A stretch of DNA of 64,000 bases, from NCBI GenBank assembly GCA_002293845.1, contig DBEA01000010.1, positions 565-64,564 on the forward strand, read 5' to 3'. Source of the stretch: Patescibacteria group bacterium UBA918. Its GTDB lineage: Bacteria; Patescibacteriota; Minisyncoccia; Phycocordibacterales; UBA918. The notes beneath the pieces were generated by a model, which made no database searches, was not told where the DNA came from, and saw only the letters and a program-made list of their open reading frames with translations. This document shows positions 1 through 64,000 of the stretch, piece by piece. Both the position numbers and the translations under genes were made by a program. Within the stretch, counting starts at the first letter, position 1; each line of letters starts with the position of its first letter.

Positions 1-1016
1 ATTAGATATTTCTATCCTGTTTTCAAAAACTGCAACCTGAGTGTAGGTTTCATTAATACTATAATCACGATGAATTACGGCATTTGCAACAATCTCTCGA
101 ATTGCATCGGGCGGATACTCGTATCTTTCAACCCTCTTTGTCCCAACTATCTTCGCGCTTAAAGATATGTTTTTAAGTATAAACGCCTGCATGCTCTCAA
201 TTTGTTCATCCAGGCTACCTTCCAATTCAATCTTATCCACGATAGGAGATGCAGAAGTATTACCTTTATACCGAATACAGCGAATAATAAAACGTTTGAA
301 ATCTTTATGCTGCTGTGGAACATTGGAAGAAAATATTAAATATCCTGCATTTGTAGGTGTAAGGACATCATCAACTGAACAGCAAATGCCCACATTTTCT
401 GTGACATGCTTTACAGATCCTACTTGACTCAAAAAACTAGTGTCACGGCCTTTTTTTGTAGCACTTTTCTTTAAGAACTCTTTAATTTTAGGTAAAGACA
501 AATCATTGAAGTTCCCACCAGTAACTGGTAAATGATCGTATTTAAAAGGTGTGGAGTTTCTGATAAACTCTCTAACTTCGTCCGCTGTTAGAACTTTATC
601 GACATTTTTAATTCTTATGCATGCACCATGATGCATTCCCTCAGATTTTCTGTAACAAGGTTTTTTCTCGTCTGCAATTGGCGAAACTATGCAAACTAAC
701 AACTTTTTTCCTTTATATTCAACAACTTCAAATCCAGGATCGGTACAATTAACCATATCTTCACGACAGTAGTTGATTAAACCTTCCTGAAAAGTAGCTA
801 TGTCTTCAATTCCCACAACTTTAAATGTCTTGTCATTATTTTCTTTAACTCCGTACACAATCAAGCCACCGTCTGGTCGATGAGAGAAAGATGAAATAGA
901 TTTCCACACCTGTTTACCAGAAAAACCACCTCTGCCGTCTTTAAATTCTACACATTCAGTTTCAACGCTATTTTGTTCGGCAGAAGCAATGAGTTCCAAT
1001 ATCCTTTCCTTTGTCA
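1..1016 (-). CDS. ATP-binding protein with AlbA_2 (Schlafen-like, divergent-AAA) DNA-binding domain. Only the N-terminal part is in the window; the gene runs off the window start.
   Basis: Reverse-strand ATG near 1016. It is absent from the ORF track because there is no in-window stop. Hand translation gives MTKERILELIASAEQNSVETECVEFKDGRGGFSGKQVWKSISSFSHRPDGGLIVYGVKENNDK..., whose E-x-LEFK block is typical of the AlbA_2 fold. The segment is visibly AT-richer than the rest of the window. Confidence 0.5.
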
Positions 1017-1174
1017 TAATCAGCAAATCATAACATTTATCACTACATCTGTTGCTCTTGTACAAAACTCGGCAAGAAATTGTACTCACTTTCTATAATA
1101 CTGGTTCTAACTTCCAGCAATCCTGTGCACAAATAAAGCACACTAAGTATCGGTAGTCAGCGCGGTCATCATGC

Positions 1175-1180
1175 TATGAT
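1175..1180 (+). promoter_or_regulatory. -10 hexamer TATGAT with a 6-nt spacer (TTTCGC) to ATG 1187, a leaderless-type promoter
   Basis: Direct read of catgcTATGATtttcgcATG. Confidence 0.4.
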
Positions 1181-1186
1181 TTTCGC

Positions 1187-1996
1187 ATGAGGTCTTATAT
1201 ATTCGCGGTCGCGATCATGATGTTCGTCTTGCCGATCGTAGCGACGGCGCAGGCCGGTGGGCTAGTGCCATGTTCAGGTCCGGATTGCACCACTGAGTCG
1301 GTGGTCGGTCTGGTCAATAATCTCATCGACTGGCTCATTTCGGCGCTGGGAGTCATCGCGGTCATCGTGATGGTCTATGCCGGTTTTAAGTTAGTGATGT
1401 CGGCCGGAAACGAGGATGAATGGGGTAAGGCGAAGGAATTGTTCCAAAATGTCATCATCGGCATCATATTGATATTGGCCGCTTGGCTCATAATCGACAC
1501 CGTGTTGAAAGGTCTGACCGGTAAAGGATTGGACGGCTGGACCAAAGAGTTGGCCGCTCCCGTTCCGAATGTGAACAATCCGTCGATCACCGGAAATTCT
1601 AATGTCGCCGGCGCAGGCCAGTATACCGACACAGAGGCACGTCAGGCTTTGGCCGCGGCCGGGATAACGGTATGGGAATCGTCTCCAGGTGCCACTAGCC
1701 TCGCCAATATCAATCAGGCCACGATAAACGAAGCCGTGAGTCTCAAACAGGCTTGTGGTTGTCAGGTGATAGTGACAGGTGGCACGGAGTCCGGAGTTCA
1801 CGCGAGCGGACAATATAGTCACTCTTCAGGTTATAAGATAGATCTCGACGATACATCCGGTCTCAATAATTACATCACGAGCAACTATACCTATGTGGGA
1901 CCACGAAGCGGTGACGGAGCTCTGATGTATCGCTCATCCGATGGCAAGAAAATATACGCTAAGGAAGGGGACCATTGGGACGTGTTGGTGCAGTAA
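1187..1996 (+). CDS. Secreted TrbC/VirB2-like pilin-domain protein with a C-terminal putative peptidase-M15-like (Zn D-Ala-D-Ala carboxypeptidase fold) domain
   Basis: Signal peptide MRSYIFAVAIMMFVLPIVATAQA, then two hydrophobic helices split by a short loop (LISALGVIAVIVMVYAGFKL...VIIGIILILAAWLIIDTVL), as in T4SS pilins. The C-terminal 150 aa carry VTGGTESGVHASGQYSHSSGYKIDLDD, resembling the M15 S-x-H-x-x-G-x-A-I-D zinc-ligand block. Confidence 0.4.
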   Translation: MRSYIFAVAIMMFVLPIVATAQAGGLVPCSGPDCTTESVVGLVNNLIDWLISALGVIAVIVMVYAGFKLVMSAGNEDEWGKAKELFQNVIIGIILILAAWLIIDTVLKGLTGKGLDGWTKELAAPVPNVNNPSITGNSNVAGAGQYTDTEARQALAAAGITVWESSPGATSLANINQATINEAVSLKQACGCQVIVTGGTESGVHASGQYSHSSGYKIDLDDTSGLNNYITSNYTYVGPRSGDGALMYRSSDGKKIYAKEGDHWDVLVQ

Positions 1997-2053
1997 ATTC
2001 GTTAAAAACGAATTTCGAAATGGTATTATGTAGCATATATTCATGCTACGAAA

Positions 2054-2713
2054 ATGAAACAGATAAAGAAGCAAGAAGCGTTTAATTTAAGAAAAAGTGG
2101 TTATTCCTTGAGAGAGATTAGTAAAATGTTAAATATCTCTCAAAGTACAGCCTCTGTCTGGCTCAGAGGTTTGAGGTTGCCCCCTTCTGCGATCAAAGAA
2201 TTGGCAAGGAAGACAGAAAATGGCAGGAGACAAGCTTCGATCGCTAGAAGGGATGAAACGCGCAAGGCCCTAGCAAGCGCAGCGACACTGGCGCAGGAAA
2301 CGAAAAAAAGGGCAAAATATGACAGGGCTGATCTGAAGATAATGTGCGCCATGATCTATCGGTGTGAAGGTTCAAAAACCATGAACGATAGCGCGCTAGT
2401 GTTTACGAATTCAGATCCAGAATTAATATCGTTTTTTCTTAGATTGTTCAGAAAAACCTTTAAAGTAAATGAGGAAAGGTTCCGGGTTTTAGTCCATTTA
2501 CATGACTATCATGACCAAGAAACACAGTTGCGTTTTTGGTCCAAAGTCACTAATATACAACGGTCGCAGTTTTTAAGGCCTTATAAGAAAAGTAATACCG
2601 GCAAGCATAAGAGGTCGAATTACGAAGGGTGTGTTTCATTGCGCTATCACGATGTGAGGATAGCCAGAGAAATACAGGCCTTGGCCAGAATTGTGATGAA
2701 ATCGGGCCTATAG
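2054..2713 (+). CDS. HTH-domain protein with a C-terminal single-motif LAGLIDADG-like endonuclease domain
   Basis: N-terminal HTH (YSLREISKMLNISQSTASVWL). C-terminal LKIMCAMIYRCEGSK resembles the LAGLIDADG motif-2 of the two other HEG ORFs (LRGLIQTDGSV, LRGLYEAEGSL). AT-rich. The TAG stop (2711-2713) lies inside tRNA-Trp. Confidence 0.45.
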   Translation: MKQIKKQEAFNLRKSGYSLREISKMLNISQSTASVWLRGLRLPPSAIKELARKTENGRRQASIARRDETRKALASAATLAQETKKRAKYDRADLKIMCAMIYRCEGSKTMNDSALVFTNSDPELISFFLRLFRKTFKVNEERFRVLVHLHDYHDQETQLRFWSKVTNIQRSQFLRPYKKSNTGKHKRSNYEGCVSLRYHDVRIAREIQALARIVMKSGL

Positions 2714-2774
2714 TTTAATGGTAAAACAGCCGCCTCCAAAGCGGCCGTTCCCTGTTCGAGTCAGGGTGGGCCCG
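2704..2774 (+). tRNA. tRNA-Trp (anticodon CCA)
   Basis: Cloverleaf read by eye: acceptor GGGCCTA/TGGGCCC, D stem GTTT/AAAC, anticodon stem GCCGC/GCGGC with loop CTCCAAA, T arm CCCTG-TTCGAGT-CAGGG, discriminator G. No encoded CCA. Confidence 0.8.
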
Positions 2775-2776
2775 CA

Positions 2777-3673
2777 CTATTTACGCTCCAGAAAAGCGCT
2801 GACTTCAACAGTGATTTTATTGTCGCCGCGATGAAACCATCTGATCTCTCGATCACGTCTCAGCCAGGACATTTGGCGTTTAGAAAACTGCCGGCTCTTT
2901 ATGGTCAGTTCTTCGATCATTTCATTCAAGGGCATGAGGCCGCGAAGATAACGAGAAAGATAACGATACTCAAGGCCAAATTTTTCAAGCCTCTCATGAG
3001 TGACCCCCTTCTTCAGTAGTCGCCTCACTTCCTCTGCCATGCCTGCGTCTAGTCGTTCCAGAATTCTAGTTTTCAATACTTCACCGTGAGTCTCCATATC
3101 TACCATTAATCCGATGGTGAGAATCGCGTATGGACATTCTTTAACCTCTGTCTCCGGGACGCGGCCGAGTGAACGAGCGATCTCAATGGCGCGGATCAGT
3201 CGGCGCGGATTTTCTTTTTCTATAGACTGGGCTCTTGCCGGATCTAGTTTTTCTAATATCTCGAACAATTCGGCGGCACTTTTTTCTTCGAGTTCGGCGC
3301 GCAGTTCCTCGTCGGGCTCAACGTCAGGTAACGACGTTTTGCCTAAGAGAGCATCGATGTAGAAAAAGGTGCCGCCGCAAATTATCGGTAATTTTCCTCG
3401 CGCGATGATGTCGTCGATGGCGAGTAGCGCATCGCGCTTGAAGTCGGCGGCGGTATACACCTCTTTCGGATCGGCGACGTCGAGCAGGTGATGCGGCACA
3501 CCGTCCGTTTCTTTCGGCGTCACTTTGGCCGAGCCGATATCGAGGCCACGATATACTTGCCTTGAGTCGGCCGATATCACCTCGCCATCGAACTTTTTCG
3601 CCAATTCGATCGCCAATCCGGTCTTTCCGGAAGCGGTCGGTCCGACGATGACTATGATCTTAGATTTGGTCAC
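2777..3673 (-). CDS. miaA: tRNA dimethylallyltransferase
   Basis: P-loop IIVIVGPTASGKTGLAIELAKKF and overall MiaA-like sequence. GTG start, with TATATT 7 nt upstream. Confidence 0.85.
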   Translation of the reverse strand: MTKSKIIVIVGPTASGKTGLAIELAKKFDGEVISADSRQVYRGLDIGSAKVTPKETDGVPHHLLDVADPKEVYTAADFKRDALLAIDDIIARGKLPIICGGTFFYIDALLGKTSLPDVEPDEELRAELEEKSAAELFEILEKLDPARAQSIEKENPRRLIRAIEIARSLGRVPETEVKECPYAILTIGLMVDMETHGEVLKTRILERLDAGMAEEVRRLLKKGVTHERLEKFGLEYRYLSRYLRGLMPLNEMIEELTIKSRQFSKRQMSWLRRDREIRWFHRGDNKITVEVSAFLERK

Positions 3674-3731
3674 AAGGGGGAATATACCCCTATGCTGACT
3701 TTTTGTATAGGCTAAGTCGATTTAATTGTAC

Positions 3732-4325
3732 TCAACATATTTGCTCGTTCTCTTTTTTCAAACTTATCTCGGCGATAAATCTATTTACGTCACGAGATAA
3801 CCTCACCGTGTATTTAGGGCGGCTGCTTTTTTGGCTCGCGCTATAAATTTTTGGTTGATAGCCGAGTATTTCCATCATACTCTTCACATCCGTGGCCAGA
3901 TCTAAAATATTATTGGTAAAATTCACCATCTTGTAACCGCGGTCTGAATAGACACTCCCATCTGTCTGTATTAATCCACGAAGGCAAGCTGAGATGTACA
4001 TATTGTCGCGAAATATCCAACCAGGTACTCTGACGTTCTGTTTAAATTTTGAGCCCTTACCCACTTTCCACGGCATATAGATATCTAGTGCGTTTGAATA
4101 CACACTAATGTTGAAATAGGTATCGCGGGGACCGTTTACTTTACTGACTTTATTTTTGGGAAATAGTAAGTTAAGGGCAATACATATATCGTTTTCTATG
4201 CCTGGATAGGCCGCGTCACATGTTATTCGAAGACGTGTGGCACGTTTATTGGGTCTGGATAAATTACCATCGCCCATAGCGACTCCAATGATATATGCCA
4301 AATTTACTTTGGCAGCCATTAGCAT
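3732..4325 (-). CDS. LAGLIDADG homing endonuclease (two-motif, free-standing)
   Basis: Motifs LAYIIGVAMGDGNL and LRGLIQTDGSV. AT-rich. TATAAT 6 nt upstream of the ATG. Lies 35 nt downstream of tRNA-Leu on the same strand. Confidence 0.8.
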   Translation of the reverse strand: MLMAAKVNLAYIIGVAMGDGNLSRPNKRATRLRITCDAAYPGIENDICIALNLLFPKNKVSKVNGPRDTYFNISVYSNALDIYMPWKVGKGSKFKQNVRVPGWIFRDNMYISACLRGLIQTDGSVYSDRGYKMVNFTNNILDLATDVKSMMEILGYQPKIYSASQKSSRPKYTVRLSRDVNRFIAEISLKKENEQIC

Positions 4326-4359
4326 GCCTAGATTATACCCTGGTTGTGCTTCAAAATTG

Positions 4360-4443
4360 TGCCGCGGGAGAGACTTGAACTCTCATGACTGTTTAGGTCG
4401 ATGGGTTTTGAATCCATTGCGTCTACCATTCCGCCACCGCGGC
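4360..4443 (-). tRNA. tRNA-Leu (anticodon CAA), type II with long variable arm
   Basis: Reverse complement GCCGCGGTGGCGGAATGGTAGACGCAATGGATTCAAAACCCATCGACCTAAACAGTCATGAGAGTTCAAGTCTCTCCCGCGGCA. Anticodon loop TTCAAAA, T arm GAGAG-TTCAAGT-CTCTC, acceptor GCCGCGG/CCGCGGC. Close to E. coli leuX. The anticodon stem has one A-C mismatch, or I misread one base. Confidence 0.7.
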
Positions 4444-4582
4444 AAGCAAGAGGAGTTTAGCAGAAATATCGCCTATCCACAAAGCCCTTTTTCCTTATGA
4501 TACAATCTAATAAATCACGAAAAAGGTGACGTTTTTGGGCGAGTGATTTTTCCATTTTGAGATTTCAATTTTAAATTTTCCT

Positions 4583-5734
4583 ATGTCTTTTCAAGGCGAT
4601 TCCATCTTCTGGGTAGAACTCGACAAGATCGTACCGAACCCGTTCCAGCCACGCCGAGAATTCGACGAGGCAAAGCTAAAAGAACTGGCCGAATCGATAC
4701 GCATGTATGGCGTCCTACAGCCTCTCACCGTCACTCGCCGCGAGCGTTCGCGTGACGACGGTACTTTTTTTAGCGAGTACGAACTTATCGCCGGCGAACG
4801 GCGTTTGCGCGCCTCCAAGATAGCAGGATTGTCTCAGGTGCCGGTCATTATCCGCCAGGGAGAACAGACCGAGCAGGAAAAACTCGAGTTAGCCATCATC
4901 GAGAACCTGCAACGCGAGGATCTCAATGCCGTCGATCGCGCGATGGCGTTCCAGCAACTGAATCAGATGTTCAATTTGAATCACGTGCAGATCGCCGCCA
5001 AGATGGGCAGGAGCCGCGAATATGTGTCGAACACACTCAGACTTTTGGCTTTGCCCGAGACCATCTTGAACTCTTTACGTCGCGGCGAGATCAGCGAAGG
5101 ACATGCCCGCGCGCTCTTGATGCTCGCCGACCGACCGCAAGAACAGGACGTCTTATATCGCGAGATCTTGCTCAAGAAGATCTCGGTGCGCGAGACCGAA
5201 CGTATCTCTCGCAAGATCGCCACCGAGAGAGTACGTAAACATCAGTGGCGCGACACGGATCCGACTTTGATCGAGATCGAAAAGAAGTTCACCGAGAGTC
5301 TGGGTACGCGCGTCCAGATCAAAAAGACCGAGTTCGGCGGCACTGTCAGCATCGACTATTTCGACCCTTCCGAATTGCAAAAGTTGCTTTCACTGCTCGA
5401 TAAGCCGTCCGGCGTCGTCGTGACCCCCGGCTCTCTCGAAACCAGCGATACCGTGAGCGACACTTTGAAGGAGGAAGCGGCCGAAGCCAACGAGGTGATC
5501 GCTAAGCTCGAGGAGAATACGCCGCTCGAAGCGGCGTCGTCGGGGCCCTTGCCGCCGGCGCTCGATACCCTGGTCACGCCTCCGGAGGTAGATACATTAG
5601 TGACACCGCCACAAGTTAGGCCTAGAGAGGATATAGTCGTTGAAACTTCGAGGGAGTTACTGAACAAGATCAGTGAGTCTAGAAAGGAGAATGACGAAAG
5701 CGACATGTATTCCATAAAAAACTTCAACGTTTAA
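4583..5734 (+). CDS. parB: ParB/Spo0J chromosome partitioning protein with a long acidic/Pro-rich C-terminal extension
   Basis: ParB box region IVPNPFQPRREFDEAKLKELAESIRMYGVLQPLTVTRR and HTH GLSQ...AAKMGRSREYVSNTLRLL. C-terminal tandem DTLVTPPEV/DTLVTPPQV repeats. No parA adjacent. Confidence 0.85.
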   Translation: MSFQGDSIFWVELDKIVPNPFQPRREFDEAKLKELAESIRMYGVLQPLTVTRRERSRDDGTFFSEYELIAGERRLRASKIAGLSQVPVIIRQGEQTEQEKLELAIIENLQREDLNAVDRAMAFQQLNQMFNLNHVQIAAKMGRSREYVSNTLRLLALPETILNSLRRGEISEGHARALLMLADRPQEQDVLYREILLKKISVRETERISRKIATERVRKHQWRDTDPTLIEIEKKFTESLGTRVQIKKTEFGGTVSIDYFDPSELQKLLSLLDKPSGVVVTPGSLETSDTVSDTLKEEAAEANEVIAKLEENTPLEAASSGPLPPALDTLVTPPEVDTLVTPPQVRPREDIVVETSRELLNKISESRKENDESDMYSIKNFNV

Positions 5735-5736
5735 GA

Positions 5737-5772
5737 GAAATGAAAAGCGGGCCCAGGCCCGCTTTTCATTTC
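5737..5772. terminator. Bidirectional intrinsic terminator (17-bp perfect stem) between convergent parB and rel
   Basis: GAAATGAAAAGCGGGCC-cag-GGCCCGCTTTTCATTTC with A/T flanks. Confidence 0.7.
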
Positions 5773-7305
5773 TCCAATTCCGCGCGGATGTGTCGTCGGG
5801 CCATGGTGGTCTTGGCCGATTCCAGCCACTTGCGCGTCGGTTTTGCGTTCTTCTTGGTCACTATCTCCACAATGTCGCCATTCTTTAGTTCGGTGTCTAG
5901 CGTGACGAGTTTGTTGTTCACTTTGGCTCCCGAGATCTGATTGCCGACCTCCGAGTGGATGGCGTAGGCGAAGTCTATCGACGTGGCTCCGACCGGCAGG
6001 TCTACCACATCACCGATCGGGGTGAATACGAAGATGCGATGCGTGAAAAAATCGTTCCGCATATCCTCGACGAACTCCGCTCCGGAATCCGGCGCGGAAT
6101 ACATTTCGCCGATCTGGCTGATCCATAGCGGGATCTTCATTTTGGCCGGCGCGTCTTTAGCTACGGCCTCGGTCTTGCCGCTACCGCGTCGGGAGAAAGG
6201 GCGGAACAGACTCGGTATGAGCTGAGCGAACCAGTTTTCCGAACGGTTCTGCGATTGGCCGCTCTGGGAGTTTTTGTAGATGATGTGCGAAGCGATGCCG
6301 TACTCCGCTTCCTGATTCATCTTTTCGGTGCGGATCTGAATCTCGAGGATGTTGCCGCTACTGGTAGCTACGGTAGTGTGGATCGATTGGTAACCGTTGG
6401 GTTTCGGGAAGGCGATGTAGTCTTTGACGCGTTGCGGCAACGGCCGCCACATGTCGTGAATCACTCCGAGCACTTTGTAACAATCCTCCATATTGCCCAA
6501 GACCACGCGCATAGCTAAGAGATCGTACACCTGGTCGATGTCCCAGCTCTTGCGCTTCAACTTTTGATAGAGGCTATATAGACCTTTGACGCGATAAGAA
6601 GTATTGAAATTACGGATACCCGCCTCGGCCAGTTTCTTTTGTAAGGCCTTCCGCTCGCGCTCTAGACGCTCCTCGTACTTGCCGATCTTGTTCTTCAAAA
6701 GCTCCAGCACTCGTTTGTGCTCCTCGGGATAGACGTAGGGGAAGGCCAAGTCTTCGAGTTCTTTGCGGATACGGCCCATGCCGAGGCGGTGAGCCACTGG
6801 CACGTATATCTCCAAGGTTTCCCTGGCGATGCGCAGACGCTTCTTCTCCGGCACATGCATGAGGGTCGTCATATTGTGGAGTCGGTCCACCAGCTTGATG
6901 ATCAACACACGAATGTCCTGGCTCGTCGCTACGAACAATTTGCGCAACGATTCGTTGTGTCGATCGCTGCCGTAGTACCTGACAGAAGAGAGTTTGGTCA
7001 CTCCCTCCACCAGGAATAAGATCTCCTCGCCGAAATCGCGACGGATATCCTCTTCGGTGATGTCCGTGTCTTCAATGGTGTCGTGAAGTAGCGCGGCGGC
7101 TACCGTGCGCGCACCCATACCCATCTCAGCGAGGCGGAGGGCCACTGCCGTGACGTGAGTCATATAGGGCTCGCCGGAATAGCGAGTATGGTCAGCGTGC
7201 GCCCTGGCGGCCACGTCGTAGGCTTTGGTGACGAGCGCCTCGTCCTCCTTGGTCGGAGAAGAAAGGTGGCCCACAATATCCTTGACGGAGATCATTCGTT
7301 CAGTA
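5766..7305 (-). CDS. rel: Bifunctional (p)ppGpp synthetase/hydrolase, RelA/SpoT family (HD + synthetase + TGS; short form)
   Basis: HD motif LLHDTIEDT, synthetase region and TGS domain (GDVVDLPVGATSIDFAYAIHSEVG). The track start is 7349. I place the start at the internal ATG 7305 (MISVKDIV...): TATACT sits 6 nt upstream, and the distance to SGEPY matches SpoT N-termini. Confidence 0.8.
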
Positions 7306-7544
7306 TAAAGCGCAAAGGCGAAAGTGGAAAGTGATTCTCGCTTTGACACGATCCGCTAATTGCTCTAGGCTATGTTTTTGGAGAGTAGAGGAGAGGGGAA
7401 TGAAAGAGCCACAGAAGCCGCCGAAACCCCAGATTTGTTCGATATGCGGGTATCGTGTCGCAGTACCTTGCGACACGGGGAAAAAAGGGTATTGCCCCCA
7501 GCTTCGTCAACCTGCACTCAAGTCGGCGAAATAAGAATGACGAA

Positions 7545-7569
7545 ACGGCGCGAGCTCTGCTCGCGCCGT
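7545..7569 (-). terminator. Intrinsic terminator downstream of topA
   Basis: ACGGCGCGAGC-tct-GCTCGCGCCGT followed on the minus strand by a U-rich tract (ttcgtcattcttatttc). Confidence 0.55.
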
Positions 7570-7575
7570 CGTTCG

Positions 7576-9960
7576 TTACTTCATGAGCGCTACAGCTTCC
7601 TCCACCGTCATTTTCTCGACGTCAGTGTCTGATGGAAGCATGATCCGTTTGAAACCGCGTTTGAAATATCGTCCCGACTTTGATTCGTATACGCTGATCA
7701 TCTTCTTGGTCTTCGGGTGCGGACCGACGTCGCGTACCAAGGTTTCCCCCTTTCGGGTGCCCTTTGGTTTTTTCAATATCTCCAGAGCGCGATCAAAAGT
7801 GATGGTGTAGGGATCGTCGCCGTCTTTAGGTTTGAGGGAACGGAAGTCGCCGGCGTGACCGATGTAAGGACCGAACCGGCCGACGTTGGCGATCACTGGT
7901 TCTCCGGTTTCCGGGTGCTGGCCCAACTCCCGCGGCAAGGTTAGATAGGTGAGCGCTTCCTCCAAGGTGACATCTTCTGGCTTTTTGCCTTTAGGTAAAG
8001 AGGCGCGCCGCGGCTTGGGCGCTTTTTTGCCTGCCCGTACCGCTTTGCCGGTTTTCGGGTCTTTCTTGTCGGGCGTCTCGCCTTGCTGAACGTAAGGCCC
8101 GAATCGACCGTTTAGAACGTAGATCGATTCTCCCGTGTCCGGATGTCGGCCGATAGGTTCTTCGGCTTTCACTTCCGAACCGTCGATCAATCTAGAGCCG
8201 GTACATTCGGGGAAGTCGACGCATGATAGGAACTTGCCGCTCTTGCCCAACTTGATCACCATCGGCTTGCCGCAGATCGGACAGGGGAATTCCGCCGGGG
8301 CCGCACCCAGGTTGGTCTGCTTTTCTATGTCTTCCTTACTGGCCAAGTCCTTGAGGAACGGTCCATAAAAATCGCTCAGAGTCTTAACGTAAGTACGTTT
8401 GCCCTCCGCGATCTCGTCGAGTTCGTCCTCCATCTCGCTGGTGAAAGTGTCGGAGATGTAGGTGGGGAAATGGGTTTCGAGGAAAGTCGAGACGACGTCG
8501 CCGGTGTCGGTCGGGATGAGAGTGCGACCTTGTTTCTCCACATAACCGCGCTGGTTCAGCGTCTCCATGATGGAGGCATAAGTGGAGGGTCGGCCGATGC
8601 CGCGCTTCTCGAGTTCTTTGATCAGTCCGGCTTCGGTGTAGCGGTTCGGCGGCTCGGTGGCTTTCTCTTCGATCTTCACTTCGGCGACTCGGGCAGTATC
8701 TCCGATCTTGACCGGCGGCACCTCGGTGTCCTCGCCGCGCGCGGCCAGGTCGACTTTGAGCCAACCGTCGAAAGTGACACGAGAGCCGTTCACCGCGAAG
8801 TCCGGTATTGTTTCTTTAGAGTCTTTCAAATTGATTGTGATCTTGGTGCGCAATACGAGAGCGTCGGCCATCTGCGAGGACATGGTTCGCCGCCAAATGA
8901 GATCGTATAACGCCTGCTCGTCACCGGTATGTCCGGCGCTTTTCACGTTGGCGTTCGTAGGGCGGATGGCTTCGTGCGCTTCCTGCGCCGACTTACTCTT
9001 GGTTTTGTAGACACGCGGTTGAACATATTTCTCGCCATGTTCTTTGTGAAGGATAGCCAAGATCTGTGACAGCGCCGCCTTGCTCATATTGGTCGAGTCG
9101 GTGCGCATGTAGGTGATGAAACCGTTTTCGTATAGTTTTTGCGCGGCCCGCATGGTGCGCGAGGGAGAAAAGCCGAGTCGTGTCGAAGCGGTCTGTTGCA
9201 GGGTCGAGGTGGTGAACGGCGCGCGAGGCGAACGTTTCTGTGACGCCTCCTTCATATCCTTCACTTCCCATGAGTTGGACTCGCCGATCTTTTTGATTCG
9301 ATCCGCTTCCGAGTGCTCCTTAGGTGTTTCGACGCAGGTAAATGGCACGTCCTTGTGGTCTCCAAGTGTTGTAGGTGCCGTCAAGACGAAATATTTCTCC
9401 GGCACGAAGGCGCGAATCTCGCGCTCGCGCTCCATGATGATGCGGAGAGCCGGCGACTGCACGCGGCCGGCCGAGAGTCCGTAACGAACCTTTTTCCAAA
9501 TAAGACCCGACAGATCGTAGCCGACCAGACGATCGAGCACACGCCGCGCCTCCTGCGCCTCTTTGAGATTCATATCGATCGCTCGCGGATGCTGCAAAGC
9601 TTCCTTTACGGCATCTTCGGTGATCTCATGAAAGACGATGCGTTTTAGTTTCTTGTTAGAGCCTTTGATGAGTTCGGCCACGTGCCAGGCGATAGCTTCT
9701 CCCTCTCGGTCGGGGTCGGAGGCGAGTAGCACGGCATCGGCCTTTTTAGCAGCGGCTTTGAGATCGCTGATCACTTTTTCCTTCCCGGGGGAGACGATAT
9801 AACGCGGCACGAAACCGCCGTCGATATCGACAGCGTCCTTGTTGGACTTCGGGAGGTCGCGCACGTGTCCGACCGAAGACTTCACCATATACCCGGAACC
9901 CAGGTATTTGGCGATGGTCTTGGCTTTCGAGGGCGACTCGACTATGACCAGAGTACTCAT
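7576..9960 (-). CDS. topA: DNA topoisomerase I
   Basis: TOPRIM N-terminus MSTLVIVESPSKAKTIAKYLG, catalytic core, C-terminal Zn ribbons (CPICGKPMV...CVDFPEC). dprA lies immediately upstream in the same orientation. Confidence 0.9.
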   Translation of the reverse strand: MSTLVIVESPSKAKTIAKYLGSGYMVKSSVGHVRDLPKSNKDAVDIDGGFVPRYIVSPGKEKVISDLKAAAKKADAVLLASDPDREGEAIAWHVAELIKGSNKKLKRIVFHEITEDAVKEALQHPRAIDMNLKEAQEARRVLDRLVGYDLSGLIWKKVRYGLSAGRVQSPALRIIMEREREIRAFVPEKYFVLTAPTTLGDHKDVPFTCVETPKEHSEADRIKKIGESNSWEVKDMKEASQKRSPRAPFTTSTLQQTASTRLGFSPSRTMRAAQKLYENGFITYMRTDSTNMSKAALSQILAILHKEHGEKYVQPRVYKTKSKSAQEAHEAIRPTNANVKSAGHTGDEQALYDLIWRRTMSSQMADALVLRTKITINLKDSKETIPDFAVNGSRVTFDGWLKVDLAARGEDTEVPPVKIGDTARVAEVKIEEKATEPPNRYTEAGLIKELEKRGIGRPSTYASIMETLNQRGYVEKQGRTLIPTDTGDVVSTFLETHFPTYISDTFTSEMEDELDEIAEGKRTYVKTLSDFYGPFLKDLASKEDIEKQTNLGAAPAEFPCPICGKPMVIKLGKSGKFLSCVDFPECTGSRLIDGSEVKAEEPIGRHPDTGESIYVLNGRFGPYVQQGETPDKKDPKTGKAVRAGKKAPKPRRASLPKGKKPEDVTLEEALTYLTLPRELGQHPETGEPVIANVGRFGPYIGHAGDFRSLKPKDGDDPYTITFDRALEILKKPKGTRKGETLVRDVGPHPKTKKMISVYESKSGRYFKRGFKRIMLPSDTDVEKMTVEEAVALMK

Positions 9961-10015
9961 ATATATAATGATCGTGCCCTACACAAATACCACAGAATCT
10001 CGGAAGGTGAAAATA

Positions 10016-10879
10016 TCAACCAAGTTTTCGGTACATCCCGCCGTCCTCTTTGATGAGGCCGTTCATCTCCATACGCATCAAAATAATAGCGACCGACTCG
10101 GTCGGAAGCTCTGAGCGGCGGATCAAAAGATCGCGTTCTTGCGGTTCGGAAAGCAGGTTGATGATGGTCTGTTCTTCGAGCGACAAAAGGGGAGTGAAAC
10201 TCGGCGCGCGGTCGTCTTTGATCTCGATCCCGAGCGTGTCGAGAATATCGGCCGCTTCGGTGACCGGCCGCGCGCCGAGTTTCATAAACTGATGCGTACC
10301 TTTGGAATTGTCCGAAAAGATGCTCCCGGGCACCACCAGGAGTTCACGATTATAGTCGACGGCGAGACGAGCGGTGATCAGGGAACCGCTTTTTTCGCCG
10401 GCTTCGATTATGAGCGTAGCTTGCGATATTCCCGCCACCAATCGGTTACGCTCCGGAAATGACCAGGTGATGGCCTTGAAATCGGGATCGTATTCGGAGA
10501 GTAGCCCGCCGCCTTCTTCGAGTATTTTGTGCGCCAATCGCAAGTGAGCGCGGGGATAGATGACGCCGTCACTTAAACCGCCGCCGGGAATGGCCAGTGT
10601 GTATAGACCGTTATCGATAGCCGTTTGATGCGCCAGCGAATCGATACCGAGTGCGAGGCCGGATACTATTCCTATATTATGTCCGCGTAGTCCGGAGATG
10701 AGGTGGTCGACGACTTGCTTGCCATAGTTGGTGTATTTGCGCGAACCGACGACCGACAACAGCTTCATTTTCGGGTCGGGCAGCACGCCGCGATAATTTA
10801 GCCGCTTCGGTGGTTGGGGAATTTCAAAAAGGGCTCGGGGAAAATCACTTTTTGCTAGTTCATCGACGGGGAAGTCCAT
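10016..10879 (-). CDS. dprA: DNA processing protein DprA (Smf)
   Basis: VVGSRKYTNYGKQVVDHLISGLRGHNIGIVSGLALGIDSLAHQTAI Rossmann-like DprA core. TAGAAT 7 nt upstream of the ATG. Confidence 0.8.
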   Translation of the reverse strand: MDFPVDELAKSDFPRALFEIPQPPKRLNYRGVLPDPKMKLLSVVGSRKYTNYGKQVVDHLISGLRGHNIGIVSGLALGIDSLAHQTAIDNGLYTLAIPGGGLSDGVIYPRAHLRLAHKILEEGGGLLSEYDPDFKAITWSFPERNRLVAGISQATLIIEAGEKSGSLITARLAVDYNRELLVVPGSIFSDNSKGTHQFMKLGARPVTEAADILDTLGIEIKDDRAPSFTPLLSLEEQTIINLLSEPQERDLLIRRSELPTESVAIILMRMEMNGLIKEDGGMYRKLG

Positions 10880-10902
10880 TCCTTACATTCTAACATCTAA
10901 TA

Positions 10903-10932
10903 CTTGACAAAAATCTTGATTTGTGTATAATA
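10903..10932 (+). promoter_or_regulatory. Near-consensus sigma70 promoter TTGACA-16nt-tgTATAAT
   Basis: cTTGACAaaaatcttgatttgtgTATAATag read directly. No protein gene follows for about 250 nt. Confidence 0.6.
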
Positions 10933-10938
10933 GAAGTT

Positions 10939-11090
10939 GTACCACACACCTACGGCATAGAGTGTGGTATGACCAGGGCGCTTGAGGCGCTCCATTGCTA
11001 GGGGTCGGTTTTTAATTTGAGGGGAGACAGTGCCGACAATGTCTCCCCGTTTCAAGTCTGCGTTAGGTAATCGCAGGCTTTTTCTTTTGT
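10939..11090 (+). ncRNA. Candidate small RNA or structured leader between the strong promoter and an intrinsic terminator (CTGCG-ttaggtaat-CGCAG + GCTTTTTCTTTT)
   Basis: Internal hairpins CCACAC/GTGTGG and GGGGAGACA-gtgccgacaa-TGTCTCCCC. No convincing ORF. The overlapping minus ORF 10897..11124 has no RBS and a low-complexity tail. Confidence 0.3.
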
Positions 11091-11127
11091 CTAAAATCTC
11101 GCTTTGCGCTATTGTATAATCCAAGTT

Positions 11128-11152
11128 AGCTGTGGGCGGCCCGTAGGGCCGC
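11128..11152. repeat. GC-rich tetraloop hairpin GTGGGCGGCCC-gtag-GGCCGCCCAC in the serS 5' region; a member of the terminator-hairpin family but without a U-tract
   Basis: Same stem as the secY terminator at 55172 (GGGCGGCCC-gcag-GGCCGCCC). Confidence 0.5.
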
Positions 11153-11187
11153 CCACCGCTACCACTTTAATTCCTATTTGTTAGCGC

Positions 11188-12489
11188 ATGCTCGACATCA
11201 AATTCATCCGCGAGAATCTGGACATCGTCAAAATGGCGGCCACTAAAAAGAAGATCAAGATCGACCTTGATCGCCTGGTCGCGGTGGACGATTCGCGTCG
11301 CGAAATTATGACGAGACTCGAATCTCGCAAGGCCGAGCAAAACATGGCCAGTAAGCGTATCGCGGCGGAGTCTGAGCCGGGCAAGCGCGCTGTTTTCATC
11401 GGCGACATGCAGAAGCTAAAGACCGAGATCCAAGCGGATGAGGAGGCGCTCAAACCGATCATGGAAGAGTGGCAGGTATTGATGCTTCAGGTGCCGCAGG
11501 TGCCCGACATGACCGTGCCAGACGGCGATAGCGACGCCGATAATGTCGAGGTGAAAAGCTGGGGCGATACCACGCACTTCGATTTCGCGCCGCAGACCCA
11601 CATCGATCTGATGCAGAAGCTCGGCATGGTGGATTTCGACCGCGGCACCAAAGTGCACGGCTTCCGTGGCTACTACCTCATTAACGACGGCGCCCTTTTG
11701 TCTTGGGCCATTTGGAATTACGCCAACGAATTCTTCCTCAAGAAGGGGTTCAGTCCGATGTTGCCGCCGACCATCGTGCGTAAGGCGAACCTATACGGCA
11801 CCGGACACTTACCGAACGACGCCGAAGACGTTTACCATACGCAAGATGACGATTATCTCATCGGTACCAGCGAGGTGTCGACCATGGGCTATTACACCGA
11901 CGACATCCTCGAGAAGTCGCAGTTGCCGATCAAGCACCTTTCTTTCTCTCCTTGCTATCGCCGCGAAGCCGGCAGTCACGGCAAAGACGTCAAAGGTCTC
12001 ATCCGCGTCCACGAATTCTACAAAGTGGAGCAGGTGGTCTTGTGCGAGGCCAGCCACGAAGAGTCGGTTAAGTGGCACGAGTGGATCAATCGCAATACCG
12101 AAGAGTTTATCGAGACTCTCGGTATCCCATATCACACCGTGCTCAACTGCGGCGGAGATATCGGTCAGGGCCAGGTCAAGAAGTACGACATCGAACTTTG
12201 GGTGCCGATGGAACAAAAGTATCGCGAGATCAGCTCGGCTTCCTACTTCCATGATTTTCAAACGCGTCGTTTCAACATCCGTTATCGTGACGAAGACCCT
12301 AACGCGCCTGAGGGCGCGCGGGCCGGAGGAAAACTGCGCTACGCTCACTCCCTAAACTGCACCGCCATTCCGACCCCACGCATCCTGGTTTCGTTGGTGG
12401 AGAATTTTCAGCAAGCCGATGGTAGCGTGAAGATCCCTGAACCGCTCCAGAAATACATGGGCAAGGCCGTTATCTCTAAGGCATCTTAG
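11188..12489 (+). CDS. serS: Seryl-tRNA synthetase
   Basis: N-terminal coiled coil MLDIKFIRENLDIVK... and class II core motifs (…FRGYYL…, GSHGKDVKGLIRVHEF). Confidence 0.9.
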   Translation: MLDIKFIRENLDIVKMAATKKKIKIDLDRLVAVDDSRREIMTRLESRKAEQNMASKRIAAESEPGKRAVFIGDMQKLKTEIQADEEALKPIMEEWQVLMLQVPQVPDMTVPDGDSDADNVEVKSWGDTTHFDFAPQTHIDLMQKLGMVDFDRGTKVHGFRGYYLINDGALLSWAIWNYANEFFLKKGFSPMLPPTIVRKANLYGTGHLPNDAEDVYHTQDDDYLIGTSEVSTMGYYTDDILEKSQLPIKHLSFSPCYRREAGSHGKDVKGLIRVHEFYKVEQVVLCEASHEESVKWHEWINRNTEEFIETLGIPYHTVLNCGGDIGQGQVKKYDIELWVPMEQKYREISSASYFHDFQTRRFNIRYRDEDPNAPEGARAGGKLRYAHSLNCTAIPTPRILVSLVENFQQADGSVKIPEPLQKYMGKAVISKAS

Positions 12490-12525
12490 GTAACCTCCGA
12501 AAACCCGATCCCCGGCCGTGATAAT

Positions 12526-13413
12526 ATGGCCATGATGTTCGGTCGCAAGAAAAGATCGAGACGCAATACTCGTAAATATCGCGGTTCTTTGCCGACGCAG
12601 TTTTGGGTAGGCATGATCTTGTGCGTCGTCTCTATCCTGATCCTTGGTACGGTGTGGTTCGTTACCAGACTCGAATCTTTGACCATCGCCGACGTGCGCG
12701 TGTTCGGCGGTGAGACGATCGATCGCGAAGCGGTCAGGAAAACTGTGACGGCAGAACTCGAAGGCGAATACTATCGTTTGGTGCCGCGGCGCTTCCTCTG
12801 GACCTATCCCGAGGAGGCAGTGCGCGCCAAGGTGAGCGCCTGGCAACGTGTGAGCGGGGTTAGCCTAGCTATTTCGGAGGACGACACACTGGACGTTTAT
12901 CTGGAAGAGTATCTGCCGTACGCGCTTTGGTGCGTTGACGAGTTGAGTGTCGTGCTCTCCCATCCTTGTGTCTTTCTGGATATTTCCGGCCGGGCTTTCT
13001 CGGTGGCGCCACCGCTTATCGGTACCGCCTTGTTGCGCTATCACAACGGTAAGACACCAACGCTCGGGGAGACGCCGTTTTTGGCCGAACTACTAAGAGA
13101 TACCGATCGTTTCGTGTCGGAGCTAAGAGCGCGTTTCGGTTTCGACGTGGCGGTGGTGGAATCGGTCGGCCAAGACGAAGTGTCTTACTATTTGCGCGGC
13201 GGCGGTATCTTAAAGACGACTCTGCGTCGATCGGTCGAAGACACTCTAGACGACCTCACCGTCATTTTGGCCTCTAAACAATTCGAACATATCCGTCCTG
13301 GTAACTTCGCTTACGTCGATCTGCGTTTCGGCGACAAAGTGTTCGTCAACGAACAGGGAGGTCTGGAGGACGAACAGTTAAACGCCGCCTCGGAAGGTGA
13401 GGCGGCGTTCTAG
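12526..13413 (+). CDS. ftsQ: Cell division protein FtsQ/DivIB-like (POTRA domain)
   Basis: Basic N-terminus, one TM helix, POTRA-like VRVFGGETIDREAVRKTV, C-terminal FAYVDLRFGDKVFV matching the FtsQ ISYVDLRY block. The extended -10 TGaTAATAT overlaps the first ATG, so the true start may be Met3/Met4. Confidence 0.65.
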   Translation: MAMMFGRKKRSRRNTRKYRGSLPTQFWVGMILCVVSILILGTVWFVTRLESLTIADVRVFGGETIDREAVRKTVTAELEGEYYRLVPRRFLWTYPEEAVRAKVSAWQRVSGVSLAISEDDTLDVYLEEYLPYALWCVDELSVVLSHPCVFLDISGRAFSVAPPLIGTALLRYHNGKTPTLGETPFLAELLRDTDRFVSELRARFGFDVAVVESVGQDEVSYYLRGGGILKTTLRRSVEDTLDDLTVILASKQFEHIRPGNFAYVDLRFGDKVFVNEQGGLEDEQLNAASEGEAAF

Positions 13414-13429
13414 ATACAGGGCCAGCAAA

Positions 13430-13600
13430 TCATTTGCTGACCAGGGTTTGCTCGACCTTGGCGATCTGGTTCTTCTTGATGGTTTCGGCCACGTCGCGAC
13501 CGGAACTCCAGGCAAAGAACCAGATGAAGGCTATGAGTAGTACCCAGTCGATCAGGTTCACCTGATCTTTGTCGTAACTGTCTTTTGACTCGTTTGCCAT
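13430..13600 (-). CDS. Small membrane protein (56 aa), hypothetical; below the ORF-track size cutoff
   Basis: Perfect SD AAAGGAGGT 6 nt before the ATG. MANESKDSYDKDQVNLIDWVLLIAFIWFFAWSSGRDVAETIKKNQIAKVEQTLVSK, with one TM helix. Confidence 0.55.
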   Translation of the reverse strand: MANESKDSYDKDQVNLIDWVLLIAFIWFFAWSSGRDVAETIKKNQIAKVEQTLVSK

Positions 13601-13673
13601 CGGAACCTCCTTTGGTGGCTATATAATTTAGCCATTATTTTCAACATTTTGCAAGTCGTGTTAGTCTGAGCCG

Positions 13674-14696
13674 GTGAATTTTTGGAAAGACCTGCCAAAA
13701 CCCATATTCGTTTTAGCGCCGATGGCGGACGTCACTGACGCGGCTTTTCGACGGATGATCGCCAAGTATTCCAGACACGCGCGGGCTGACGGCAGCGCAG
13801 GCGGACCGGATGTTTTTTGGACCGAGTTCGTCTCCGCCGACGGCTTGGCCCGGGCGACCGACGAAGGAAAAGCCAAACTCATGGCCGACCTTATCTATAG
13901 TGAAGAAGAGCGGCCGATAGTGGCGCAGTTATTCAGTTCGAACGAAGAATATATGGAGCAAGCCGCCGCACTGTGTCGCGAACTAGGCTTCGACGGCATC
14001 GATATCAACATGGGCTGTCCGGACCGTTCGATCGAAAAGCAGGGTTGTGGCGCGGCCATGATCAAGAATCCGGCGAAAGCTCGTGCCATCATTCGAGCCG
14101 CGAAGCGCGGCGCCGGTCCTTTGCCGGTGTCGGTCAAAACTCGCGTCGGTTACAACAAGGACGAACTTGAAACATGGTTGCCGGAGATCTTGGCCGAGAA
14201 TCCGGCCGTGGTCACGGTGCACGCGCGTACTCGGAAAGACATGTCAAAAGTGCCGGCCAGGTGGGAGAGAGTGACACGCGCGGCCCTGATCCGTAATGAA
14301 CTCAAGAGTGATACTTTAATTTTTGGCAACGGCGACGCCTTGTCGCTTGAAGACGCGAAACAGAAAGCGGAGCTTGCCGGCGCCGACGGCGTGATGTTGG
14401 GAAGGGCCATTTTCGGCAATCCTTGGCTTTTCCATCCACACAAGGACCTGTCGAACGTGTCTCTGGAAGAGAGGTTCAGTGTTCTTGTCGAGCATACCAA
14501 GCTCTTCGAGGAGCTACTGCCGCACAAGAGTTTCGCTATCATGAAGAAGCATTACAAGGCGTACGTGCACGGCTTTCCCGGCGCGGCCGAGCTCCGGGCC
14601 GAGCTGATGGAAGCCAAGGATGCGCGCGAGGTGGAGGTCATCGTTACTGAATATCTTCACCCCAGTGTTAATAAGTGGTGGAGGTTTTGGCGTTAG
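13674..14696 (+). CDS. dus: tRNA-dihydrouridine synthase
   Basis: FVLAPMADVTDAAFRRM FMN-binding signature and TIM-barrel Dus core. GTG start. Confidence 0.85.
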   Translation: MNFWKDLPKPIFVLAPMADVTDAAFRRMIAKYSRHARADGSAGGPDVFWTEFVSADGLARATDEGKAKLMADLIYSEEERPIVAQLFSSNEEYMEQAAALCRELGFDGIDINMGCPDRSIEKQGCGAAMIKNPAKARAIIRAAKRGAGPLPVSVKTRVGYNKDELETWLPEILAENPAVVTVHARTRKDMSKVPARWERVTRAALIRNELKSDTLIFGNGDALSLEDAKQKAELAGADGVMLGRAIFGNPWLFHPHKDLSNVSLEERFSVLVEHTKLFEELLPHKSFAIMKKHYKAYVHGFPGAAELRAELMEAKDAREVEVIVTEYLHPSVNKWWRFWR

Positions 14697-14712
14697 GCCT
14701 TATACTTAAAGC

Positions 14713-14991
14713 ATGACCGAAATTTTGCAAGCGAACGTTTTCTTCTTCATCACGGCCATGTCTGTGGTGGTGTTCACGATCTTCTTATGCGTGGCGATGT
14801 ATCTCGTCATCAGGATATTGCGTTCCGTGCGTAATATCACCGAGCGGATCGAGTCTGGAAGTGAGACCATCGCCGAGGACATCAAGCAGCTTCGTGCCTA
14901 CGTGGCTCAGGGCAGTTTGATATCGCAGATCGTCGGTCTCTTCGTTAAAAGTAAGCGCTCGCGCACACGTGAGTCAGCAGACGAACAGTAA
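14713..14991 (+). CDS. Hypothetical membrane protein (N-terminal TM + coiled coil)
   Basis: ORF with TATACT 6 nt upstream of the ATG. No family recognised. Confidence 0.5.
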   Translation: MTEILQANVFFFITAMSVVVFTIFLCVAMYLVIRILRSVRNITERIESGSETIAEDIKQLRAYVAQGSLISQIVGLFVKSKRSRTRESADEQ

Positions 14992-15208
14992 TAACCAGAG
15001 TTCTGTTCAAAACTACCGCTAGTCTAAAGATTGGCAAAATTTGAGTAGAAATTTTCGAAAACTATTAAGCCATAGACTGCTCTGGTGAAATAGTTTTTGT
15101 AAATTTATGCCGAATTTTGGCAATCGACGACAGCGGAACTACCTATAGATGAATATGTTAGAATTAAATTATTAATTAGTGTTAGTTTTGAACTGAACTC
15201 TACTTCAT

Positions 15209-15625
15209 ATGGCTAAGAATAATTCCAAGAACGACGGCTTGTCAGGTGGCGAGAAGGTAGGCATCGGCGTGGCGCTCACCGCCGCCGCGGTGGCCGCGGC
15301 CGGCTCTTACTTCCTGTACGCCAGTCCGAACGCCGCCAAGAACCGCAAGAAGGTCAAAGGCTGGACCTTGAAGGCTAAGGGCGAAGTGCTCGAAGCTCTC
15401 GAGAAGGCCGGCAAAATGACCGCCGAAGAATATCAGACGCTTTTGGATGGCGTTGTTGCCGGTTACTCGCAGATGAAGAGTGCGTCGAAGGCAGACGTGA
15501 ACGAGTTCAAGAAGGAGATGATGGCCAATTGGCAGAAGATCGCTAAGCAGGCCATGGGAGTCAAGAAGGCCGCCAAGAAATCGGCCAAGAAGGCCGCGTC
15601 AGCCGCTAAGAAAGCCGCTAAGTAG
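15209..15625 (+). CDS. Membrane-anchored protein with a histone-H1-like Lys/Ala-rich C-terminal tail
   Basis: TM segment VGIGVALTAAAVAAAGSYFLY and tail AKKAAKKSAKKAASAAKKAAK. Preceded by a 215-bp AT-rich intergenic region. Confidence 0.55.
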   Translation: MAKNNSKNDGLSGGEKVGIGVALTAAAVAAAGSYFLYASPNAAKNRKKVKGWTLKAKGEVLEALEKAGKMTAEEYQTLLDGVVAGYSQMKSASKADVNEFKKEMMANWQKIAKQAMGVKKAAKKSAKKAASAAKKAAK

Positions 15626-15640
15626 TCGAGTGTTACGTAA

Positions 15641-15671
15641 AACGGCCGGCACTGAAAGTGCCGGCCGTTTT
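15641..15671 (+). terminator. Intrinsic terminator
   Basis: AAAACGGCCGGCAC-tgaaa-GTGCCGGCCGTTTTCG. Confidence 0.7.
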
Positions 15672-15704
15672 CGATTGTCCTGGTAGATTCTAGTTTCCGG
15701 ATTC

Positions 15705-15712
15705 TGTATACT
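15705..15712 (+). promoter_or_regulatory. Extended -10 TGTATACT, 6 nt upstream of the dnaX ATG (leaderless type)
   Basis: attcTGTATACTaacccgATG. Confidence 0.45.
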
Positions 15713-15718
15713 AACCCG

Positions 15719-16756
15719 ATGTCAGACACTTTGGCTCTCTATCGTAAGTATCGCCCCGTTTCGTTTGCCGAAGTGCGCGATCAAGAACATATAGTCTCCG
15801 TACTCGAAGGAGCCGTGAAAAAGCAGGTCTATCCGCACGCGCTCCTATTTTGTGGCTCGCGTGGGACCGGCAAGACCACGCTAGCGCGCATCTTCGCGCG
15901 CGCCATCGGCACGCATGAGACCGACATTTACGAAATAGACGCAGCCTCTAATCGTAAGATCGAACACGTGCGCGATTTGCGCGAGGCGGTGCATACCTTG
16001 CCGTATCAATCTGAAAAGAAGGTCTACATCATCGACGAGGTGCACATGCTCACCACCGAGGCCTTCAACGCGCTTTTGAAAACCCTCGAAGAACCACCGG
16101 CTCATGTGGTGTTCATTCTAGCCACGACCGAAGAAGACAAGTTGCCGGACACCATCAAATCTCGTTGTCAGATCTTCCGTTTCCGAGCTCCCTCGCGCGC
16201 CGTCCTTAAGGAAACGGTTTTAGATATCGCCAAAAAGGAAAAGTTCAAGCTCGATGCCGATGCGGCCGAACTCGTGGCCATCGCCGCGGACGGTTCCTTC
16301 CGCGACGCACTCGGCGTCTTACAGAAAGTCATGATCGCATCCGGAGACGCTAAGGTCACGGCCGACGAGGTGGCGGTCATCATCGGCGCGCCAAAAAAGG
16401 ATCTTTTGATGAAGCTCCTCTTTGCACTGAACGCGAAGAAGGCGGACGATGCCTTGTCCGCGGTGGCCACGGCTTTAAGCTCCTCGGTCGACATGAAGAT
16501 ATTTATGCGTCTTATTTTGGAACGCGTGCGTGCCGTCATGTTGTTGCGCAACCTGCCGGCGCGCCGTGAGGAGATCCTCTCGGCGTTCGGCGAAGACGAT
16601 GGTGTTCGACTTGAAGAGTTCGCTAAAATAGCCGGGTCGCCGATAAACTCCCGCTTGCTCCTGCGCCTTCTTGAGGCCGCGGACATGTCATCGCGTTCGG
16701 AGTTTCCGCATATCGCGCTCGAGATCGCCATCGTCGATCTATGCGAGGAGAAATAG
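15719..16756 (+). CDS. dnaX: DNA polymerase III subunit gamma/tau (short form)
   Basis: Walker A GSRGTGKTT, DEVH box IIDEVHMLT, sensor region ATTEEDKLPDTIKSRCQ. Confidence 0.8.
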   Translation: MSDTLALYRKYRPVSFAEVRDQEHIVSVLEGAVKKQVYPHALLFCGSRGTGKTTLARIFARAIGTHETDIYEIDAASNRKIEHVRDLREAVHTLPYQSEKKVYIIDEVHMLTTEAFNALLKTLEEPPAHVVFILATTEEDKLPDTIKSRCQIFRFRAPSRAVLKETVLDIAKKEKFKLDADAAELVAIAADGSFRDALGVLQKVMIASGDAKVTADEVAVIIGAPKKDLLMKLLFALNAKKADDALSAVATALSSSVDMKIFMRLILERVRAVMLLRNLPARREEILSAFGEDDGVRLEEFAKIAGSPINSRLLLRLLEAADMSSRSEFPHIALEIAIVDLCEEK

Positions 16757-17418
16757 GAGAAAAGACGGTGTTCTTGATCCGCCATGGTGAGACGCGGGCT
16801 AACAAAAGCTACCGTCATCAAGGGCCGATGGAACCTTTGACGGAACGCGGGCGCGAGCAGGTGCGCGCCCTGATCGCTTATTTAAGATCGCAAAACATAG
16901 ACACTCTGATAGCCAGCGACTTCGATCGCGCTCGCGAGACCGCCGATCTGATCGGAAGGGAATTAGGACTCACGTACTCGATCGAGCCGTCGGTCCGCGA
17001 ATTCATTCGGCCGACGTCGCTTTACGGTCGACATTACTTCTCGCCCTCTTCTCTCCGGTACATCCTCGATCTCTATCAAAATCGTTTGAATCTGTTATGG
17101 AACCGCGAAGGAGCGGAGAATCTCGCTCATGTGCGGGGGCGCGTGCGCGACGCCCGGATCATGATCGAATCTTTGCCGGGGAAGCGGGTGGCCGTGGTGT
17201 CGCACCGCATCTTCATGACCATGTTCACGGAGACCGTCTGTTACGACCGGCCATTATCGCTATGGAAGTTCTTCTGGGGTTTTGTAGGGCGAAAGAAACT
17301 GCCGAACTGCGCCGTACTAGAATTCACTTGTTCGTCGTCCGATAGGGGTGACGTGTGCACCTGGCGACTCGAAAAAACCCTCGTTCCGCCGTATAATGTC
17401 ACTCGTACTAAAATATAG
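16741..17418 (+). CDS. Histidine phosphatase family protein (phosphoglycerate-mutase-like)
   Basis: RHG motif FLIRHGETRAN and a second catalytic region. The true start is probably the GTG near 16777, after GGAG. Confidence 0.65.
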   Translation: MRGEIGEKTVFLIRHGETRANKSYRHQGPMEPLTERGREQVRALIAYLRSQNIDTLIASDFDRARETADLIGRELGLTYSIEPSVREFIRPTSLYGRHYFSPSSLRYILDLYQNRLNLLWNREGAENLAHVRGRVRDARIMIESLPGKRVAVVSHRIFMTMFTETVCYDRPLSLWKFFWGFVGRKKLPNCAVLEFTCSSSDRGDVCTWRLEKTLVPPYNVTRTKI

Positions 17419-17442
17419 ACCCCTAATCCTTAAACAAAAAAC

Positions 17443-17718
17443 ATGCATCAAGGAAATTGGAAGTGTAGCGGTTGCGGCGCCACCATCACCGAATTGCCGT
17501 TCGAACCGAGAAGTACCGAAGGATTGAAGTGCCGCGACTGCCACTCCAAGTCTCGCGGCAACGCGCCGCGTCAGAACTCCGACCGTGGCGATCGGCAAAT
17601 GTTCGAAGGAAACTGGACGTGCGCTGGTTGCGGCGCGGCCATCACCAAGCTGCCGTTTATGCCGAGGGATACCACTAACCTCAAGTGTATCGACTGCTTC
17701 AAATCAAGCCGGACATAA
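17443..17718 (+). CDS. Small protein with two tandem CxxC-x17-CxxC zinc-ribbon repeats
   Basis: Internal duplication GNWKCSGCGATITELPFEPRSTEGLKCRDC / GNWTCAGCGAAITKLPFMPRDTTNLKCIDC. Confidence 0.5.
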   Translation: MHQGNWKCSGCGATITELPFEPRSTEGLKCRDCHSKSRGNAPRQNSDRGDRQMFEGNWTCAGCGAAITKLPFMPRDTTNLKCIDCFKSSRT

Positions 17719-17776
17719 GGAAGGGGCGTGCAGGCGCAAGTCATCTAATGGTAGAAAATTTTGCTATTATTAGTGA

Positions 17777-18481
17777 ATGGCGCATATCTCGTGGAGCAAG
17801 GGTCACACAAAGGATACTCACCCCTCGGTTCGGAAAATTTCCGAGACGATGAAGAAGAGGAAGGTGGATAATTTTGCCGCATGGCGTGAGCAAGCCAAGA
17901 AAAAAGGAAAGTTTAAGTCAGTTTACAAGGCTTTGCCGGAGGGCGGCGACTTAGCCGAGTTGATCGGTGTGATTTTGGGTGACGGTCATATTCAAAAGTT
18001 TCCTCGCACCGAAAGGTTGCTGATCTTTTCAAACGCCAACAACCCGGGCTTTGTAAAGCGTTATGCTGATATAGTGGAAAGGTTGTTTGAAAAGAAGCCT
18101 TACGTGTACAAGCAAACATCGAAGAACTGTATACGTATTAGTCTGTACGAAAAACATATCAGTCAGCGATTAAAGATCCCTACAGGTGCGAGAGGTAAGT
18201 TATATTTCTCGGTTCCGCGTTGGGTTATGCGCGATAAAACCTATGTAAAGCGTTACCTTCGAGGTTTGTATGAGGCAGAAGGAAGTCTATCGTTTCATTC
18301 CGCCACGTACACGCATAAATTCATCTTTTCCAATAGAAACGTGTCGCTATTGAAAAATGTCGAAAGATTGCTTAAAGTACTAGGGTTTTCACCCCACTCA
18401 AACAAAGAGAGTGTCCAACTGTCCAGAAAGGACGAGGTGAAGAAAGCCGCCCAGTTGCTACGGTTCAGAGTCTACAAATAA
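17777..18481 (+). CDS. LAGLIDADG homing endonuclease (two-motif, free-standing)
   Basis: LAELIGVILGDGHI and LRGLYEAEGSL. TATTAT 6 nt upstream of the ATG. The stop lies 6 nt before tRNA-Gln. Confidence 0.8.
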   Translation: MAHISWSKGHTKDTHPSVRKISETMKKRKVDNFAAWREQAKKKGKFKSVYKALPEGGDLAELIGVILGDGHIQKFPRTERLLIFSNANNPGFVKRYADIVERLFEKKPYVYKQTSKNCIRISLYEKHISQRLKIPTGARGKLYFSVPRWVMRDKTYVKRYLRGLYEAEGSLSFHSATYTHKFIFSNRNVSLLKNVERLLKVLGFSPHSNKESVQLSRKDEVKKAAQLLRFRVYK

Positions 18482-18487
18482 ATATAT

Positions 18488-18558
18488 TGCCCGGTGGTGT
18501 AAAGGTAGCACGCATGGTTCTGGCCCATGAAATCGAGGTTCGATCCCTTGCCGGGCAG
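18488..18558 (+). tRNA. tRNA-Gln (anticodon CTG), with U1-A72 as in bacterial tRNA-Gln
   Basis: TGCCCGG...CCGGGCA acceptor, anticodon stem CATGG/CCATG with loop TTCTGGC, T arm CGAGG-TTCGATC-CCTTG. Confidence 0.75.
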
Positions 18559-18613
18559 CAAATTTGAGCGACGCTTGAAGAGCATCGCTGTAACATCCGG
18601 TTGTTTCAAAAAA

Positions 18614-18637
18614 GTCCCAACTTCGTCCTAGACGGCC
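18614..18637. repeat. Copy A of a 24-nt direct repeat CCAACTTCGTCCyAGACGGCC flanking dgkA
   Basis: gtcccaacttcgtcctagacggcc; the second copy is at 19009..19033. Confidence 0.5.
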
Positions 18638-18658
18638 AATCGAAGGTATAATGTTCTC

Positions 18659-19000
18659 ATGAAGTACTGGATTAGAAGGTTGTCACATCCATTTCGTGGA
18701 TTGAAGTATGCGTTTGTCCATGATGACGCTACTCAAATAGAATTTGTCTTCGGCCTAATTGGTTTACCAATTGTCTATCGTCTGTTCGACATATCGGTTA
18801 GCGAAATACTGCTACTTACATTTTGCTGGTTTTTTGTGATGGTCACCGAACTACAAAATACGGCCATGGAAATAGCACTGACCAAGATTCATCCAGAACA
18901 TGACAAGGAAATTGGGCTTAGTAAAGACCTAGCTTCTGGGGCTGTGATATGGGCATCAGTATTTGGGTTGGTCTGTCTCGGTTTCGTGATCCTGAACTAG
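18659..19000 (+). CDS. dgkA: Diacylglycerol/undecaprenol kinase (prokaryotic DgkA family)
   Basis: TELQNTAMEIAL and SKDLASGAVIW match the E. coli DgkA EILNSAIE and SGRAKDMGSAAV blocks. TATAAT 6 nt upstream of the ATG. Confidence 0.8.
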   Translation: MKYWIRRLSHPFRGLKYAFVHDDATQIEFVFGLIGLPIVYRLFDISVSEILLLTFCWFFVMVTELQNTAMEIALTKIHPEHDKEIGLSKDLASGAVIWASVFGLVCLGFVILN

Positions 19001-19008
19001 TTAATCAT

Positions 19009-19033
19009 GGTTCCAACTTCGTCCCAGACGGCC
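19009..19033. repeat. Copy B of the dgkA-flanking direct repeat
   Basis: ggttccaacttcgtcccagacggcc, followed by hairpin CCAGAC-n10-GTCTGG. Confidence 0.5.
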
Positions 19034-19359
19034 CCCTAGTCTGGACTATGTTTAACCCATACTGTACAGTCTTTTTAGATACGTATTCCGGCCACGGGAA
19101 TCGTGGTGCTGTAAAGTGAGAGATCTGATGAACATTCTAAGGCGACGGGGAATCGAGAACCCATCTGACCATCTCGTTTCCCCTGTAGGGAAGCGACTGC
19201 GCGCTCCGGAAAGCGAGATATTCCGCGCCGCCGATGAGGTGGAGGCCGGGTTTGCCACGCTTCGCTATCTATGAATCCCGAAACGGGCGGTCTGGAAAGG
19301 CCGCCCTTTCACTTTATACAAAATCCTCCTTCATCCCGGACGGCCAAGGAGAAACACTG

Positions 19360-19686
19360 CTATTGCAAAGTTGCGAGGGTGAGTACTATCGCCGTCACTA
19401 TGCCGAAGAGGCCGATGGTCTTGAAAAAGTAAGACACGGCTTCCGCTCGTTTATTATCGACGAGTAAGGATACTGGTTGGTAAAAGAACAAGAACGCCAT
19501 CACGGCCGCGGAAAAAACGAATAACGACATAAAGCCGACGCCGTCGATCCAGGTGTCAGGGGTGTCGTGACGGATCGACTCGATAAAGCGCAAAAACACG
19601 GACACGGCGCCGATGTAAGCGACCGCCAAACCGGCGTTTAAAAACGGATGCCATTTCATACGCTCATTATAACTCCGTAGAGCCAT
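19360..19686 (-). CDS. Hypothetical membrane protein (3-4 TM)
   Basis: ORF with hydrophobic segments; divergent from the putative copper module. Confidence 0.45.
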   Translation of the reverse strand: MALRSYNERMKWHPFLNAGLAVAYIGAVSVFLRFIESIRHDTPDTWIDGVGFMSLFVFSAAVMAFLFFYQPVSLLVDNKRAEAVSYFFKTIGLFGIVTAIVLTLATLQ

Positions 19687-19740
19687 CGAAGGTTATTGGT
19701 CGGGTTGTAATGACAGCCCCAGGAACGCTATAATGGAATT

Positions 19741-20109
19741 ATGAGAGTTTTTGTGTCGGTCGCCCTCGTGGCCCTCCTCGCTTTCTTGACCGTAGCGACG
19801 CTCGGTGTCTATCTTTCTTCCGCCGCGCCCGATCACCATGACGCGGGCTGTCCCCTCATGGTCGGACAGGCGACGATCTGTGTCGGCTCGCCGCTAGCGC
19901 ACCTCGATCACTGGCAGGATGTCTTTGTCGCGGTGATCGTGAATACGTTCGCGCTCTTCGCGATGGTGATTTTGGTGGTTACCGTCTTGCCGTTCAGGCT
20001 TCCGGACAAGAGACGCGCGCGCGTCGATTCGCGTCCGCCCGAACCTGACCGTCCGCCTCTCTTTCAAGAACTTTTTTCACAAGGAATACTTCATCCTAAA
20101 GCGCCGTAG
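19741..20109 (+). CDS. Membrane protein with His/Cys cluster (putative metal-binding)
   Basis: Two TM segments flank PDHHDAGCPLMVGQATICVGSPLAHLDHWQD. TATAAT 6 nt upstream of the ATG. Confidence 0.45.
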   Translation: MRVFVSVALVALLAFLTVATLGVYLSSAAPDHHDAGCPLMVGQATICVGSPLAHLDHWQDVFVAVIVNTFALFAMVILVVTVLPFRLPDKRRARVDSRPPEPDRPPLFQELFSQGILHPKAP

Positions 20110-20150
20110 TGTCGCCGCCGATCTATTATCGATTAACTAATTCTAAATTC

Positions 20151-20741
20151 ATGGAAAGAAACACTATCGTCGTCGGCTTAGTCGCTCTGCTTCTCGGTTT
20201 GGGCACCGGTTACCTCGTTTGGAGCACTAGCGTGCCCGCCGAGGATGGCTTCGGACATCGGATGTCCGATGGTTCAATGATGGATCAAGACATCGATCGG
20301 CACTTTATCGTTCAGATGATCCCGCATCATGAAGGCGCGATCGCGATGGCCAAGATCGCGCTCGAGCGTTCGAAGCGGCCGGAGATCTTGTCCTTAGCAA
20401 ACGGCATCATCGAAGCGCAGGAAAAAGAGAACGGCGACATGCGCGCTTGGTACCGCTCTTGGTTCGGTGCCACTCCTCCGGAGGGAGGCATGGGGATGAT
20501 GCATATGGGCGGGATGGAAGGAGACACGAACGTGCTACAAAACGTGTCTGAAGCGCATTTCGACCGCGAATTCATCGAACAAATGATCCCGCATCATGAG
20601 ATGGCCATAATGATGGCCGAGATGCTTCGGGCTTCCACCGTCCGCGACGAGATGAAGGAATTGGCGAACAACATCATCACGTCGCAGTCGCGAGAGATCG
20701 AGATGATGCGCGGTTGGCTCACTAGTTGGTACGGCCAATAA
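20151..20741 (+). CDS. DUF305 (CopM-like) periplasmic metal-binding protein with a Met-rich segment
   Basis: Two copies of FIxQMIPHHExAIxMA and MGMMHMGGMEG. The start is moved to ATG 20151 (MERNTIVVGLV signal peptide). Confidence 0.7.
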   Translation: MERNTIVVGLVALLLGLGTGYLVWSTSVPAEDGFGHRMSDGSMMDQDIDRHFIVQMIPHHEGAIAMAKIALERSKRPEILSLANGIIEAQEKENGDMRAWYRSWFGATPPEGGMGMMHMGGMEGDTNVLQNVSEAHFDREFIEQMIPHHEMAIMMAEMLRASTVRDEMKELANNIITSQSREIEMMRGWLTSWYGQ

Positions 20742-20753
20742 TCTCCTTGGTAT

Positions 20754-22268
20754 ATGAAAAATTCATATCTGCTCGTGGGAGCAGGGCTGGCATTCGTGAT
20801 CGTCATAACGGGCGTCATGCTTTACCTAGAGCCCAAGAAAGATTCTTCAGTCTCAGAGAAAATCTACGTGGCCCTAGAGGGAGATGGCGCGGTCGGTGTG
20901 ATCGATGGGAATAAAAGCAAGCTCGTGAAGACAATTTCGCTCACCGACGAACGAACCGGCACCATGTACATGCCGCACAACGTGCAGGTATCACTCGACG
21001 GGAGTGTCGTATGGGTGACCGCGAATGCGATGGCCGAAATGGAGCACCAAAGCTTCAGATTCCTCAAGACGGCGCAGGCGGACGGAGGTCACGAAGATTC
21101 CGAGACGGAAAGCGATCAGCTTATCGCGATAGATCCGAGCACGGATATGATCGTCCGGAGAATCCCGATAGCGATCGGACAGCATCTCGCTCATGTGGTG
21201 CAGTCTGCCACCGACTCGGCGGTTTTTGTAGCGGCGCAGGAGACCGACATGATCTACGTGGTCGATGCGGATTCTATGACGCTAGAACGAAGCATTAAGT
21301 TGCCGGAAGGTAGCGGCCCGCACGGAATGCGCCTTTCGCCAGATGATCAGACTCTCTACGTCGCCCTCATGAGCGGAGAGGCGCTTGGTATGGTCGACAT
21401 CAATTCGGGGACAGTCGATAGTCAACCGCTTAATGGCGGTGCCGTGCAAACGGCGGTTACGCCAGACGGTTCGCGAGTCGCCGTTTCGGTGTATGACTCC
21501 TTGAGTATTGGAGTATACGATACGGGGAAGAGGTCACTCTCGTATGTAAAGCTCCCCGAGGGATCGCAAGGTCCAGTGCAACTGTACCCGACTAAGGATT
21601 CGCGCTTCGTGTACGTGGCCGACCAGGGGACGCTGAATGGGCGCCGTGCGAACGATAAGCTTTTCAAGATCGACCTTGAGACGCTGGCGGTCGCCGAAAC
21701 GATCGAGGTCGGAAGAGCTCCTCATGGTGTCGCCCTCAATAGAGGCGGTGATAGGGTTTATGTGACCAACCTCGAAGACGGTTCGGTTTCCGTGGTCGAC
21801 ACCGGGGCGGCGCAGGAGATCGCGAGAGTCAAGGTAGGTAAAGAACCGAACGGGGTGAGCGTGTGGAACGGGAGAGAGGATCGATCTTCCGTCGGAGCGC
21901 TCGAAGGCGTAAAGATCACCGTATACAAATCGCCGACCTGCGGATGTTGCGGGAACTACGTCGCCGAACTTAGACGACAGGGCGCGGAAATCACCGTGGA
22001 GGAGATCTCGGAGGCTGCTCTTACGGAGAAGAAAGCCGCGCTCGGCGTGCGCCCCGAACTGGAAAGTTGTCACACTTCGGTTATGGACGGCTATGTGATC
22101 GAGGGGCATGTCCCTGTGGAAGCGATAGCAAAACTACGCGCTGAACGGCCCCCGCTCGCAGGTATCGCATTGCCCGGTATGCCGGCAGGAAGTCCGGGCA
22201 TGTCCGGAATCAAATCTGAACCCTTTGCCGTGCAAACGCTCGAAGGAGATCTATTCGGGAACTTCTGA
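20754..22268 (+). CDS. Fusion protein: YVTN-type beta-propeller repeats plus C-terminal DUF411 (CopG-like CxCC copper-resistance domain)
   Basis: Repeated YV.D/YVTN blocks. The C-terminus VYKSPTCGCCGNYVAELRRQG...ESCHTSVMDGYVIEGHVPVEAIAKL...GIALPGMPAGSPGM matches the DUF411 pattern YKSP.CGCC...SCHT...GY.IEGHVP...P.MP.GSPGM. Confidence 0.7.
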   Translation: MKNSYLLVGAGLAFVIVITGVMLYLEPKKDSSVSEKIYVALEGDGAVGVIDGNKSKLVKTISLTDERTGTMYMPHNVQVSLDGSVVWVTANAMAEMEHQSFRFLKTAQADGGHEDSETESDQLIAIDPSTDMIVRRIPIAIGQHLAHVVQSATDSAVFVAAQETDMIYVVDADSMTLERSIKLPEGSGPHGMRLSPDDQTLYVALMSGEALGMVDINSGTVDSQPLNGGAVQTAVTPDGSRVAVSVYDSLSIGVYDTGKRSLSYVKLPEGSQGPVQLYPTKDSRFVYVADQGTLNGRRANDKLFKIDLETLAVAETIEVGRAPHGVALNRGGDRVYVTNLEDGSVSVVDTGAAQEIARVKVGKEPNGVSVWNGREDRSSVGALEGVKITVYKSPTCGCCGNYVAELRRQGAEITVEEISEAALTEKKAALGVRPELESCHTSVMDGYVIEGHVPVEAIAKLRAERPPLAGIALPGMPAGSPGMSGIKSEPFAVQTLEGDLFGNF

Positions 22269-22288
22269 CTGTTTCGCTGTGTACCAAA

Positions 22289-22315
22289 AGGCCGCCCGCA
22301 GGGCGGCCTTTTGGC
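22289..22315. terminator. Bidirectional intrinsic terminator AAAAGGCCGCCC-gcag-GGCGGCCTTTT
   Basis: Perfect stem with A-run and T-run flanks. Confidence 0.75.
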
Positions 22316-22349
22316 GACCATAGCAATCGAAAAATGCTATGATGTCCGT

Positions 22350-22880
22350 GTGAAGACGATAATTATAATTTTCGCGCTAGTACTTTTGGCTGCCGGCTCT
22401 TTCTTTTTGAGTAAAAACGACATAGAAGATATTCCGAGCGAGAACGCCGATCAAAAAGCCGACCAAAAGACGGAAGAATCACCGACCTCTTCTACGGCAA
22501 CGTCGGTGACTCTCGATCTAAGTGGCCAGAATCTGACCAAGGTTCCTGATTCCGTATTCAAACGAACCGATGTCGAGGAGTTGGATCTTTCACATAATGC
22601 TCTCAGTGGAGCTTTGCCGGCCGAAGTGCGCCAGCTGCGAAACTTGCGCGTTCTTGATCTTAGCGACAACGATTTGACCGGCGTGCCGGCCGAGGTCGGA
22701 CAACTCGCTCGTTTGGAGGTGCTAGATCTGTCGAATAACCCGATTACGGGTCTACCGTACGAGATCGGTAACTTGAAAAACCTGCGCGTGCTCGACCTGC
22801 GCGGTACGGATTACGCCGCCGCGGATCTGGAGGTGATCAAAAAAGGTCTGTCGGAAGAAGTAGAGATCAGGACCGACTAA
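22350..22880 (+). CDS. Secreted leucine-rich-repeat (LRR) protein
   Basis: LxxLxLSxNxLxG repeats (LDLSHNALSGALP, LDLSDNDLTGVP, LDLSNNPITGLP). The track start 22311 is a TTG inside the terminator T-run. I prefer GTG 22350, with TATGAT 6 nt upstream. Confidence 0.65.
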   Translation: MKTIIIIFALVLLAAGSFFLSKNDIEDIPSENADQKADQKTEESPTSSTATSVTLDLSGQNLTKVPDSVFKRTDVEELDLSHNALSGALPAEVRQLRNLRVLDLSDNDLTGVPAEVGQLARLEVLDLSNNPITGLPYEIGNLKNLRVLDLRGTDYAAADLEVIKKGLSEEVEIRTD

Positions 22881-22952
22881 ACGGTCGGGACCTCTTCGAT
22901 CGCGCTGTTTTTATCAGTTCGCGATCGAAGAACTATGCGGTAGAATGTCCAC

Positions 22953-23258
22953 ATGAAAACAACATTGATCGCGCTTGTGGCGCTCGTACTAATCGCCGGA
23001 GGATATTATTGGTACTCGCAAAACATGATAGGCGAGGAGGTGAAGATAGAAGAGGAAGAGACTCAGATCGAGGACAACTCTCCGACGCAAGGCAAGCTCG
23101 ATATCAATGCGGTATGCGAAGGCGCGTTGGCTTACATGACTTTCCCGGACGGCGAGAGCGCCGAAGCGTTCGTGGAGGAATGCAAAGCAGGCGAACATCC
23201 GGAAGTGATCGAACGCTACAAGGCGGAGATGAATATAGGTAACGATAAGGCTATATAA
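22953..23258 (+). CDS. Small secreted hypothetical protein
   Basis: Signal peptide MKTTLIALVALVLIAGG. TAGAAT 6 nt upstream of the ATG. Confidence 0.5.
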   Translation: MKTTLIALVALVLIAGGYYWYSQNMIGEEVKIEEEETQIEDNSPTQGKLDINAVCEGALAYMTFPDGESAEAFVEECKAGEHPEVIERYKAEMNIGNDKAI

Positions 23259-23488
23259 AGAAAGCTCGGAAACACCGTTCGGCAAAACCAGGCGGTGTTT
23301 TGTCGATCGTCCGAACGTCCTACCGGTACCCTGCGAGTAGCGGAAGGCGATGTGGCTATTTTCAAAGACGTACTTTTATGGTCAAGAGATCGTCGGGCGG
23401 GGTTTCGGGTGAGGTATTTGTTATACTAGCTTTACTGTGTACGATCGGGGAAATTCGTATGCGCGATTACAGTTTAACGATCATTCCT

Positions 23489-24400
23489 ATGAATAAAATA
23501 TCCATCACTTCTTACAAAACCGCCGTGTTGGCGTTCGCGACGATCGCTCTTTTCGGGGCGTCTTACGTGTTCGCGGCGAGCACGGTCGTCGTCACCGGCG
23601 ATACTTCCGCCGGCGAGAATCAGCCGGGCTGGATGTTCAATCGTGACGTCAGTACCGCCACCCCTTACGAGTTCAACGAGAATGCGGCCAGCATCGGCAG
23701 CGGCAGCGTCTATGTGCTTCCGATCGGCGCCAATCCGTCTGACAAGTTCATCGCTGAAAACTTCATCAACACGCCGATATCGAACGTCAATTCGATATCG
23801 TACGACTTCTTGATCGGCAGCGGCGGCGACGCTTCCGACGAGAACGAATTCTACATGAACGTCTACGCCAACTTCGGCGTTTCGGCGGACGACAAGTTCT
23901 ATGATTGTCGTTACAACATCGTGCCGACTACGGGCTCGACCGGAGCGTTCACGACCGTCACTTTCGACCCTAATCAGTCGTATCCGGTGACGACCCGCGG
24001 CGGCGCCAGCGCTTCGCCATTTCCTTGTCCGGCCAAACCGGCCGATATGGACCTATCGAGCCCCGGCTCGAACATCCGAGCGTTCGCTCTTAACTTAGGC
24101 GACACGACCGCGAACGATCAGGGACTCGATGGACACTTCGATAACGTGGTGGTCGACCTCGACGGCGGGGTGACCATCTACGATTTCGAGGCACCGGTCC
24201 CCAACCCTGAATCGTTGTCTGATTGCAAGAAGAACGGCTGGAAGAAGTATAAGTTCAAGAATCAGGGACAATGCATCGTGTACGTGACGACCGGCAAAGA
24301 CAGCCGTAATCCTAATTTTGGCATCAGCTTCGAGCTTTTCGGCAAGACCTACAACGTGAATCCTCTCGGCACGAACATCAAAGAGATCATTTATCGGTAA
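23489..24400 (+). CDS. Secreted hypothetical protein (Gly/Ser/Asp-rich; no recognised domain)
   Basis: The start is moved to the internal ATG 23489 (MNKISITSYKTAVLAFATIALFGASYVFAAS signal peptide). The track start is 23300. Confidence 0.5.
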   Translation: MNKISITSYKTAVLAFATIALFGASYVFAASTVVVTGDTSAGENQPGWMFNRDVSTATPYEFNENAASIGSGSVYVLPIGANPSDKFIAENFINTPISNVNSISYDFLIGSGGDASDENEFYMNVYANFGVSADDKFYDCRYNIVPTTGSTGAFTTVTFDPNQSYPVTTRGGASASPFPCPAKPADMDLSSPGSNIRAFALNLGDTTANDQGLDGHFDNVVVDLDGGVTIYDFEAPVPNPESLSDCKKNGWKKYKFKNQGQCIVYVTTGKDSRNPNFGISFELFGKTYNVNPLGTNIKEIIYR

Positions 24401-24417
24401 GCAGACGATGGTAGCGA

Positions 24418-24450
24418 AAAACCGCCCGGCTTTGCCGGGCGGTTTTTCTC
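24418..24450. terminator. Intrinsic terminator GAAAAACCGCCCGGC-tttg-CCGGGCGGTTTTTC
   Basis: Perfect hairpin with A/T flanks between convergent genes. Confidence 0.75.
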
Positions 24451-24459
24451 GATGGGGTG

Positions 24460-24666
24460 CTATTGCTTCGATAGCTTCATCGAAGTGGCGGCCATATAGA
24501 TGGCAGACAAACCGACCAAAGCGTACACGACTCGTGAGATAGTGGACATGTCGCCGAAGAGGGTAGCTACCAGATCGAGATCCAGTACGCCCACCAATCC
24601 CCAGTTCAAGCCTCCTACCACCACTAGGACCAGAGCGACCCAGTCCACGGCGTTGAGCTTATTCAT
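24460..24666 (-). CDS. DUF378 family small membrane protein
   Basis: VVVGGLNWGLVGV signature of DUF378. Confidence 0.7.
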   Translation of the reverse strand: MNKLNAVDWVALVLVVVGGLNWGLVGVLDLDLVATLFGDMSTISRVVYALVGLSAIYMAATSMKLSKQ

Positions 24667-24925
24667 GATTTGTGTGATTTTTCATGTGTAAAAGCGCCTC
24701 GACCTTGACACATATGCGCATATACAGTCTATCACCAATGCACATGTTGTGGGTAGCTGAGGGTGTATAAAACTTACAAAGATGTGACACCGGTTAGTTA
24801 TAGTTATATCAGCGAGTGTCACACAGGTATGATATAGACGACTTGTGTCGCAGTTTGTGGTGGTGTGGCCGTCGACGAGCTTCGGTTGTAAAATATCATC
24901 ATTGTCCGATGTAGTAACATAGAAT

Positions 24926-25252
24926 ATGAAAAACGATATTTTGATGACCACCACTTTCGATGTTCCTGGTCGTGAGATCGCGGAGATTTTGGGTGTGGTC
25001 CGAGGCAACACTATCCGCGCGCGTCATATCGGCAGCGACATCGGCGCGGGTCTTAAAAGCCTCGTCGGTGGCGAGATCAAGGGCTACGTCAAAGCTATGA
25101 CCGAAGCGCGAGAAGAAGCGATGCAAAGGATGGTCGCAGAGGCGGAATCGCTCGGCGCCGATGCTGTGGTGGGGGTACGCCTCACTGGTTCTCAGATAAT
25201 GGCCGGTGCGGCCGAGATATTGGCGTACGGGACGGCGGTCAAGCTACGCTGA
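24926..25252 (+). CDS. YbjQ/UPF0145 family protein
   Basis: MKNDILMTTTFDVPGREI...DAVVGVRL... typical of UPF0145. Confidence 0.75.
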   Translation: MKNDILMTTTFDVPGREIAEILGVVRGNTIRARHIGSDIGAGLKSLVGGEIKGYVKAMTEAREEAMQRMVAEAESLGADAVVGVRLTGSQIMAGAAEILAYGTAVKLR

Positions 25253-25253
25253 T

Positions 25254-25856
25254 ATGAATGATTCGAAATCGGATAAGCGACCGGTTTCGACCTACTTACC
25301 TTTTGTCGGACTGGCACTGGGTTTCTTGGCGGTGTCGGTATTCTTTTGGTTCTTTCCTCCCGAGGAGGCGATCGAAATCGTAGGGGTCGAGAATTCCTAC
25401 TTGGTCCTTTTCCTGTTGGCGTTTTTCTCGGGACTGTTGGCCTTTAGCGGCATACCGTATCATTGGGTACTGATAGCTTTCGCGGTCGGTGGCCTCGAAC
25501 CCTGGCTTCTCGGTCTGGCGGCTGCGACCGGCGTCATTATCGGTGATTCGACTTCGTATCTGGTCGGCTACTACGGACATCACGTGGTACCCGATAAATT
25601 GCGCGGGTCGATAAACAGACTGTCGTCGTTCATGCATCGTCATCCTCGACTGGTGCCCGCATTCTTTTTCGTCTACGGTTCGATCGCTCCGTTTTCTAAC
25701 GATCTCGTAGGCATCACCACTGGCGTGGCTCGTTATCCTTTCTGGCGGGTGATGTTGCCGCTCGGTTTAGGTAATTTGGTCTTTAATACGACCTTGGCTT
25801 ATTTCGCCGTCAATGCTTACAGCGTCATCGAAACCTTTTCGGGATGGTTGCCGTAG
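25254..25856 (+). CDS. DedA/VTT-family membrane protein (paralog 1)
   Basis: IIGDSTSYLVGYYG and the downstream RLVPAFFFVYGSIAPF... align to the DedA core. The start is moved to ATG 25254, just after the ybjQ stop. Confidence 0.6.
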   Translation: MNDSKSDKRPVSTYLPFVGLALGFLAVSVFFWFFPPEEAIEIVGVENSYLVLFLLAFFSGLLAFSGIPYHWVLIAFAVGGLEPWLLGLAAATGVIIGDSTSYLVGYYGHHVVPDKLRGSINRLSSFMHRHPRLVPAFFFVYGSIAPFSNDLVGITTGVARYPFWRVMLPLGLGNLVFNTTLAYFAVNAYSVIETFSGWLP

Positions 25857-25909
25857 ATTCTGACAGTTGTATACTTGATATCGGTACCTGAAACTAACCA
25901 CAAATAATC

Positions 25910-26404
25910 ATGAAGACATACTTGATCGGAGCAGGCATCTTAGCAGTCGTGGCAGTAGGCGCATTGGTGTTTTGGTACATCGGCGACGACAAGGAGCTGC
26001 CAGTTCCTGCCGAGACCGAGGAAAAAGCATCACCGGACGTCATGGGGGCCACCGATACGTCGCTCGTCGGTACTTCGTGGACCTGGCTCTATACCGAATT
26101 AGAAGGTGGAGATAGGATCACCGCCCCTTCCGGTGATCGTTTCGTGCTCGGTTTCGAGTCCGATGGACGCATGTCGAGCATCACCGATTGTAATACCGTC
26201 AGTGGCAGTTATGTCGTCGACGGTGATCAAATCTCTTTTGCGCAAATGAGCATGACCAAGATGTTCTGCCAAAACTCCATGGAAAGTGACTATATCGATC
26301 AATTGTCATCCGTGGCGTCTTATGTCATTGAGGGTAGCCTCCTCGAGATGAGTCTCAAGGAAGATGGTGGGGTGATGGTCTTTATAAAAGTGCAAGGGAA
26401 GTAA
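25910..26404 (+). CDS. META/HslJ-like domain (DUF306) secreted protein
   Basis: LVGTSWTWLYTE...DRFVLGFESDGRMSSITDCNTVSGSY pattern. Confidence 0.6.
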   Translation: MKTYLIGAGILAVVAVGALVFWYIGDDKELPVPAETEEKASPDVMGATDTSLVGTSWTWLYTELEGGDRITAPSGDRFVLGFESDGRMSSITDCNTVSGSYVVDGDQISFAQMSMTKMFCQNSMESDYIDQLSSVASYVIEGSLLEMSLKEDGGVMVFIKVQGK

Positions 26405-26417
26405 GAAGAAGCGTCGT

Positions 26418-27008
26418 ATGAAGAACACCGTCGTCATCGTAGGTTTGACAGCGGCCGCCATCGCTTTGCTGTGGTTTTTGTCGACCAATCCTCTTTCTTC
26501 GCTCTTACCGGCCAACATGGATAATGGACGCCCGGCCGATATTTCCAGTATCAAATCGTTTAGAGATTGCGAGCAGGCTGGTTTTCCGGTTCGGGAAAGC
26601 TATCCGCGACAGTGCGCCTTGCCCGATGGCCGCGTTTACGCAGAAGAGATCGTGGTCGAGCCGACTTACAAGAATGCCAGCGCGGACATGATCAGGATCG
26701 ACAACCCGCACCCAGGAGGCGTGGTCGGAAAGGAGTTCGTCGTTACCGGGGACGCGCGTGGTAGTTGGTTTTTCGAGGCCTCTTTCCCTATCGATATAGT
26801 CGGGGAGAACGGCAACATCATCGGGGGTTCTTTCGCGACGGCGGAGGGGGAGTGGATGACCACCGATTTCGTGTCTTTTAAATCCGAGATCATCGACTTG
26901 CCGTCGGCCTATACCGGACCGGCTTGGTTGGTGCTCAAAAAGGACAATCCATCCGGCCTTCCCGAAAACGACGCCTCCGTGTGGGTGCCGATAGTAGTGG
27001 AATACTAG
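26418..27008 (+). CDS. Secreted protein with Gmad2-like immunoglobulin-like domain
   Basis: Signal peptide plus a beta-rich C-terminal region. Weak family assignment. Confidence 0.4.
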   Translation: MKNTVVIVGLTAAAIALLWFLSTNPLSSLLPANMDNGRPADISSIKSFRDCEQAGFPVRESYPRQCALPDGRVYAEEIVVEPTYKNASADMIRIDNPHPGGVVGKEFVVTGDARGSWFFEASFPIDIVGENGNIIGGSFATAEGEWMTTDFVSFKSEIIDLPSAYTGPAWLVLKKDNPSGLPENDASVWVPIVVEY

Positions 27009-27029
27009 TCGATTCCATAGATTGAAGTC

Positions 27030-27344
27030 ATGAAAGGAAAAACTTTTGGTGCCAGAGTAGTTGAACTGGCCCTAACTATCCCGTGCGGCCGGGTGACGAC
27101 TTACGGGGATCTGGCTCGTGCCGCCGGCGGCACGCCGATGACCGCACAAAGCGTCTCGGGCATATTGTGGCGCGCCGAAGAAAATGGTGTCAAAGGTATC
27201 CCATGGCATCGCATCGTCTACAGTGACGGCCGGGCTTGGTTTGACGAAACGCATCGCGAAGCGCGTTTGGAGTTATACAAAAAAGAGAAAATCAAGATCG
27301 ACGAAAATGGCAAAGTGGTCGATTTTGACGAGATCCGCTTCTGA
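27030..27344 (+). CDS. MGMT-family DNA-binding protein (alkyltransferase-like; PCGR instead of PCHR)
   Basis: TIPCGRVTTYGDLARAAG with the Cys retained and His replaced by Gly. TAGATT 6 nt upstream of the ATG. Confidence 0.65.
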   Translation: MKGKTFGARVVELALTIPCGRVTTYGDLARAAGGTPMTAQSVSGILWRAEENGVKGIPWHRIVYSDGRAWFDETHREARLELYKKEKIKIDENGKVVDFDEIRF

Positions 27345-27384
27345 TATTTTGATCAGTTCGAGACTTTGCCTCGAAATTCCGGTT

Positions 27385-27414
27385 TTAAAACTACCTGTTA
27401 ACAGGTAGTTTTAA
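27385..27414. repeat. 30-bp perfect AT-rich palindrome TTAAAACTACCTGTTAACAGGTAGTTTTAA (family P, copy 1)
   Basis: Direct read; GTTAAC centre. Confidence 0.8.
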
Positions 27415-27443
27415 TTTCTACACATAATTAAAACAGGGCCAAA

Positions 27444-27481
27444 CGAACGAAAACATACGGTTAACCGTATGTTTTCGTTCG
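27444..27481. repeat. 38-bp perfect palindrome CGAACGAAAACATACGGTTAACCGTATGTTTTCGTTCG (family P, copy 2)
   Basis: Direct read; GGTTAACC centre; shares AAAAC-TAC..GTTAAC..GTA-GTTTT with copy 1. Confidence 0.8.
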
Positions 27482-27541
27482 GATCCGAAATGACAGCGGT
27501 ATCGTCAGTTGTTTCGAAATTGAAAGTTCGAATCCGTCTTT

Positions 27542-28279
27542 TTATTTGTAAGGGTCCTTTTGAGCGTAGATGGAGACCGTGCGGCGCTTTCGAGCCTTAC
27601 CGTGCGAGCGGTGTTTGTGGGAGCGATAGATCTTGTGTACTAGAAATTTATCCGTCAAAAAATCGACGAGCTCTTCTTCGCCATAGGCATGTTCATACAC
27701 CCCGATCACCGGGTGAATGTAACTACCAGGTTCGTCCGCCGGGTGGTCCTTGATGAGTCGTTCGGTATGTAGGTCGTCATCGCGAAGGAAGGTTTTCAAA
27801 AACAGCCATCCGCCCGGGCGCAAGACTCGGTGAATCTCGTCGCGAAGGTGCTCGCGCTCGGCGGCTTTAAGGAAGTGTGAGGTCATCATATCGAGGACGA
27901 GGTCCTTGGAAGAGTCGTCGAGCGGAAGATCGCCAGCTATGCTTCTGGCTTCGAAGGAGAGGGGAAGGCCATCTGCGGCTCTCTTGGCCTCGGCGATGGC
28001 CGCCGTGGAAATATCAAAACCATTGCCGCGGGCTCCGAGTTCGCGCGCCAAAAAAACGAGATTGCGACCGTTGCCACACCCGAGATCTAACATCTCGGTC
28101 TTCTGACCCAGAGGGAACTCGGTTTTTTGCCGTGCCTGCCAGCGCACGAACTTGGCGAGGTCTTCGCTTTCTTCGCTCGAGAGCGCTAAATGCTCGCCGC
28201 CGGAAGCGTACTCACTGTCCCAAAAAGCCACGCCGTGGCGCTTCCTTTTCTGCTTTCTGATGAATGGTCTTTTGGCCAT
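27542..28279 (-). CDS. Class I SAM-dependent methyltransferase
   Basis: Motif I LDLGCGNGRN; acidic motif II. Confidence 0.75.
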   Translation of the reverse strand: MAKRPFIRKQKRKRHGVAFWDSEYASGGEHLALSSEESEDLAKFVRWQARQKTEFPLGQKTEMLDLGCGNGRNLVFLARELGARGNGFDISTAAIAEAKRAADGLPLSFEARSIAGDLPLDDSSKDLVLDMMTSHFLKAAEREHLRDEIHRVLRPGGWLFLKTFLRDDDLHTERLIKDHPADEPGSYIHPVIGVYEHAYGEEELVDFLTDKFLVHKIYRSHKHRSHGKARKRRTVSIYAQKDPYK

Positions 28280-28312
28280 ATTAGATGGTACAATAGCATG
28301 CGTATGCGAATC

Positions 28313-28425
28313 CCGTTAGAGACCGCGGTCGCGGCTGTGACGGCGCATTAGGGAAGGAATATCCTAATCTTAACAATTTATAATCTTAAGCGGGAAGCGG
28401 GCGACCGCGACCTGTCTCTAACGGG
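28313..28425. promoter_or_regulatory. ~22-bp inverted repeat (CCCGTTAGAGACCGCGGTCGC ... GCGACCGCGACCTGTCTCTAACGGG) bracketing a 60-bp AT-rich core with TATAAT, in a divergent promoter region
   Basis: Direct read; the right arm ends at the DsbA-like start codon. Confidence 0.5.
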
Positions 28426-29055
28426 ATGAAAAAACACTTTTGGAAGGTCGTCGCTTTCGTGGCTCTACTACTCATTGCTGGGTCCTTTATTTATTCACAA
28501 AAGGCGAGCGAGCAGGCCAACGAAGGCGTGATTCTAGAGGCTAGGATCAAGGGAAACCCTGAGGCCAAGACGGTTTTGGTGGAGTATAGCGACTTCCAAT
28601 GTCCGGCTTGTGCCCAGTTCTATCCTGTGGTCAAGGAAATCATCGGGGAACACGGCGACGATCTTAAAGTTGAGTATCGTCACTTTCCGCTCATAAACAT
28701 CCATCCCCAGGCGGTACCGGCGGCCAAAGCCGCCGAAGCTGCGGGCGTCCAGGGAAAATTCTGGGAAATGCACGACAAGTTGTTTGACAACCAGGCGACT
28801 TGGAGTCGTGCTTCTAACCCATCCGCCTACTTCAACCAGTACGCCGAGGAGATCGGCCTCGACGTCGACCAGTTCAAGCGTCATAAGGATTCTTCCATGA
28901 TAGCCGACGCCATTAATGATAGCTTCAATGAGGCTCGCGATCTGGGATTTACGGGTACCCCCACCTTCATGTTGAACGGGGAGGTGATGGAATTCGACAC
29001 TTTCGAGGAGTTTAAGAGTCAGATCGAGGCGGCGATCGCGGCCGACCCTTCCTGA
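28426..29055 (+). CDS. DsbA-family thiol:disulfide oxidoreductase (CPAC active site)
   Basis: Signal/TM anchor plus thioredoxin fold with FQCPAC. Confidence 0.8.
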   Translation: MKKHFWKVVAFVALLLIAGSFIYSQKASEQANEGVILEARIKGNPEAKTVLVEYSDFQCPACAQFYPVVKEIIGEHGDDLKVEYRHFPLINIHPQAVPAAKAAEAAGVQGKFWEMHDKLFDNQATWSRASNPSAYFNQYAEEIGLDVDQFKRHKDSSMIADAINDSFNEARDLGFTGTPTFMLNGEVMEFDTFEEFKSQIEAAIAADPS

Positions 29056-29130
29056 TTTTCAAAAAGAGCGAATTCGTGGCCTAATGAGCGTCGAGGCCGA
29101 TAACGTGCTAGCATTTTCGCTTCCAAAGCT

Positions 29131-30414
29131 ATGCCAAAGAAACAACGGAACATCATCGCCTATGTCTCTAAGGTGTCTCCCGACATCATTGCCGACATCC
29201 GGACGTGGGAAAAAGAGACCGGTGAGAGGTATCGGATCATGTTGATCGAGAACTCCGCACGGAAGATGACCAAAAGACAGTCTGGTGCTACCTTGGACGG
29301 GGTCAATATCGTGCTCTCGGTCGATTTTACCAGCGACTCTGCTCTTCAAGAGGCGCTGGCTCCATACCAAGATCAGCTGTGCGCCATCACTAGCCGTGTG
29401 GAATCGTATTTGGCCGATTTCATCAAGATCATACCGTTCGTTCCGTATCTACATACGCCCACGCCTGAATCGCTCCAATGGGCTAGCGACAAGCGCTTGA
29501 TGCGTCGACATTTTCGAGTGGCAGATTCCTCTATTACTCCTAAATACGCTTTGGTCAAGGATGCTAGCGATACAGAACTCGAACGTGTGGTCGGCCAGAT
29601 CGGTTTTCCGTTGATACTCAAGCCTACCAACTTAGCCCAGAGTCTGTTGGTGAACGTTTGTCATCATCAGGATGAATTGCGTAAGGTGGCGAAAGAGGTA
29701 TTCAGAGAGATAGAAAAGATCTACGCTGAAAATGGCCGGACCGAGCGCCCGCGCGTGCTAGCCGAGCAATACATGGAAGGTTTGCAGTATTCGATCGATG
29801 CCTATGTGTCCGCTCGCGGCAAAGTGACCTGTTGTCCTTTAGTTCGCCAGAAGACCGGACACGACATCGGCCGCGACGATTTTTTCGGATATCTGCAGTC
29901 GACTCCGACCGCGCTATCGTCGGCCACGGTGAAAAAAGCCGAGGAGGTGGTTAAGCGCGGAGTCCATGCCCTAGGTCTTCGTAACACTACTGTCCACGTC
30001 GAATTGATGCGCATCGACAATACTTGGAAGATCATTGAGATCGGCGCGCGCATCGGAGGATTCCGACCGCAGCTCCACCGTCTTTCTTGTGGCATCAATC
30101 ACGGCATGAACGATGTGCTGGTCCGTATGGGACGCCAACCGGTCGTGCCGCGCCGCTGCCGCCGCTTCGCGGCGGCGATGAAATACTATGCCAAGGAAGA
30201 GGGTGAGATCGTCAGTATTTTGGGACTTAAGAAGATCGAGAAACTAACTTCCTTCCACAAGATAGAGATGCGCAAGAAGCGCGGCGACCGGAGCGTTTTC
30301 GCTAAAAACGGCGGCGGCGCTATTTTCGTGCTGTATTTAGTGAACGATTCTCGTTCGGACTTGTTGGCAGATATTAGACGAGTTGAGGAGGCGGTACGGG
30401 TAAGAGTGGCATGA
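29131..30414 (+). CDS. ATP-grasp domain ligase (large, with N-terminal extra domain)
   Basis: GFPLILKP, EQYMEG, IEIGARIGG ATP-grasp blocks. Confidence 0.65.
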   Translation: MPKKQRNIIAYVSKVSPDIIADIRTWEKETGERYRIMLIENSARKMTKRQSGATLDGVNIVLSVDFTSDSALQEALAPYQDQLCAITSRVESYLADFIKIIPFVPYLHTPTPESLQWASDKRLMRRHFRVADSSITPKYALVKDASDTELERVVGQIGFPLILKPTNLAQSLLVNVCHHQDELRKVAKEVFREIEKIYAENGRTERPRVLAEQYMEGLQYSIDAYVSARGKVTCCPLVRQKTGHDIGRDDFFGYLQSTPTALSSATVKKAEEVVKRGVHALGLRNTTVHVELMRIDNTWKIIEIGARIGGFRPQLHRLSCGINHGMNDVLVRMGRQPVVPRRCRRFAAAMKYYAKEEGEIVSILGLKKIEKLTSFHKIEMRKKRGDRSVFAKNGGGAIFVLYLVNDSRSDLLADIRRVEEAVRVRVA

Positions 30415-30421
30415 TGTCAGT

Positions 30422-31294
30422 ATGAAGATCGCGATAATGACCTCACGTGTGATAGAGGAGATCAAGGGACTCACTGAAGAGTTGCGGACCCGCGGACACG
30501 AGGTAACGCTTTGGCCGCTTGATCAAATCAAACCAGAAATGTTCGTCGACGGATCGCTAGCTACTGAGCTGTCTCGGTTCGATCTTGTTTATTATCGTTC
30601 AGGATTTTCCGATGCCGGAGCCTTCGAACTGGGTCGGTTACTAGAAAAGACGCCGGGTCGTCTGATCAATAGAGCCGTCTTTAGACCGCTCACATCCAAC
30701 AAGATCCATCAAGCCATCGCTTCCATCAAATGCGGCATCGCCATTCCGCCGACTTTTATAGGTCGAAATGTTTCCTTTGATACTTTAAATAAAGAGTTCG
30801 GTCTACCTTTTATATTAAAGGCCGCGCACGGTATCCAGGGCGATAAAGTATTTTTGATCCACGATAAAGACACTTATAATAAGCGACTGGATGAGGTATC
30901 GAGTGAAGTGATGTTTCAGAAATTCATCCCTAACGGCGGCGACTACAGGGTTTTTGTATTGGGAGGCGAGGTTCATGACATCTTCAAGCGCGTGGCCGCC
31001 GAAGGTAATTTCAAAAACAACATGGCCCTTGGCGCACGAGGAGTACGAGTGACCGATGTGACGATGCGTAAGAGGTTGGCGGCGATCGGTACTACCATAG
31101 CAAAAAGCATGGAAATCGAGATTGGAGGCATTGATGTCATAGAATCGTCTGAGGATGGACAGTTGTATTTTCTAGAAGTGAATGTCAATCCAGGATGGAG
31201 AGGACTCGATTCTACTTTAGGCGGAAACACCGCTGCTACCGTGGCGGATTATTTTGAACGTCTGCTCAAATCATCCAGCACCACATTGCTATAA
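30422..31294 (+). CDS. RimK-like ATP-grasp ligase
   Basis: GLPFILKAAHGIQGDKVFLI, YRVFVLGGEV, YFLEVNVNPGW. Confidence 0.7.
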   Translation: MKIAIMTSRVIEEIKGLTEELRTRGHEVTLWPLDQIKPEMFVDGSLATELSRFDLVYYRSGFSDAGAFELGRLLEKTPGRLINRAVFRPLTSNKIHQAIASIKCGIAIPPTFIGRNVSFDTLNKEFGLPFILKAAHGIQGDKVFLIHDKDTYNKRLDEVSSEVMFQKFIPNGGDYRVFVLGGEVHDIFKRVAAEGNFKNNMALGARGVRVTDVTMRKRLAAIGTTIAKSMEIEIGGIDVIESSEDGQLYFLEVNVNPGWRGLDSTLGGNTAATVADYFERLLKSSSTTLL

Positions 31295-32142
31295 ACTCTC
31301 TCCACGTCGAAACCTGCCGCCGGACTAAAAATGTCCATTTGTGGCGCTTTATTGACCTCAAAGACAAGAGGTCCTCTTTCTGTTCTTACTAGATCAACGC
31401 CAGCTACCCGCAGTTCGGCCTTCTCGGCAGCCCCGATGCATATCGATTCCTCTTCGGCGGATATGGGTATCTTTTCCGGTTTGCCTCCTTGCGATACGTT
31501 GTTGTAAAACCCGTCGGAGCTAGATCGTTTGATAGCCGCGATGATCTTACCATCAAACACGAACACTCGAATATCATGGTCGTTCGGTATATATTCTTGT
31601 ATGAGCGTAAGCTCCGAGTCTTGTTTTATGTGTGTCTCTAAGCTAGCTTTGTCTTCCACTTTCCACACGTTTTTTCCCTTTGAACCGGTTTTTTTGACTA
31701 CGACCGGAAATTGCAATCGCTGTTCAATGTAGGTTTTATTTTTTTCGTATGAATGAGGTGTCACGATAAGAGTGTTAGGTACCTTGATGCCATTTAGAGG
31801 TAAAGATACCATCATTGTGATCTTGTCTGCCGTCTTATCAGAGACCAGGTTCGCTCCATCGATGAAGATCGGCACCTTCTCTTGTAGTATCCGACCGATC
31901 AGATAGGTTCGATAAGTATCTTTGTTGGTTCTCTTTATTAGGTAGGCCGTGTCATTGGTCGGCAAGGGCGCGTTATCATGTATCACGCATACAACAGAGT
32001 CCGATTCGTACCCGATCGAAATGATACAATCTCTAGTCAAAACGTTTTCTGTAGATATTTCTTGTTCAGCCGCTAAAGTGCGAAATAGTTCAAAGAAATG
32101 AATCGGATCATCGCCATTCATCACAATTATATGCTTGATCAT
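31249..32142 (-). CDS. RimK-like ATP-grasp ligase (AT-rich; convergent, overlapping the previous gene by 46 nt)
   Basis: QFPVVVKKTGSKGKNVWKV, IRVFVFDGKII, VFEVNKAPQ. Confidence 0.65.
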   Translation of the reverse strand: MIKHIIVMNGDDPIHFFELFRTLAAEQEISTENVLTRDCIISIGYESDSVVCVIHDNAPLPTNDTAYLIKRTNKDTYRTYLIGRILQEKVPIFIDGANLVSDKTADKITMMVSLPLNGIKVPNTLIVTPHSYEKNKTYIEQRLQFPVVVKKTGSKGKNVWKVEDKASLETHIKQDSELTLIQEYIPNDHDIRVFVFDGKIIAAIKRSSSDGFYNNVSQGGKPEKIPISAEEESICIGAAEKAELRVAGVDLVRTERGPLVFEVNKAPQMDIFSPAAGFDVERVYSNVVLDDLSRRSK

Positions 32143-32198
32143 ACTTGCGGATTATACCCTCGATTCATTAACAGGCATAATATTGTTATAATACTCAA

Positions 32199-32759
32199 AT
32201 GATCCGTACTCGTGATTTCGCCGTGTTTTCGGTCGCGCTGGTGTTTCTACTTTCCGTATTGACGGCCACGGTGGCTTATGATCTTTGGGGAACGTCCGGA
32301 CAGGTAGCCGCCGTTGTCAAATTCGCCGATAATGCGCCGGTCGAAGGGGCGGTGGCCGACAATAAAGACATCGATCGAGAGGGTAACATCGAAAGGTTGA
32401 GATCCAAGATCGCGGCCGGGGAGGGTGACAGCCGAGCCGGGGCGCCGGTATTTACTTCGGTCGACGATATTCCCGCGAATGATACGGTCACGTCGACCGA
32501 CGACTCTCCGGCCGAATCGGTGATGATCGGCAATACCATGGATGGCGGAGCGCTTTTCAGTGATGGGTTATGGCGCTTCATCGGATTCGGGTCTTATGAA
32601 CAGATCGGTATGGCCCTAAACGGCACGCCGATCTTCGGCGCGCGCGCTGACAGCATGTCCCTCGACGCTTGCGGAGGTGTCGACGATGGTTCGGGCTATA
32701 AACTTTACTTGCAGACGAACAGGGAAGTGGATGCGGCATGCTTCACGCAAGTTCGGTGA
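32199..32759 (+). CDS. Secreted hypothetical protein
   Basis: TM/signal segment AVFSVALVFLLSVLTATVAY. TATAAT 6 nt upstream of the ATG. Confidence 0.5.
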   Translation: MIRTRDFAVFSVALVFLLSVLTATVAYDLWGTSGQVAAVVKFADNAPVEGAVADNKDIDREGNIERLRSKIAAGEGDSRAGAPVFTSVDDIPANDTVTSTDDSPAESVMIGNTMDGGALFSDGLWRFIGFGSYEQIGMALNGTPIFGARADSMSLDACGGVDDGSGYKLYLQTNREVDAACFTQVR

Positions 32760-32762
32760 TGT

Positions 32763-32791
32763 TTGCAAAAGTGTATAATTTGTGATATAAT
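32763..32791 (+). promoter_or_regulatory. sigma70 promoter TTGCAA-17nt-tgaTATAAT
   Basis: tTTGCAAaagtgtataatttgtgaTATAATtat. Confidence 0.5.
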
Positions 32792-32829
32792 TATAGAAGC
32801 AGTTTTGTTTAAAAACCAGGGAGGCGGGA

Positions 32830-33327
32830 TTGAAAAATCGAATCAAATTCCGGCCTCTAGGGCCGGTGGCGAAGGCCGCCGATTCTGCCATGTATCCGTT
32901 CATGCGGATATCGATGGAGTTGAATGGCACGGCCGACGAATCACCACAGATGACTCATTGGTGGAATAATCAAAAACTATCCACCAGCGATGTCGGCCAT
33001 CTCGACCAGGATCTGGTCGCAAAGGTCAATGGTGACCCTACGGCTTGGAGGTTGCCCGGTGGACTCAGGCATTTCCCCTGGATCGGCTGGCAACGGTATG
33101 TGGTGCTGCGGCCGAGAACCTGGGTATACACGTGGTACGTAGGCTGGGTCACGCACGACGTTATCGGTATATCGCGGATCCCCATCGTGGGTCCGGTGAA
33201 AACCCTGCGCGGCCCGGAGGAGACGATTTTCTTTGCCGTCGATGCCGCCGGGCAGCAGTTGGCCATCGAAGTGGTCGGTCGAGGGAAGCTCGGAGACGGT
33301 AAGTTTCCGACAGTGCCGCTTCATTAA
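32830..33327 (+). CDS. Hypothetical Trp-rich protein
   Basis: GGGAGG upstream and a terminator downstream (33335-33363). Competing antisense ORFs exist. Confidence 0.4.
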   Translation: MKNRIKFRPLGPVAKAADSAMYPFMRISMELNGTADESPQMTHWWNNQKLSTSDVGHLDQDLVAKVNGDPTAWRLPGGLRHFPWIGWQRYVVLRPRTWVYTWYVGWVTHDVIGISRIPIVGPVKTLRGPEETIFFAVDAAGQQLAIEVVGRGKLGDGKFPTVPLH

Positions 33328-33382
33328 GTTTGGGGGGGCGCGAGCGATCGCGCCCTTTTTGCGTCTGTTATAATTCAGATCA

Positions 33383-34612
33383 ATGTCAGACAAAAAATTT
33401 CCGAACGGATTTTATTGGGGTGCCGCCACGGCCAGTTACCAAGTCGAAGGTGGCATAGAGAATACCGATTGGGCCAAGGCGGCCAGAGAAGGTCGGGTGC
33501 CGGCCTGTGGACGCGCTTGCGATCATTATCATCGCTACGAGGCTGATTTCGATATTGCCAAGGAACTAGGCCACAATGCACATCGGCTTTCGGTCGAGTG
33601 GGCGCGCATCGAGCCGGAAGAAGGTAGGTTCGATGAGGTGGCGATAGAACACTATCGAGAGGTACTCAATGCCCTACACACACGTGGTATCACGCCGTTC
33701 ATCACCATCTGGCACTTCACTTTGCCACTATGGTTTTCGGAAACCGGCGGTTTCGAGCGTAAAGATTCACCGGAGATATTCGCCCGCTACTCTGCTTATG
33801 TGGTAGAGAAATTAGGTGATTTGTGTGTCAGCTACTCAACTATCAACGAAGCCCTACCGTTTACTTCCAATGGTTGGCGACGTGGTACCTGGCCTCCTTT
33901 CAAGAAGTGGCCGGGAATAGATAGAGTAGGCGTACCTACTTACAGTAACTTTCACAAGATGGAAGAAAAAGTGGGTATTGTAAATATATTCAAGTACTTC
34001 CGGGTACTTCGCAATTTAGCCAAAGCCCACAATAGGGCCTATGACGCTATCAAGAGGGTTCGTCCAGAGGTGGAAGTTGGTATCGTTCACCACGTGATAC
34101 TCTTTCATTCCAACGGAAGCTGGTTGAATGATCTGAAGGCTAAGTTTATGAATTGGCACTGGACACACCAGCACTTAGGAAGAGTTTACAAGAGATGTGA
34201 CAATCTGGGACTTAATTATTATCTACATAAGAAGTTCGGTGACACCCGTACATATCGAAAGACCGATATGGACTGGGACGTCTACCCAGAAGGAATTTAC
34301 GAAGCATTGAAAATGCTGTGGCGTTACAAAAAACCGATATACATCACCGAGGCGGGAGTTGCCGACGACGATGATGATATTCGCGCCGATTATATAAAAA
34401 CACAAGTGGAAGCTACTCGTCGCGCACTCCAAGAAGGTGTCGACGTCCGTGGACACATGTATTGGTCCCTTCTCGATAATTATGAATGGGCGCTCGGATT
34501 CGACAAGCGTTTCGGCTTGGTCGAGATCGATTATGACACCTTGGAGCGAAAGATCCGCCCTTCCGCTTATGTGTACAAGAAAATTATCGAGCAGAACGGC
34601 ATAGTAGAATGA
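33383..34612 (+). CDS. Glycoside hydrolase family 1 (beta-glucosidase-like)
   Basis: N-terminal signature FPNGFYWGAATASYQVEGG and ITENG-like region YITEAGVA. Confidence 0.85.
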   Translation: MSDKKFPNGFYWGAATASYQVEGGIENTDWAKAAREGRVPACGRACDHYHRYEADFDIAKELGHNAHRLSVEWARIEPEEGRFDEVAIEHYREVLNALHTRGITPFITIWHFTLPLWFSETGGFERKDSPEIFARYSAYVVEKLGDLCVSYSTINEALPFTSNGWRRGTWPPFKKWPGIDRVGVPTYSNFHKMEEKVGIVNIFKYFRVLRNLAKAHNRAYDAIKRVRPEVEVGIVHHVILFHSNGSWLNDLKAKFMNWHWTHQHLGRVYKRCDNLGLNYYLHKKFGDTRTYRKTDMDWDVYPEGIYEALKMLWRYKKPIYITEAGVADDDDDIRADYIKTQVEATRRALQEGVDVRGHMYWSLLDNYEWALGFDKRFGLVEIDYDTLERKIRPSAYVYKKIIEQNGIVE

Positions 34613-34716
34613 GTTGACAGTTGTCAGTGATGAGTGGCACTTATAGTGTGTCCGCCGAAACAGCGAAGCTGTTTCGGCCAACTAAAACCTATAACCTGAA
34701 ACCTATAAACTAAATT

Positions 34717-35649
34717 ATGACTTGGATATTCCTGGTGGTCGGAGCACAGGTAGTGAACGCGGTGGTAGCGATCGCCGACAAATACTTAGTGACCGACAAG
34801 AAGCAGTTGTCGAGTCCTTTCGTCTACGCCTACTACACTTCCCTTGTCACCGCCTTTTGGCTCCTGGTGTATTTCTTGGGATTCATTCCATTTTTTCAAG
34901 ACTACGGCTTGCCTAGCCTCTACAATATCCAAATACCCACTTTGGAAGTGGTCGCGCTGGCCTTCTTCTCGGCCTATACTTTCTTCATGGCACTGGTGTC
35001 TCTCTACGGCACCCTGAAGCGCGCCGATACCTCCGACGTGATGCCGGTCGTCGGCGCCGTGTCGGCCATTAGTACGTTCGGTCTCTCGTTTCTGTTCCTA
35101 GGGACGCATCATTCTCCCGACTTCGTCTGGGGCATCGCACTGCTAGCTATCGGTACTTTTCTGGTGTCGCATCTACGTTTCTCGAGCAATATCGCGCTCG
35201 CCGCGGTCCATAGCGGTCTTTTCTTCGCCCTCCACTACATCGCTATGAAGGGTATGTTCATCGCCACCAACTTTGACGACGCTTTCTTCTGGTCGCGGAT
35301 CGCACTCGTGCTGTTCGCGTTGTCGTGGCTCTTAGTACCGAACTACCTCACTCTCATCAAACAGGAGAACAAGCGGACCAGTCGCCGCACCGGTTTCTTG
35401 GTCTTCGGCAACAAGATCATGGCCGGCGTCGCGTCGTTCTTGATCCTCAAAGCCACCGATTGGGGCGACGTGGCCGTGGTACAAGCCTTAGACGGACTCA
35501 AGTTCGTGTTCATTCTCATCATCGGTCTCATATTCGCCCGTTTCTTGCCGGACGCAGTGAGAGAAAAGGATCGTAGTTTCAAAACGGTCATGCGCAAATT
35601 CATTTACGTCACCGTCATCCTGGTAGGTTTCATCCTACTGTTCCGTTAG
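34717..35649 (+). CDS. Polytopic membrane protein, EamA/DMT-like transporter (putative)
   Basis: About 10 TM helices in two halves. Confidence 0.45.
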   Translation: MTWIFLVVGAQVVNAVVAIADKYLVTDKKQLSSPFVYAYYTSLVTAFWLLVYFLGFIPFFQDYGLPSLYNIQIPTLEVVALAFFSAYTFFMALVSLYGTLKRADTSDVMPVVGAVSAISTFGLSFLFLGTHHSPDFVWGIALLAIGTFLVSHLRFSSNIALAAVHSGLFFALHYIAMKGMFIATNFDDAFFWSRIALVLFALSWLLVPNYLTLIKQENKRTSRRTGFLVFGNKIMAGVASFLILKATDWGDVAVVQALDGLKFVFILIIGLIFARFLPDAVREKDRSFKTVMRKFIYVTVILVGFILLFR

Positions 35650-35690
35650 AGAGGCGATCGGTCGCTGATCGGCATCGTTCATAAAATCAC

Positions 35691-36746
35691 ATGTCAGGAA
35701 AAAGACCAGTTAAAAAACGTTCAAACCGCTCGTTCTTTTCGACCGGGTCTTTGTGGATGAAGATCGTGCTGATTTCGATTTTAATCATCGCTTCTCTAAC
35801 TGCGACCGTCTCTTGGTTGGCCGCAAAACCGGTGCCGGAAAGAATCGTGTACGGTATGTCTTTCAATACCCCTTACGCTCATGAACTCGGCCTACCATGG
35901 AAAGACGTTTATGACGCTGTTATCGACGATCTTGGCGTCCGTCATTTGCGTTTGGCCGCTCATTGGCCGATGGTAGAACCTGCTGACGGCGTGTATAACT
36001 TCGAAGAAATGGATTATCAGGTGCGCCGGGCCGAAGAGGTAGGAGCGGATGTCATCTTCGCGCTCGGCCGCCGTTTACCCCGCTGGCCAGAGTGTCACGT
36101 GCCCGAATGGGGAGCGTCCTTGCCGTGGGAACGACAGAAAGACGAGATCAGGGATTATTTGAGAGTGGTAGTCGACAGGTACAAAGATAGTCCGGCCATA
36201 ATCTATTGGCAGGTGGAGAACGAACCTTACCTGGAAGTCTTCGCCAAAGAGCACTGCAACGAGCTGGATGAAGAGTTCTTGATCGAGGAGATCGAGTTGG
36301 TGCGCTCGCTTGATCCCACTCGGCCGATCATGGTGACCGACAGCGGCAACTTGGGCTTATGGGCCGATGCTTATAAGCACGGCGACGCCTTCGGCACCAG
36401 CGTCTATGTGTATTTCTGGAATCCGGAGTTGGGGCAATTCAAAACAGTTCTGCCGCCATGGTTTTATCGCGTGAAAGAGAATTTGATCTCATTGTTTTAT
36501 GGTGACAAACCCACTTATTTGATCGAGTTGTCGGCCGAGCCGTGGCTGTTGGAGCCGGTCGTGAACGTCGATATCGAGACCCAGTACTCTCGGATGAATC
36601 TCGAAAAGGTGGATGAGATCATTGCTTATGCGCGGGAAACCCGCTACGATAAGCAATACTTATGGGGTGCCGAATGGTGGTACTGGCTCAAAGAAAAGGG
36701 GCATCCGGAGATATGGGAAAGAGGCAGGGAGTTGTTTAAAAAATAA
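35691..36746 (+). CDS. Glycoside hydrolase, clan GH-A (GH42/GH35-like), membrane-anchored
   Basis: HWPMVEPADGVYNFEEMD and WQVENEP catalytic acid region. Confidence 0.6.
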   Translation: MSGKRPVKKRSNRSFFSTGSLWMKIVLISILIIASLTATVSWLAAKPVPERIVYGMSFNTPYAHELGLPWKDVYDAVIDDLGVRHLRLAAHWPMVEPADGVYNFEEMDYQVRRAEEVGADVIFALGRRLPRWPECHVPEWGASLPWERQKDEIRDYLRVVVDRYKDSPAIIYWQVENEPYLEVFAKEHCNELDEEFLIEEIELVRSLDPTRPIMVTDSGNLGLWADAYKHGDAFGTSVYVYFWNPELGQFKTVLPPWFYRVKENLISLFYGDKPTYLIELSAEPWLLEPVVNVDIETQYSRMNLEKVDEIIAYARETRYDKQYLWGAEWWYWLKEKGHPEIWERGRELFKK

Positions 36747-36756
36747 TAGTTAGATC

Positions 36757-37893
36757 ATGAATACCTATTTGAATTCTATCATGCGTCGGTTGGCCGGCGC
36801 CGCAGGCGCCGGCCTTCTCGTGGCCTTTTTACCATTTTCGGTCTCCGCAGAGACCGTAGTGCGTACCGGTAATTCGGTTTCGGTAGAGGTGGATCAAATG
36901 GTCGAAAACGATTTTTATGCCGCGGGCGGTAGTGTGAGTAATTCCGGACAGATCAAAGCCGACATGAGCGCCGTCGCCGGCTCGCTCACCGTGAACGGTC
37001 AGATCGGCGCGGACCTGTTGGCGGTGGGAGGTACGGTGCAGGTACATGCTCCGGTCAAGGACGATGTCAGAGTGGTGGCTGGCGAAACGGTCATTGCGAG
37101 CGATATCGGCGGCGACGTGTTCGTCATCGGCGGAACTTTGAAAGTATTGTCTTCCGCCAAGATCGCGGGTGACGTCTACTTTTACGGCGGTGACGTCGAG
37201 ATCGCCGGTATCGTCAAAGGCCGGGTCATGGGCCGGGCAGAGTCGTTCACTATAAGTAGCGCTGTGGGAGGAGTCGACGTCGGCGCGGTCAAAGTGGAGC
37301 TCCTGGAAGGAGCGGCGATCGCGGGTGACGTTTCTTACTCCTCGCCCCGCGACCTCTATCGCGCTCCAGGAGTGTCGATCGGCGGGGAGATAGTGAAAGG
37401 TGCAATGCCGGTTTCAGATACGGAAGCTAACGGCAGTTTCCCAGTGGTCTTTTTTGCCATCTGGCTGTTCACCACTTTTTGCTTCTTCTTACTCTTCCGC
37501 ACGGCCATCGAAAGCGTCTTAGCGGCGGTCAAGAAAGAGACGCTCAAAATGGGCCTGGTAGGGGCCGTCGCGGCCGTCGCCGGGCCGGTTATCGGTATCG
37601 TGTTGATGGCCACCGTTCTAGGTATTTGGTTGGGTGTCTTGAAGATTCTTTTATCTCTAATTTTGTTCATAGTCACCATGACCTTACTCCCGATCATGGC
37701 AGGCGGCTATGCTCTTTCATGGTGGAAGCCCAATCGTCGTTTGGATGCCGTCACTGTGGTCACCGGCATGGCGATCGTTATGGTAGCGACGGTGATTCCT
37801 GTCGTGGGCGGTTTGTTGATCTTCGTTGGTTATGCGGTCACGCTTGGCGCTATATTGTATCTGGCATATCAGAAGGGTAGAGGGTTGATTTGA
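36757..37893 (+). CDS. Bactofilin-like (polymer-forming cytoskeletal) repeat protein with a C-terminal multi-TM domain
   Basis: Repeated G-D-V..IGG beta-helix-like blocks, then about 5 TM helices. Confidence 0.5.
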   Translation: MNTYLNSIMRRLAGAAGAGLLVAFLPFSVSAETVVRTGNSVSVEVDQMVENDFYAAGGSVSNSGQIKADMSAVAGSLTVNGQIGADLLAVGGTVQVHAPVKDDVRVVAGETVIASDIGGDVFVIGGTLKVLSSAKIAGDVYFYGGDVEIAGIVKGRVMGRAESFTISSAVGGVDVGAVKVELLEGAAIAGDVSYSSPRDLYRAPGVSIGGEIVKGAMPVSDTEANGSFPVVFFAIWLFTTFCFFLLFRTAIESVLAAVKKETLKMGLVGAVAAVAGPVIGIVLMATVLGIWLGVLKILLSLILFIVTMTLLPIMAGGYALSWWKPNRRLDAVTVVTGMAIVMVATVIPVVGGLLIFVGYAVTLGAILYLAYQKGRGLI

Positions 37894-38102
37894 CAAACCC
37901 ATCGATTTCATTTAATCTGCGAACAGCCTGCGCTCCTCGAAAAGTCGGGTGGCTCGCGTCATCGGGGAAGTCGACTGGAGGGGCTGTTGCGAACTCCCCG
38001 GTTCCTGAAGTCCCTTTCGACTTATGACGTATCACCAAAGGTCACCCAGACAATCAAGGTCCAGGTCAGGCCGATGCGCGAGCATCGGCCTTTTTCTTTG
38101 CT
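37894..38102 (+). ncRNA. Structured GC-rich leader ending in an intrinsic terminator (GGCCGATGC-gcga-GCATCGGCC TTTTTCTTT) 12 nt before the HAD gene. Candidate riboswitch or attenuator.
   Basis: Nested stems CGTCAT..ATGACG and AAGTCGA..TCGACTT, GNRA loop, no ORF. TACAAT 6 nt before ATG 38114. Confidence 0.3.
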
Positions 38103-38113
38103 ACAATACTCTT

Positions 38114-38800
38114 ATGCAGAAACCGGTGGCTTTTTTCGATATCGACGGCACGGTGTTTCGTTCCAGCTTGCTCATCGAGTTGGTCGATGAACTTATAAAT
38201 CGGGGAATTTTTCCGGCGAGCGCGCGCGAGATCTATGCCGATCGCAGGCAGGCCTGGCAGGACCGAGAAGGTAGTTACGAGAATTATATCGACGGAGTCA
38301 TCGAGGCTTTCCGAACGCACATCAAAGGAGTTTTTTACGGCGATCTGGCCGATGCCGGCCGCGAGGTGGTCGCCGTTCAAAGCAAACGTGTCTATCGTTA
38401 TACCCGCGATCTTATCAAAGAACTAAAAGCCGACGGGTATCATCTGGTAGCCATCTCACAGTCGCCGAAATCGATGTTGGACGATTTTTGCCGGCAGTAC
38501 GGATTCGATAAAGTTTACGGTCGTATCTATGACATCGGCCCGCAAGATCGTTTTCTAGGCACCGTTACCGATGAGCATTTGATAGCCAACAAGGCCAATA
38601 TAGTAGCGCGCGTGTTCGAGGACTCCAGCCTCACTCGTCTCGGTTCCGTGGGCGTCGGTGATACCGAAGGTGATATACCGCTTTTGGAAGCCGTAGAAAG
38701 GCCGATATGTTTCAATCCGAACAAGAGACTTTTCGATCACGCTAAGCGCATGGACTGGCCAGTGGTGGTGGAAAGAAAGGATGTCATCTACGAGCTCTAA
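38114..38800 (+). CDS. HAD-IB family hydrolase (phosphoserine-phosphatase-like)
   Basis: Motif I FFDIDGTV, motif IV GVGDTEGDIPLL. The start is moved from 38024 to ATG 38114. Confidence 0.7.
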   Translation: MQKPVAFFDIDGTVFRSSLLIELVDELINRGIFPASAREIYADRRQAWQDREGSYENYIDGVIEAFRTHIKGVFYGDLADAGREVVAVQSKRVYRYTRDLIKELKADGYHLVAISQSPKSMLDDFCRQYGFDKVYGRIYDIGPQDRFLGTVTDEHLIANKANIVARVFEDSSLTRLGSVGVGDTEGDIPLLEAVERPICFNPNKRLFDHAKRMDWPVVVERKDVIYEL

Positions 38801-38817
38801 ATGTTACGATAAGCAGT

Positions 38818-39036
38818 ATGTCAAGCAAAAAGCTTTATCGAAGTCGTGAAAACGTCATCGTCGCCGGAGTGATGAGTGGCTTCGCTGAGTATTTTCATCA
38901 TGATCCGACCTGGTGGCGGTTGGGCTTCGCGGCTTTCCTCATCGCTACCGGCTTCATGCCGGGCGTGTTGATATACATTGTCGCCTGGATACTGATGCCG
39001 CTTCGGCCCACGGCTTCTTTTGACTACGAACAGTGA
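38818..39036 (+). CDS. PspC-domain membrane protein
   Basis: KLYRSRENVIVAGVMSGFAEYFHHDPTWWRLGF matches the PspC domain consensus. Confidence 0.75.
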   Translation: MSSKKLYRSRENVIVAGVMSGFAEYFHHDPTWWRLGFAAFLIATGFMPGVLIYIVAWILMPLRPTASFDYEQ

Positions 39037-39046
39037 CTATATAATT

Positions 39047-39679
39047 ATGGAACTTGAAAGGAACGAACATGCCACCGCCGACTTGTCTGCGATCTCGAAG
39101 CGTTCGCAGGTCGTGCGTACTTTGACCGCGAACGATGTCATCTTTTGGGGCTCGGACGCGTTCATTTCGGTGGCGTTGGCGCTCTTTGTGGTCACTTTCA
39201 TCGAAGGTGCGACCATCTTGAACGTAGGTATCGCGCTCATGATCCATCGGGTGGTCGGAGCGCTATCCGCCGTGCCGATAGGGAGATGGTTCGACACTCA
39301 TCGTGGCTACATCGACGAAGTGCGGGGACTGTCTTTTGCCTGCCTGGCGGCGGGTTTTTGCTACATTTCGCTCAGTTTCGCCACGGCGATATGGCAACTT
39401 TATCTCGCCATGCTGTTTTTGGGATTTTTCTCCACCGTCAATTTGGCGGCGTGGCGCATTCTTTTTTACAACAACGTCGGCAAGAAGAATTTCGGACAGA
39501 CAATCGGCGTCTACCAGATGCTCTTCTCTTTAGGTATCGGCCTTTTCTTGGCTGTCGGCGGCTTCACCGGCGATCGCTATGGATACGATACGGTCCTCAT
39601 GCTCGGCGGTTTCATGATGATCTTCGGCAGTCTGCTCCCGTTGTTGATTCGCGGATACTTCGAGCCTAAAGGTAAATAG
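39047..39679 (+). CDS. Half-size MFS-like membrane protein (6 TM)
   Basis: Hydrophobic profile; the start is moved to ATG 39047. Confidence 0.4.
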   Translation: MELERNEHATADLSAISKRSQVVRTLTANDVIFWGSDAFISVALALFVVTFIEGATILNVGIALMIHRVVGALSAVPIGRWFDTHRGYIDEVRGLSFACLAAGFCYISLSFATAIWQLYLAMLFLGFFSTVNLAAWRILFYNNVGKKNFGQTIGVYQMLFSLGIGLFLAVGGFTGDRYGYDTVLMLGGFMMIFGSLLPLLIRGYFEPKGK

Positions 39680-39715
39680 TTAGAGGTTTATAATTCTAGT
39701 TCGTCTTCGGCACGC

Positions 39716-39745
39716 TAAAGGCCGGCCCGTAGGGCCGGCCTTTAT
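39716..39745. terminator. Bidirectional intrinsic terminator AAAGGCCGGCCC-gtag-GGCCGGCCTTTA
   Basis: Perfect hairpin between convergent genes. Confidence 0.75.
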
Positions 39746-39767
39746 CATTCGTGCCTGCATCTACTAA

Positions 39768-41783
39768 CTAGATACCGATCAGCACCGGAATGACCATTGG
39801 GGTCTTGTTGGTGCGCTGCATCAAGAAGCCGGAGACGGTATTGGTCAGCTCGTCCTTGACGTAGTCGAGGTCCAAAGGATGCATGTTCTCAGTCTGCTTC
39901 TCCACTGTGCGCTTGATGAGGGTGCGCGCCTCGGACAATAACTGCTGGTTTTCGCGCAGATACACGAAACCACGAGAGATGATGTCGGGGGATTTGCGGA
40001 GTTTTCCGGTCTTGGTGTTCACTGTGGCAATGATGACGAACATGCCGTCCTCGGCCAAAGTCTGACGGTCGCGCAATACCACCTCTTGGCGGGTACCGAC
40101 GGTGAAGCCGTCGACCAACACCATTTCGGTCGGGGCCTTTTCCTTATGGACGATGAGTTCATCGCCGTTTCTGATGTCGATGATCGAGCCGTTGTCCGGG
40201 ACGACGATATTCTCGCGCGGAAAGCCGTTTTGGATGGCGGCATACATGTGGCTCTTCAAGTGGTAGTGGTGTCCATGGACCGGGATCAAGAATTTAGGCT
40301 TGACGGCGTGATGCACCCACACGAGTTCTCCGGCATTGCCGTGACCTGACGAGTGAACGGCGGTAGTGCGATAGTTGATGACACGGACGTTGCGGCGATA
40401 AATGTTGTCCTTGAGTTTCTGGACAGCGATCTCATTACCGGGAATCACGGAGGAGGACAGCACCACGGTGTCGCGCTCGGTCAAAGTGATGAACTTATGC
40501 TTGTCGGTGGCGATGCGCATCAAAGCGGCGAATTCCTCGCCCTGCGCGCCGGTCGACAGAATGACGATGCGATCGGAAGGATAATCGCCCATATCGCCGG
40601 CGTTGATGAATATCTTATCGTCAACGTCGATAAGCTTGGCTAGGCGCGCGATATCGATGTTGGTCTTGATACTGCGTCCCTCCAGCACCACTTTTTTGCC
40701 GTATTTTTCGCACGACTTAATGACGGCGGTTAGACGCTCGAATTGCGAGGCAAAGGTACCGATGATAAGGCGGCCGGTGGCGTCCTTTATGATCCTGTCG
40801 AGTGTCGCCAACACTTCGCCCTCGGGCGCAGAGAAACCTTCACGATCGGCGTTCGTGGAATCGCAGATCAGAACCAGGTTGTTGTTCTGACCGACCTTTT
40901 CCCAATCAGCCTTTTCATCGGCCGCCACATCTCCGTTTTCGTGGGTGAGGCGGATGTCACCGGTTAAGACCACGTCGCCGTACTTGGTCTCGACCGATAC
41001 GCCCATGGCGTCAGGAATCGAGTGGGTGACCGGGAAAGTTTTGATCTTGGTTTTACCGATGGTAAAAGAGTCGCCTTCTTTAATCACGTGGATATCTACT
41101 GGGTCGAGATGAGGAAACTCTTCCTGTCTCTTCTTGATCATTAGCGACGTGAGGTATTGGGTGTAGATCGGCGGATTGCCGATGCGTTCCATGACGAAAG
41201 GGATGCCGCCGATGTGGTCGAGGTGGCCGTGAGTGACGACCAAAGCGCGGATCTTGTGTTTGCGCTCCTCGACGTATTGAGTGTTCGGCAGTATGTAATT
41301 GATGCCCGGAGCGTTCGACTCTTCGGAAACGAATTGGAAACCGATGTCGAAGATAATAAGATCGTCCTTGGTCTCGACGACCGTCATGTTGCGGCCGATC
41401 TCTTCCACGCCCGATATCGGGATGATGCGGACAGTGTCGTCGTCCATGATCTCCGGTAGTTTGGGCGCGCGTTCGTCGGTCACCGTGATGCGATGTTGCA
41501 ATGCCGGGGCTTTAGTGGCGCGGCGCTTGTGAGCAAAGCGAGAGGGTCGTTTGCCATTGCCGCGAGAGCTGTCGCGTCCGGATCGTGGCGAAGAACCGGG
41601 CGATCTGGCTGGAGCGCCCGGTGCAGCGCCGTTGCCTGCGCCCGTAGGCGAAGCTGGCGATCGTCCGCCGCGCGCACCGGTGGTGCCGCTGAAGCGGCGG
41701 CCGCCGCGGCCACGAAAGCCGAAACTGCGTCGGCGGTTCCCGCCTCCTTGCGGTTTGTTGTTGGTATTGTTGGTGTCGTTCAT
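39768..41783 (-). CDS. rnj: Ribonuclease J (MBL + beta-CASP) with Arg/Gly-rich N-terminal extension
   Basis: HxHxDH motif VTHGHLDHIGG, beta-CASP region, low-complexity RGG N-terminus. Confidence 0.85.
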   Translation of the reverse strand: MNDTNNTNNKPQGGGNRRRSFGFRGRGGRRFSGTTGARGGRSPASPTGAGNGAAPGAPARSPGSSPRSGRDSSRGNGKRPSRFAHKRRATKAPALQHRITVTDERAPKLPEIMDDDTVRIIPISGVEEIGRNMTVVETKDDLIIFDIGFQFVSEESNAPGINYILPNTQYVEERKHKIRALVVTHGHLDHIGGIPFVMERIGNPPIYTQYLTSLMIKKRQEEFPHLDPVDIHVIKEGDSFTIGKTKIKTFPVTHSIPDAMGVSVETKYGDVVLTGDIRLTHENGDVAADEKADWEKVGQNNNLVLICDSTNADREGFSAPEGEVLATLDRIIKDATGRLIIGTFASQFERLTAVIKSCEKYGKKVVLEGRSIKTNIDIARLAKLIDVDDKIFINAGDMGDYPSDRIVILSTGAQGEEFAALMRIATDKHKFITLTERDTVVLSSSVIPGNEIAVQKLKDNIYRRNVRVINYRTTAVHSSGHGNAGELVWVHHAVKPKFLIPVHGHHYHLKSHMYAAIQNGFPRENIVVPDNGSIIDIRNGDELIVHKEKAPTEMVLVDGFTVGTRQEVVLRDRQTLAEDGMFVIIATVNTKTGKLRKSPDIISRGFVYLRENQQLLSEARTLIKRTVEKQTENMHPLDLDYVKDELTNTVSGFLMQRTNKTPMVIPVLIGI

Positions 41784-41808
41784 TTTAGTTTTCTTAAAGG
41801 TGATAACT

Positions 41809-43530
41809 TCATTTCGTAAATATGGGCCAGACTCCGCTCTTGTACATGTACCACTCGGCGATGTTGCTCCAGCGTTCGCTCGGTCTTTGTATCTTTTCGA
41901 ACTCGGCCGTCTTTACCTCTTCGGCTACGGCGTATGAAAACGAGGGCGAGAAGAGGAAGATAGCCGGCATGTCGTGCTCCACTTCGTCCACGAACTGATC
42001 GATGAGTCTGTCGCGTTCGTCCGTCGAGGTGGCCACGCGCATTTTGGTGACCAAACTATCGACATTGATGTTGGCGTATAAAGAAACGTTGAGCCCTGGA
42101 TCTTCGCGACTGGACGAGTGCCAGAAAGGATACAGGTCGAGAGAACGTCCGACGTCCATACCGAATAGCAACGCCTGGTAATCTCTCGGTCTGATGATCG
42201 TTTGTACCAGATCGCTTTGCTCGTAGAATTCGAAAGAAACATCTGCACCCAGCGCGCGCCAGGTAGCAGTCAGGTTTTCCGCGGCCTTTTCGAACAAAGA
42301 GCCGTTGGCCGAACGCACGGTGAATTTAAGAGGAGTTTCTTGGCCGTCGATGGTTTTTTTATAAACTCCATCCGGTCCTAAAGACCATCCGGCTGTTTCC
42401 AGTATCTCTCGTGCTCGTGTCAGCCTCTCTTCCGGAGCGAGTTCTTCCGGCTCCTCCTCGTTTAAGCCGGCCGGCAAAGGCGATAAATCCGGCTCGCCAT
42501 AACCCCCGACAGCGGCCTCGATCAAGGTGCGGCGATCGAGGGCGGTCGACAAGGCTCGTCTGACGGATAAGTCGCGCAATACCGGGTTGCGATTTTGATT
42601 CAAGAAGATGGCGAAGATGCGCGGCAAGGTCTCAGAAACCAGGTAGTGGCGGTCGCTGTCGACGGCCGATAACGATTCCTCACTCAAGGCAGCGGTCGCC
42701 GTTATCTCATCGTTGTGTAAAGCATCGGCCACAGCCTGTTCGTTTTGATAGAAGCGTACGATTATCCTGTCGATATGAGGTTCAGGACCGTAGTTATCGG
42801 CGGCTCGGAGGTCGTATTCGGAGACCAATCCGGCCTCGTTTCTTTTTACCGCCTTGATGTAATAAGGACCACTGCCTACAGGTTCGATATTATGCTGGCT
42901 GAACGGCAATTCTTCCTCGGTGAGCGAACTCCAAATATGGCGCGGTAGAATGCCCACGGTGAGATTGTCCTTGAACGGCGTGTATGGATTTTCTAGAACG
43001 AGATTTAGTTCGTATGGACCGATCACTTCGACCGTGACACCGCTCCAGTTGCCTCGGAGTGGCGACTTTAGTTCTGGATTTTGTATCAACCCGATAGTGA
43101 AAGCCACGTCGTCGGCCGTTACCGAAATGCCGTCGTGAAAACGAGCGTCCTGCCGCAAGATTATATTGTAGACTCGGCCGTCATCGGAGATGGTGAGAGA
43201 CTCTGCGAGGTCGTTCTCGAGGTCACCCGCCGGAGTGAGTTTCATGAGTCCGCTATAAGTGAGCGCGACCAGGTCATGGTCGGCACGCGTGATCGCCAGG
43301 ACCGGATTTATGAATCGCGGACTGCCGACGACACCTTCGGTCAGGGTACCTCCCTCCACAGGCACTTCCACCAAAAATGAGCGTCCCCAAGAGTATATGA
43401 ATAGGCTGAGGCTGACCAAGAAAAGGGCCAGTAAGCTGAAAAACACAGCTCGGTCTGAAGCTTTCAACGAATCGATATAACCGAACAGACGATCAAAAGT
43501 TCCGAAACGCTTCGGAGGATGTGGGTTCAT
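41809..43530 (-). CDS. ABC transporter substrate-binding protein, family 5 (peptide/nickel type), orphan
   Basis: SBP_bac_5-like sequence with an N-terminal TM anchor. No adjacent permease genes. Confidence 0.65.
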   Translation of the reverse strand: MNPHPPKRFGTFDRLFGYIDSLKASDRAVFFSLLALFLVSLSLFIYSWGRSFLVEVPVEGGTLTEGVVGSPRFINPVLAITRADHDLVALTYSGLMKLTPAGDLENDLAESLTISDDGRVYNIILRQDARFHDGISVTADDVAFTIGLIQNPELKSPLRGNWSGVTVEVIGPYELNLVLENPYTPFKDNLTVGILPRHIWSSLTEEELPFSQHNIEPVGSGPYYIKAVKRNEAGLVSEYDLRAADNYGPEPHIDRIIVRFYQNEQAVADALHNDEITATAALSEESLSAVDSDRHYLVSETLPRIFAIFLNQNRNPVLRDLSVRRALSTALDRRTLIEAAVGGYGEPDLSPLPAGLNEEEPEELAPEERLTRAREILETAGWSLGPDGVYKKTIDGQETPLKFTVRSANGSLFEKAAENLTATWRALGADVSFEFYEQSDLVQTIIRPRDYQALLFGMDVGRSLDLYPFWHSSSREDPGLNVSLYANINVDSLVTKMRVATSTDERDRLIDQFVDEVEHDMPAIFLFSPSFSYAVAEEVKTAEFEKIQRPSERWSNIAEWYMYKSGVWPIFTK

Positions 43531-43587
43531 GGGTATAGATGGTAATGGTAAGCCCTGGAATTCGACCGCGAGGTCGCGGCGTCTAGA

Positions 43588-43830
43588 CTAAGCGACGACG
43601 TTCAAGATGGCAGAGAGTACGAAAAGTATCGCCAACACGATGGAAAGACGAAATAGGAAAAGCTCACCGCCACGGCGCTTGTGAAAGGCCGCGCTGAAAT
43701 TGTCACCTCCGAAGGCTCCGCCGAGACTCGATCCGCGCTGCTGGAGAAGGATGGCCGCTACCAGAAGGACGGAGAGAATTATCTGAATGTAAGGCAGGAT
43801 CGGAACTACGACTGTTCGGACGAATTCCAT
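43588..43830 (-). CDS. secG: Preprotein translocase subunit SecG
   Basis: ILLQQRGSSLGGAFGG motif; two TM helices. Confidence 0.7.
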   Translation of the reverse strand: MEFVRTVVVPILPYIQIILSVLLVAAILLQQRGSSLGGAFGGDNFSAAFHKRRGGELFLFRLSIVLAILFVLSAILNVVA

Positions 43831-43940
43831 GTCGGACATAGAATAACACAAGCTCTTGAAAAGGCAAAGTATCGCTCTTATAATGGACGCGCCCTAAGAG
43901 AAGGGCGTTGTTAACAAATAATTTCGGAGCTTTTTTATCT

Positions 43941-44249
43941 ATGTCAGAAATAAACCTGAAACCCCTCGCCGATCGCGTCGTGGTGCGTCCACTGACCGAT
44001 GAAGAAGCGGGTAACGTATCGAACTCGGGCATTATCATCCCGGACACCGCCAAGAAAGACAAACCGGAACAAGGAATCGTGGTCGCCGTCGGTGCCGGGA
44101 AGTGGGACGAGGACGGAGAGAAGCGCATACCGCTCGAAGTCAAAGAAGGAGATAAAGTCATCTTTCGAACTTGGGGCGAGGCGACCAAATTGAACGACAA
44201 GGAGTATTGGATACTTTCGGAAAGCGACATTTTAGCAGTTGTCAGTTGA
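43941..44249 (+). CDS. groES: Co-chaperonin GroES
   Basis: MSEINLKPLADRVVVRP...GIIIPDTAKKDKPEQGIVVAVG. Confidence 0.9.
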   Translation: MSEINLKPLADRVVVRPLTDEEAGNVSNSGIIIPDTAKKDKPEQGIVVAVGAGKWDEDGEKRIPLEVKEGDKVIFRTWGEATKLNDKEYWILSESDILAVVS

Positions 44250-44344
44250 TAGTTTTTAGTTGTCAGTAACGCTTCGCGTTTATGATGACGGTCAAGCCGT
44301 CGCCGTCACTAAAACCTATCATCTATAAACTAAAACCTAGATTT

Positions 44345-45988
44345 ATGGCCAAACAAGTGATTTTCGACGAAGAGGTGAAGAAGAAATTGAAAAAAGGCGT
44401 CGACACGGTCGCGAACGCGGTCAAGGTCACGCTCGGCCCCCGCGGTCGTAACGTCATCCTGGATAAAGGCTACGGCGGACCGACGATAACGAACGATGGT
44501 GTTTCCATCGCCAAAGAGATCACCCTGAAGGACAAGTTCGAGAATATGGGAGCCGAGATCGTCAAAGAGGTGGCGACTAAGACCAACGAACTCGCTGGCG
44601 ACGGTACCACCACCGCTACGGTACTCACTCAGGCATTGATCCACGAGGGCTTGCGACAGACTTCGATGGGACTCAACTCAATGGCCGTCCGTGCCGGTAT
44701 GGAACATGCCGCTGTCGACGTGGTCGAGGCTTTGAAGGCGATGGCAACTAAGATCAAATCGGGAGACGAGATCAAACAGGTAGCGACCATTTCGGCCGAG
44801 AGCGCCGAAATCGGTGAGAAGATCGCTGAGACCATCGAAAAGGTAGGCAAAGACGGCGTGGTGACGGTCGAGGAAGGTCAGTCCTTCGGTATCGAAACCG
44901 AGTTCACTGAAGGCATGGAGTTCGATAAGGGTTACGTGTCGCCATATATGGTGACCAACTCCGAACGCATGGAGGCAGAGCACAAAGACGCGCAGATTCT
45001 CATCACTGATCAGAAGGTGTCGTCAGTCAAAGCGATCTTGCCTCTCTTAGAAAAGGTGGCTCAGAGCGGTCGCAAAGAACTGGTCATTATCGCGGACGAT
45101 ATCGATGGTGAGGCTTTGACCACCTTCGTCATCAACAAGTTGAAAGGCGGGTTCTCCGTGCTGGGCATCAAAGCCCCGGGATTCGGCGATCGCAAAAAAG
45201 AAGTGCTTCAGGACATCGCCATCATGACCGGTGGACAGGTAGTGACCGAAGATCTCGGTATCAAACTCGAGAACGCCGAACTGTCGCACCTCGGCAAGGC
45301 GGAACGAGTCGTTTCCACCAAAGACGACACGATCATAGTCGGCGGCGGTGGCGATAAGAAGACGATCGACGACCGTGTGTCCGCGTTGCGCACTCAATTA
45401 GAAAACACCACTTCCAAGTACGATAAGGAGAAGCTCGAAGAGCGCATCGCCAAGCTCTCGGGCGGAGTGGCCGTTTTGCGAGTCGGTGCCGCTACCGAGA
45501 CCGAGATGAAATATTTGAAGCTCAAGATCGAGGACGCGGTAAATGCCACTAAGGCCGCCATCGAAGAGGGTATCGTGCCGGGCGGCGGCACCGCGCTCAC
45601 TCGCGCCGCCGCCAAGGTGGAGAAAGAGATCCTTGGTAAGAAAGATCTCGGCCGCGAAGAGATGGTCGGTTACAACATCGTCCTCAAGGCTCTCGAAGTG
45701 CCGCTCAAGCAGATCGCCGACAATACCGGCAAGATCGACGGTGCGGTCGTCGTCGATAAGGTGAAGAATTCGAACGGCAACGCCGGATTCGACGCTTATA
45801 AGGGCGAGTTCGTGGACGACATGATCAAGGCCGGCATCATCGACCCGGTCAAGGTCGAGCGAGCCGGTGTCCAACACGCCGTGTCCGCCGCCGCCATTCT
45901 CCTCACTTCCGAGGCGGCCATCGCCGATGAGCCTGAGGAATCGAAGCCGCAGATGCCGGATATGGGAGGTATGGGCGGAATGTACTAA
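44345..45988 (+). CDS. groEL: Chaperonin GroEL
   Basis: [11 protein letters not shown]...[10 protein letters not shown]... and C-terminal GGM repeats. The start is moved to ATG 44345. Confidence 0.95.
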
Positions 45989-46126
45989 AACTCCCAAAAT
46001 GAGCGAATTTACATTCGCTTCGGCCGGGCCGCTCGTCACCGTATATTAAATACGGCTCCATCGCGGCCCAACCTCCAGCGAACTCAACTTCATCTCATTT
46101 AGAAAGTTTCAAACACCTACGACAAG

Positions 46127-46158
46127 AAAATCCGCGGGCCGAAGGCCCGCGGGTTTTC
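46127..46158 (+). terminator. Intrinsic terminator CCGCGGGCC-gaa-GGCCCGCGG TTTT
   Basis: Follows groEL. Confidence 0.75.
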
Positions 46159-46184
46159 CGTATTAACTTTGTTATACTTCGGCT

Positions 46185-46622
46185 ATGAAAACACGTTTCC
46201 CGTACGTTTGCGCCGTCTTTTTGCTACTGATTGAAGACGGAAAGATATTGTTGCAGAGACGGTTTCAAACAGGTCATGAAGATGGCAATTATGGAGTGCC
46301 TTCTGGACACATGGATGGTGGCGAAACTCCAAGAGAGGCTTGCGCCCGAGAGTGTGCCGAAGAAATTGGCATCAAAATCCGACCTGAAGATTTAACTATG
46401 GTTCATACAATGTATCGATCTAGCGAGAACGAACGCGTTGATTTCTGTATGACCGCCAGTCGTTATGAAGGCGAGGTACAGAACATGGAAACACACAAAT
46501 GTGACGACTTACAGTGGTTTCCGCTCGACGCATTGCCAGACAATACGATTGATTACGTACGTCAAGCGATTACGGCCTATCAGAAGGGCGTGACATATTC
46601 GGAATATAAACCAGCTGACTAG
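46185..46622 (+). CDS. NUDIX hydrolase
   Basis: Nudix box GETPREACARECAEEIG. TATACT 6 nt upstream of the ATG. Confidence 0.8.
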   Translation: MKTRFPYVCAVFLLLIEDGKILLQRRFQTGHEDGNYGVPSGHMDGGETPREACARECAEEIGIKIRPEDLTMVHTMYRSSENERVDFCMTASRYEGEVQNMETHKCDDLQWFPLDALPDNTIDYVRQAITAYQKGVTYSEYKPAD

Positions 46623-46851
46623 CTGAAAGGTGTGACGGTTGACATTTTCTCCCGTTTCCCGTAGTATGGCCCCGTTCCGAACTGTTGCCCGAAAGCCCCT
46701 GGCAGGGCCTTCGGCGCGGTACACTCTCTCGTCGGGAACCTGTGCGGGGTAGGCCGTTACCTTCTTCCACACAGGGTTCTGACAAAGACCCTATATAAGT
46801 CACCGCCTGCACCAATTTTTGCGGATTTGGATGCAGAACGCGGCGGACGAG

Positions 46852-46900
46852 GAAAATATGGCGAGCCGTATACCCATACGGTGAGCCATATTTTACCGAA
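46852..46900. repeat. Long imperfect hairpin X (GAAAATATGG-cgag-CCGTATaccCATACGG-tgag-CCATATTTTAC), 45 nt upstream of rpsS
   Basis: Shares the inner stem and internal loop with hairpin Y at 60864..60915; the outer stems differ but stay complementary. Confidence 0.6.
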
Positions 46901-46938
46901 GTCTAACAAAGTTATGTGCCAAATCCGCGTAAATTGAT

Positions 46939-47283
46939 ATGTCACGATCTATATATAAAGGCCCATACGTAGACGAGCGCCTGCTCAAAAAGATCGCCGG
47001 CAAGAAGCCGGGATCGGTCGGCGCCATCAAGACTTGGTCGCGCGACGCTATGATCTCTCCGGAAATGGTGGGATTCACCTTCGGCGTGCACAACGGAAAG
47101 ACCCACGTCGAGGTCTTGGCCACCGAGGAAATGGTGGGCCATCGACTCGGAGAGTTCTCACCGACCACCAAGTTCCTCCGCCACGGAGGTAAGATGCAGA
47201 AGGAGATGGACGTGAAGAAGAAGGAGGCTGAGATCCAGGCCGCCAAAGCCGCCAAGGAACCGGCCGCTGCCGCTAAGAAGTAA
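46939..47283 (+). CDS. rpsS: 30S ribosomal protein S19 (with Lys/Ala-rich C-terminal extension)
   Basis: GHRLGEFSPTTKFLRHG block. Confidence 0.9.
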   Translation: MSRSIYKGPYVDERLLKKIAGKKPGSVGAIKTWSRDAMISPEMVGFTFGVHNGKTHVEVLATEEMVGHRLGEFSPTTKFLRHGGKMQKEMDVKKKEAEIQAAKAAKEPAAAAKK

Positions 47284-47609
47284 TGGACACCATGAAAGCA
47301 ATTCTCAAAAACTATCGCCAATCTCCCCGCAAGGTTCGCTTGCTGGCCGACTTGGTGCGCGGCAAGAAAGTGACCGACGCCTTGCGTACGCTCAGTTTCG
47401 TCGATAAGCGCGCCTCGGGGCCTTTCATCAAGGTGATCAACTCCGCGGTCGCTAACGCCAAGACCACCGGTCGTGCAGTCGAGACTTTGAAGATCGCCAA
47501 GGTCGCGGTCGATAAGGGCATGACCTATACTCGTTTCATGCCTCGCGCCCGCGGTTCGGCCTCGCCGATCAATCGTCGCAGTTCGCACATCACGATCGAA
47601 CTCAAGTAA
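47283..47609 (+). CDS. rplV: 50S ribosomal protein L22
   Basis: Sequence and operon position. Confidence 0.9.
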   Translation: MDTMKAILKNYRQSPRKVRLLADLVRGKKVTDALRTLSFVDKRASGPFIKVINSAVANAKTTGRAVETLKIAKVAVDKGMTYTRFMPRARGSASPINRRSSHITIELK

Positions 47610-47646
47610 TTTCTAAATCCTAGATTCTAGCTTCTAAATTCTAATT

Positions 47647-48417
47647 ATGACTCACGTCGCTCATCCATTCATACAACGCATCGGTGTCAACCGCGATTGG
47701 CGCAGTCGTTGGTTCGCTACCGATCCGAAGCGTTTTCGTGAATATCTGCGCACCGACGCGGCGATCCGCAAGTACCTCGGCAAGAAGCTCAAAGGTATGT
47801 CGGTAGACTTCGTGGAGATCGAGCGCGACAAGAAGACCATCCGAGTTATCATCAAGAGTTCTCGCCCCGGGTTGGTTATCGGTCGTTCCGGTGAAGGCGC
47901 GACCAAAATCAATAAGGAGATCGATCAGTTGCTTCGTACCTTGAAGCTGACCGAGAAGCCGGAGATCAAGATCGACATCGAGGAGATCCGCTCGCCGGAG
48001 CTATCTGCCGAAATTACCGGTCAGATGGTCGCTGAAGGCCTGGAAAAGCGCATGCAGTTCCGTCGCGTCCTCAAGCAGACCATTGAGAAAGTGATGGCCA
48101 ATCGCGACGTGAAGGGAGTGCGCATCATGATGTCTGGTCGCTTGGGCGGCGCTGATATGTCGCGTGTCGAGGAGCTCAAGAAGGGACGTATTCCTCTTCA
48201 GACTTTGCGCGCCGACATCGACTTTGCTCGCGTGCGCGCCAACCTTCCTTACGGAGTGATCGGTATCAAGGTATGGATCTATCGTGGCGACATCTTCGAG
48301 GACCGCAAGGCCGGTCAGGCCGCGGCGCCAGCTCGTGATTCGCGTTCTACCGAGCGTGCCCCACGCGAATCTTCCGACCGACGTCCGCGCGCACCTCGTA
48401 GCGGTGCTAGAAGCTAG
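47647..48417 (+). CDS. rpsC: 30S ribosomal protein S3
   Basis: KH domain and operon position. Confidence 0.9.
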   Translation: MTHVAHPFIQRIGVNRDWRSRWFATDPKRFREYLRTDAAIRKYLGKKLKGMSVDFVEIERDKKTIRVIIKSSRPGLVIGRSGEGATKINKEIDQLLRTLKLTEKPEIKIDIEEIRSPELSAEITGQMVAEGLEKRMQFRRVLKQTIEKVMANRDVKGVRIMMSGRLGGADMSRVEELKKGRIPLQTLRADIDFARVRANLPYGVIGIKVWIYRGDIFEDRKAGQAAAPARDSRSTERAPRESSDRRPRAPRSGARS

Positions 48418-48441
48418 AACCATAAACTTAGAACCTAAATT

Positions 48442-48870
48442 ATGTTGTTTCCTAAGAAAGTAAAACACCGAAAGTGGCAAGTAGGCCGCAAGAACGAGGC
48501 CAAGTTGTCTCGTCCCGACACTCGCGGCATCACCGTGGCTTTCGGTTCGTATGGTCTAAAGGCCACTGCCCCGGCGCGCGTGAAGTCCAATCAGATCGAG
48601 GCGGCTCGCCGCGTGATCTCGCGCACGCTCGGCAAGACCGGCCGCGTGTGGATTCGCATTTTCCCGGATCGCCCGGTCACTAAGAAGGCCGCCGAGACTC
48701 CGATGGGTAAGGGAAAGGGCGATCCCGATCACTTCGTATTCGAAGTGGCTCCTGGTCGAGTTTTATTCGAAGTGGACGGCGTCTCCGAAGACATCGCCCG
48801 CGAAGCGATGCGTAAGGCGACCGCCAAGCTACCTCTTAAGGGTCGCTTCGTAGCTCGCGACTCCGAGTAA
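48442..48870 (+). CDS. rplP: 50S ribosomal protein L16
   Basis: Sequence and operon position. Confidence 0.9.
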   Translation: MLFPKKVKHRKWQVGRKNEAKLSRPDTRGITVAFGSYGLKATAPARVKSNQIEAARRVISRTLGKTGRVWIRIFPDRPVTKKAAETPMGKGKGDPDHFVFEVAPGRVLFEVDGVSEDIAREAMRKATAKLPLKGRFVARDSE

Positions 48871-48890
48871 TAAAGCTAAGCATTTCCATT

Positions 48891-49091
48891 ATGACCAAGA
48901 TGAATGACATCAAGAAAATGAAGGACGCCGAGCTCGCCTCGTTCGTGGCCGAGAAGCGAGAAGCGATCCGTTCTTTCCGGTTCGGCACCGGCGGTCAAAA
49001 CGTGAGTGCCGCCCGTACCGCCCGAAAGGACGTCGCCCGCGCGCTTACCGAGCTTAAGTCTCGCGCTACCTCTAAGACCGTGACCGAGTAA
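48891..49091 (+). CDS. rpmC: 50S ribosomal protein L29
   Basis: Sequence and operon position. Confidence 0.85.
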   Translation: MTKMNDIKKMKDAELASFVAEKREAIRSFRFGTGGQNVSAARTARKDVARALTELKSRATSKTVTE

Positions 49092-49102
49092 ACATATTCC
49101 AT

Positions 49103-49360
49103 ATGGCAAAAGATATTAAAACTGAAAACATCAAAGGTCGCGTGCTTCAGGGCACGGTGGTGGCATCGAAGATGCAGGACACCTGCACGGTGGCAGTCGA
49201 ACGTTACGTCAAGCACCCCAAGTACAAGAAGTTCGTCCGTTTGACGAAGAAGTTCTTGGTGCACGATCAGGGTAACACCGCGGTCGTTGGCGAAAAGGTC
49301 TCCATCGTCGAGACTCGTCCGATCTCGAAGCGCAAGCGTTTCGCCCTCCTAAGTAAATAA
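49103..49360 (+). CDS. rpsQ: 30S ribosomal protein S17
   Basis: Sequence and operon position. Confidence 0.9.
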   Translation: MAKDIKTENIKGRVLQGTVVASKMQDTCTVAVERYVKHPKYKKFVRLTKKFLVHDQGNTAVVGEKVSIVETRPISKRKRFALLSK

Positions 49361-49366
49361 AGGCTT

Positions 49367-49738
49367 ATGATTCAACCTCAAACTCTCGTAAAGATCACAG
49401 ATAACTCCGGCGGTAAGATCGGCCGCGTGTTCAAGGTGCTCGGAGGTTCCAAGAAGCGCTATGCCGAGCTGGGCGAGATGGTCGTGCTTTCCGTGCAGAC
49501 CGCCGAACCGCGCAAGCTCGTTAAGAAGAAGGACGTGGTTTACGGAGTGGTCGTCCGTCAGCAGAAACCTTTCCGCCGCGTCGACGGTTCGTACGTATCT
49601 TTCGATGACAACGCGGTGGTCTTGGTCGACAAGGAGAAGAAGGAACCAAAGGCCAACCGTGTGTTCGGCCCGATTCCACGCGAACTCGCCGAGGCCGGTT
49701 ATCAGAAGATCGTTTCCCTCGCTCCGGAGGTCGTCTAA
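49367..49738 (+). CDS. rplN: 50S ribosomal protein L14
   Basis: MIQPQTLVKITDNSGGK. Confidence 0.95.
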   Translation: MIQPQTLVKITDNSGGKIGRVFKVLGGSKKRYAELGEMVVLSVQTAEPRKLVKKKDVVYGVVVRQQKPFRRVDGSYVSFDDNAVVLVDKEKKEPKANRVFGPIPRELAEAGYQKIVSLAPEVV

Positions 49739-49756
49739 TCTTGTAACTATCGTCAT

Positions 49757-50056
49757 ATGAAAATCAAGAAAGGAGACAAGGTGGTGGTGCTGTCCGGTAA
49801 GGACAAAGGCAAGACCGGTAATGTGGAGAAAGTTTTTCCGAAGACCGGCATGGTATTGGTCGAAGGCGTTAATGTCGCCACCAAGCACCAGAAGAATCGC
49901 CGTGTCCGCTCTCAAGGACAGGTGATCAAGAAGTCCGTACCGGTCAATGCTTCCAACTTGGCTTTGGTCGAGGGCGATAAGGCCGTTAAGGTCGGCTATA
50001 AGATCGAAGAAGGCAAGAAGGTTCGCGTCAATCGCAAGACCGGCAAGGCGATCTAG
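49757..50056 (+). CDS. rplX: 50S ribosomal protein L24
   Basis: KOW motif KIKKGDKVVVLSGKDKGK. Confidence 0.9.
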   Translation: MKIKKGDKVVVLSGKDKGKTGNVEKVFPKTGMVLVEGVNVATKHQKNRRVRSQGQVIKKSVPVNASNLALVEGDKAVKVGYKIEEGKKVRVNRKTGKAI

Positions 50057-50083
50057 GTGTCTCGATAAAATAATTTTATAAAC

Positions 50084-50632
50084 ATGAAAACTCTAAAAGA
50101 AAAACTCAGCGGTGCCTTCGAGGCCTTGAAGTCGGATTTGGGCTATACCAATGTCATGCAGGCTCCTCGCTTGGAGAAGGTCGTCGTCTCGGTCGGCGTC
50201 GGCAAGATCGACGATAAGGCGAAGAAGGAAGCGATCTTCGAACGCTTGTCCCGTATCACCGGCCAGAAACCTTCCCCTCGACCGGCCAAGCAGTCGATCG
50301 CGTCCTTCAAGCTTCGTCAGGGCGACATCATCGGCTATCAGGTGACGCTTCGAGGCGAGCGCATGCATCACTTCCTCGACAAGCTGATCCACATCGCTCT
50401 CCCGCAGACTCGCGACTTCCGCGGACTCAAGACCACCGCCATCGATGAAATGGGTAACATCTCGCTGGGCATCAAGGAACATACCATTTTCCCGGAGACC
50501 GCCGACGAGGACATTCGCGACGTTTTCTCCCTCGCTATCACTTTGGTCACTACCGCCAAGAACAAGAAAGAGGCTGAGGCTTTTCTCCGCCACATCGGAC
50601 TTCCATTGCAGAAGGAGGAGGCTACTGTCTAA
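50084..50632 (+). CDS. rplE: 50S ribosomal protein L5
   Basis: Sequence and operon position. Confidence 0.9.
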   Translation: MKTLKEKLSGAFEALKSDLGYTNVMQAPRLEKVVVSVGVGKIDDKAKKEAIFERLSRITGQKPSPRPAKQSIASFKLRQGDIIGYQVTLRGERMHHFLDKLIHIALPQTRDFRGLKTTAIDEMGNISLGIKEHTIFPETADEDIRDVFSLAITLVTTAKNKKEAEAFLRHIGLPLQKEEATV

Positions 50633-50640
50633 ATTTTTTA

Positions 50641-50690
50641 CAGCAAAAGTAAAGCCGCCGGCCTATGGCCGGCGGCTTTACTTTTTGCTG
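50641..50690 (+). terminator. Strong intrinsic terminator inside the spc operon (AAAGTAAAGCCGCCGGCC-tat-GGCCGGCGGCTTTACTTTTT)
   Basis: 17-bp perfect stem plus T-run immediately after rplE. Confidence 0.75.
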
Positions 50691-50907
50691 AAATCTGGTA
50701 ATGTTGGCCTCGTTGTGGAGTGCTGTTAGATGCCTAAAAAGGCGGCGTTCCATAGGCCCGAAAGGGCTGTTTATAAGCAAAGCAGGTCGGCACATCTAGC
50801 CGATACCACTTTGAACCAGTTTACAGTTACAAGTTTTTAGTTTTCAGTGTCGTCGTTGGCGACCGTTTACTAAAAACTAAAAACTGACAACTAATAACCT
50901 AAACTGA

Positions 50908-51093
50908 ATGGCTCGAACATCGATCAAGGTTCGTGCTACTCGGACTCCGAAATATAAGAGTCGAGTGGTGCGTCGTTGCGTCCAGTGTGGCCGCAAACAC
51001 GGATACATGCGAGATTTCGATCTCTGCCGTATCTGTTTCCGCGAACATGCCCATGAGGGTTTGATACCGGGCGTTAAGAAGAGCAGCTGGTAA
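50908..51093 (+). CDS. rpsZ: 30S ribosomal protein S14 type Z (zinc-binding, 61 aa)
   Basis: [23 protein letters not shown]. Confidence 0.9.
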
Positions 51094-51099
51094 TAGAAA

Positions 51100-51215
51100 T
51101 CCCAAAATTGGCGCATATGCACGGGTTTCAGAAATTTCTCTCAGTCGCCGTAGGTTAGTCTACGTCTTCCTCGCGAAATTCCTTCCAACCCGCACATCTG
51201 CATTCAATTTTGAAA
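51100..51215 (+). repeat. Spc-operon intergenic repeat, copy 1 (~115 nt, about 90% identical to copy 2)
   Basis: ttggcgcatatgcacgggtttcagaaatttctctcagtcgccgtaggttagtctacgtcttcctcgcgaaattccttccaacccgcacatctgcattcaattttg. Confidence 0.8.
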
Positions 51216-51233
51216 TTCCTAATCAATTAATGT

Positions 51234-51620
51234 ATGGATACAATTGGAGATTTCATCATCCGGCTTAAGAACGCCGGGGCAGTGGGACACGAAGAAGTGT
51301 CGTTGCCGCACTCGAAGATCAAAGAAGCGATCGCCGAAAAGCTCGTCGCCGCCGGCTACCTGGCCTCAGCCCGAGTAGAAGGCAAGGACGTCAAAAAGAC
51401 GTTAGTGGTGTCCTTGCGTTACGACGCCGGCCGACACGCTATCGCCGACGTACAGCGCGTTTCAAAGCCCGGTCGAAGGCTTTATGCAAAGGTAGAGGAG
51501 ATTTATCCGGTAAAGTTCGGCAAGGGTCACCTGATCCTCTCGACTCCTAAAGGTATTTTGACCGACAAGGAGGCGAAGGCGGAAAAGGTGGGCGGCGAAC
51601 AGTTGTTTAAGATCTGGTAG
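51234..51620 (+). CDS. rpsH: 30S ribosomal protein S8
   Basis: MDTIGDFIIRLKNAG. Confidence 0.9.
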   Translation: MDTIGDFIIRLKNAGAVGHEEVSLPHSKIKEAIAEKLVAAGYLASARVEGKDVKKTLVVSLRYDAGRHAIADVQRVSKPGRRLYAKVEEIYPVKFGKGHLILSTPKGILTDKEAKAEKVGGEQLFKIW

Positions 51621-51624
51621 GCTT

Positions 51625-52158
51625 ATGTCACGACTTGGAAAACAACCGATCACTTTGCCCGCGGGCGTCGAGGCGACCTTTGTCGATGGAGTTTTGACCA
51701 TCAAGAAGGGTAACAACGTCCTCACTCGCGAGATGAAGGATGATGTGGAGGTTAAGGTGGATGGCACTACCATTACCTTGGCACCGCAGGCTGGTAGCGA
51801 ACTCGCCGCCGCTTTGTGGGGCACTTACGCCGCTCACGTTCGTAACATGATCGCGGGGGTGACCGAGGGCTTTAAGAAGATTCTCGAGATCGAGGGCGTC
51901 GGCTATCGCGCCGAACTGAAAGGCAACAAGCTCGTCTTGTTGATGGGTTACTCGCATCCGGTGGAGATGGAAGTGCCGACCGGCATCACCGTCGTCGTCG
52001 AGAAGGGAGTCGTCACTATTAGCGGCATCGACAAAGAGGCGGTCGGACAGTTCGCCGCCAACGTGCGCAAGGTGAAGGAACCGGAGCCTTACAAGGGCAA
52101 AGGTATTCGATATCAGGGCGAGTATATTATCAGAAAGCAGGGCAAGAAAGCCGTTTAA
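51625..52158 (+). CDS. rplF: 50S ribosomal protein L6
   Basis: MSRLGKQPITLPAGVE. Confidence 0.9.
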   Translation: MSRLGKQPITLPAGVEATFVDGVLTIKKGNNVLTREMKDDVEVKVDGTTITLAPQAGSELAAALWGTYAAHVRNMIAGVTEGFKKILEIEGVGYRAELKGNKLVLLMGYSHPVEMEVPTGITVVVEKGVVTISGIDKEAVGQFAANVRKVKEPEPYKGKGIRYQGEYIIRKQGKKAV

Positions 52159-52164
52159 AAATCC

Positions 52165-52281
52165 AAAAGTTGACGCATATGCACGGGTTTCAAAAATTTC
52201 TCTCGGTCGCCGTAGGTCAATCTACGTCTTCCTCGCGAAATTTCTTCCAACCCGTACATCTGCATTCAATTTTGTCTTTTT
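52165..52281 (+). repeat. Spc-operon intergenic repeat, copy 2
   Basis: ttgacgcatatgcacgggtttcaaaaatttctctcggtcgccgtaggtcaatctacgtcttcctcgcgaaatttcttccaacccgtacatctgcattcaattttg. Confidence 0.8.
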
Positions 52282-52304
52282 AAATCACTGTCTTAAACAA
52301 AGTT

Positions 52305-52661
52305 ATGGCAACTACAAAAACCCAACTCAAAAAGGCTCGCCGCACTTCGCGACACGATCGCATCCGCGCGCGCGTGATCGGGACGGCCGAAAAACCTCGC
52401 TTGGCGGTGTTCAAGAGCAATGTCGCTCTTTATGCTCAGCTCATAGATGATGCCTCCGGAAACACTCTGGCAGCAGCGGACACTCGTAAACAAAAAGGGG
52501 CTAACCTGATCGAACGAGCGACGGCGTTAGGTGCGGAAATGGCCAAAGAAGCCAAAAGTAAAGGAATCGAGGCGATCGTGTTCGATCGCGGAGGTTTCCG
52601 TTATCAGGGCGCCGTAGCCGCTTTGGCCGATGGCGCCCGCGAAGGAGGGCTCAAATTTTAA
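52305..52661 (+). CDS. rplR: 50S ribosomal protein L18
   Basis: Sequence and operon position. Confidence 0.9.
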   Translation: MATTKTQLKKARRTSRHDRIRARVIGTAEKPRLAVFKSNVALYAQLIDDASGNTLAAADTRKQKGANLIERATALGAEMAKEAKSKGIEAIVFDRGGFRYQGAVAALADGAREGGLKF

Positions 52662-52711
52662 CTCCGGTTAAAGTTCGTAACACTACTTACTAATTTCTAT
52701 TCACTAAAAAC

Positions 52712-53341
52712 ATGCAGGAAGCTAAAACAGTCGAAGAGACAAATGAGACGGTAGCTACCGTCGCCGATGCACCTGCTGGCGAAACTCCGACGAGCGACGC
52801 TGGCACTAAAGGTAACGAACGCGGGTTCGGTAATCGTCGAGGAGGAGATAGGAACGATCGTCGCAACCCGCGTCGTCCTCGTCGTGGAGGCGGGCGTGAG
52901 GCGCGCGTGCGTCCGGAGTTCGACCAGAAGATAATTTCTATTCGTCGCGTGACCCGCGTGATGGCCGGCGGACGTCGTTTCTCGTTCTCGGTCGCTATGG
53001 TCATCGGTGACAAAAAAGGTCGCGTCGGTGTCGGCATCGGTAAGGCCGGCGACACCCAGCTCGCCATCGAGAAGGCGGTACGCGATGCCAAGAAGCACAT
53101 GATCACCGTACCGATGGACGAGCATAGCCGTATCGCTCACGATGTGGAGAAGAAGCTATCCGCCAGCCGCGTGATGATCATGCCGGCTCCCGGGCGCGGT
53201 CTCGTAGCTGGTAGTTCCGCTCGAACGGTACTCGAAATGGCCGGCGTCAAGGACGTCACCGCCAAGCTCTTGTCGCGCAGTAAGAACAAACTTAACAATG
53301 CTCGCGCTACCATTGAGGCGCTGAAATTACTAAAAGCTTAA
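52712..53341 (+). CDS. rpsE: 30S ribosomal protein S5 (with Arg/Gly-rich N-terminal extension)
   Basis: S5 dsRBD and C-domain. Confidence 0.9.
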   Translation: MQEAKTVEETNETVATVADAPAGETPTSDAGTKGNERGFGNRRGGDRNDRRNPRRPRRGGGREARVRPEFDQKIISIRRVTRVMAGGRRFSFSVAMVIGDKKGRVGVGIGKAGDTQLAIEKAVRDAKKHMITVPMDEHSRIAHDVEKKLSASRVMIMPAPGRGLVAGSSARTVLEMAGVKDVTAKLLSRSKNKLNNARATIEALKLLKA

Positions 53342-53351
53342 ATAGACCACC

Positions 53352-53795
53352 ATGCAGTTAAATCAACTAAAATCAGCTTCGGCTAAAAAGACCGCCCGTC
53401 GCATCGGTCGTGGTGGTAAGCGCGGTAAGATGTCCGGTCGCGGACATAAGGGCCAGACCGCTCGTGCCGGTAATTCCACTCGTCCCGAGATGCGCGAGCA
53501 GATCAAGAAGATCCCTAAATTGCGCGGACATGGCGTCAATCGCGCCGAGGCCGTCAATGCCGAGCGCGTGCGCCCGATCGTGGTCAACCTTTCGGCCTTG
53601 GCCGTATTGGAAGCCGGTGCGGTCGATCCTAAGATTCTAGTGGCCGCCGGTATAGTCTCCTCTAAAGGCAAAAAGACCCCGCTAGTGAAGATCTTGGGCA
53701 CTGGCGAAGTTACTAAGAAATTCACGATCACCGGCTGTCTAGTGTCGGCTTCGGCTAAAGAGAAGATAGAGAAGGCCGGCGGTGAAGTGAAGTAG
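53352..53795 (+). CDS. rplO: 50S ribosomal protein L15
   Basis: GRGGKRGKMSGRGHKGQ. Confidence 0.9.
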   Translation: MQLNQLKSASAKKTARRIGRGGKRGKMSGRGHKGQTARAGNSTRPEMREQIKKIPKLRGHGVNRAEAVNAERVRPIVVNLSALAVLEAGAVDPKILVAAGIVSSKGKKTPLVKILGTGEVTKKFTITGCLVSASAKEKIEKAGGEVK

Positions 53796-53869
53796 GTTAC
53801 AGGGTGTAGGGTTTAGGGTATAGTAGTACCGTTTAGACCCTGAACCCTAATCCCTGAATCCTAATCATT

Positions 53870-55141
53870 ATGTCAACATTCCTACACAAACTGAAAGTGG
53901 CTTTTACGGACGAAGCGATCCGTAGGCGATTGTTGTTCGTTCTGGGCGCTCTGTTCGTCTTTAGGGCCTTGTCGACGATTCCGATTCCGGGAGTCGACCA
54001 TCTCGTATTGGAGCAGTTTTTCGCCAATAACCAATTTCTCGGTCTCTTGAACATTTTTTCCGGCGGCGGCCTAGCGAACCTGTCGATCATCATGCTCGGC
54101 GTCGGTCCGTTCATCACCGCTTCCATCATCATGCAGTTGTTGACAGTGATGTCTCCCAAGATGAAGAGCCTATATACCGAAGAGGGAGACGCAGGTCGCG
54201 CTCGGTTCACCCAATACTCCCGTATGTTGACCGTACCGCTCTCCGTCCTCCAAGGCTACGGCTTTTTGACCCTGTTACAGAGCCAAGGCGTCATTTCCGG
54301 CCTGAGTTTGTTCGCTTTCGCCACAAACGTGGTCTTAATCGCGGCCGGCTCCATACTCCTCATGTGGATCGGAGAGTTGGTGACGGAATATGGCATCGGA
54401 AACGGCGTTTCGATCATTATCTTCGCCGGTATCGTCGCCGGTCTCCCGGCGACCGTAAGCCAGTTGGCTTTTGCCTATAGTCCGTCGCAATTGCCGCTTT
54501 ACATCGGTTTCGGCCTCTTGGCTCTGGCAGTCATCTATGCTGTCGTGATTATGACCGAGGCGGAACGTCCTGTCCCTATTACGTACGCTAAGCAGAGTCG
54601 CGGCGGTATGACCTACGGCGGCACTTCTTCTTACATCCCACTGCGCCTCAATCAGGCCGGCGTCATCCCGATCATCTTCGCCATGTCGATCCTATTGTTC
54701 CCGCAGATGTTGATCAACGTGCTCGCCACTTTCGACATAGGCGGTCTCGATCGAGTTTCCGGAGCGATCACCTCGTTTTTGAACAATCAGCCGGTATACG
54801 CCGCCGTCTATTTCGTCTTGGTGATACTGTTCGCTTTCTTCTACACCGCGGTCACCTTCGACCCGGACTCCATGGCCAAGAACTTGCAACGTAACGGCGC
54901 ATTCGTTCCCGGTCTTCGCCCCGGTGCCGCTACGGCCGAGTATTTTGGCGGCCTCATCACCCGGTTGACTTTAGTAGGCGCGGTCTTTCTGGGCCTCGTG
55001 GCCGTACTGCCTCTTGGTATGCAGATGGCGACCGGTATCGCGGCTCTGGCCATTGGCGGTACCGCGCTCCTCATCGTAGTGAACGTGGTTTTGGACCTCT
55101 TGCGAAGGGTTGATGCCCAGGTGGCAATGAGGGAATATTAG
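53870..55141 (+). CDS. secY: Preprotein translocase subunit SecY
   Basis: 10-TM SecY sequence and operon position. Confidence 0.95.
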   Translation: MSTFLHKLKVAFTDEAIRRRLLFVLGALFVFRALSTIPIPGVDHLVLEQFFANNQFLGLLNIFSGGGLANLSIIMLGVGPFITASIIMQLLTVMSPKMKSLYTEEGDAGRARFTQYSRMLTVPLSVLQGYGFLTLLQSQGVISGLSLFAFATNVVLIAAGSILLMWIGELVTEYGIGNGVSIIIFAGIVAGLPATVSQLAFAYSPSQLPLYIGFGLLALAVIYAVVIMTEAERPVPITYAKQSRGGMTYGGTSSYIPLRLNQAGVIPIIFAMSILLFPQMLINVLATFDIGGLDRVSGAITSFLNNQPVYAAVYFVLVILFAFFYTAVTFDPDSMAKNLQRNGAFVPGLRPGAATAEYFGGLITRLTLVGAVFLGLVAVLPLGMQMATGIAALAIGGTALLIVVNVVLDLLRRVDAQVAMREY

Positions 55142-55164
55142 AACTTCCAGACTCAGGAAAAAAC

Positions 55165-55200
55165 AGGGCGGCCCGCAGGGCCGCCCTGTTTTTTCCTCTA
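55165..55200 (+). terminator. Intrinsic terminator AACAGGGCGGCCC-gcag-GGCCGCCCTGTTTTTTCC
   Basis: Perfect stem plus T-run after secY. Confidence 0.8.
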
Positions 55201-55215
55201 AAAATCTGTTAATCT

Positions 55216-55794
55216 GTGGATGTGAAAAACGCTGACACGCGGTATCAAAGCATCATCTTCATGGGAAAGACCGGGTGCGGAAAAGGTACTCAAGCACACC
55301 GCTTGGCGGCAGACTTCGGCTACGATCTTTTCTCTACCGGCGACCGCGTGCGCGCGTTAAGCAACGAGGACACTTCCCTCGGTCGCCATATCAGGGATAT
55401 CCACATGAGCGGCTGGGTGCCTGAATGGCTGGCTAGTTATCTTTTTGCCAAGGCAATTTTAGAGGAGGACATCGATCATGGTTTGGTCTTCGAGAGCGTG
55501 GCCAGGAAGCCGGAAGAGGCTAAGAAACTCCATGAGATGCATCACATGCTCAATCGTTCCTACGTGGTTCTGCACTTGGATGCCGCGGACGAGGTGGTGA
55601 TCGATCGAATGCGCAAACGCCAGCGCGACGCTTCCGATTCTGAAGAGAACATCAAGAAACGGTTACAGGCTTTTTATGACGAAACCGTCCGTTCACTCGA
55701 GTTTTTCCGAGAGCAGGGCAAGGTCGTCGATATCGATGCCACCAGATCACCGGACGAAGTGTATCAAGAAGTGTTAAAAGCTATCGCCAAGTAA
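55216..55794 (+). CDS. Adenylate-kinase-family NMP kinase, divergent paralog (LID/NMP-binding motifs altered)
   Basis: P-loop GKTGCGKGTQ, STGDRVR. ESVARKP replaces the canonical DGFPRT. Confidence 0.65.
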   Translation: MDVKNADTRYQSIIFMGKTGCGKGTQAHRLAADFGYDLFSTGDRVRALSNEDTSLGRHIRDIHMSGWVPEWLASYLFAKAILEEDIDHGLVFESVARKPEEAKKLHEMHHMLNRSYVVLHLDAADEVVIDRMRKRQRDASDSEENIKKRLQAFYDETVRSLEFFREQGKVVDIDATRSPDEVYQEVLKAIAK

Positions 55795-55795
55795 C

Positions 55796-56392
55796 ATGCG
55801 ACCTACGACAGTCATATTCATCGGTCCCCAAGGAAGCGGTAAGGGGACTCAGATTGAGAAACTCGATCAAGTACTGCGCGGAAAGGACCCCACTAGACGC
55901 GTGGTCGACATCCAGACCGGTCGACGCTTTAGGGCCATGGCCGCTTCCGGCGAGGGTTACACGGAAAAACACGTGCAAGCGACACTGAACACCGGTGTGC
56001 TACAGCCCCTGTTTCTTTCGACCGTGCTGTGGGGCGATGCTATGCGCACTCATCTCGACAACGAGTGTCACTTGCTCATCGACGGTTTCCCGCGGGTTAT
56101 AGACGAAGCCAAGGTTTTGGAGTCGGCCCTGAGGTTCTACGACCGCAATCCGGTCGACATCATTTACCTTGATACCCCGGAGGAGGTGGTGCGTGGTCGT
56201 ATGACGAGCCGCGCTCGACCCGATGACACCAAAGAGTCCATAGAAGAACGACTTAGATGGTACCGTGAGGAGACCTTGCCGGTAGTGGAGTATTACCGCG
56301 TCAGACCGAACGCGCATGTTCATGATATAGACGGCACCGTCTCCATAGACGATGTGCACCGTGCTATTTTGAACGCTCTTAATTTGGCTTAA
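55796..56392 (+). CDS. adk: Adenylate kinase (short-LID type)
   Basis: GPQGSGKGTQ, LIDGFPR, classic position after secY. Confidence 0.85.
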   Translation: MRPTTVIFIGPQGSGKGTQIEKLDQVLRGKDPTRRVVDIQTGRRFRAMAASGEGYTEKHVQATLNTGVLQPLFLSTVLWGDAMRTHLDNECHLLIDGFPRVIDEAKVLESALRFYDRNPVDIIYLDTPEEVVRGRMTSRARPDDTKESIEERLRWYREETLPVVEYYRVRPNAHVHDIDGTVSIDDVHRAILNALNLA

Positions 56393-57166
56393 ATGGCTAT
56401 CACTATCAAGACCAAAGAAGACATCGCTAAGTTGCGAAAGGGTGGAAAGATCCTCGCAGGTATTTTGGACGAACTGGAAAAGGAGGTGGTCCCTGGGAAC
56501 ACCACCCTAGACGTCGACGATCGCGCCATGGAACTGATCGAGGCGGCCGGTCTTGAACCCATGCTCCTCGGTTATCAGCCTAGTTTCGCCCCTAGGCCGT
56601 ATCCGGCGGCCACATGCGTCTCGGTCAACGATGTCGTCGTTCACGGTATTCCTAACGAAAAACCCCGCACTTTCAAGGATGGCGATGTTGTCAGTGTCGA
56701 CTTGGTGATCGGCTATGACGGTATGGTGTTGGATTCTTGCCGCACTGTTATTTGTGGAAACGGCGACAGCGAGGCCGAGGAGTTGCTCGAGGTGACCAGG
56801 AAGGCCCTCAAGGCCGGCATCGCCGCCGTTCGTCCGGGTCGCCATGTCTCCGATATCGGGGCCGCCATCGAGAAGGTCGTACCGGCAGGTTACGGTATCG
56901 TCGAGGCTTTGTGCGGACATGGCCTCGGTTATTCTCTTCACGAAGAGCCGCAGATTCCGAATTACGTCATCAGAGGCTACAAAGGCGCGCTCTTGAAGCC
57001 GGGAATGGTGTTGGCGATCGAACCGATGATCATCCACGGCGACAAGGACGTGGTCTTCGATGAACGAGATGGCTATGCCGTGCGCTCGGCAGATGGCCAT
57101 GTGGCCGCGCATATGGAGCATACGGTCCTAGTGACCGAAAAAGGCGCGGAGGTCCTAACTCGCTAA
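56393..57166 (+). CDS. map: Methionine aminopeptidase type I
   Basis: Pita-bread fold motifs; classic position. Confidence 0.9.
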   Translation: MAITIKTKEDIAKLRKGGKILAGILDELEKEVVPGNTTLDVDDRAMELIEAAGLEPMLLGYQPSFAPRPYPAATCVSVNDVVVHGIPNEKPRTFKDGDVVSVDLVIGYDGMVLDSCRTVICGNGDSEAEELLEVTRKALKAGIAAVRPGRHVSDIGAAIEKVVPAGYGIVEALCGHGLGYSLHEEPQIPNYVIRGYKGALLKPGMVLAIEPMIIHGDKDVVFDERDGYAVRSADGHVAAHMEHTVLVTEKGAEVLTR

Positions 57167-57227
57167 ATATCGTTTTGTCTTTTGGTTTTTTCGTGCTATC
57201 CTCACGTGACTTTAGAAACCAAACGTT

Positions 57228-57833
57228 ATGAATAAATTGCCACATCAAGAAAGATCCCTCGTGCTCTTGAAGCCGGACGCCGTACAGCGTAGCCTTATCG
57301 GCGAGGTTGTCGGCCGTTTCGAGCGCGTCGGCCTCAAGGTGGCCGCCATGAAAATGGTCATGGCCACAGAGGAACAACTCATCACTCATTATAATAAGAC
57401 CGACGAGTGGTATGAAAGAAAGGGCAAGGGTATCGTGGCCGATATGGAGGCCCATAAGATCCCGGTCACCAAGGAACCGATCGAGTACGGCAAAGATATC
57501 ATTCGCAACATGGTGAAGTACATGACCGCCGCGCCGGTCGTCGCCATTGTGCTCGAAGGCAATCAGTCGGTGGCGGTAGTGACCAAGCTGGTCGGTACGA
57601 CCGAACCCTCCACTTCGGACGTGGGCACCATTCGCGGCGATTACACGCTCGATTCGTACTCTCACGCCACCATCGAGAATCGCGGCGTGCGCAATTTGAT
57701 CCACTGTTCCGAATCCCCGGCCGAGGCCGAACGCGAGATGGCCATTTGGTTCACGGACGGCGAGATGATGAAGTACGCTACGGCTCAGGAACGCATCATG
57801 TACGACGTCAACCTGGATGGATCGAACGAATAA
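57228..57833 (+). CDS. ndk: Nucleoside diphosphate kinase (long form with ~60-aa insertion)
   Basis: LVLLKPDAVQRSLIGEVV...NLIHCSESPAEAEREMAIWF. Confidence 0.8.
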   Translation: MNKLPHQERSLVLLKPDAVQRSLIGEVVGRFERVGLKVAAMKMVMATEEQLITHYNKTDEWYERKGKGIVADMEAHKIPVTKEPIEYGKDIIRNMVKYMTAAPVVAIVLEGNQSVAVVTKLVGTTEPSTSDVGTIRGDYTLDSYSHATIENRGVRNLIHCSESPAEAEREMAIWFTDGEMMKYATAQERIMYDVNLDGSNE

Positions 57834-57856
57834 TTGAAATTTCATTAAGAAACAAA

Positions 57857-57890
57857 AAGCGGCGGGCCGAAAGGCCCGCCGCTTTTTGCC
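57857..57890 (+). terminator. Intrinsic terminator AAAAGCGGCGGGCC-gaaa-GGCCCGCCGCTTTTTGCC
   Basis: After ndk. Confidence 0.8.
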
Positions 57891-57899
57891 CGTGTTATG

Positions 57900-58145
57900 A
57901 TTTTCAGAGGACTGATAAAGCATGTTCCGAGTTATGCAACATTTAGGGCTGCCTTTAGACTCGGTTTCCTATGAGAATCCCTCGGGACTTTCAGACAGTT
58001 ACCGGTACGGGTGCCCACCTGGCACAGCGCCGGGGACATGCTCAGTCCGACGAATTCGCCTCCATTCTCGCCGTAAAGACGACGTTGTGGTGAGAGTGGA
58101 GGCGGATTCTGAAAGCTCCGTCTGTTGACGGAGCTTTTGTATTTT
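57900..58145 (+). ncRNA. Terminator-bounded ~220-nt segment ending in hairpin AAAGCTCCGTC-tgttg-ACGGAGCTTT TGTATTTTT. Candidate sRNA or attenuator, or a 68-aa ORF (57922..58128).
   Basis: No conserved protein features in the ORF. The second terminator is 20 nt before the next gene. Confidence 0.3.
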
Positions 58146-58166
58146 TCGACGTGATAAAATCGATAC

Positions 58167-58553
58167 ATGATAAAGCCGGTCACTACAATCTTCGTCATAT
58201 CCGCTTCGATACTGGCCACCACTAATTATTTGGCCATCGAGTTCTATCTATATTGGTATTATCCGTGGATCGATCTGGTCACTCATTTTCTCGGCGGAGC
58301 GGTGGCCGCCTTAGGGGCGTTTTCTTTGAAGGACTTTTGGCCGCGATTTCCAGGACGAGCACTTCGTTTATCTATAATCATCACTTTCGTGTTCCTGGTG
58401 GCCGTAGCTTGGGAGGCCTTCGAGGTTTGGGCCGGCATTTCTATGAACGAACCGGGGTATGCTTTAGACACGGTGCTGGATCTCATCATGGGTCTATCGG
58501 GCGGTGGCGTCGGGTATTTTGTCGGCCGTAACGTGAGAGATTTAGACCTATGA
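58167..58553 (+). CDS. Hypothetical membrane protein (4 TM)
   Basis: tgATAAAAT 6 nt upstream of the ATG. Not CrcB-like or SMR-like by motif. Confidence 0.5.
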   Translation: MIKPVTTIFVISASILATTNYLAIEFYLYWYYPWIDLVTHFLGGAVAALGAFSLKDFWPRFPGRALRLSIIITFVFLVAVAWEAFEVWAGISMNEPGYALDTVLDLIMGLSGGGVGYFVGRNVRDLDL

Positions 58554-59911
58554 CCTCGAAACTAGGTTTCTACGGAGGAGTGGGAAGCGTCACCGGCGCC
58601 AATTTCTGGCTCGATACCGGCGGCTCCCAGATCGTGGTCGACTGCGGCCTGGTGCAGGGCGACCGGTTCGACATGGAGGTTAACGCCGAGGATTTCGCCT
58701 TCGACCCTAAGGCCGTGAACACCCTTCTTGTCACTCATGCCCATGCCGACCACATCGGCCGCGTGCCCAAGCTCGTTCGCGACGGTTTTTCGGGCAAGAT
58801 ATATTCGACCGAACCCACTCGGGCACTGGCCGATGTGATGTTGCGCGACGCATACAGAGTGATGGTCTATGAGTCTGAACGTTATGGCTCGCCGGTTCTT
58901 TACGACGAGGCGGACATCGACCAGGCCTTGGCACTCTGGAACTCGGTCGAGTACGAAGAACCTTTAAGTTTGCCCGACGGCGTGACGGCCAAGTTTAAAG
59001 ACGTCGGCCACATTTTGGGTTCCGCTTCGATCACGCTCAGTCGCGATGATCGGTCGATCGTGTTCAGCGGGGACATCGGCAACGTGCCCCAGCCTTTACT
59101 CGATGCCCCGGTCGTCCCTGTCGGCTATGATTATTTGGTCATGGAGAGCGTATACGGCGATCGGCGCCATGAGGAGGTAAAAGAACGGTCCGATCTATTG
59201 CGTCACCACATCGAGGACACTATTAAAAAGCGGGGTACTCTGATCATTCCGGCGTTTTCCCTGGAGCGCACTCAAGGCATGCTGTTCGAGATCAACAATC
59301 TGGTGGAATCGGGGGCGATCGCTCCGATACCGACTTTCCTCGATTCGCCATTGGCGATTGCCGTCACTGAGATATATCGTGATCGCACCAATTACTTGCG
59401 TCGCGAGGTCAGAGAGCAGATCGCCAACGGCGACGACATCTTCGACTTTCCTAAACTCAAGTTCACGCGTAGCGCCGCTGATTCGGCTCTGATCGGAAAA
59501 GAGAAGGGAGCGAAGATCGTCATCGCCGGCAGTGGCATGTCGCACGGTGGGCGTATTTTAGGCCATGAACAGCGATATCTCGAGGACCCGTCCACCACGC
59601 TCCTCTTGGTCGGCTACCAGGCCGTCGGGTCGGTCGGCCGCCGGCTACAAGACGGCGCCAAGAGCCTCAAGATCGACGGCATCAAAGTGAAGGTAAAAGC
59701 CAAGATCGCGGTGATCCGCGGCTGGTCCGGCCATGCCGACCGCGATCAGCTCGTCGACTTCGTCGCCCAAGGCGGCGGGAAGGCTAAGCAGGTTTTCGTG
59801 ACTATGGGCGAAGAGCGCTCCTCGTTGTTCTTGGTCCAGCGTCTCCGCGATTATTTAGGCGTCAACGCCGTGGCTCCGAGCGCGGGGGAGGTGGTAGAGA
59901 TCGAGTTTTAG
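58550..59911 (+). CDS. MBL-fold beta-CASP family nuclease (RNA-metabolising metallo-beta-lactamase, RNase J/CPSF-like)
   Basis: HAHADHIGR motif plus beta-CASP region. Confidence 0.7.
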
Positions 59912-59924
59912 TAAAATATCAACA

Positions 59925-60416
59925 TTGACCATGGCTCATAATAACTATTATCTTGATTTTTGTGTCGATACTTATGTAGTCAATGGAGACTCGGTTTTGC
60001 TTCGGTTGCACGAAAAATACAATTACTGGGGTTCTCCCGGCGGTCACATCGACCCGGGAGAAGATGCTAATGAGGCTGCTGTGCGCGAAGTTTGGGAAGA
60101 AGTGGGTCTTAAGATTAGTTTGGTAGGTCCTGCTGATTGGGTTAAAACGGATACTGAGACTAATAAAGATCTTGTACCACCCCTTTTTATCAATAGGCAC
60201 TCAATAAGTGCGACCCATGACCACACGGCCTTGGTTTTTATTGCTGAGTCCGAATCAAGAGATATAAATCCTCAGACTGAGGAAGATAAAAACAAAGCCG
60301 CTGCATGTCGCTGGGTGACTCAGTCTGAACTTGACGATTTACTCAAGGACGACCCGAGAATGCGTCCGGAGATCCACCGCTACGCTTCCACTGCTTTACG
60401 GCTCGTTAATAAATAA
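59925..60416 (+). CDS. NUDIX hydrolase
   Basis: [23 protein letters not shown]. Confidence 0.8.
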
Positions 60417-60450
60417 CAAAGCCCCGCGCCGAAGGCGCGGGGTTTTGTAT
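60417..60450. terminator. Bidirectional terminator AAAGCCCCGCGCC-gaa-GGCGCGGGGTTTTGT
   Basis: Perfect hairpin between convergent genes. Confidence 0.75.
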
Positions 60451-60474
60451 ACTGCGAGTCGAGTCACTGCGCGA

Positions 60475-60819
60475 CTATTTGACCTGATCCACGATTCTCT
60501 GGAACGCTTCCGGACGATCCTTGGCCAAGGTGGCGAGGATCTTGCGATCGACAGCGATACCCTTATCTTTCATCGTCTTCATGAAAGTGCTGTATTTGAG
60601 GCCTTGGGCCTTTAGGGCCGCATTGATGCGGGTGATCCAAAGTGCGCGGAAATCGGCCTTCTTGTCCTTGCGGTGCGCGAAGGCGTAGGTCTGCGCGTGA
60701 TGAATGGCCTCGATCGCTTGGCGTTTCTTCTTGGAGCGGCCGAAGCGGTAACCTTTGACTTGTTCGAGGATGTTGCGACGGCGCTTCTGGGCCATCAATC
60801 CTCCTTTGACACGGGACAT
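60475..60819 (-). CDS. rplT: 50S ribosomal protein L20
   Basis: MSRVKGGLMAQKRRRNILEQVKGYRFG. Confidence 0.9.
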   Translation of the reverse strand: MSRVKGGLMAQKRRRNILEQVKGYRFGRSKKKRQAIEAIHHAQTYAFAHRKDKKADFRALWITRINAALKAQGLKYSTFMKTMKDKGIAVDRKILATLAKDRPEAFQRIVDQVK

Positions 60820-60863
60820 AAATTAGTAAGTAGAAATTAGAAAGTAGTAAGTATGGGCAAAAC

Positions 60864-60915
60864 TTTCACAGTTATGGAAATTCGTAGGGTTGGAGGAAAG
60901 TTTGTGAGCGAGCCG
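60864..60915. repeat. Long imperfect hairpin Y (GGAAAGTTTGT-gagcgag-CCGTATacagaCATACGG-tgacga-ACAAAATTTCC) in the rpmI-rplT spacer
   Basis: Paralog of hairpin X at 46852..46900. Confidence 0.6.
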
Positions 60916-60960
60916 TATACAGACATACGGTGACGAACAAAATTTCCGAAACCCAAGAAT

Positions 60961-61158
60961 TTACTTAGCTGTGGGAGTTTTGGGAAGGAAACGACGGGTA
61001 ATGCGCTTGCTGTAATTCAATACCTGAGTGCGCTTGCGACGAAGACGTTGCTGGCCGCTCTGGCGGGCGTTGAAGTGGTTCTGTCCGGGCTTCCTGGCCA
61101 CCAGCTTACCGTTCTTCGTCACCTTGATTCTCTTGGTATAACTTTTATTTGTCTTCAT
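60961..61158 (-). CDS. rpmI: 50S ribosomal protein L35
   Basis: MKTNKSYTKRIKVTKNGKLVARKPGQNHF. The start is moved to the internal Met; the track start is 61200. Confidence 0.8.
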   Translation of the reverse strand: MKTNKSYTKRIKVTKNGKLVARKPGQNHFNARQSGQQRLRRKRTQVLNYSKRITRRFLPKTPTAK

Positions 61159-61231
61159 AATGTTTTCGATTTTCGGGGTATTCTGTCGGAGAAGCGACAA
61201 AAGTGCCTAGAAATATACCGCAAAAAAACCT

Positions 61232-61831
61232 TTAAATCAACCCCCCTTCGATGAGCTCGTCCAAGGACTTCTTTTTGGCCCTCTTGGCCTCCTCGGCGGC
61301 GGTTTCGGTCGGTTTAGGGTACGTTTTCACCACGTCGATCTCGCGACCCTTTTCGAATTTGGCTTTACCTTCGCGTTCCAAGGTGACGGTGTAGCCCTTA
61401 GGGCTTTTTTTGATCGGATCGGCGATCTTGTATTCGATCGGGATGATCTTGAGGAAGCGCTCCAGACGATCGGTGAGGAAGGCCGGTTCCATGTACTTGT
61501 AGCGTCCCGACAAGAACAGGTCCACTTTGACGCGATGTCCCTCCGAGAGCCATTCGGCCGCACGGCGAGCCTTGAGTTGCTGATCGTGGTCGCCGGTGAT
61601 CACCTTGACCTGTACCGACTTGGTCTCGGTGACGTGGGACTTGCTCTTTACCTCGCTGGCCTTCCTTTTGGTCTCATATCGGTACTGACCGAAGTCCATG
61701 ATCTTGGCGACCGGGGGATTGGCGTTCGGACTGATCTCGATGAGGTCGAGTCCGGCCTCGTCGGCCGCCTTTAATGCCTCATCTAGTAGCAACACCCCCA
61801 GATTTTCGCCTTTGGCGCCGATCACGCGCAA
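61232..61831 (-). CDS. infC: Translation initiation factor IF-3. The track ORF begins at a TTG; the true N-terminus extends upstream with a probable non-AUG start.
   Basis: In-frame upstream codons encode ...DRTRINRAIRAKE-LRVIGAKGENLGVL, matching the IF3 N-domain (E. coli RINGEIRAQEVRL). Classic infC-rpmI-rplT order. Confidence 0.85.
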   Translation of the reverse strand: MRVIGAKGENLGVLLLDEALKAADEAGLDLIEISPNANPPVAKIMDFGQYRYETKRKASEVKSKSHVTETKSVQVKVITGDHDQQLKARRAAEWLSEGHRVKVDLFLSGRYKYMEPAFLTDRLERFLKIIPIEYKIADPIKKSPKGYTVTLEREGKAKFEKGREIDVVKTYPKPTETAAEEAKRAKKKSLDELIEGGLI

Positions 61832-62032
61832 CTCCTTCGCCCTGATGGCGCGATTGATGCGAGTACGATCCTTTTGGTTGTAGCTTGGTCGCGGATTGTT
61901 CAGATTTTTTTCTCTTAATGACTAAAAGGCGGAGCGCTTATTAGTGCATGGAATATAACACAAAATAGGGAATAGTGAATAGGGTTTTGGTGATGCCCTT
62001 AATATAGGCTGTTCCCAATCATAAAAATGACT

Positions 62033-62069
62033 ACGGTAAAATGTACCTGTAAACAGGTACATTTTACGT
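62033..62069. repeat. AT-rich palindrome ACGGTAAAATGTACCTGT-a-AACAGGTACATTTTACCGT (family P, copy 3)
   Basis: Shares TAAAA..TACCTGTwAACAGGTA..TTTTA with the copy at 27385. Confidence 0.75.
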
Positions 62070-62079
62070 CGGACTTTGA

Positions 62080-62472
62080 CTAGGTTCTGCCATGATGTCC
62101 GCACTTGCATCCGTACGGTTTAATGTATTCGTCGAAGTAGACCTTTCCATAGTCATAAGTGAGCTCTTCGCCGGCCTTGATCTTCCGCTTGGCCTCTATC
62201 CCGATCTCGTTCGCGTCGGTATAGTGCACGGCTTCGCAATTGGGGCGGCAGGAATGATTAATGTAGCGGGCCAGATTGGACCTTCCCGATCCGTCGATGG
62301 TCCATTTCTCGTCCAGGTCGAACTGATAGCGGTTCGGCTTCCTGTCCGCTTCCGCGTGGCTGATCTTTTTGCCGGTATATTCGATGATCAGATCGCCCTT
62401 GTCCCAGTCGCGCAACGTCTTGAGGCCGAGACCGGCGCTCGATTTGAATACTTTGAAATCCTTCTTCGACAT
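62080..62472 (-). CDS. SET-domain protein (putative protein-lysine methyltransferase) with Cys-rich post-SET
   Basis: NHSCRPN, ELTYDY, CKCGHHG. Confidence 0.7.
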   Translation of the reverse strand: MSKKDFKVFKSSAGLGLKTLRDWDKGDLIIEYTGKKISHAEADRKPNRYQFDLDEKWTIDGSGRSNLARYINHSCRPNCEAVHYTDANEIGIEAKRKIKAGEELTYDYGKVYFDEYIKPYGCKCGHHGRT

Positions 62473-62520
62473 AATAGCGACGATACTAACATGCTTTGAT
62501 CGTCTGTTAAAATAAAGCGC

Positions 62521-63117
62521 ATGTTCGAATGGATACTACACGTCATCGAGGTCGGAGGATATGGCGGCATCTTCACGTTGATGGTGCTTGAAAACGTCTT
62601 TCCTCCCATTCCGTCGGAGGTGATCCTGCCGCTCGCCGGTTATTCAGTGGCCACTGACGGCATGAGTCTCTTATCGGTGATCATGGTCGCGACTTTGGGT
62701 ACGGTGGTCGGCACTATGCCCTGGTATATAGCCGGACGGGTTTTCGGCGCTCGTCGGCTGAAGGCTTTGTCCGTGCGCTATGGTCGGTGGCTAACGCTTT
62801 CTCCTAGCGATATCGAGGCGGCCGAGGCTTGGTTTCAAACGCATGGAAAGAGGGCGGTCTTGTTCGGTCGTCTCATTCCGACCGTGCGCACGCTCATCTC
62901 GGTACCGGCCGGAATCGCGCATTTGCCGCTCCCGACCTTCCTCCTGTACTCCTTCGTCGGTAGCTTGCTGTGGACGTCGTTGCTGACTTATCTCGGTTTC
63001 ATACTTGGCAATCAACACGAGCGCGTGGCGGAATACCTGAATCCGGTTTCCGACCTCGTCATTTTGGTGATCGTGGCGGTCTATCTCTATCGCGTCGTCA
63101 CTTTCAAGGTTAAGTGA
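62521..63117 (+). CDS. DedA/VTT-family membrane protein (paralog 2)
   Basis: DedA core; TAAAAT 7 nt upstream of the ATG. Confidence 0.7.
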   Translation: MFEWILHVIEVGGYGGIFTLMVLENVFPPIPSEVILPLAGYSVATDGMSLLSVIMVATLGTVVGTMPWYIAGRVFGARRLKALSVRYGRWLTLSPSDIEAAEAWFQTHGKRAVLFGRLIPTVRTLISVPAGIAHLPLPTFLLYSFVGSLLWTSLLTYLGFILGNQHERVAEYLNPVSDLVILVIVAVYLYRVVTFKVK

Positions 63118-63150
63118 AAAAGCGTGAAAGGCCGAAGGCCTTTCACGCTT
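63117..63150. terminator. Bidirectional terminator AAAAAGCGTGAAAGGCC-gaa-GGCCTTTCACGCTTG
   Basis: Perfect hairpin between convergent genes. Confidence 0.7.
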
Positions 63151-63766
63151 GCTCGATGTTCGTCTCTACCCAATCGACGATGTCCGACCAGGAATGGACA
63201 CGCGTCACCCCCGCCGGCGTATGGGTGCGATTCCAAGGCCGGTCGGGGAGGAGGACGGGAATAGCGTGACCGGCTACTTCGGTCGCATGCCGGAGCGCGT
63301 CATCGATGAGTACGACGGCACCGATCTCACGACAGACCTCAGATTTTGAGCGAGGTTTTGTGCCAGCATCGGCCGCGTAGATGTTGGTGAAATGAAAGTC
63401 GTGGAAGAGTTCCGGGAAGTGGCGGTCGAGCCATTCGAGAGTGTGTTCGCGGACCGAGGTTGGTCGACTGGTGACGATCTGGAGCGAGTGCGAGCGCGAT
63501 AGTTTTTCGATGGCGTTGACGGCTCCCGCAACCGGTTCCACTAGCTGATGTTCGGCAGATACGTAGAAGCTCTTGGCCCGAGTGGTCATCGTGTCTTTAT
63601 CACAGCCGTACACCACCTCCCAGTTGTCGTAGTTGATGAGCTGGTCGAAGGTGAGGGTGGTACCGTGGACACTGTTGTGAAAATCCAGAAAGCCGGCGTT
63701 GAACTCCATCAGCACGTCGTCGAAATCGACAGCGATGACTTTCTTGTTGTTGGAGCGGTCTTTCAT
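63143..63766 (-). CDS. 5'(3')-deoxyribonucleotidase (HAD superfamily, NT5C-like)
   Basis: IAVDFDDVL motif I and overall NT5C-like sequence. Confidence 0.7.
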   Translation of the reverse strand: MKDRSNNKKVIAVDFDDVLMEFNAGFLDFHNSVHGTTLTFDQLINYDNWEVVYGCDKDTMTTRAKSFYVSAEHQLVEPVAGAVNAIEKLSRSHSLQIVTSRPTSVREHTLEWLDRHFPELFHDFHFTNIYAADAGTKPRSKSEVCREIGAVVLIDDALRHATEVAGHAIPVLLPDRPWNRTHTPAGVTRVHSWSDIVDWVETNIEQA

Positions 63767-63812
63767 GGCGGTGATGGAAGAAAATATATCATGAGAAGGG
63801 TGGGGTATAGAA

Positions 63813-63845
63813 AGGCCCGGCGCGCAAGCGCGCCGGGCCTCGATT
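63813..63845. repeat. GC-rich hairpin GGCCCGGCGCG-caa-GCGCGCCGGGCC
   Basis: Direct read. Probably the terminator of a minus-strand gene whose 3' end (…TIETPDSDD*) lies at about 63853 and continues past the window end. Confidence 0.4.
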
Positions 63846-64000
63846 CGAACGGTCAGTCGTCCGAGTCTGGAGTCTCGATCGTCTGCTGAACCGGGAAGTG
63901 CGTCCCCGGAGCCACGGACGTTGTGCGGCGGGGGATGGTCTTCGTGTGATGGACAGGCTTACCCTCCCGCGGTAAGGCGCTGTCATACAGCCCCGGTCGG

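Follow-up and report, generated by a model that had tools for sequence, protein, structure and literature searches.

Two hairpins beside ribosomal protein genes are the tips of longer rods

The window analysed here is a stretch of 64,000 nucleotides from Patescibacteria group bacterium UBA918 (contig DBEA01000010.1), which carries among other genes groEL, a run of ribosomal protein genes that includes rpsS, rpsN, rpsH, rplF and rplR, and the minus-strand infC-rpmI-rplT operon. Two long hairpins, X and Y, had been picked out in an initial annotation of this DNA. Inspection of the sequence found X as described, on the plus strand at 46852-46896, upstream of rpsS (start 46939). The sequence of Y was also exactly as described, while the coordinates given for it (60864-60915) were approximately 31 nt too low; its true location is 60895-60947 on the plus strand, between rpmI (stop 60961) and rplT (start 60819). 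As both genes lie on the minus strand, Y is indeed antisense to the infC operon, as had been proposed. Folded as the plus strand, the tip of X reaches -31.2 kcal/mol (z = -7.7 against shuffled sequence) and that of Y -23.7 kcal/mol (z = -4.5), and the complements of both tips fold more weakly. Shuffled sequence would yield 0.03 occurrences of the pattern CCGTAT-N2-8-ATACGG, and the window has three, so the core is shared beyond chance. One of the three, on the minus strand, is a further copy, Z, absent from the initial annotation. The hairpins X and Y each form the tip, or apical third, of a longer rod of ~122 nt, and the two rods belong to a dispersed family of imperfect palindromes ~120-125 nt long.

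Using a covariance model we identified at least six rods within the window (X, Y, Z, W1, W2 and W3). Rod X (46813-46934, plus strand; 116.7 bits, E = 3.6e-25, with a rod as its minimum free energy structure) has the same orientation as rpsS, with its end 4 nt ahead of the ATG. It lies ~145 nt downstream of a promoter-like site, TTGACA-17-TAGTAT (46639-46667, plus strand, 10 of 12 consensus matches), from which a transcript led by rpsS would carry X in its 5′ UTR. The rod is unchanged across nine same-species contigs, and at the locus L010 a C-to-T change converts a G-C pair to G.U on the plus strand. Rod Y (60858-60980, plus strand; 49.3 bits, E = 4e-9, and fold) runs into rpmI, taking in the final ~20 nt of that gene with the stop codon (60961-60963), has its other end 38 nt from the rplT start, and has a close likeness in a Saccharibacteria genome (L016). 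Rod Z (45988-46111, minus strand; pattern match and 54.8 bits) carries the core GAGCCGTAT...ATACGGTGA of X and Y within a third, GC-rich type of outer stem; it is antisense, with its 3′ end on the groEL stop codon (45986-45988). Between Z and a NUDIX gene stands a hairpin of conventional type, GC-rich with flanking A and U runs and bidirectional terminator-like (46126-46160; inverted repeat I24, with a terminator-like call on the minus strand), so that plus-strand transcripts of the upstream gene would carry the complement of Z in their 3′ UTR.

The three remaining rods were recognised from the model together with their sequence and flanking genes, W1 and W2 also from their fold. W1 (51096-51221, minus strand; 39.6 bits, E = 8e-7) is antisense between rpsN (S14, stop 51093) and rpsH (S8, start 51234) and has the variant apex GAGGAAGACGUAG-loop-CUACGGCGACUGA. 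W2 (52158-52282, minus strand; 30.2 bits, E = 1.4e-4), antisense between rplF (L6, stop 52156-52158) and rplR (L18, start 52305), is ~90 % identical to W1 by eye, and the differences are compensatory. W3 (15026-15126, plus strand; 35.4 bits, E = 8e-6, coinciding with inverted repeat I1) is shorter and divergent and has no P3/P4 segment; it is sense and has a dihydrouridine synthase gene on one side and, on the other, a small ORF that precedes dnaX.

Architecture, covariation and spread of the rods

The rod is built of six helices with purine-rich GA-type loops between them. Its base is the A/U-rich helix P1 (CCAAAAU/AUUUUGG type), followed by a bulged A and by P2, which has a conserved U.G pair (48 of 77 copies among the matches listed). 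In the middle, P3 leads into a RAGGC / RAC-RAAG loop and P4 into a GA/GAA loop, and above these the long helix P5 is followed by a tandem GA/GA and a 7-bp tip stem with a conserved closing G.U pair (65 of the same 77) and a loop of ~2-8 nt. On inspection the tandem GA pairs sit in 2x2 or 2x3 loops, and the 3-nt bulge of a kink-turn next to tandem G.A / A.G pairs was not seen. P1 pairs the two termini of the rod and the entire element is an imperfect palindrome, both strands of which form very stable hairpins (about -56 and -46 kcal/mol). P1 also carries an A-run on one strand and a U-run on the other, the U run being paired within P1 and equal on both strands.

The proposal that X and Y are paralogous copies of one selected structure was borne out by compensatory change across 77 family members among the matches listed. 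Paired cells made up 88.7 % against 58.5 % in shuffles, double changes were present at 45 of 47 pairs, and the covariation score was 0.719; shuffles scored 0.189, none of 500 coming as high, and slid controls gave 0.10-0.13. The inner CCGTAT/ATACGG stem, which had been noted as a shared feature, is indeed common to X, Y and Z, but its pairs covary from one family member to another and it is no universal signature of the rods; what stays invariant is the flanking GA...GA together with the internal loops.

When species-representative genomes were scanned for the exact core, at least 120 loci came up, mostly from Patescibacteria among the matches listed, which also include one deltaproteobacterial lineage rich in copies. 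The covariance model gave ~102 distinct copies in 74 loci among the matches listed, a figure from which opposite-strand duplicates were taken out by eye. Density rises to four copies per 8 kb, with a single hit per 8-kb locus in oral Saccharibacteria and several elsewhere. The architecture is common to Patescibacteria classes and to the deltaproteobacterial lineage, in which the copies occur in varied gene contexts. Copies inside one genome are mostly very divergent yet retain their pairing. No Rfam family reached the gathering threshold in the window, and at E up to 10 none matched around X/Z or around Y.

Gene context and the constrained strand

Rods are anchored on gene boundaries by the end that is 3′ in the folded strand. 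In most copies (60 of 80 among the matches listed) this end faces the stop codon of an opposite-strand gene, at a median distance of 1 nt; the 5′ end shows no such anchoring. Rods are found on both strands, and approximately three quarters of the copies among the matches listed are antisense to the local genes. The flanking genes, which were named from their translations without family search, are diverse housekeeping genes including atpD, ssb, tuf, secY, nusG, rpoD, groES, dnaG and ileS. The rod upstream of rpsS has the reverse orientation in the related genome L121 (copy at 1808-1929). A promoter-like site was present upstream of the folded strand in 3 of 76 copies and of its complement in 4 of 80, among the matches listed, which argues against a promoter belonging to the rod itself. 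The operon-internal copies (rpsN-rpsH, rplF-rplR and rpmI-rplT) lie 12-38 nt ahead of the following start codon with no strong promoter-like site after them; a single weak 9-of-12 site lies within W2.

Whatever the direction of neighbouring transcription, it is one given strand (GAG-stem...stem-YGA) that is kept foldable. Among the matches listed, 109 of 122 copies folded better as this GAGCC strand, and with the fold confined to the arms 77 of 85 did. At the consensus pairs G.U exceeded A.C by ~3:1 (190 against 58), which is why we call the GAGCC strand constrained, and the ratio leaned the same way in antisense copies (74:25) and in sense copies (29:9), in a tally among the matches listed that depends on aligning the copies to a model derived from the GAGCC strand. 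The folded strand is mostly the C-rich strand, contrary to insertion into the lagging-strand template of the IS200/IS605 type if skew marks replication here; the orientation of the rods relative to replication and relative to genes is confounded in these data.

Signs of mobility

A full-length copy (34-50 bits) lies in frame within ileS of oral Saccharibacteria, on the antisense strand, and adds roughly 40 residues to IleRS. Close homologues have no rod, one of them (P0007) being 95 % identical across the aligned columns; the flanks of the site could not be aligned between filled and empty genes, and a clean insertion was not recovered from this comparison. Two Z-type paralogues, one after groEL and one after rplB, are ~95 % identical by eye. 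Other assemblies contain both, the Z of the window is a recombinant hybrid of the two, and these near-identical paralogues mark a rearrangement breakpoint in the window. In deltaproteobacterial MAGs the rods are numerous, composite and nearly identical to one another, and some carry extra hairpin modules as inserts. Direct repeats of 4-8 nt across rod boundaries were no commoner than in mismatched controls, and no target-site duplication was visible in 25 aligned deltaproteobacterial copies.

Interpretation of the rods

Our leading explanation, to which we give roughly even chances, is a dispersed repeat akin to REPIN, ERIC, RPE or attC that is kept as a folded single strand and is no ribosomal-protein operator. 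The initial annotation had named a DNA-level REP-like element as its fallback, which comes near to this reading. The rods behave like intergenic palindromic repeats of the REP/REPIN, ERIC, Correia and Rickettsia RPE kind: they are multi-copy, bi-oriented, extragenic though able to lie in frame within a gene, and highly variable in number between lineages, and they have near-identical paralogues at unrelated loci. The rod would be maintained and spread in its folded form, most likely as single-stranded DNA read by a putative structure-specific recombinase or transposase, or alternatively through an RNA intermediate; its geometry would be like that of integron attC bottom strands and its logic like that of REP-RAYT or IS200/IS605. 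As a by-product, rods co-transcribed as long hairpins within 3′ UTRs and intercistronic spacers may influence mRNA processing or stability. The divergent yet paired copies of each genome weigh against this explanation, since they call for long-term selection on each copy or for many master lineages, and so do the missing target-site duplications and the unclean ileS comparison.

A rival explanation is a host-functional structured RNA, in which RNA of the GAGCC strand would be the active form, a protein-binding rod with its GA loops and G.U pairs as recognition surface. It would serve translation or RNA metabolism, either in cis or as a small RNA. G.U wobbles that are conserved, like tandem sheared G.A pairs, are typical of RNA, G.U stands well above A.C, covariation is very strong and the architecture has been kept from Patescibacteria classes to a deltaproteobacterial lineage. 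X in particular is sense, in the predicted 5′ UTR and 4 nt from the rpsS start codon. However, with about three quarters of copies antisense the GAGCC strand would rarely be transcribed, a promoter-like site at a fixed distance is absent, and the rpsS-upstream orientation is itself flipped in the L121 genome. Together with the copy antisense within a coding region and a copy number that varies from one per 8-kb locus to several, this makes a host RNA rather unlikely in our view.

We regard as distinctly improbable that the rod acts at the mRNA level as a hairpin in either orientation, that is as a bidirectional terminator, a 3′-end protector or a site for RNase III or other processing after stops. 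Placement directly after stop codons, the A-run and U-run on the two P1 strands and the high stability of both strands are consistent with such a role, and REP and ERIC do affect mRNA. The G.U:A.C ratio, however, favours the same strand in sense and antisense copies, so the mRNA would mostly carry the less-paired complement, and the conserved asymmetric purine loops are superfluous for a plain hairpin. Termination fares no better: the short GC-rich stem with a U run of an intrinsic terminator is not present, as the U run is paired in P1, and operon-internal rods need readthrough, 12-38 nt from the next start with no strong promoter-like site between, as does X between its promoter-like site and rpsS. 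Conventional GC-rich terminators stand beside rods, and a consensus terminator scan called none of the rods themselves.

Autoregulation by L20 or S19, raised by the initial annotation because of the neighbouring genes, can practically be dismissed: although X is sense in the rpsS 5′ UTR and Y lies in the rpmI-rplT spacer, as mimics of rRNA sites would, Y is antisense to its operon (as Z, W1 and W2 are to theirs), no L20_leader or other Rfam leader matches, dozens of unrelated genes are flanked by the same element, which also occurs inside ileS and in varied contexts of a deltaproteobacterial lineage and so is not restricted to one operon, and the strand constraint is independent of transcription.

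It is possible, if somewhat doubtful, that the rods constitute a new class of structured single-stranded nucleic-acid element, with tens of copies, and if extrapolated perhaps hundreds, in each ~1-Mb Patescibacteria genome and a deeply conserved GA-loop architecture read on one strand by a dedicated protein. Were this so, it would mean attC-like single-stranded-DNA recombination or gene shuffling acting on core housekeeping operons or, alternatively, a strand-specific RNA system at the ends of genes in bacteria whose regulatory repertoire is minimal.

Comparison with known systems

The tip GAGCCGUAU...AUACGGU resembles the lower helix of group II intron domain V (AGC triad, G.U pair and several stem bases, as in yeast ai5-gamma). 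The 2-nt bulge, upper helix, GNRA loop and intron context of domain V are all missing, the 7-bp tip covaries and no Rfam intron model matched the rods; we regard the resemblance as coincidental.

The Rickettsia RPE is likewise a palindromic repeat of about 100-150 bp able to sit in frame in an essential gene and add a peptide. The hosts are unrelated, however, only a single rod is in a gene while most are intergenic, and the two are likened by description rather than sequence. ERIC (IRU) and the MITE-like Correia element of Neisseria (about 100-150 bp) are similar in size and are imperfect palindromes over their whole length; like the rods they are intercistronic and co-transcribed with their neighbours, with effects that reportedly vary with orientation. 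P1 provides the rod with the terminal inverted repeats of a MITE, while the boundaries compared gave no target-site duplication of at least 4 nt above the control level. Rods differ from ERIC and Correia in diverging much more among the copies of one genome, in the constraint on one strand and in the placement of one end on gene boundaries.

REP, BIME and REPIN are thought to be processed as folded single-stranded DNA. As with the rods, they are dispersed extragenic palindromes in many copies and both orientations, often just past stop codons, in which compensatory change keeps the hairpin, and their mosaic arrangements recall the composite deltaproteobacterial rods. REP units are however 20-40 nt long with a conserved 5′ GTAG, which 2 of 80 rods among the matches listed carry close to their 5′ end, whereas a rod forms one hairpin of ~120 nt with conserved asymmetric GA loops and an architecture conserved over very distant lineages.

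Integron attC sites, such as the Vibrio cholerae repeats of 123-126 nt, match the rods in length and in conserving structure over sequence. The attC core sites RYYYAAC / GTTRRRY were found in 0 of 80 copies on either strand among the matches listed, and in contrast to attC the rods neighbour housekeeping and ribosomal genes with no cassettes, approximately a quarter of copies having the other orientation. An attC site directly follows the stop codon of an ORF, its folding strand is complementary to the coding strand and a short spacer separates it from the next ORF; the same geometry, after a stop codon and with the folding strand opposite the coding strand, is seen in ~75 % of rods.

Hairpins X and Y cap a larger rod present in six copies in the window

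The window contains three matches to the palindrome CCGTAT-N2-8-ATACGG, where 0.03 would be expected. Two of these are hairpins X, near rpsS, and Y, in the rpmI-rplT spacer. The sequence of X (46852-46896) is exactly as reported in the initial annotation, as is that of Y, whereas the true site of Y is 60895-60947, approximately 31 nt above the coordinates first assigned to it. The third match, Z, lies on the minus strand between groEL and a NUDIX gene. Folding of the plus strand gives -31.2 kcal/mol for X (z = -7.7) and -23.7 kcal/mol for Y (z = -4.5); their complements fold more poorly.

Folding with flanking sequence showed that X and Y each cap a larger rod, an imperfect palindrome of ~120-125 nt. 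From base to tip this comprises an A/U-rich helix of ~16 bp of the CCAAAAU/AUUUUGG type (P1); after a bulged A, a 4-bp helix with a conserved U.G pair (P2); a 3-bp helix (P3) leading into an internal loop whose 5′ side reads RAGGC and whose 3′ side reads RAC-RAAG; a further helix (P4) and a GA/GAA loop; a helix of ~12 bp (P5) followed by tandem GA/GA; and a tip stem of 7 bp with a closing G.U pair and a ~2-8-nt loop.

A covariance model built on ten co-linear copies with the rod structure, and run on the window with filters off, identified six copies: X (46813-46934, plus strand, 117 bits), Z (45988-46111, minus, 55 bits), Y (60858-60980, plus, 49 bits), W1 between the S14 and S8 genes (51096-51221, minus, 40 bits), W3 (15026-15126, plus, 35 bits) and W2 between the L6 and L18 genes (52158-52282, minus, 30 bits). 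W1 and W2 share a variant apex and are ~90 % identical by eye, their differences being compensatory. Elsewhere in the window a perfect 38-nt palindrome, CGAACGAAAACATACGGTT/AACCGTATGTTTTCGTTCG (27444-27481), carries the ATACGG/CCGTAT words in reverse arrangement, and a second perfect palindrome of 30 nt lies close by (27385-27414); both were rejected as rods, scoring at most 15.7 bits.

Several readings of parts of the rod were discarded. The tip can be read as an ORF in X (ATG GCG AGC CGT ATA CCC ATA CGG TGA) and in Y (GTG...TGA), but a small ORF was rejected as the frame differs in Z and is broken by the 2-8-nt loops across the family. A Shine-Dalgarno role for GGAGG/GAGGA was likewise rejected, these being conserved parts of internal loops that fall mostly on the non-mRNA strand. 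On inspection the consensus nucleotides do not fit hammerhead, twister, K-turn or loop-E readings of the GA motifs, and no Rfam ribozyme matched. An MDR-NUDIX RNA motif, considered on account of the NUDIX genes flanking copies, was rejected for want of an Rfam match, and group II intron domain V was rejected as the identity of the tip.

Gene setting of the copies in the window

Genes were called on the plus strand for groEL (44282-45988), the NUDIX hydrolase (46185-46622) and rpsS (46939-47283) with the ribosomal genes that follow it, and on the minus strand for rpmI (60961-61200), rplT (60475-60819) and infC. X sits between a promoter-like site (46639-46667, 10/12 matches) and rpsS, its 3′ end 4 nt short of the rpsS ATG; the 5′ UTR stretch from this site to X showed no unusual structure (z = -0.68). 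Rods internal to operons leave just 12-38 nt to the next start codon, and no recognisable Shine-Dalgarno sequence was found in the short spacers between rod and rpsS (46939), rpsH (51234), rplR (52305) or rplT (60819). These 12-38-nt spacers, together with the location of X downstream of a promoter-like site, mean that the rods cannot act as efficient terminators; a directional terminator was also rejected because the U runs are symmetric.

The surroundings hold further features. AT-rich repetitive stretches occur just upstream of rpsN (50818-50892) and rplT (60820-60855), one a hairpin-forming AGTTTACAGTTACAAGTTTTTAGTTTTCAGT...ACTAAAAACTAAAAACTGACAACT and the other TTAGTAAGTAGAAATTAGAAAGTAGTAAGTA, both different from the rods. 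Two NUDIX hydrolase genes adjoin ribosomal-protein operons, one between rplB/groEL and rpsS (46185-46622) and one beside rplT (59925-60416), and a tandem pair of adenylate kinase genes follows secY (55216-55794 and 55796-56392). A beta-CASP metallo-beta-lactamase ribonuclease gene lies at 58550-59911; its product scores 1e-117 against an NCBIfam model bearing the name type VII CRISPR Cas14, far under the model cut-off. The nearest named proteins to the S3 protein of the window are from Paceibacterota and Nomurabacteria, and in related contigs (locus L001) methyltransferase genes break the ribosomal cluster between rpsJ and rplC.

Distribution of the rod family

No Rfam family matched the rods at the gathering threshold; relaxing the limit around the copies to E = 10 gave none either, and 18 related loci were likewise without a match. 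Scanning one genome per species for the exact core, the CCGTAT/ATACGG inner stem, gave at least 120 loci, and the matches listed are mostly from Patescibacteria, among them Saccharibacteria, Kaiserbacteria, Paceibacterota, Campbellbacteria, Uhrbacteria, Peregrinibacteria and others. Approximately ten of the 120 matches listed are chance cores with no rod (L019, L021, L024, L030, L072, L092, L107, L108, L129). A phage origin was rejected, the four exact-core matches in viral contigs failing the covariance model and thus being due to chance.

One group of deltaproteobacterial MAGs (JACRML01, MGRL01, MGPS01, JACQEJ01 and others, a subset of loci L025-L125) carries many near-identical rod copies. 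These are composites of ~235 nt in which a hairpin CCCAAAAATAGAC...TTTTTGGGG is followed by the rod and then by a hairpin GTAAAATAGCGA...TCGCTATTTTAC; four further hairpin modules are optionally inserted. They occupy varied intergenic contexts, and no flanking duplication was seen at them.

The covariance model added many copies lacking the exact core, with up to four per 8 kb and two of them in tandem. Arrangements include a direct tandem 4 nt apart (L057:7296-7417 and 7422-7545) and an adjacent inverted pair (L065:1571-1691, plus, and 1770-1889, minus). In core-less copies the tip stem itself covaries, so that CCGTAT/ATACGG does not define the family but is a common variant within it. No published description of the rod family or its core, or of such repeats in Patescibacteria or Saccharibacteria, was found in the literature searched, which is no proof that none has been published.

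Selection on the structure of one strand

Covariation was assessed on 77 aligned sequences, an alignment fitted to the covariance model and to be read with that caveat. Paired cells made up 88.7 % against 58.5 % when shuffled, and changes on both sides were present in 45 of the 47 pairs. The covariation score of 0.719 compares with 0.189 for shuffles (0/500 as high) and 0.10-0.13 for slid partners. Heavy covariation in P1-P3 is already evident in a plain MAFFT alignment.

Of 122 copies, 109 fold better on the strand reading GAG-stem...stem-YGA (the folded strand) than on the complement; with the apex masked the figures are 77 of 85. G.U combinations outnumber A.C at consensus pairs by 190 to 58, two conserved wobble positions being left out. 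The ratio is 74:25 in copies antisense to both neighbouring genes (n = 34) and 29:9 in sense copies (n = 11), and is thus the same in the two sets; the constraint therefore belongs to the element's own strand and not to whichever mRNA carries the element. A deamination bias of the non-template strand would be expected to give the opposite pattern in antisense copies.

Anchoring of the rods to gene ends

When eighty rod copies were placed against crude ORF calls, 60 had the folded strand's 3′ end directed at an opposite-strand stop codon, at a median gap of 1 nt, and 46 of these lie within -31 to +12 nt. The remaining 20 have a start codon at that end instead, within 12 nt in nine cases, with X as an example. 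The 5′ end is unanchored (median gaps 60-90 nt). In approximately 78 % of copies the rod is antisense to the local coding strand, a proportion that local GC skew reproduces; skew and gene direction are confounded, the 13 discordant cases splitting 7 to 6. Flanking genes are diverse housekeeping genes. No promoter-like site was found at a fixed distance from the rods on either strand, and an independent promoter for the folded strand was rejected.

A rod within ileS and possible exchange between copies

In oral Saccharibacteria a full-length rod (34-50 bits) lies within ileS, encoding isoleucyl-tRNA synthetase, in frame and antisense (L036:3222-3341, and at the same site in L041, L043, L048, L061, L076, L083 and L088). 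Its contribution to the protein is ~40 residues, flanked by the conserved motifs MYAEVD and NPLDIW. The segment is missing from close homologues, one of them 95 % identical over aligned columns, and present in more distant ones; in some homologues the site holds different insertions. Filled and empty alleles differ by 102 nt at the DNA level, and no clean insertion boundary was obtained as their site flanks are unalignable.

Other assemblies of the window's species contain Z-type copies after both groEL and rplB, ~95 % identical by eye. When positions 45970-46111 of the window are set against L136:4689-4960 and L001:9033-9262, Z equals the groEL copy up to and past the loop and the rplB copy thereafter. 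Gene order in the window is groEL-Z-NUDIX-rpsS, whereas in the same-species assemblies LemA/DUF2207 genes come after groEL, and Z-NUDIX-rpsS comes after rplB. Z is thus a hybrid of two paralogues: either the window records a real recombination or rearrangement, or it is a chimera that assembly joined within the repeat. In the related genome UBA6201 (L121) a similar rod in opposite orientation lies upstream of rpsS. Searches of the rods for target-site duplications (4 nt or more), for attC core sites and for the REP GTAG motif were all negative.

Nature of the element and relation to known repeats

Very distant lineages share the structure of the rod, its non-Watson-Crick loops are conserved, and its strand preference is independent of the direction of transcription. 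The evidence fits a dispersed palindrome that depends on one folded strand for its propagation or maintenance. With about even confidence we infer that it is a new variant of the REP/attC-like palindromic repeats, most likely handled as single-stranded DNA. A host-functional RNA is considered less likely but is a serious rival, since conserved G.U pairs and tandem G.A pairs, both present in the rods, are typical of RNA. The evidence argues against a hairpin acting purely at the mRNA level, and autoregulation by ribosomal proteins L20 or S19 through X and Y, suggested initially from their neighbouring genes, is ruled out on the combined evidence.

The genomes of Patescibacteria are tiny and tightly packed, so that a ~120-nt element in many intergenic spacers, including those of ribosomal-protein operons, represents a major unexplained use of sequence. 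If selfish, the rods would constitute a palindromic repeat of a new, ancient type that drives rearrangements or misassembly at housekeeping loci and can reside within an essential gene. If host-functional, they would point to an as yet unrecognised system of protein and nucleic acid within a large, poorly understood branch of bacteria. Rods are also likely breakpoints of MAG misassembly and a source of false "regulatory hairpin" calls beside ribosomal genes.

The rod is closely similar to integron attC sites in having a folding strand complementary to the neighbouring gene, a site on the stop codon, a short spacer before the next gene and a length of ~120 nt. It resembles REP/REPIN, ERIC, Correia and RPE elements in being multi-copy, mosaic, found in both orientations and carried within a gene, yet it lacks at least one defining feature of each of these and of attC.

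Follow-up and report, generated by a model that had tools for sequence, protein, structure and literature searches.

REP sequences are extragenic palindromes that lie just 3′ of stop codons, often inside operons, and for which a role in mRNA stabilization has been reported; when situated within ~15 nt of the stop codon they reportedly affect translation. MIRU sequences are said to be intercistronic, to occur in operons in one orientation and to overlap with their ends the stop or start codons of the neighbouring genes. The attC sites are imperfect hairpins of 57-141 nt in which structure counts over sequence, and they stand in a fixed orientation after an ORF, the strand complementary to that ORF being the active one. 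In ERIC sequences, the central inverted repeat is reportedly the conserved part. At the 3′ ends of genes, ERIC sequences change mRNA levels (PMC10969869). The RPEs of reduced genomes are palindromes of ~100-150 bp that can occur as in-frame inserts in essential genes and be translated (PMC10969869), and REP sequences measure 20-40 bp and carry a GTAG or CGTC head (PMC3733652).

Patescibacteria represent a large share of bacterial diversity and have tiny, tightly packed genomes whose gene control has scarcely been studied. A full-text search of the literature together with Rfam returned no description of interspersed repeats in Patescibacteria, CPR or Saccharibacteria, and the family of ~120-base hairpin repeats reported in the present study is apparently undescribed so far in CPR/Patescibacteria. 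The family is multi-copy and non-coding, and in several respects it is similar to ERIC (IRU), i.e. imperfect palindromes of ~127 bp located in transcribed intergenic regions and gene 3′ ends, variable in copy number and sometimes intragenic. However, it has no sequence similarity to ERIC and no Rfam match, it belongs to another host phylum, and its copies are tied to stop codons with a single orientation and show a consistent strand asymmetry, neither of which, to our knowledge, has been reported for ERIC. Its likeness to the RPEs is a functional one by description only and concerns an in-frame copy in IleRS and a sense strand that is poor in stop codons, whereas most copies of the present family lie at or after stop codons and not within ORFs, and the hosts are Patescibacteria and not Rickettsia.

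Five copies of a hairpin element in the window

The window, i.e. the whole 64-kb stretch of DNA analysed, was searched with covariance models. The first of these, built on the gene-sense strand (R1), captured too little of the structure, and a second (R2), based on the better-folding strand, took its place. With R2 we detected exactly five copies in the window (A-E; E-values from 1e-12 to 1e-21), all of them within r-protein operons, where a previous sequence-only reading had recognized two. The features are collected in Table 1, with the Pfam labels of the host genes taken from an identical contig.

Table 1. Positions of the elements and of neighbouring features in the window
Feature	Position	Strand	Context
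Copy A	51094..51225	+ (flanking-gene strand; minus folds better)	rpsZ stop 51093, rpsH start 51234
Copy B	52156..52287	+	between rplF stop (52158) and rplR start (52305)
Copy C	60860..60977	-	rpmI stop 60961, rplT start 60819; both genes on minus strand
Copy D	45991..46109	+	immediately 3′ of rplB stop codon (45988)
Copy E	46815..46931	-	reverse orientation to the other four copies; end 8 nt upstream of rpsS start (46939)
rpsZ	50908-51093	+	ORF
rpsH	51234-51620	+	ORF
rplF	51625-52158	+	ORF
rplR	52305-52661	+	ORF
Terminator-like hairpin	50641..50689	+	canonical intrinsic type, after rplE; 49 nt, 3-nt loop, one bulge, 23 pairs
rplE-rpsZ spacer	50633..50907	+	275 nt; break in spc cluster common to relatives
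Terminator-like hairpin	46132-46152		separate, downstream of copy D

Copy A scored 118 bits with R1 (51103-51218) and 70 bits with R2 (51099-51219, minus strand), and folds with -57.7 kcal/mol on the minus strand compared with -32.7 on the plus strand. For copy B the R2 score was 62 bits (52161-52281) and the fold energies were -49.3 compared with -34.5 kcal/mol. Copy C, which is 74% identical with A by BLAST, scored 87.6 bits with R1 and 58 bits with R2 on the plus strand, and its apical stem, CCGTAT/ATACGG, carries compensatory changes with respect to A and B. The scores for copy D were 73.5 (R1) and 77 bits (R2), with fold energies of -65.8 (minus) and -39.1 kcal/mol (plus). Copy E scored 93.9 bits with R2 on the plus strand and 29 bits with R1 on the minus strand; it folds with -60.6 (plus) compared with -46.5 kcal/mol (minus), and in this copy it is the strand of the mRNA that folds better.

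The near-identical pair that the sequence-only reading had placed around rpsH-rplF, at 51100-51215 and 52165-52281, was borne out as copies A and B, which are 88% identical over 132 nt without gaps in a repeat search and 91.6% identical over 119 nt by BLAST. Their differences had been described as clustered in one hairpin loop, but among ~10 substitutions in the core only two fall in the apical loop, with four in the stems and the remainder in the outer base, and all four stem differences, when read on the minus strand, exchange a G.U pair for a Watson-Crick pair or the reverse. The internal palindromes that had been pointed out, GCATATGC and AGAAATTTCT, are indeed present, but they are parts of the 5′ arm of a single hairpin.

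The strong terminator noticed after rplE was also confirmed, as was the length of the spacer that contains it (Table 1). The rplE hairpin is followed by UGAAAUCUGG and the 3′ arm of its stem is U-rich (CUUUACUUUUUGCUG). It showed no match with R2 and, in the E-value mode of Rfam, generic hairpin matches only, and it is outside the element family. As a peculiarity of this operon, however, the rplE-rpsZ gap did not stand up, because the L5-S14 spacer measures 100-4000 nt in nearly all relatives, with genes inside some, and this interruption downstream of rplE, terminator included, is a lineage-wide trait of the clade. Spacers of the size of those holding A and B are, as had been claimed, unusual, since the S14-S8 and L6-L18 spacers of related genomes are usually 0-36 nt long.

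Structure and spread of the family

When R2 was applied to 723 kb of fetched loci, we obtained 110 matches, 100 of which were distinct, and the carriers of the distinct copies are metagenome contigs of Paceibacteria (Kaiserbacteria-like) and Saccharibacteria. A pattern scan of metagenomes matched more than 116 stretches, whereas a viral collection of 2.9 million contigs contained no match, and a phage origin was rejected. An Rfam scan, which had been proposed as a check on the original pair, was run with gathering thresholds and in permissive mode (E up to 10) on canonical members, on the elements themselves and on the region from rplB to rpsS, and it returned nothing relevant.

Each copy consists of one imperfect hairpin of ~115-125 nt with a stem of about 50 bp and an AU-rich base, the 5′ side of which is A-rich and the 3′ side U-rich. 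An apical stem-loop (CCGTA-loop-TACGG) is kept, with conserved mismatches beside the apex, and the stems are variable in sequence yet complementary. Standard pairs occupy 87.8% of the cells, compared with 61% after shuffling and 34-46% in slid controls, and 24 of 26 pairs have changes on both sides, i.e. strong covariation. The apex is the most conserved part of the element and the termini the least. Conservation of the apex rather than the termini is unlike classical MITEs.

Position, orientation and neighbouring genes

In 30 out of 43 copies, the beginning of the hairpin lies at the stop codon of the preceding gene or upstream of it, and in a further 12 it lies no more than 3 nt after that codon. 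An ORF ends at the sense 5′ base in 65 copies, compared with 11 in the control orientation, and seven copies are in-frame on the sense strand. Nearly always, the upstream stop codon sits inside the hairpin base and the element has a single orientation. The genes upstream are mostly translation-related or otherwise housekeeping, with about half of them in translation-related operons, and include those for SecY, EF-Tu, S7, S9, S10, L2, L31, SSB, KhpA, NusB, MreB and RNR; ndk and pilB-like, SIMPL and ABC genes are also found upstream. The hosts are mainly highly expressed housekeeping operons. In some Saccharibacteria, a subfamily lies within ileS, where the in-frame copy adds ~40 residues to IleRS and is missing from homologues at 64-80% identity. 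The family survives both in the operon that is best conserved among bacteria and within an aminoacyl-tRNA synthetase.

GC skew is positive across the window, yet copies A, B and D have the opposite absolute orientation to C and E, and the orientation of the element tracks the gene and not replication. A replication-coupled orientation, as in IS200/IS605-derived elements (PATE), was rejected on this ground. Among 73 ORFs flanking the elements, we found no transposase, RAYT, integrase, Y1 transposase or IS.

Downstream, the distance between the element and the next start codon ranges from 8 to >300 nt, and translational coupling through a constant spacing from that codon was rejected for this reason. 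After secY and rplB, the order is stop codon, element and then a separate canonical GC-rich terminator. Beside many copies there is a TAA...TAA or TAA...TAG arrangement, e.g. after secY in two of the relatives (L208 and L011), and because TA is self-complementary, and may here be an extension of the hairpin, a target-site duplication is not separable from extension of the palindrome. A small peptide encoded on the antisense strand was rejected as well, the SD-ATG arrangement being present in copy D only and not conserved.

Comparison with other repeats and sites

The family shares several traits with MITEs, in that it is short (115-125 nt, compared with a limit of ~300 bp), non-coding and multi-copy, with insertion-site polymorphism between relatives. 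It does not, however, carry the terminal inverted repeats of a parent IS; instead, the whole element is palindromic, and no IS or transposase adjoins any copy examined. REPINs are also hairpins of ~100 nt, but their ends are conserved, whereas in the present element it is the apex, and a relationship with REP/REPIN-RAYT systems is further opposed by a length of ~120 nt, the lack of a conserved GTAG head and the absence of RAYT from the neighbouring genes. MIRU sequences differ in being direct tandem repeats of 40-100 bp and not palindromes. No R″/R′ boxes (RYYYAAC ... GTTRRRY) of the attC type were found in the consensus and no integrase was found nearby, and in place of cassette arrays there are single copies after core housekeeping genes.

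Turnover and constraint

Alignment of orthologous spc operons, which had also been suggested, gave different answers for the two original copies, with B kept in some relatives and A missing from L207, L208 and L209, which have an intact 9-nt spacer at that junction. In L207, which is 89% identical, this spacer reads TTCTTAAGT and is the ancestral state. The copy B junction, by contrast, holds orthologous copies in L207 (98.6% identical), L210 and L011. These data show that A is a recent arrival and that B, of which relatives have orthologues, is older. Both A and B are absent from L208, L209 and L211, which have copies instead after secY, rpsS, rplB, rplC, ndk and a SIMPL gene, and the S19-L22 junction is occupied in L208 only. 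Relatives contain 2-5 copies per 20-kb syntenic region. Pairs within a genome are 88-89% identical, compared with 50-69% for same-site copies across genomes. The element is thus gained and lost at gene junctions among close relatives.

Once resident, the copies change at a much lower rate than synonymous sites, which points to purifying selection. Spacer B is 98.6% identical with its counterpart in L207, compared with 69-79% at third codon positions, and orthologous copies adjacent to secY are 68-81% identical, compared with 43-50% at the third positions of secY. In addition, L210 displays a compensatory change, from CCGTAG/CTACGG to CCTTAG/CTAAGG. The tract of low divergence reaches ~120 nt into rplR, and the conservation in situ could in part reflect a general conservation of gene-junction regions. 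Such turnover between relatives, together with selection on the residents, provides a handle on mRNA processing and stabilization in Patescibacteria, and the family likewise offers one on the ways in which selfish DNA can maintain itself in minimal genomes.

Strand asymmetry

In 46 out of 46 copies, the better fold is that of the strand antisense to the mRNA, with a mean difference of -13.4 kcal/mol, and z-scores are more extreme on the better-folding strand. Wobble pairs on the antisense strand show a 2.4-fold excess (118 compared with 49 A.C). On the better-folding strand, a G.U pair is kept in 87 and a U.G pair in 60 out of 100 copies, and tandem G.A-type purine mismatches are found there as well. 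The sense strand carries 1.95 stop triplets per element, compared with 4.12 on the other strand. The mRNA would contain the weaker, pyrimidine-rich and stop-codon-poor strand, and this asymmetry is awkward for a function purely at the mRNA level.

Discussion

We consider it somewhat probable that A and B, as two of the five window copies of a CPR palindrome family, represent a non-autonomous duplicating element that is present as a co-transcribed intercistronic or 3′-UTR hairpin. The element would duplicate in the manner of ERIC, RPE or REP sequences and would be transcribed together with its host operon, and a resident copy would be kept folded because of a role as an intercistronic or 3′-UTR RNA hairpin. 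The hairpin might influence the stability of the mRNA, either as a barrier or as a site of processing, or it might keep the next start codon near the stop codon and maintain structure in the untranslated spacer. The complementary strand folds ~13 kcal/mol better and may serve when the element is copied.

Of the options raised by the sequence-only reading, a MITE that had inserted twice came closest, since a multi-copy palindrome whose positions vary between close relatives is what was found (A being missing in L207), although a simple double insertion does not describe it. A purely selfish MITE-like repeat, in which the hairpin serves only for recognition by a mobilizer and the residents are neutral passengers, would account for the patchy occupancy among close relatives, the greater similarity of copies within a genome than at the same site elsewhere, the subfamily inserted in-frame in ileS and the TA or TAA that recurs at both boundaries, although extension of the hairpin gives the same last pattern. 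We nevertheless regard it as quite unlikely, because the strong in situ conservation (98.6% compared with about 70%, and 68-81% compared with 43-50%, at synonymous or third positions) argues against a merely selfish repeat, as do the pairing maintained by compensatory changes, e.g. in L210, the one-way enrichment at stop codons of translation-related operons and the lack of a parent IS or transposase among the flanking ORFs. Copies scattered at random across the genome had been named in advance as the mark of such a repeat, and the copies are indeed scattered, but not randomly. Alternatively, the functional strand may be the one antisense to the host gene, acting either as an ssDNA hairpin, comparable with attC bottom strands and the hairpins of HUH enzymes, or as an RNA that would end antisense transcription, or mark it, at the 3′ limits of highly expressed genes. 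The uniformly better folding of this strand with its extreme z-scores, its conserved G.U and U.G pairs and tandem purine mismatches, the wobble excess, the opposite of which would be expected from known mutation biases, and the four stem differences between A and B, which keep pairing only there, all point in this direction. However, no antisense promoter was detected in A or B, nor is there room for one with the next gene 9-18 nt after the hairpin, the orientation is independent of the direction of replication, unlike that of IS200/IS605, neither attC R boxes nor a nearby integrase, RAYT or Y1 transposase were found, and the asymmetry can also arise where selection favours a sense strand with few G residues and few stop codons. 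We judge this alternative to be unlikely.

The two remaining explanations are regulatory ones. A duplicated autoregulatory leader that mimics the binding site of S8 or L18 had been put forward for the original pair. In a more general form, with an rRNA mimic to which S8, L18 or a further r-protein would bind and so control translation of the downstream cistrons, it would fit the occurrence of all five window copies in r-protein operons, the share of about half of the upstream genes elsewhere that lie in translation-related operons and a conserved apical stem-loop that could bind a protein. Yet the element also follows secY, tuf, ndk, mreB, the RNR gene and pilB-like, SIMPL and ABC genes and lies inside ileS, the same junctions are empty in close relatives, no r-protein leader of Rfam was matched, and the element adjoins the upstream stop codon and not the downstream start. 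Because the copies are scattered in CPR genomes, sit on housekeeping stop codons and vary between relatives, they are not ribosomal-protein control sites, and we find this explanation barely credible. Very improbable, too, are internal promoters, attenuators or intrinsic terminators that would divide the spc operon into units, although copy B contains TTGACG-16-AAAAAT, the A-rich 5′ and U-rich 3′ sides of the base resemble a bidirectional terminator and the operon has breaks after rplE and rplB in any case. The hexamers, to which the sequence-only reading had drawn attention, have no conserved counterpart in A, C, D or the orthologues, and the match in B is one of five promoter-like matches where 6.1 are expected by chance, so that such matches in the region are at chance level. 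The ~50-bp stem with its AU-rich lower part is poor for termination, and the element after secY and rplB is followed by a separate canonical terminator. In addition, the tails of 9-27 nt between A or B and the next cistron leave no room for the downstream promoters that termination inside the operon would need. The element is neither an S8/L18 binding mimic, nor a promoter, nor an operon terminator.

A bolder version of the family's status is that it constitutes a distinct class, namely a stop-codon-anchored structured element found across Patescibacteria whose selected form is the antisense one. It would then be either an ssDNA hairpin used by a structure-specific system of copying or recombination, or a device that couples translation termination, mRNA 3′-end formation and protection from antisense transcription in highly expressed genes, with a protein of its own that binds the apex of G.U pairs and tandem purine mismatches. 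We think this improbable. At a practical level, the covariance model guards against the annotation of such spacers as regulatory leaders, small RNAs or gene fragments, and the elements account for some split or ‘partial’ gene calls.

Five hairpin copies in ribosomal-protein operons

The sequence-only reading had described two near-identical elements in the rpsZ-rpsH and rplF-rplR spacers, and this description was borne out: the repeat search reported one long direct repeat (51094-51225 and 52156-52287; 132 nt at 88% identity), and BLAST aligned the two copies, A and B, over 119 nt at 91.6% identity. It had also proposed a search for further copies, which we carried out with a first covariance model seeded with A, B and two relatives, recovering further copies, and with a second model (R2) seeded with 50 sequences on the better-folding strand. 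In the 64-kb window R2 found exactly five copies instead of two and no other match, all of them in spacers of ribosomal-protein operons. Every copy folds as one long imperfect hairpin. On the strand complementary to the genes A folded with -57.7 kcal/mol and B with -49.3 kcal/mol, compared with -32.7 and -34.5 kcal/mol on the gene strand, and the z-scores for both were more extreme on the complementary strand.

Positions of the element copies and of the ribosomal-protein genes around A and B
Feature	Positions	Strand	Place	Basis
rplE	50084-50632	+		ORF
rpsZ	50908-51093	+		ORF
rpsH	51234-51620	+		ORF
rplF	51625-52158	+		ORF
rplR	52305-52661	+		ORF
A	51099-51219		rpsZ-rpsH spacer	R2
B	52161-52281		rplF-rplR spacer	R2
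C	60860-60977		between rpmI and rplT, both genes minus strand	R2
D	45991-46109		directly 3' of rplB	R2
E	46815-46931		inverted, ends just 5' of rpsS	R2

Pfam labels for the cluster genes were taken from the identical contig L001; by these labels and the window ORFs, the L30 gene is absent between rpsE and rplO. Record titles and protein names show the host to be a Patescibacterium of the Paceibacteria/Kaiserbacteria kind. The terminator noted earlier after rplE, with its 275-nt spacer before rpsZ, was confirmed as a 49-nt hairpin with a 3-nt loop, one bulge and 23 pairs, the 3' arm of its stem being U-rich (CUUUACUUUUUGCUG), followed by UGAAAUCUGG. In relatives the corresponding L5-S14 gap measures 100 to 4000 nt and in some holds genes, and the break after rplE is a lineage-wide feature separate from the palindromic elements. 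The window spacer also contains a hairpin of AGTTTTT/AAAAACT repeats (50830-50893) directly 5' of rpsZ. In a Kaiserbacteria MAG, a region of approximately 150 nt located 5' of rpsZ (L013:5233-5379) has only the outer stem, TTTGACGCAT...CTGCATTCAAATG, in common with A and B; as the interior differs from both, this suggests that the core between the conserved outer arms has been replaced. In addition, the motif ACTTACTAATTTCTA lies shortly 5' of the rpsE and rplT start codons (about 52683-52700, and 60825-60845 on the minus strand), where obvious Shine-Dalgarno sequences are missing from the surrounding genes, and secY is followed by two neighbouring adenylate-kinase paralogues (55216-55794 and 55796-56392).

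The family beyond the window

The apex pattern TTCGG..TCACCGTA..TACGGCTC matched more than 116 metagenome stretches among the matches listed, nearly all of them 110-140-nt hairpins, and had no match in the viral collection. R2 gave 110 matches, 100 of them distinct, on 723 kb of fetched loci, with hosts including Kaiserbacteria-like Paceibacteria and Saccharibacteria such as Nanosynbacter. In the R2 alignment, which is fitted to the model, standard pairs occupy 87.8% of cells, compared with 61% in shuffles and 34-46% with slid partners, and 24 of 26 pairs have changes on both sides; an unfitted MAFFT alignment showed compensatory changes in 23 of the 26. Of 100 copies, 87 retain a G.U pair beside the apical stem and 60 a U.G pair close to the hairpin base. 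The Rfam scan that had been proposed matched no family to the window copies or to canonical family members. One copy (L092:2249-2365) shares the orientation of a 23S rRNA gene (L092:1-2020, minus strand), lies approximately 230 nt 5' of it and may be part of an rRNA operon transcript.

Anchoring at stop codons

With sense defined as the mRNA strand of the gene upstream, the element begins at the stop codon of that gene. For 43 copies the upstream ORF is credible; in 30 of these the hairpin begins no later than the first base of the stop codon, and in a further 12 its 5' end falls inside the codon or at most 3 nt past it. Complementarity of the 3' flank extends even to native last codons: at the end of secY (...REY stop), CGTGAGTATTAA pairs with TAGCTCACG in one genome and GAGAGAGTATTAA with TAGCTCCCTCAA in another. 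In 65 of 100 distinct copies an ORF of 80 codons or more ends at the sense 5' base, compared with 11 in the opposite orientation, and seven of the 100 fall inside a sense-strand open frame. Because GC skew is positive across the whole window and yet copies occur in both absolute orientations, element orientation follows the gene and not replication. Upstream genes are mostly housekeeping or translation-related, namely SecY (5), KhpA (3), EF-Tu, RNR, MreB, a PilB-type ATPase, S7, S9, S10, L2, L31, SSB, NDK, NusB and LepA, and the downstream genes are a mixed set that includes no transposase.

Strand asymmetry

The antisense strand folds better in all 46 copies compared (mean difference 13.4 kcal/mol) and is purine-rich, with more G than C in 50 of 50 copies. 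The mismatches conserved on this strand, G.U and purine-purine, correspond to A.C and pyrimidine-pyrimidine on the mRNA strand; apart from the two conserved wobble pairs, the antisense strand has 118 G.U against 49 A.C, a ratio that weakens to 1.6:1 in a strand-symmetric alignment. At all four stem positions where A and B differ, pairing is preserved only on the antisense strand. Deamination biases would predict a skew opposite to this wobble asymmetry. The strand asymmetry may reflect a stage as single-stranded DNA or antisense RNA; it may come from selection on mRNA-strand composition; or copies may survive preferentially in the orientation that leaves the mRNA with the weaker hairpin. Stop triplets number 1.95 per element on the sense strand and 4.12 on the antisense strand, and the low sense count is consistent with tolerance of translation into the element.

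Gain, loss and conservation

Close relatives were fetched through L6 homologues and compared as 20-kb pieces. L207, with 89% DNA identity to the window across 3.6 kb, has B and lacks A; its S14-S8 junction reads TGGTAA-TTCTTAAGT-ATGG, with a 9-nt spacer common to L207, L208 and L209. Neither A nor B occurs in L208, where copies follow secY and rpsS and lie near rplB. L209 has one copy, 3' of a SIMPL gene. In L210, rplC, rplF, secY and ndk are each followed by a copy, and another separates rpmI from rplT; L211 has copies after rplB and within the L5-S14 gap. Copies within a genome resemble each other more closely (A and B 89%, the two L208 copies 88%) than do copies that occupy one site in different genomes (50-57% for the secY copies of L208 and L210, 69% for B and its L210 counterpart). 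A large subfamily lies in-frame within Saccharibacteria isoleucyl-tRNA synthetase (IleRS), where it adds approximately 38 residues to a linker by comparison with solved IleRS structures; homologues at 64-80% identity lack it and others have it. These occupancy differences, the within-genome likeness and the ileS insertion show that the element duplicates and undergoes gain and loss, with A a recent arrival.

Three other Saccharibacteria IleRS proteins (P0125, P0131 and P0192) have different 35-50-residue inserts at the same linker, which thus takes insertions repeatedly. One element-hosting IleRS (L110:924-4475) also has a NUDIX-like-looking stretch, ..GALLVDANGKLVVQKRDDKPG..GGTSHEGESPAETLRRELQEELEL.., and many database entries for this protein are 'partial' or split.

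Resident copies are well conserved. The window and L207 share 98.6% identity over spacer B, compared with 69-79% at third codon positions of the flanking genes, in a low-divergence tract that extends over the first ~120 nt of rplR, other gene junctions being conserved too. The secY-adjacent copies of L094, L132, L118 and L011 share 68-81% identity, with secY third positions at 43-50%. As copies outlast third positions, and as a double change in the L210 orthologue of B (CCGTAG/CTACGG to CCTTAG/CTAAGG) keeps the apical stem, the hairpin appears to be maintained by selection where resident.

Nature of the element

The sequence-only reading had offered a duplicated autoregulatory leader mimicking the S8 or L18 site, internal promoters with attenuators, or a twice-inserted MITE. 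The leader reading fails on the diverse upstream genes that do not encode ribosomal proteins, including SecY, MreB, RNR and NDK, and on relatives without A and B at the same junctions (L208 and L209). The promoter option failed its specific tests, both of promoter-like matches and by comparison with relatives. Nor does the element read as a terminator or attenuator: since the order after secY and rplB is stop codon, element and then a separate canonical terminator, the element there appears to belong to the 3' UTR.

Of the readings considered, the evidence best supports a non-autonomous palindromic repeat akin to ERIC, RPE and REP elements, one that is new for Patescibacteria; the comparison rests on a review for ERIC, RPE, Correia and related elements (PMC10969869) and on PMC3733652 for REP heads. 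Such a repeat would be transcribed as part of its host operon, its fold being preserved after it has settled at a site; probably as an intercistronic or 3'-UTR hairpin, it would influence how the mRNA is processed, how stable it is, or how one cistron hands over to the next. MIRU, attC and the effects of REP on translation also offer comparisons.

The rplB-rpsS junction and other window features

A NUDIX hydrolase gene (46185-46622) is inserted between rplB and rpsS, flanked by the inverted copies D and E. At this junction L211 carries msrA with a small ORF, L208 carries unrelated DNA, and L210 has no cargo; because the cargo differs in this way, the junction is an insertion hot spot. Within 46639-46812, a strong promoter-like TTGACA-17-TAGTAT (46639-46667) precedes a GC-rich leader of ~140 nt 5' of rpsS, which is conserved in L208 and L210 and, in a search up to E 1, had no Rfam match; a 138-nt segment that starts directly after the NUDIX stop (46623-46760) and takes in the promoter-like site folds no better than shuffles. 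Another long hairpin of ~120 nt (15016-15136) lies inside a 217-nt spacer and folds with -51.8 kcal/mol on the plus strand and -33.1 kcal/mol on the minus strand; its apex is unlike that of the family and its R2 match is marginal (E 0.59), and it may represent either a strongly diverged relative or a second hairpin family. Finally, the two copies of a 64-nt direct repeat (20293-20356 and 20560-20623; 73% identity, 267 nt apart) are the probable trace of a duplication inside a coding region.
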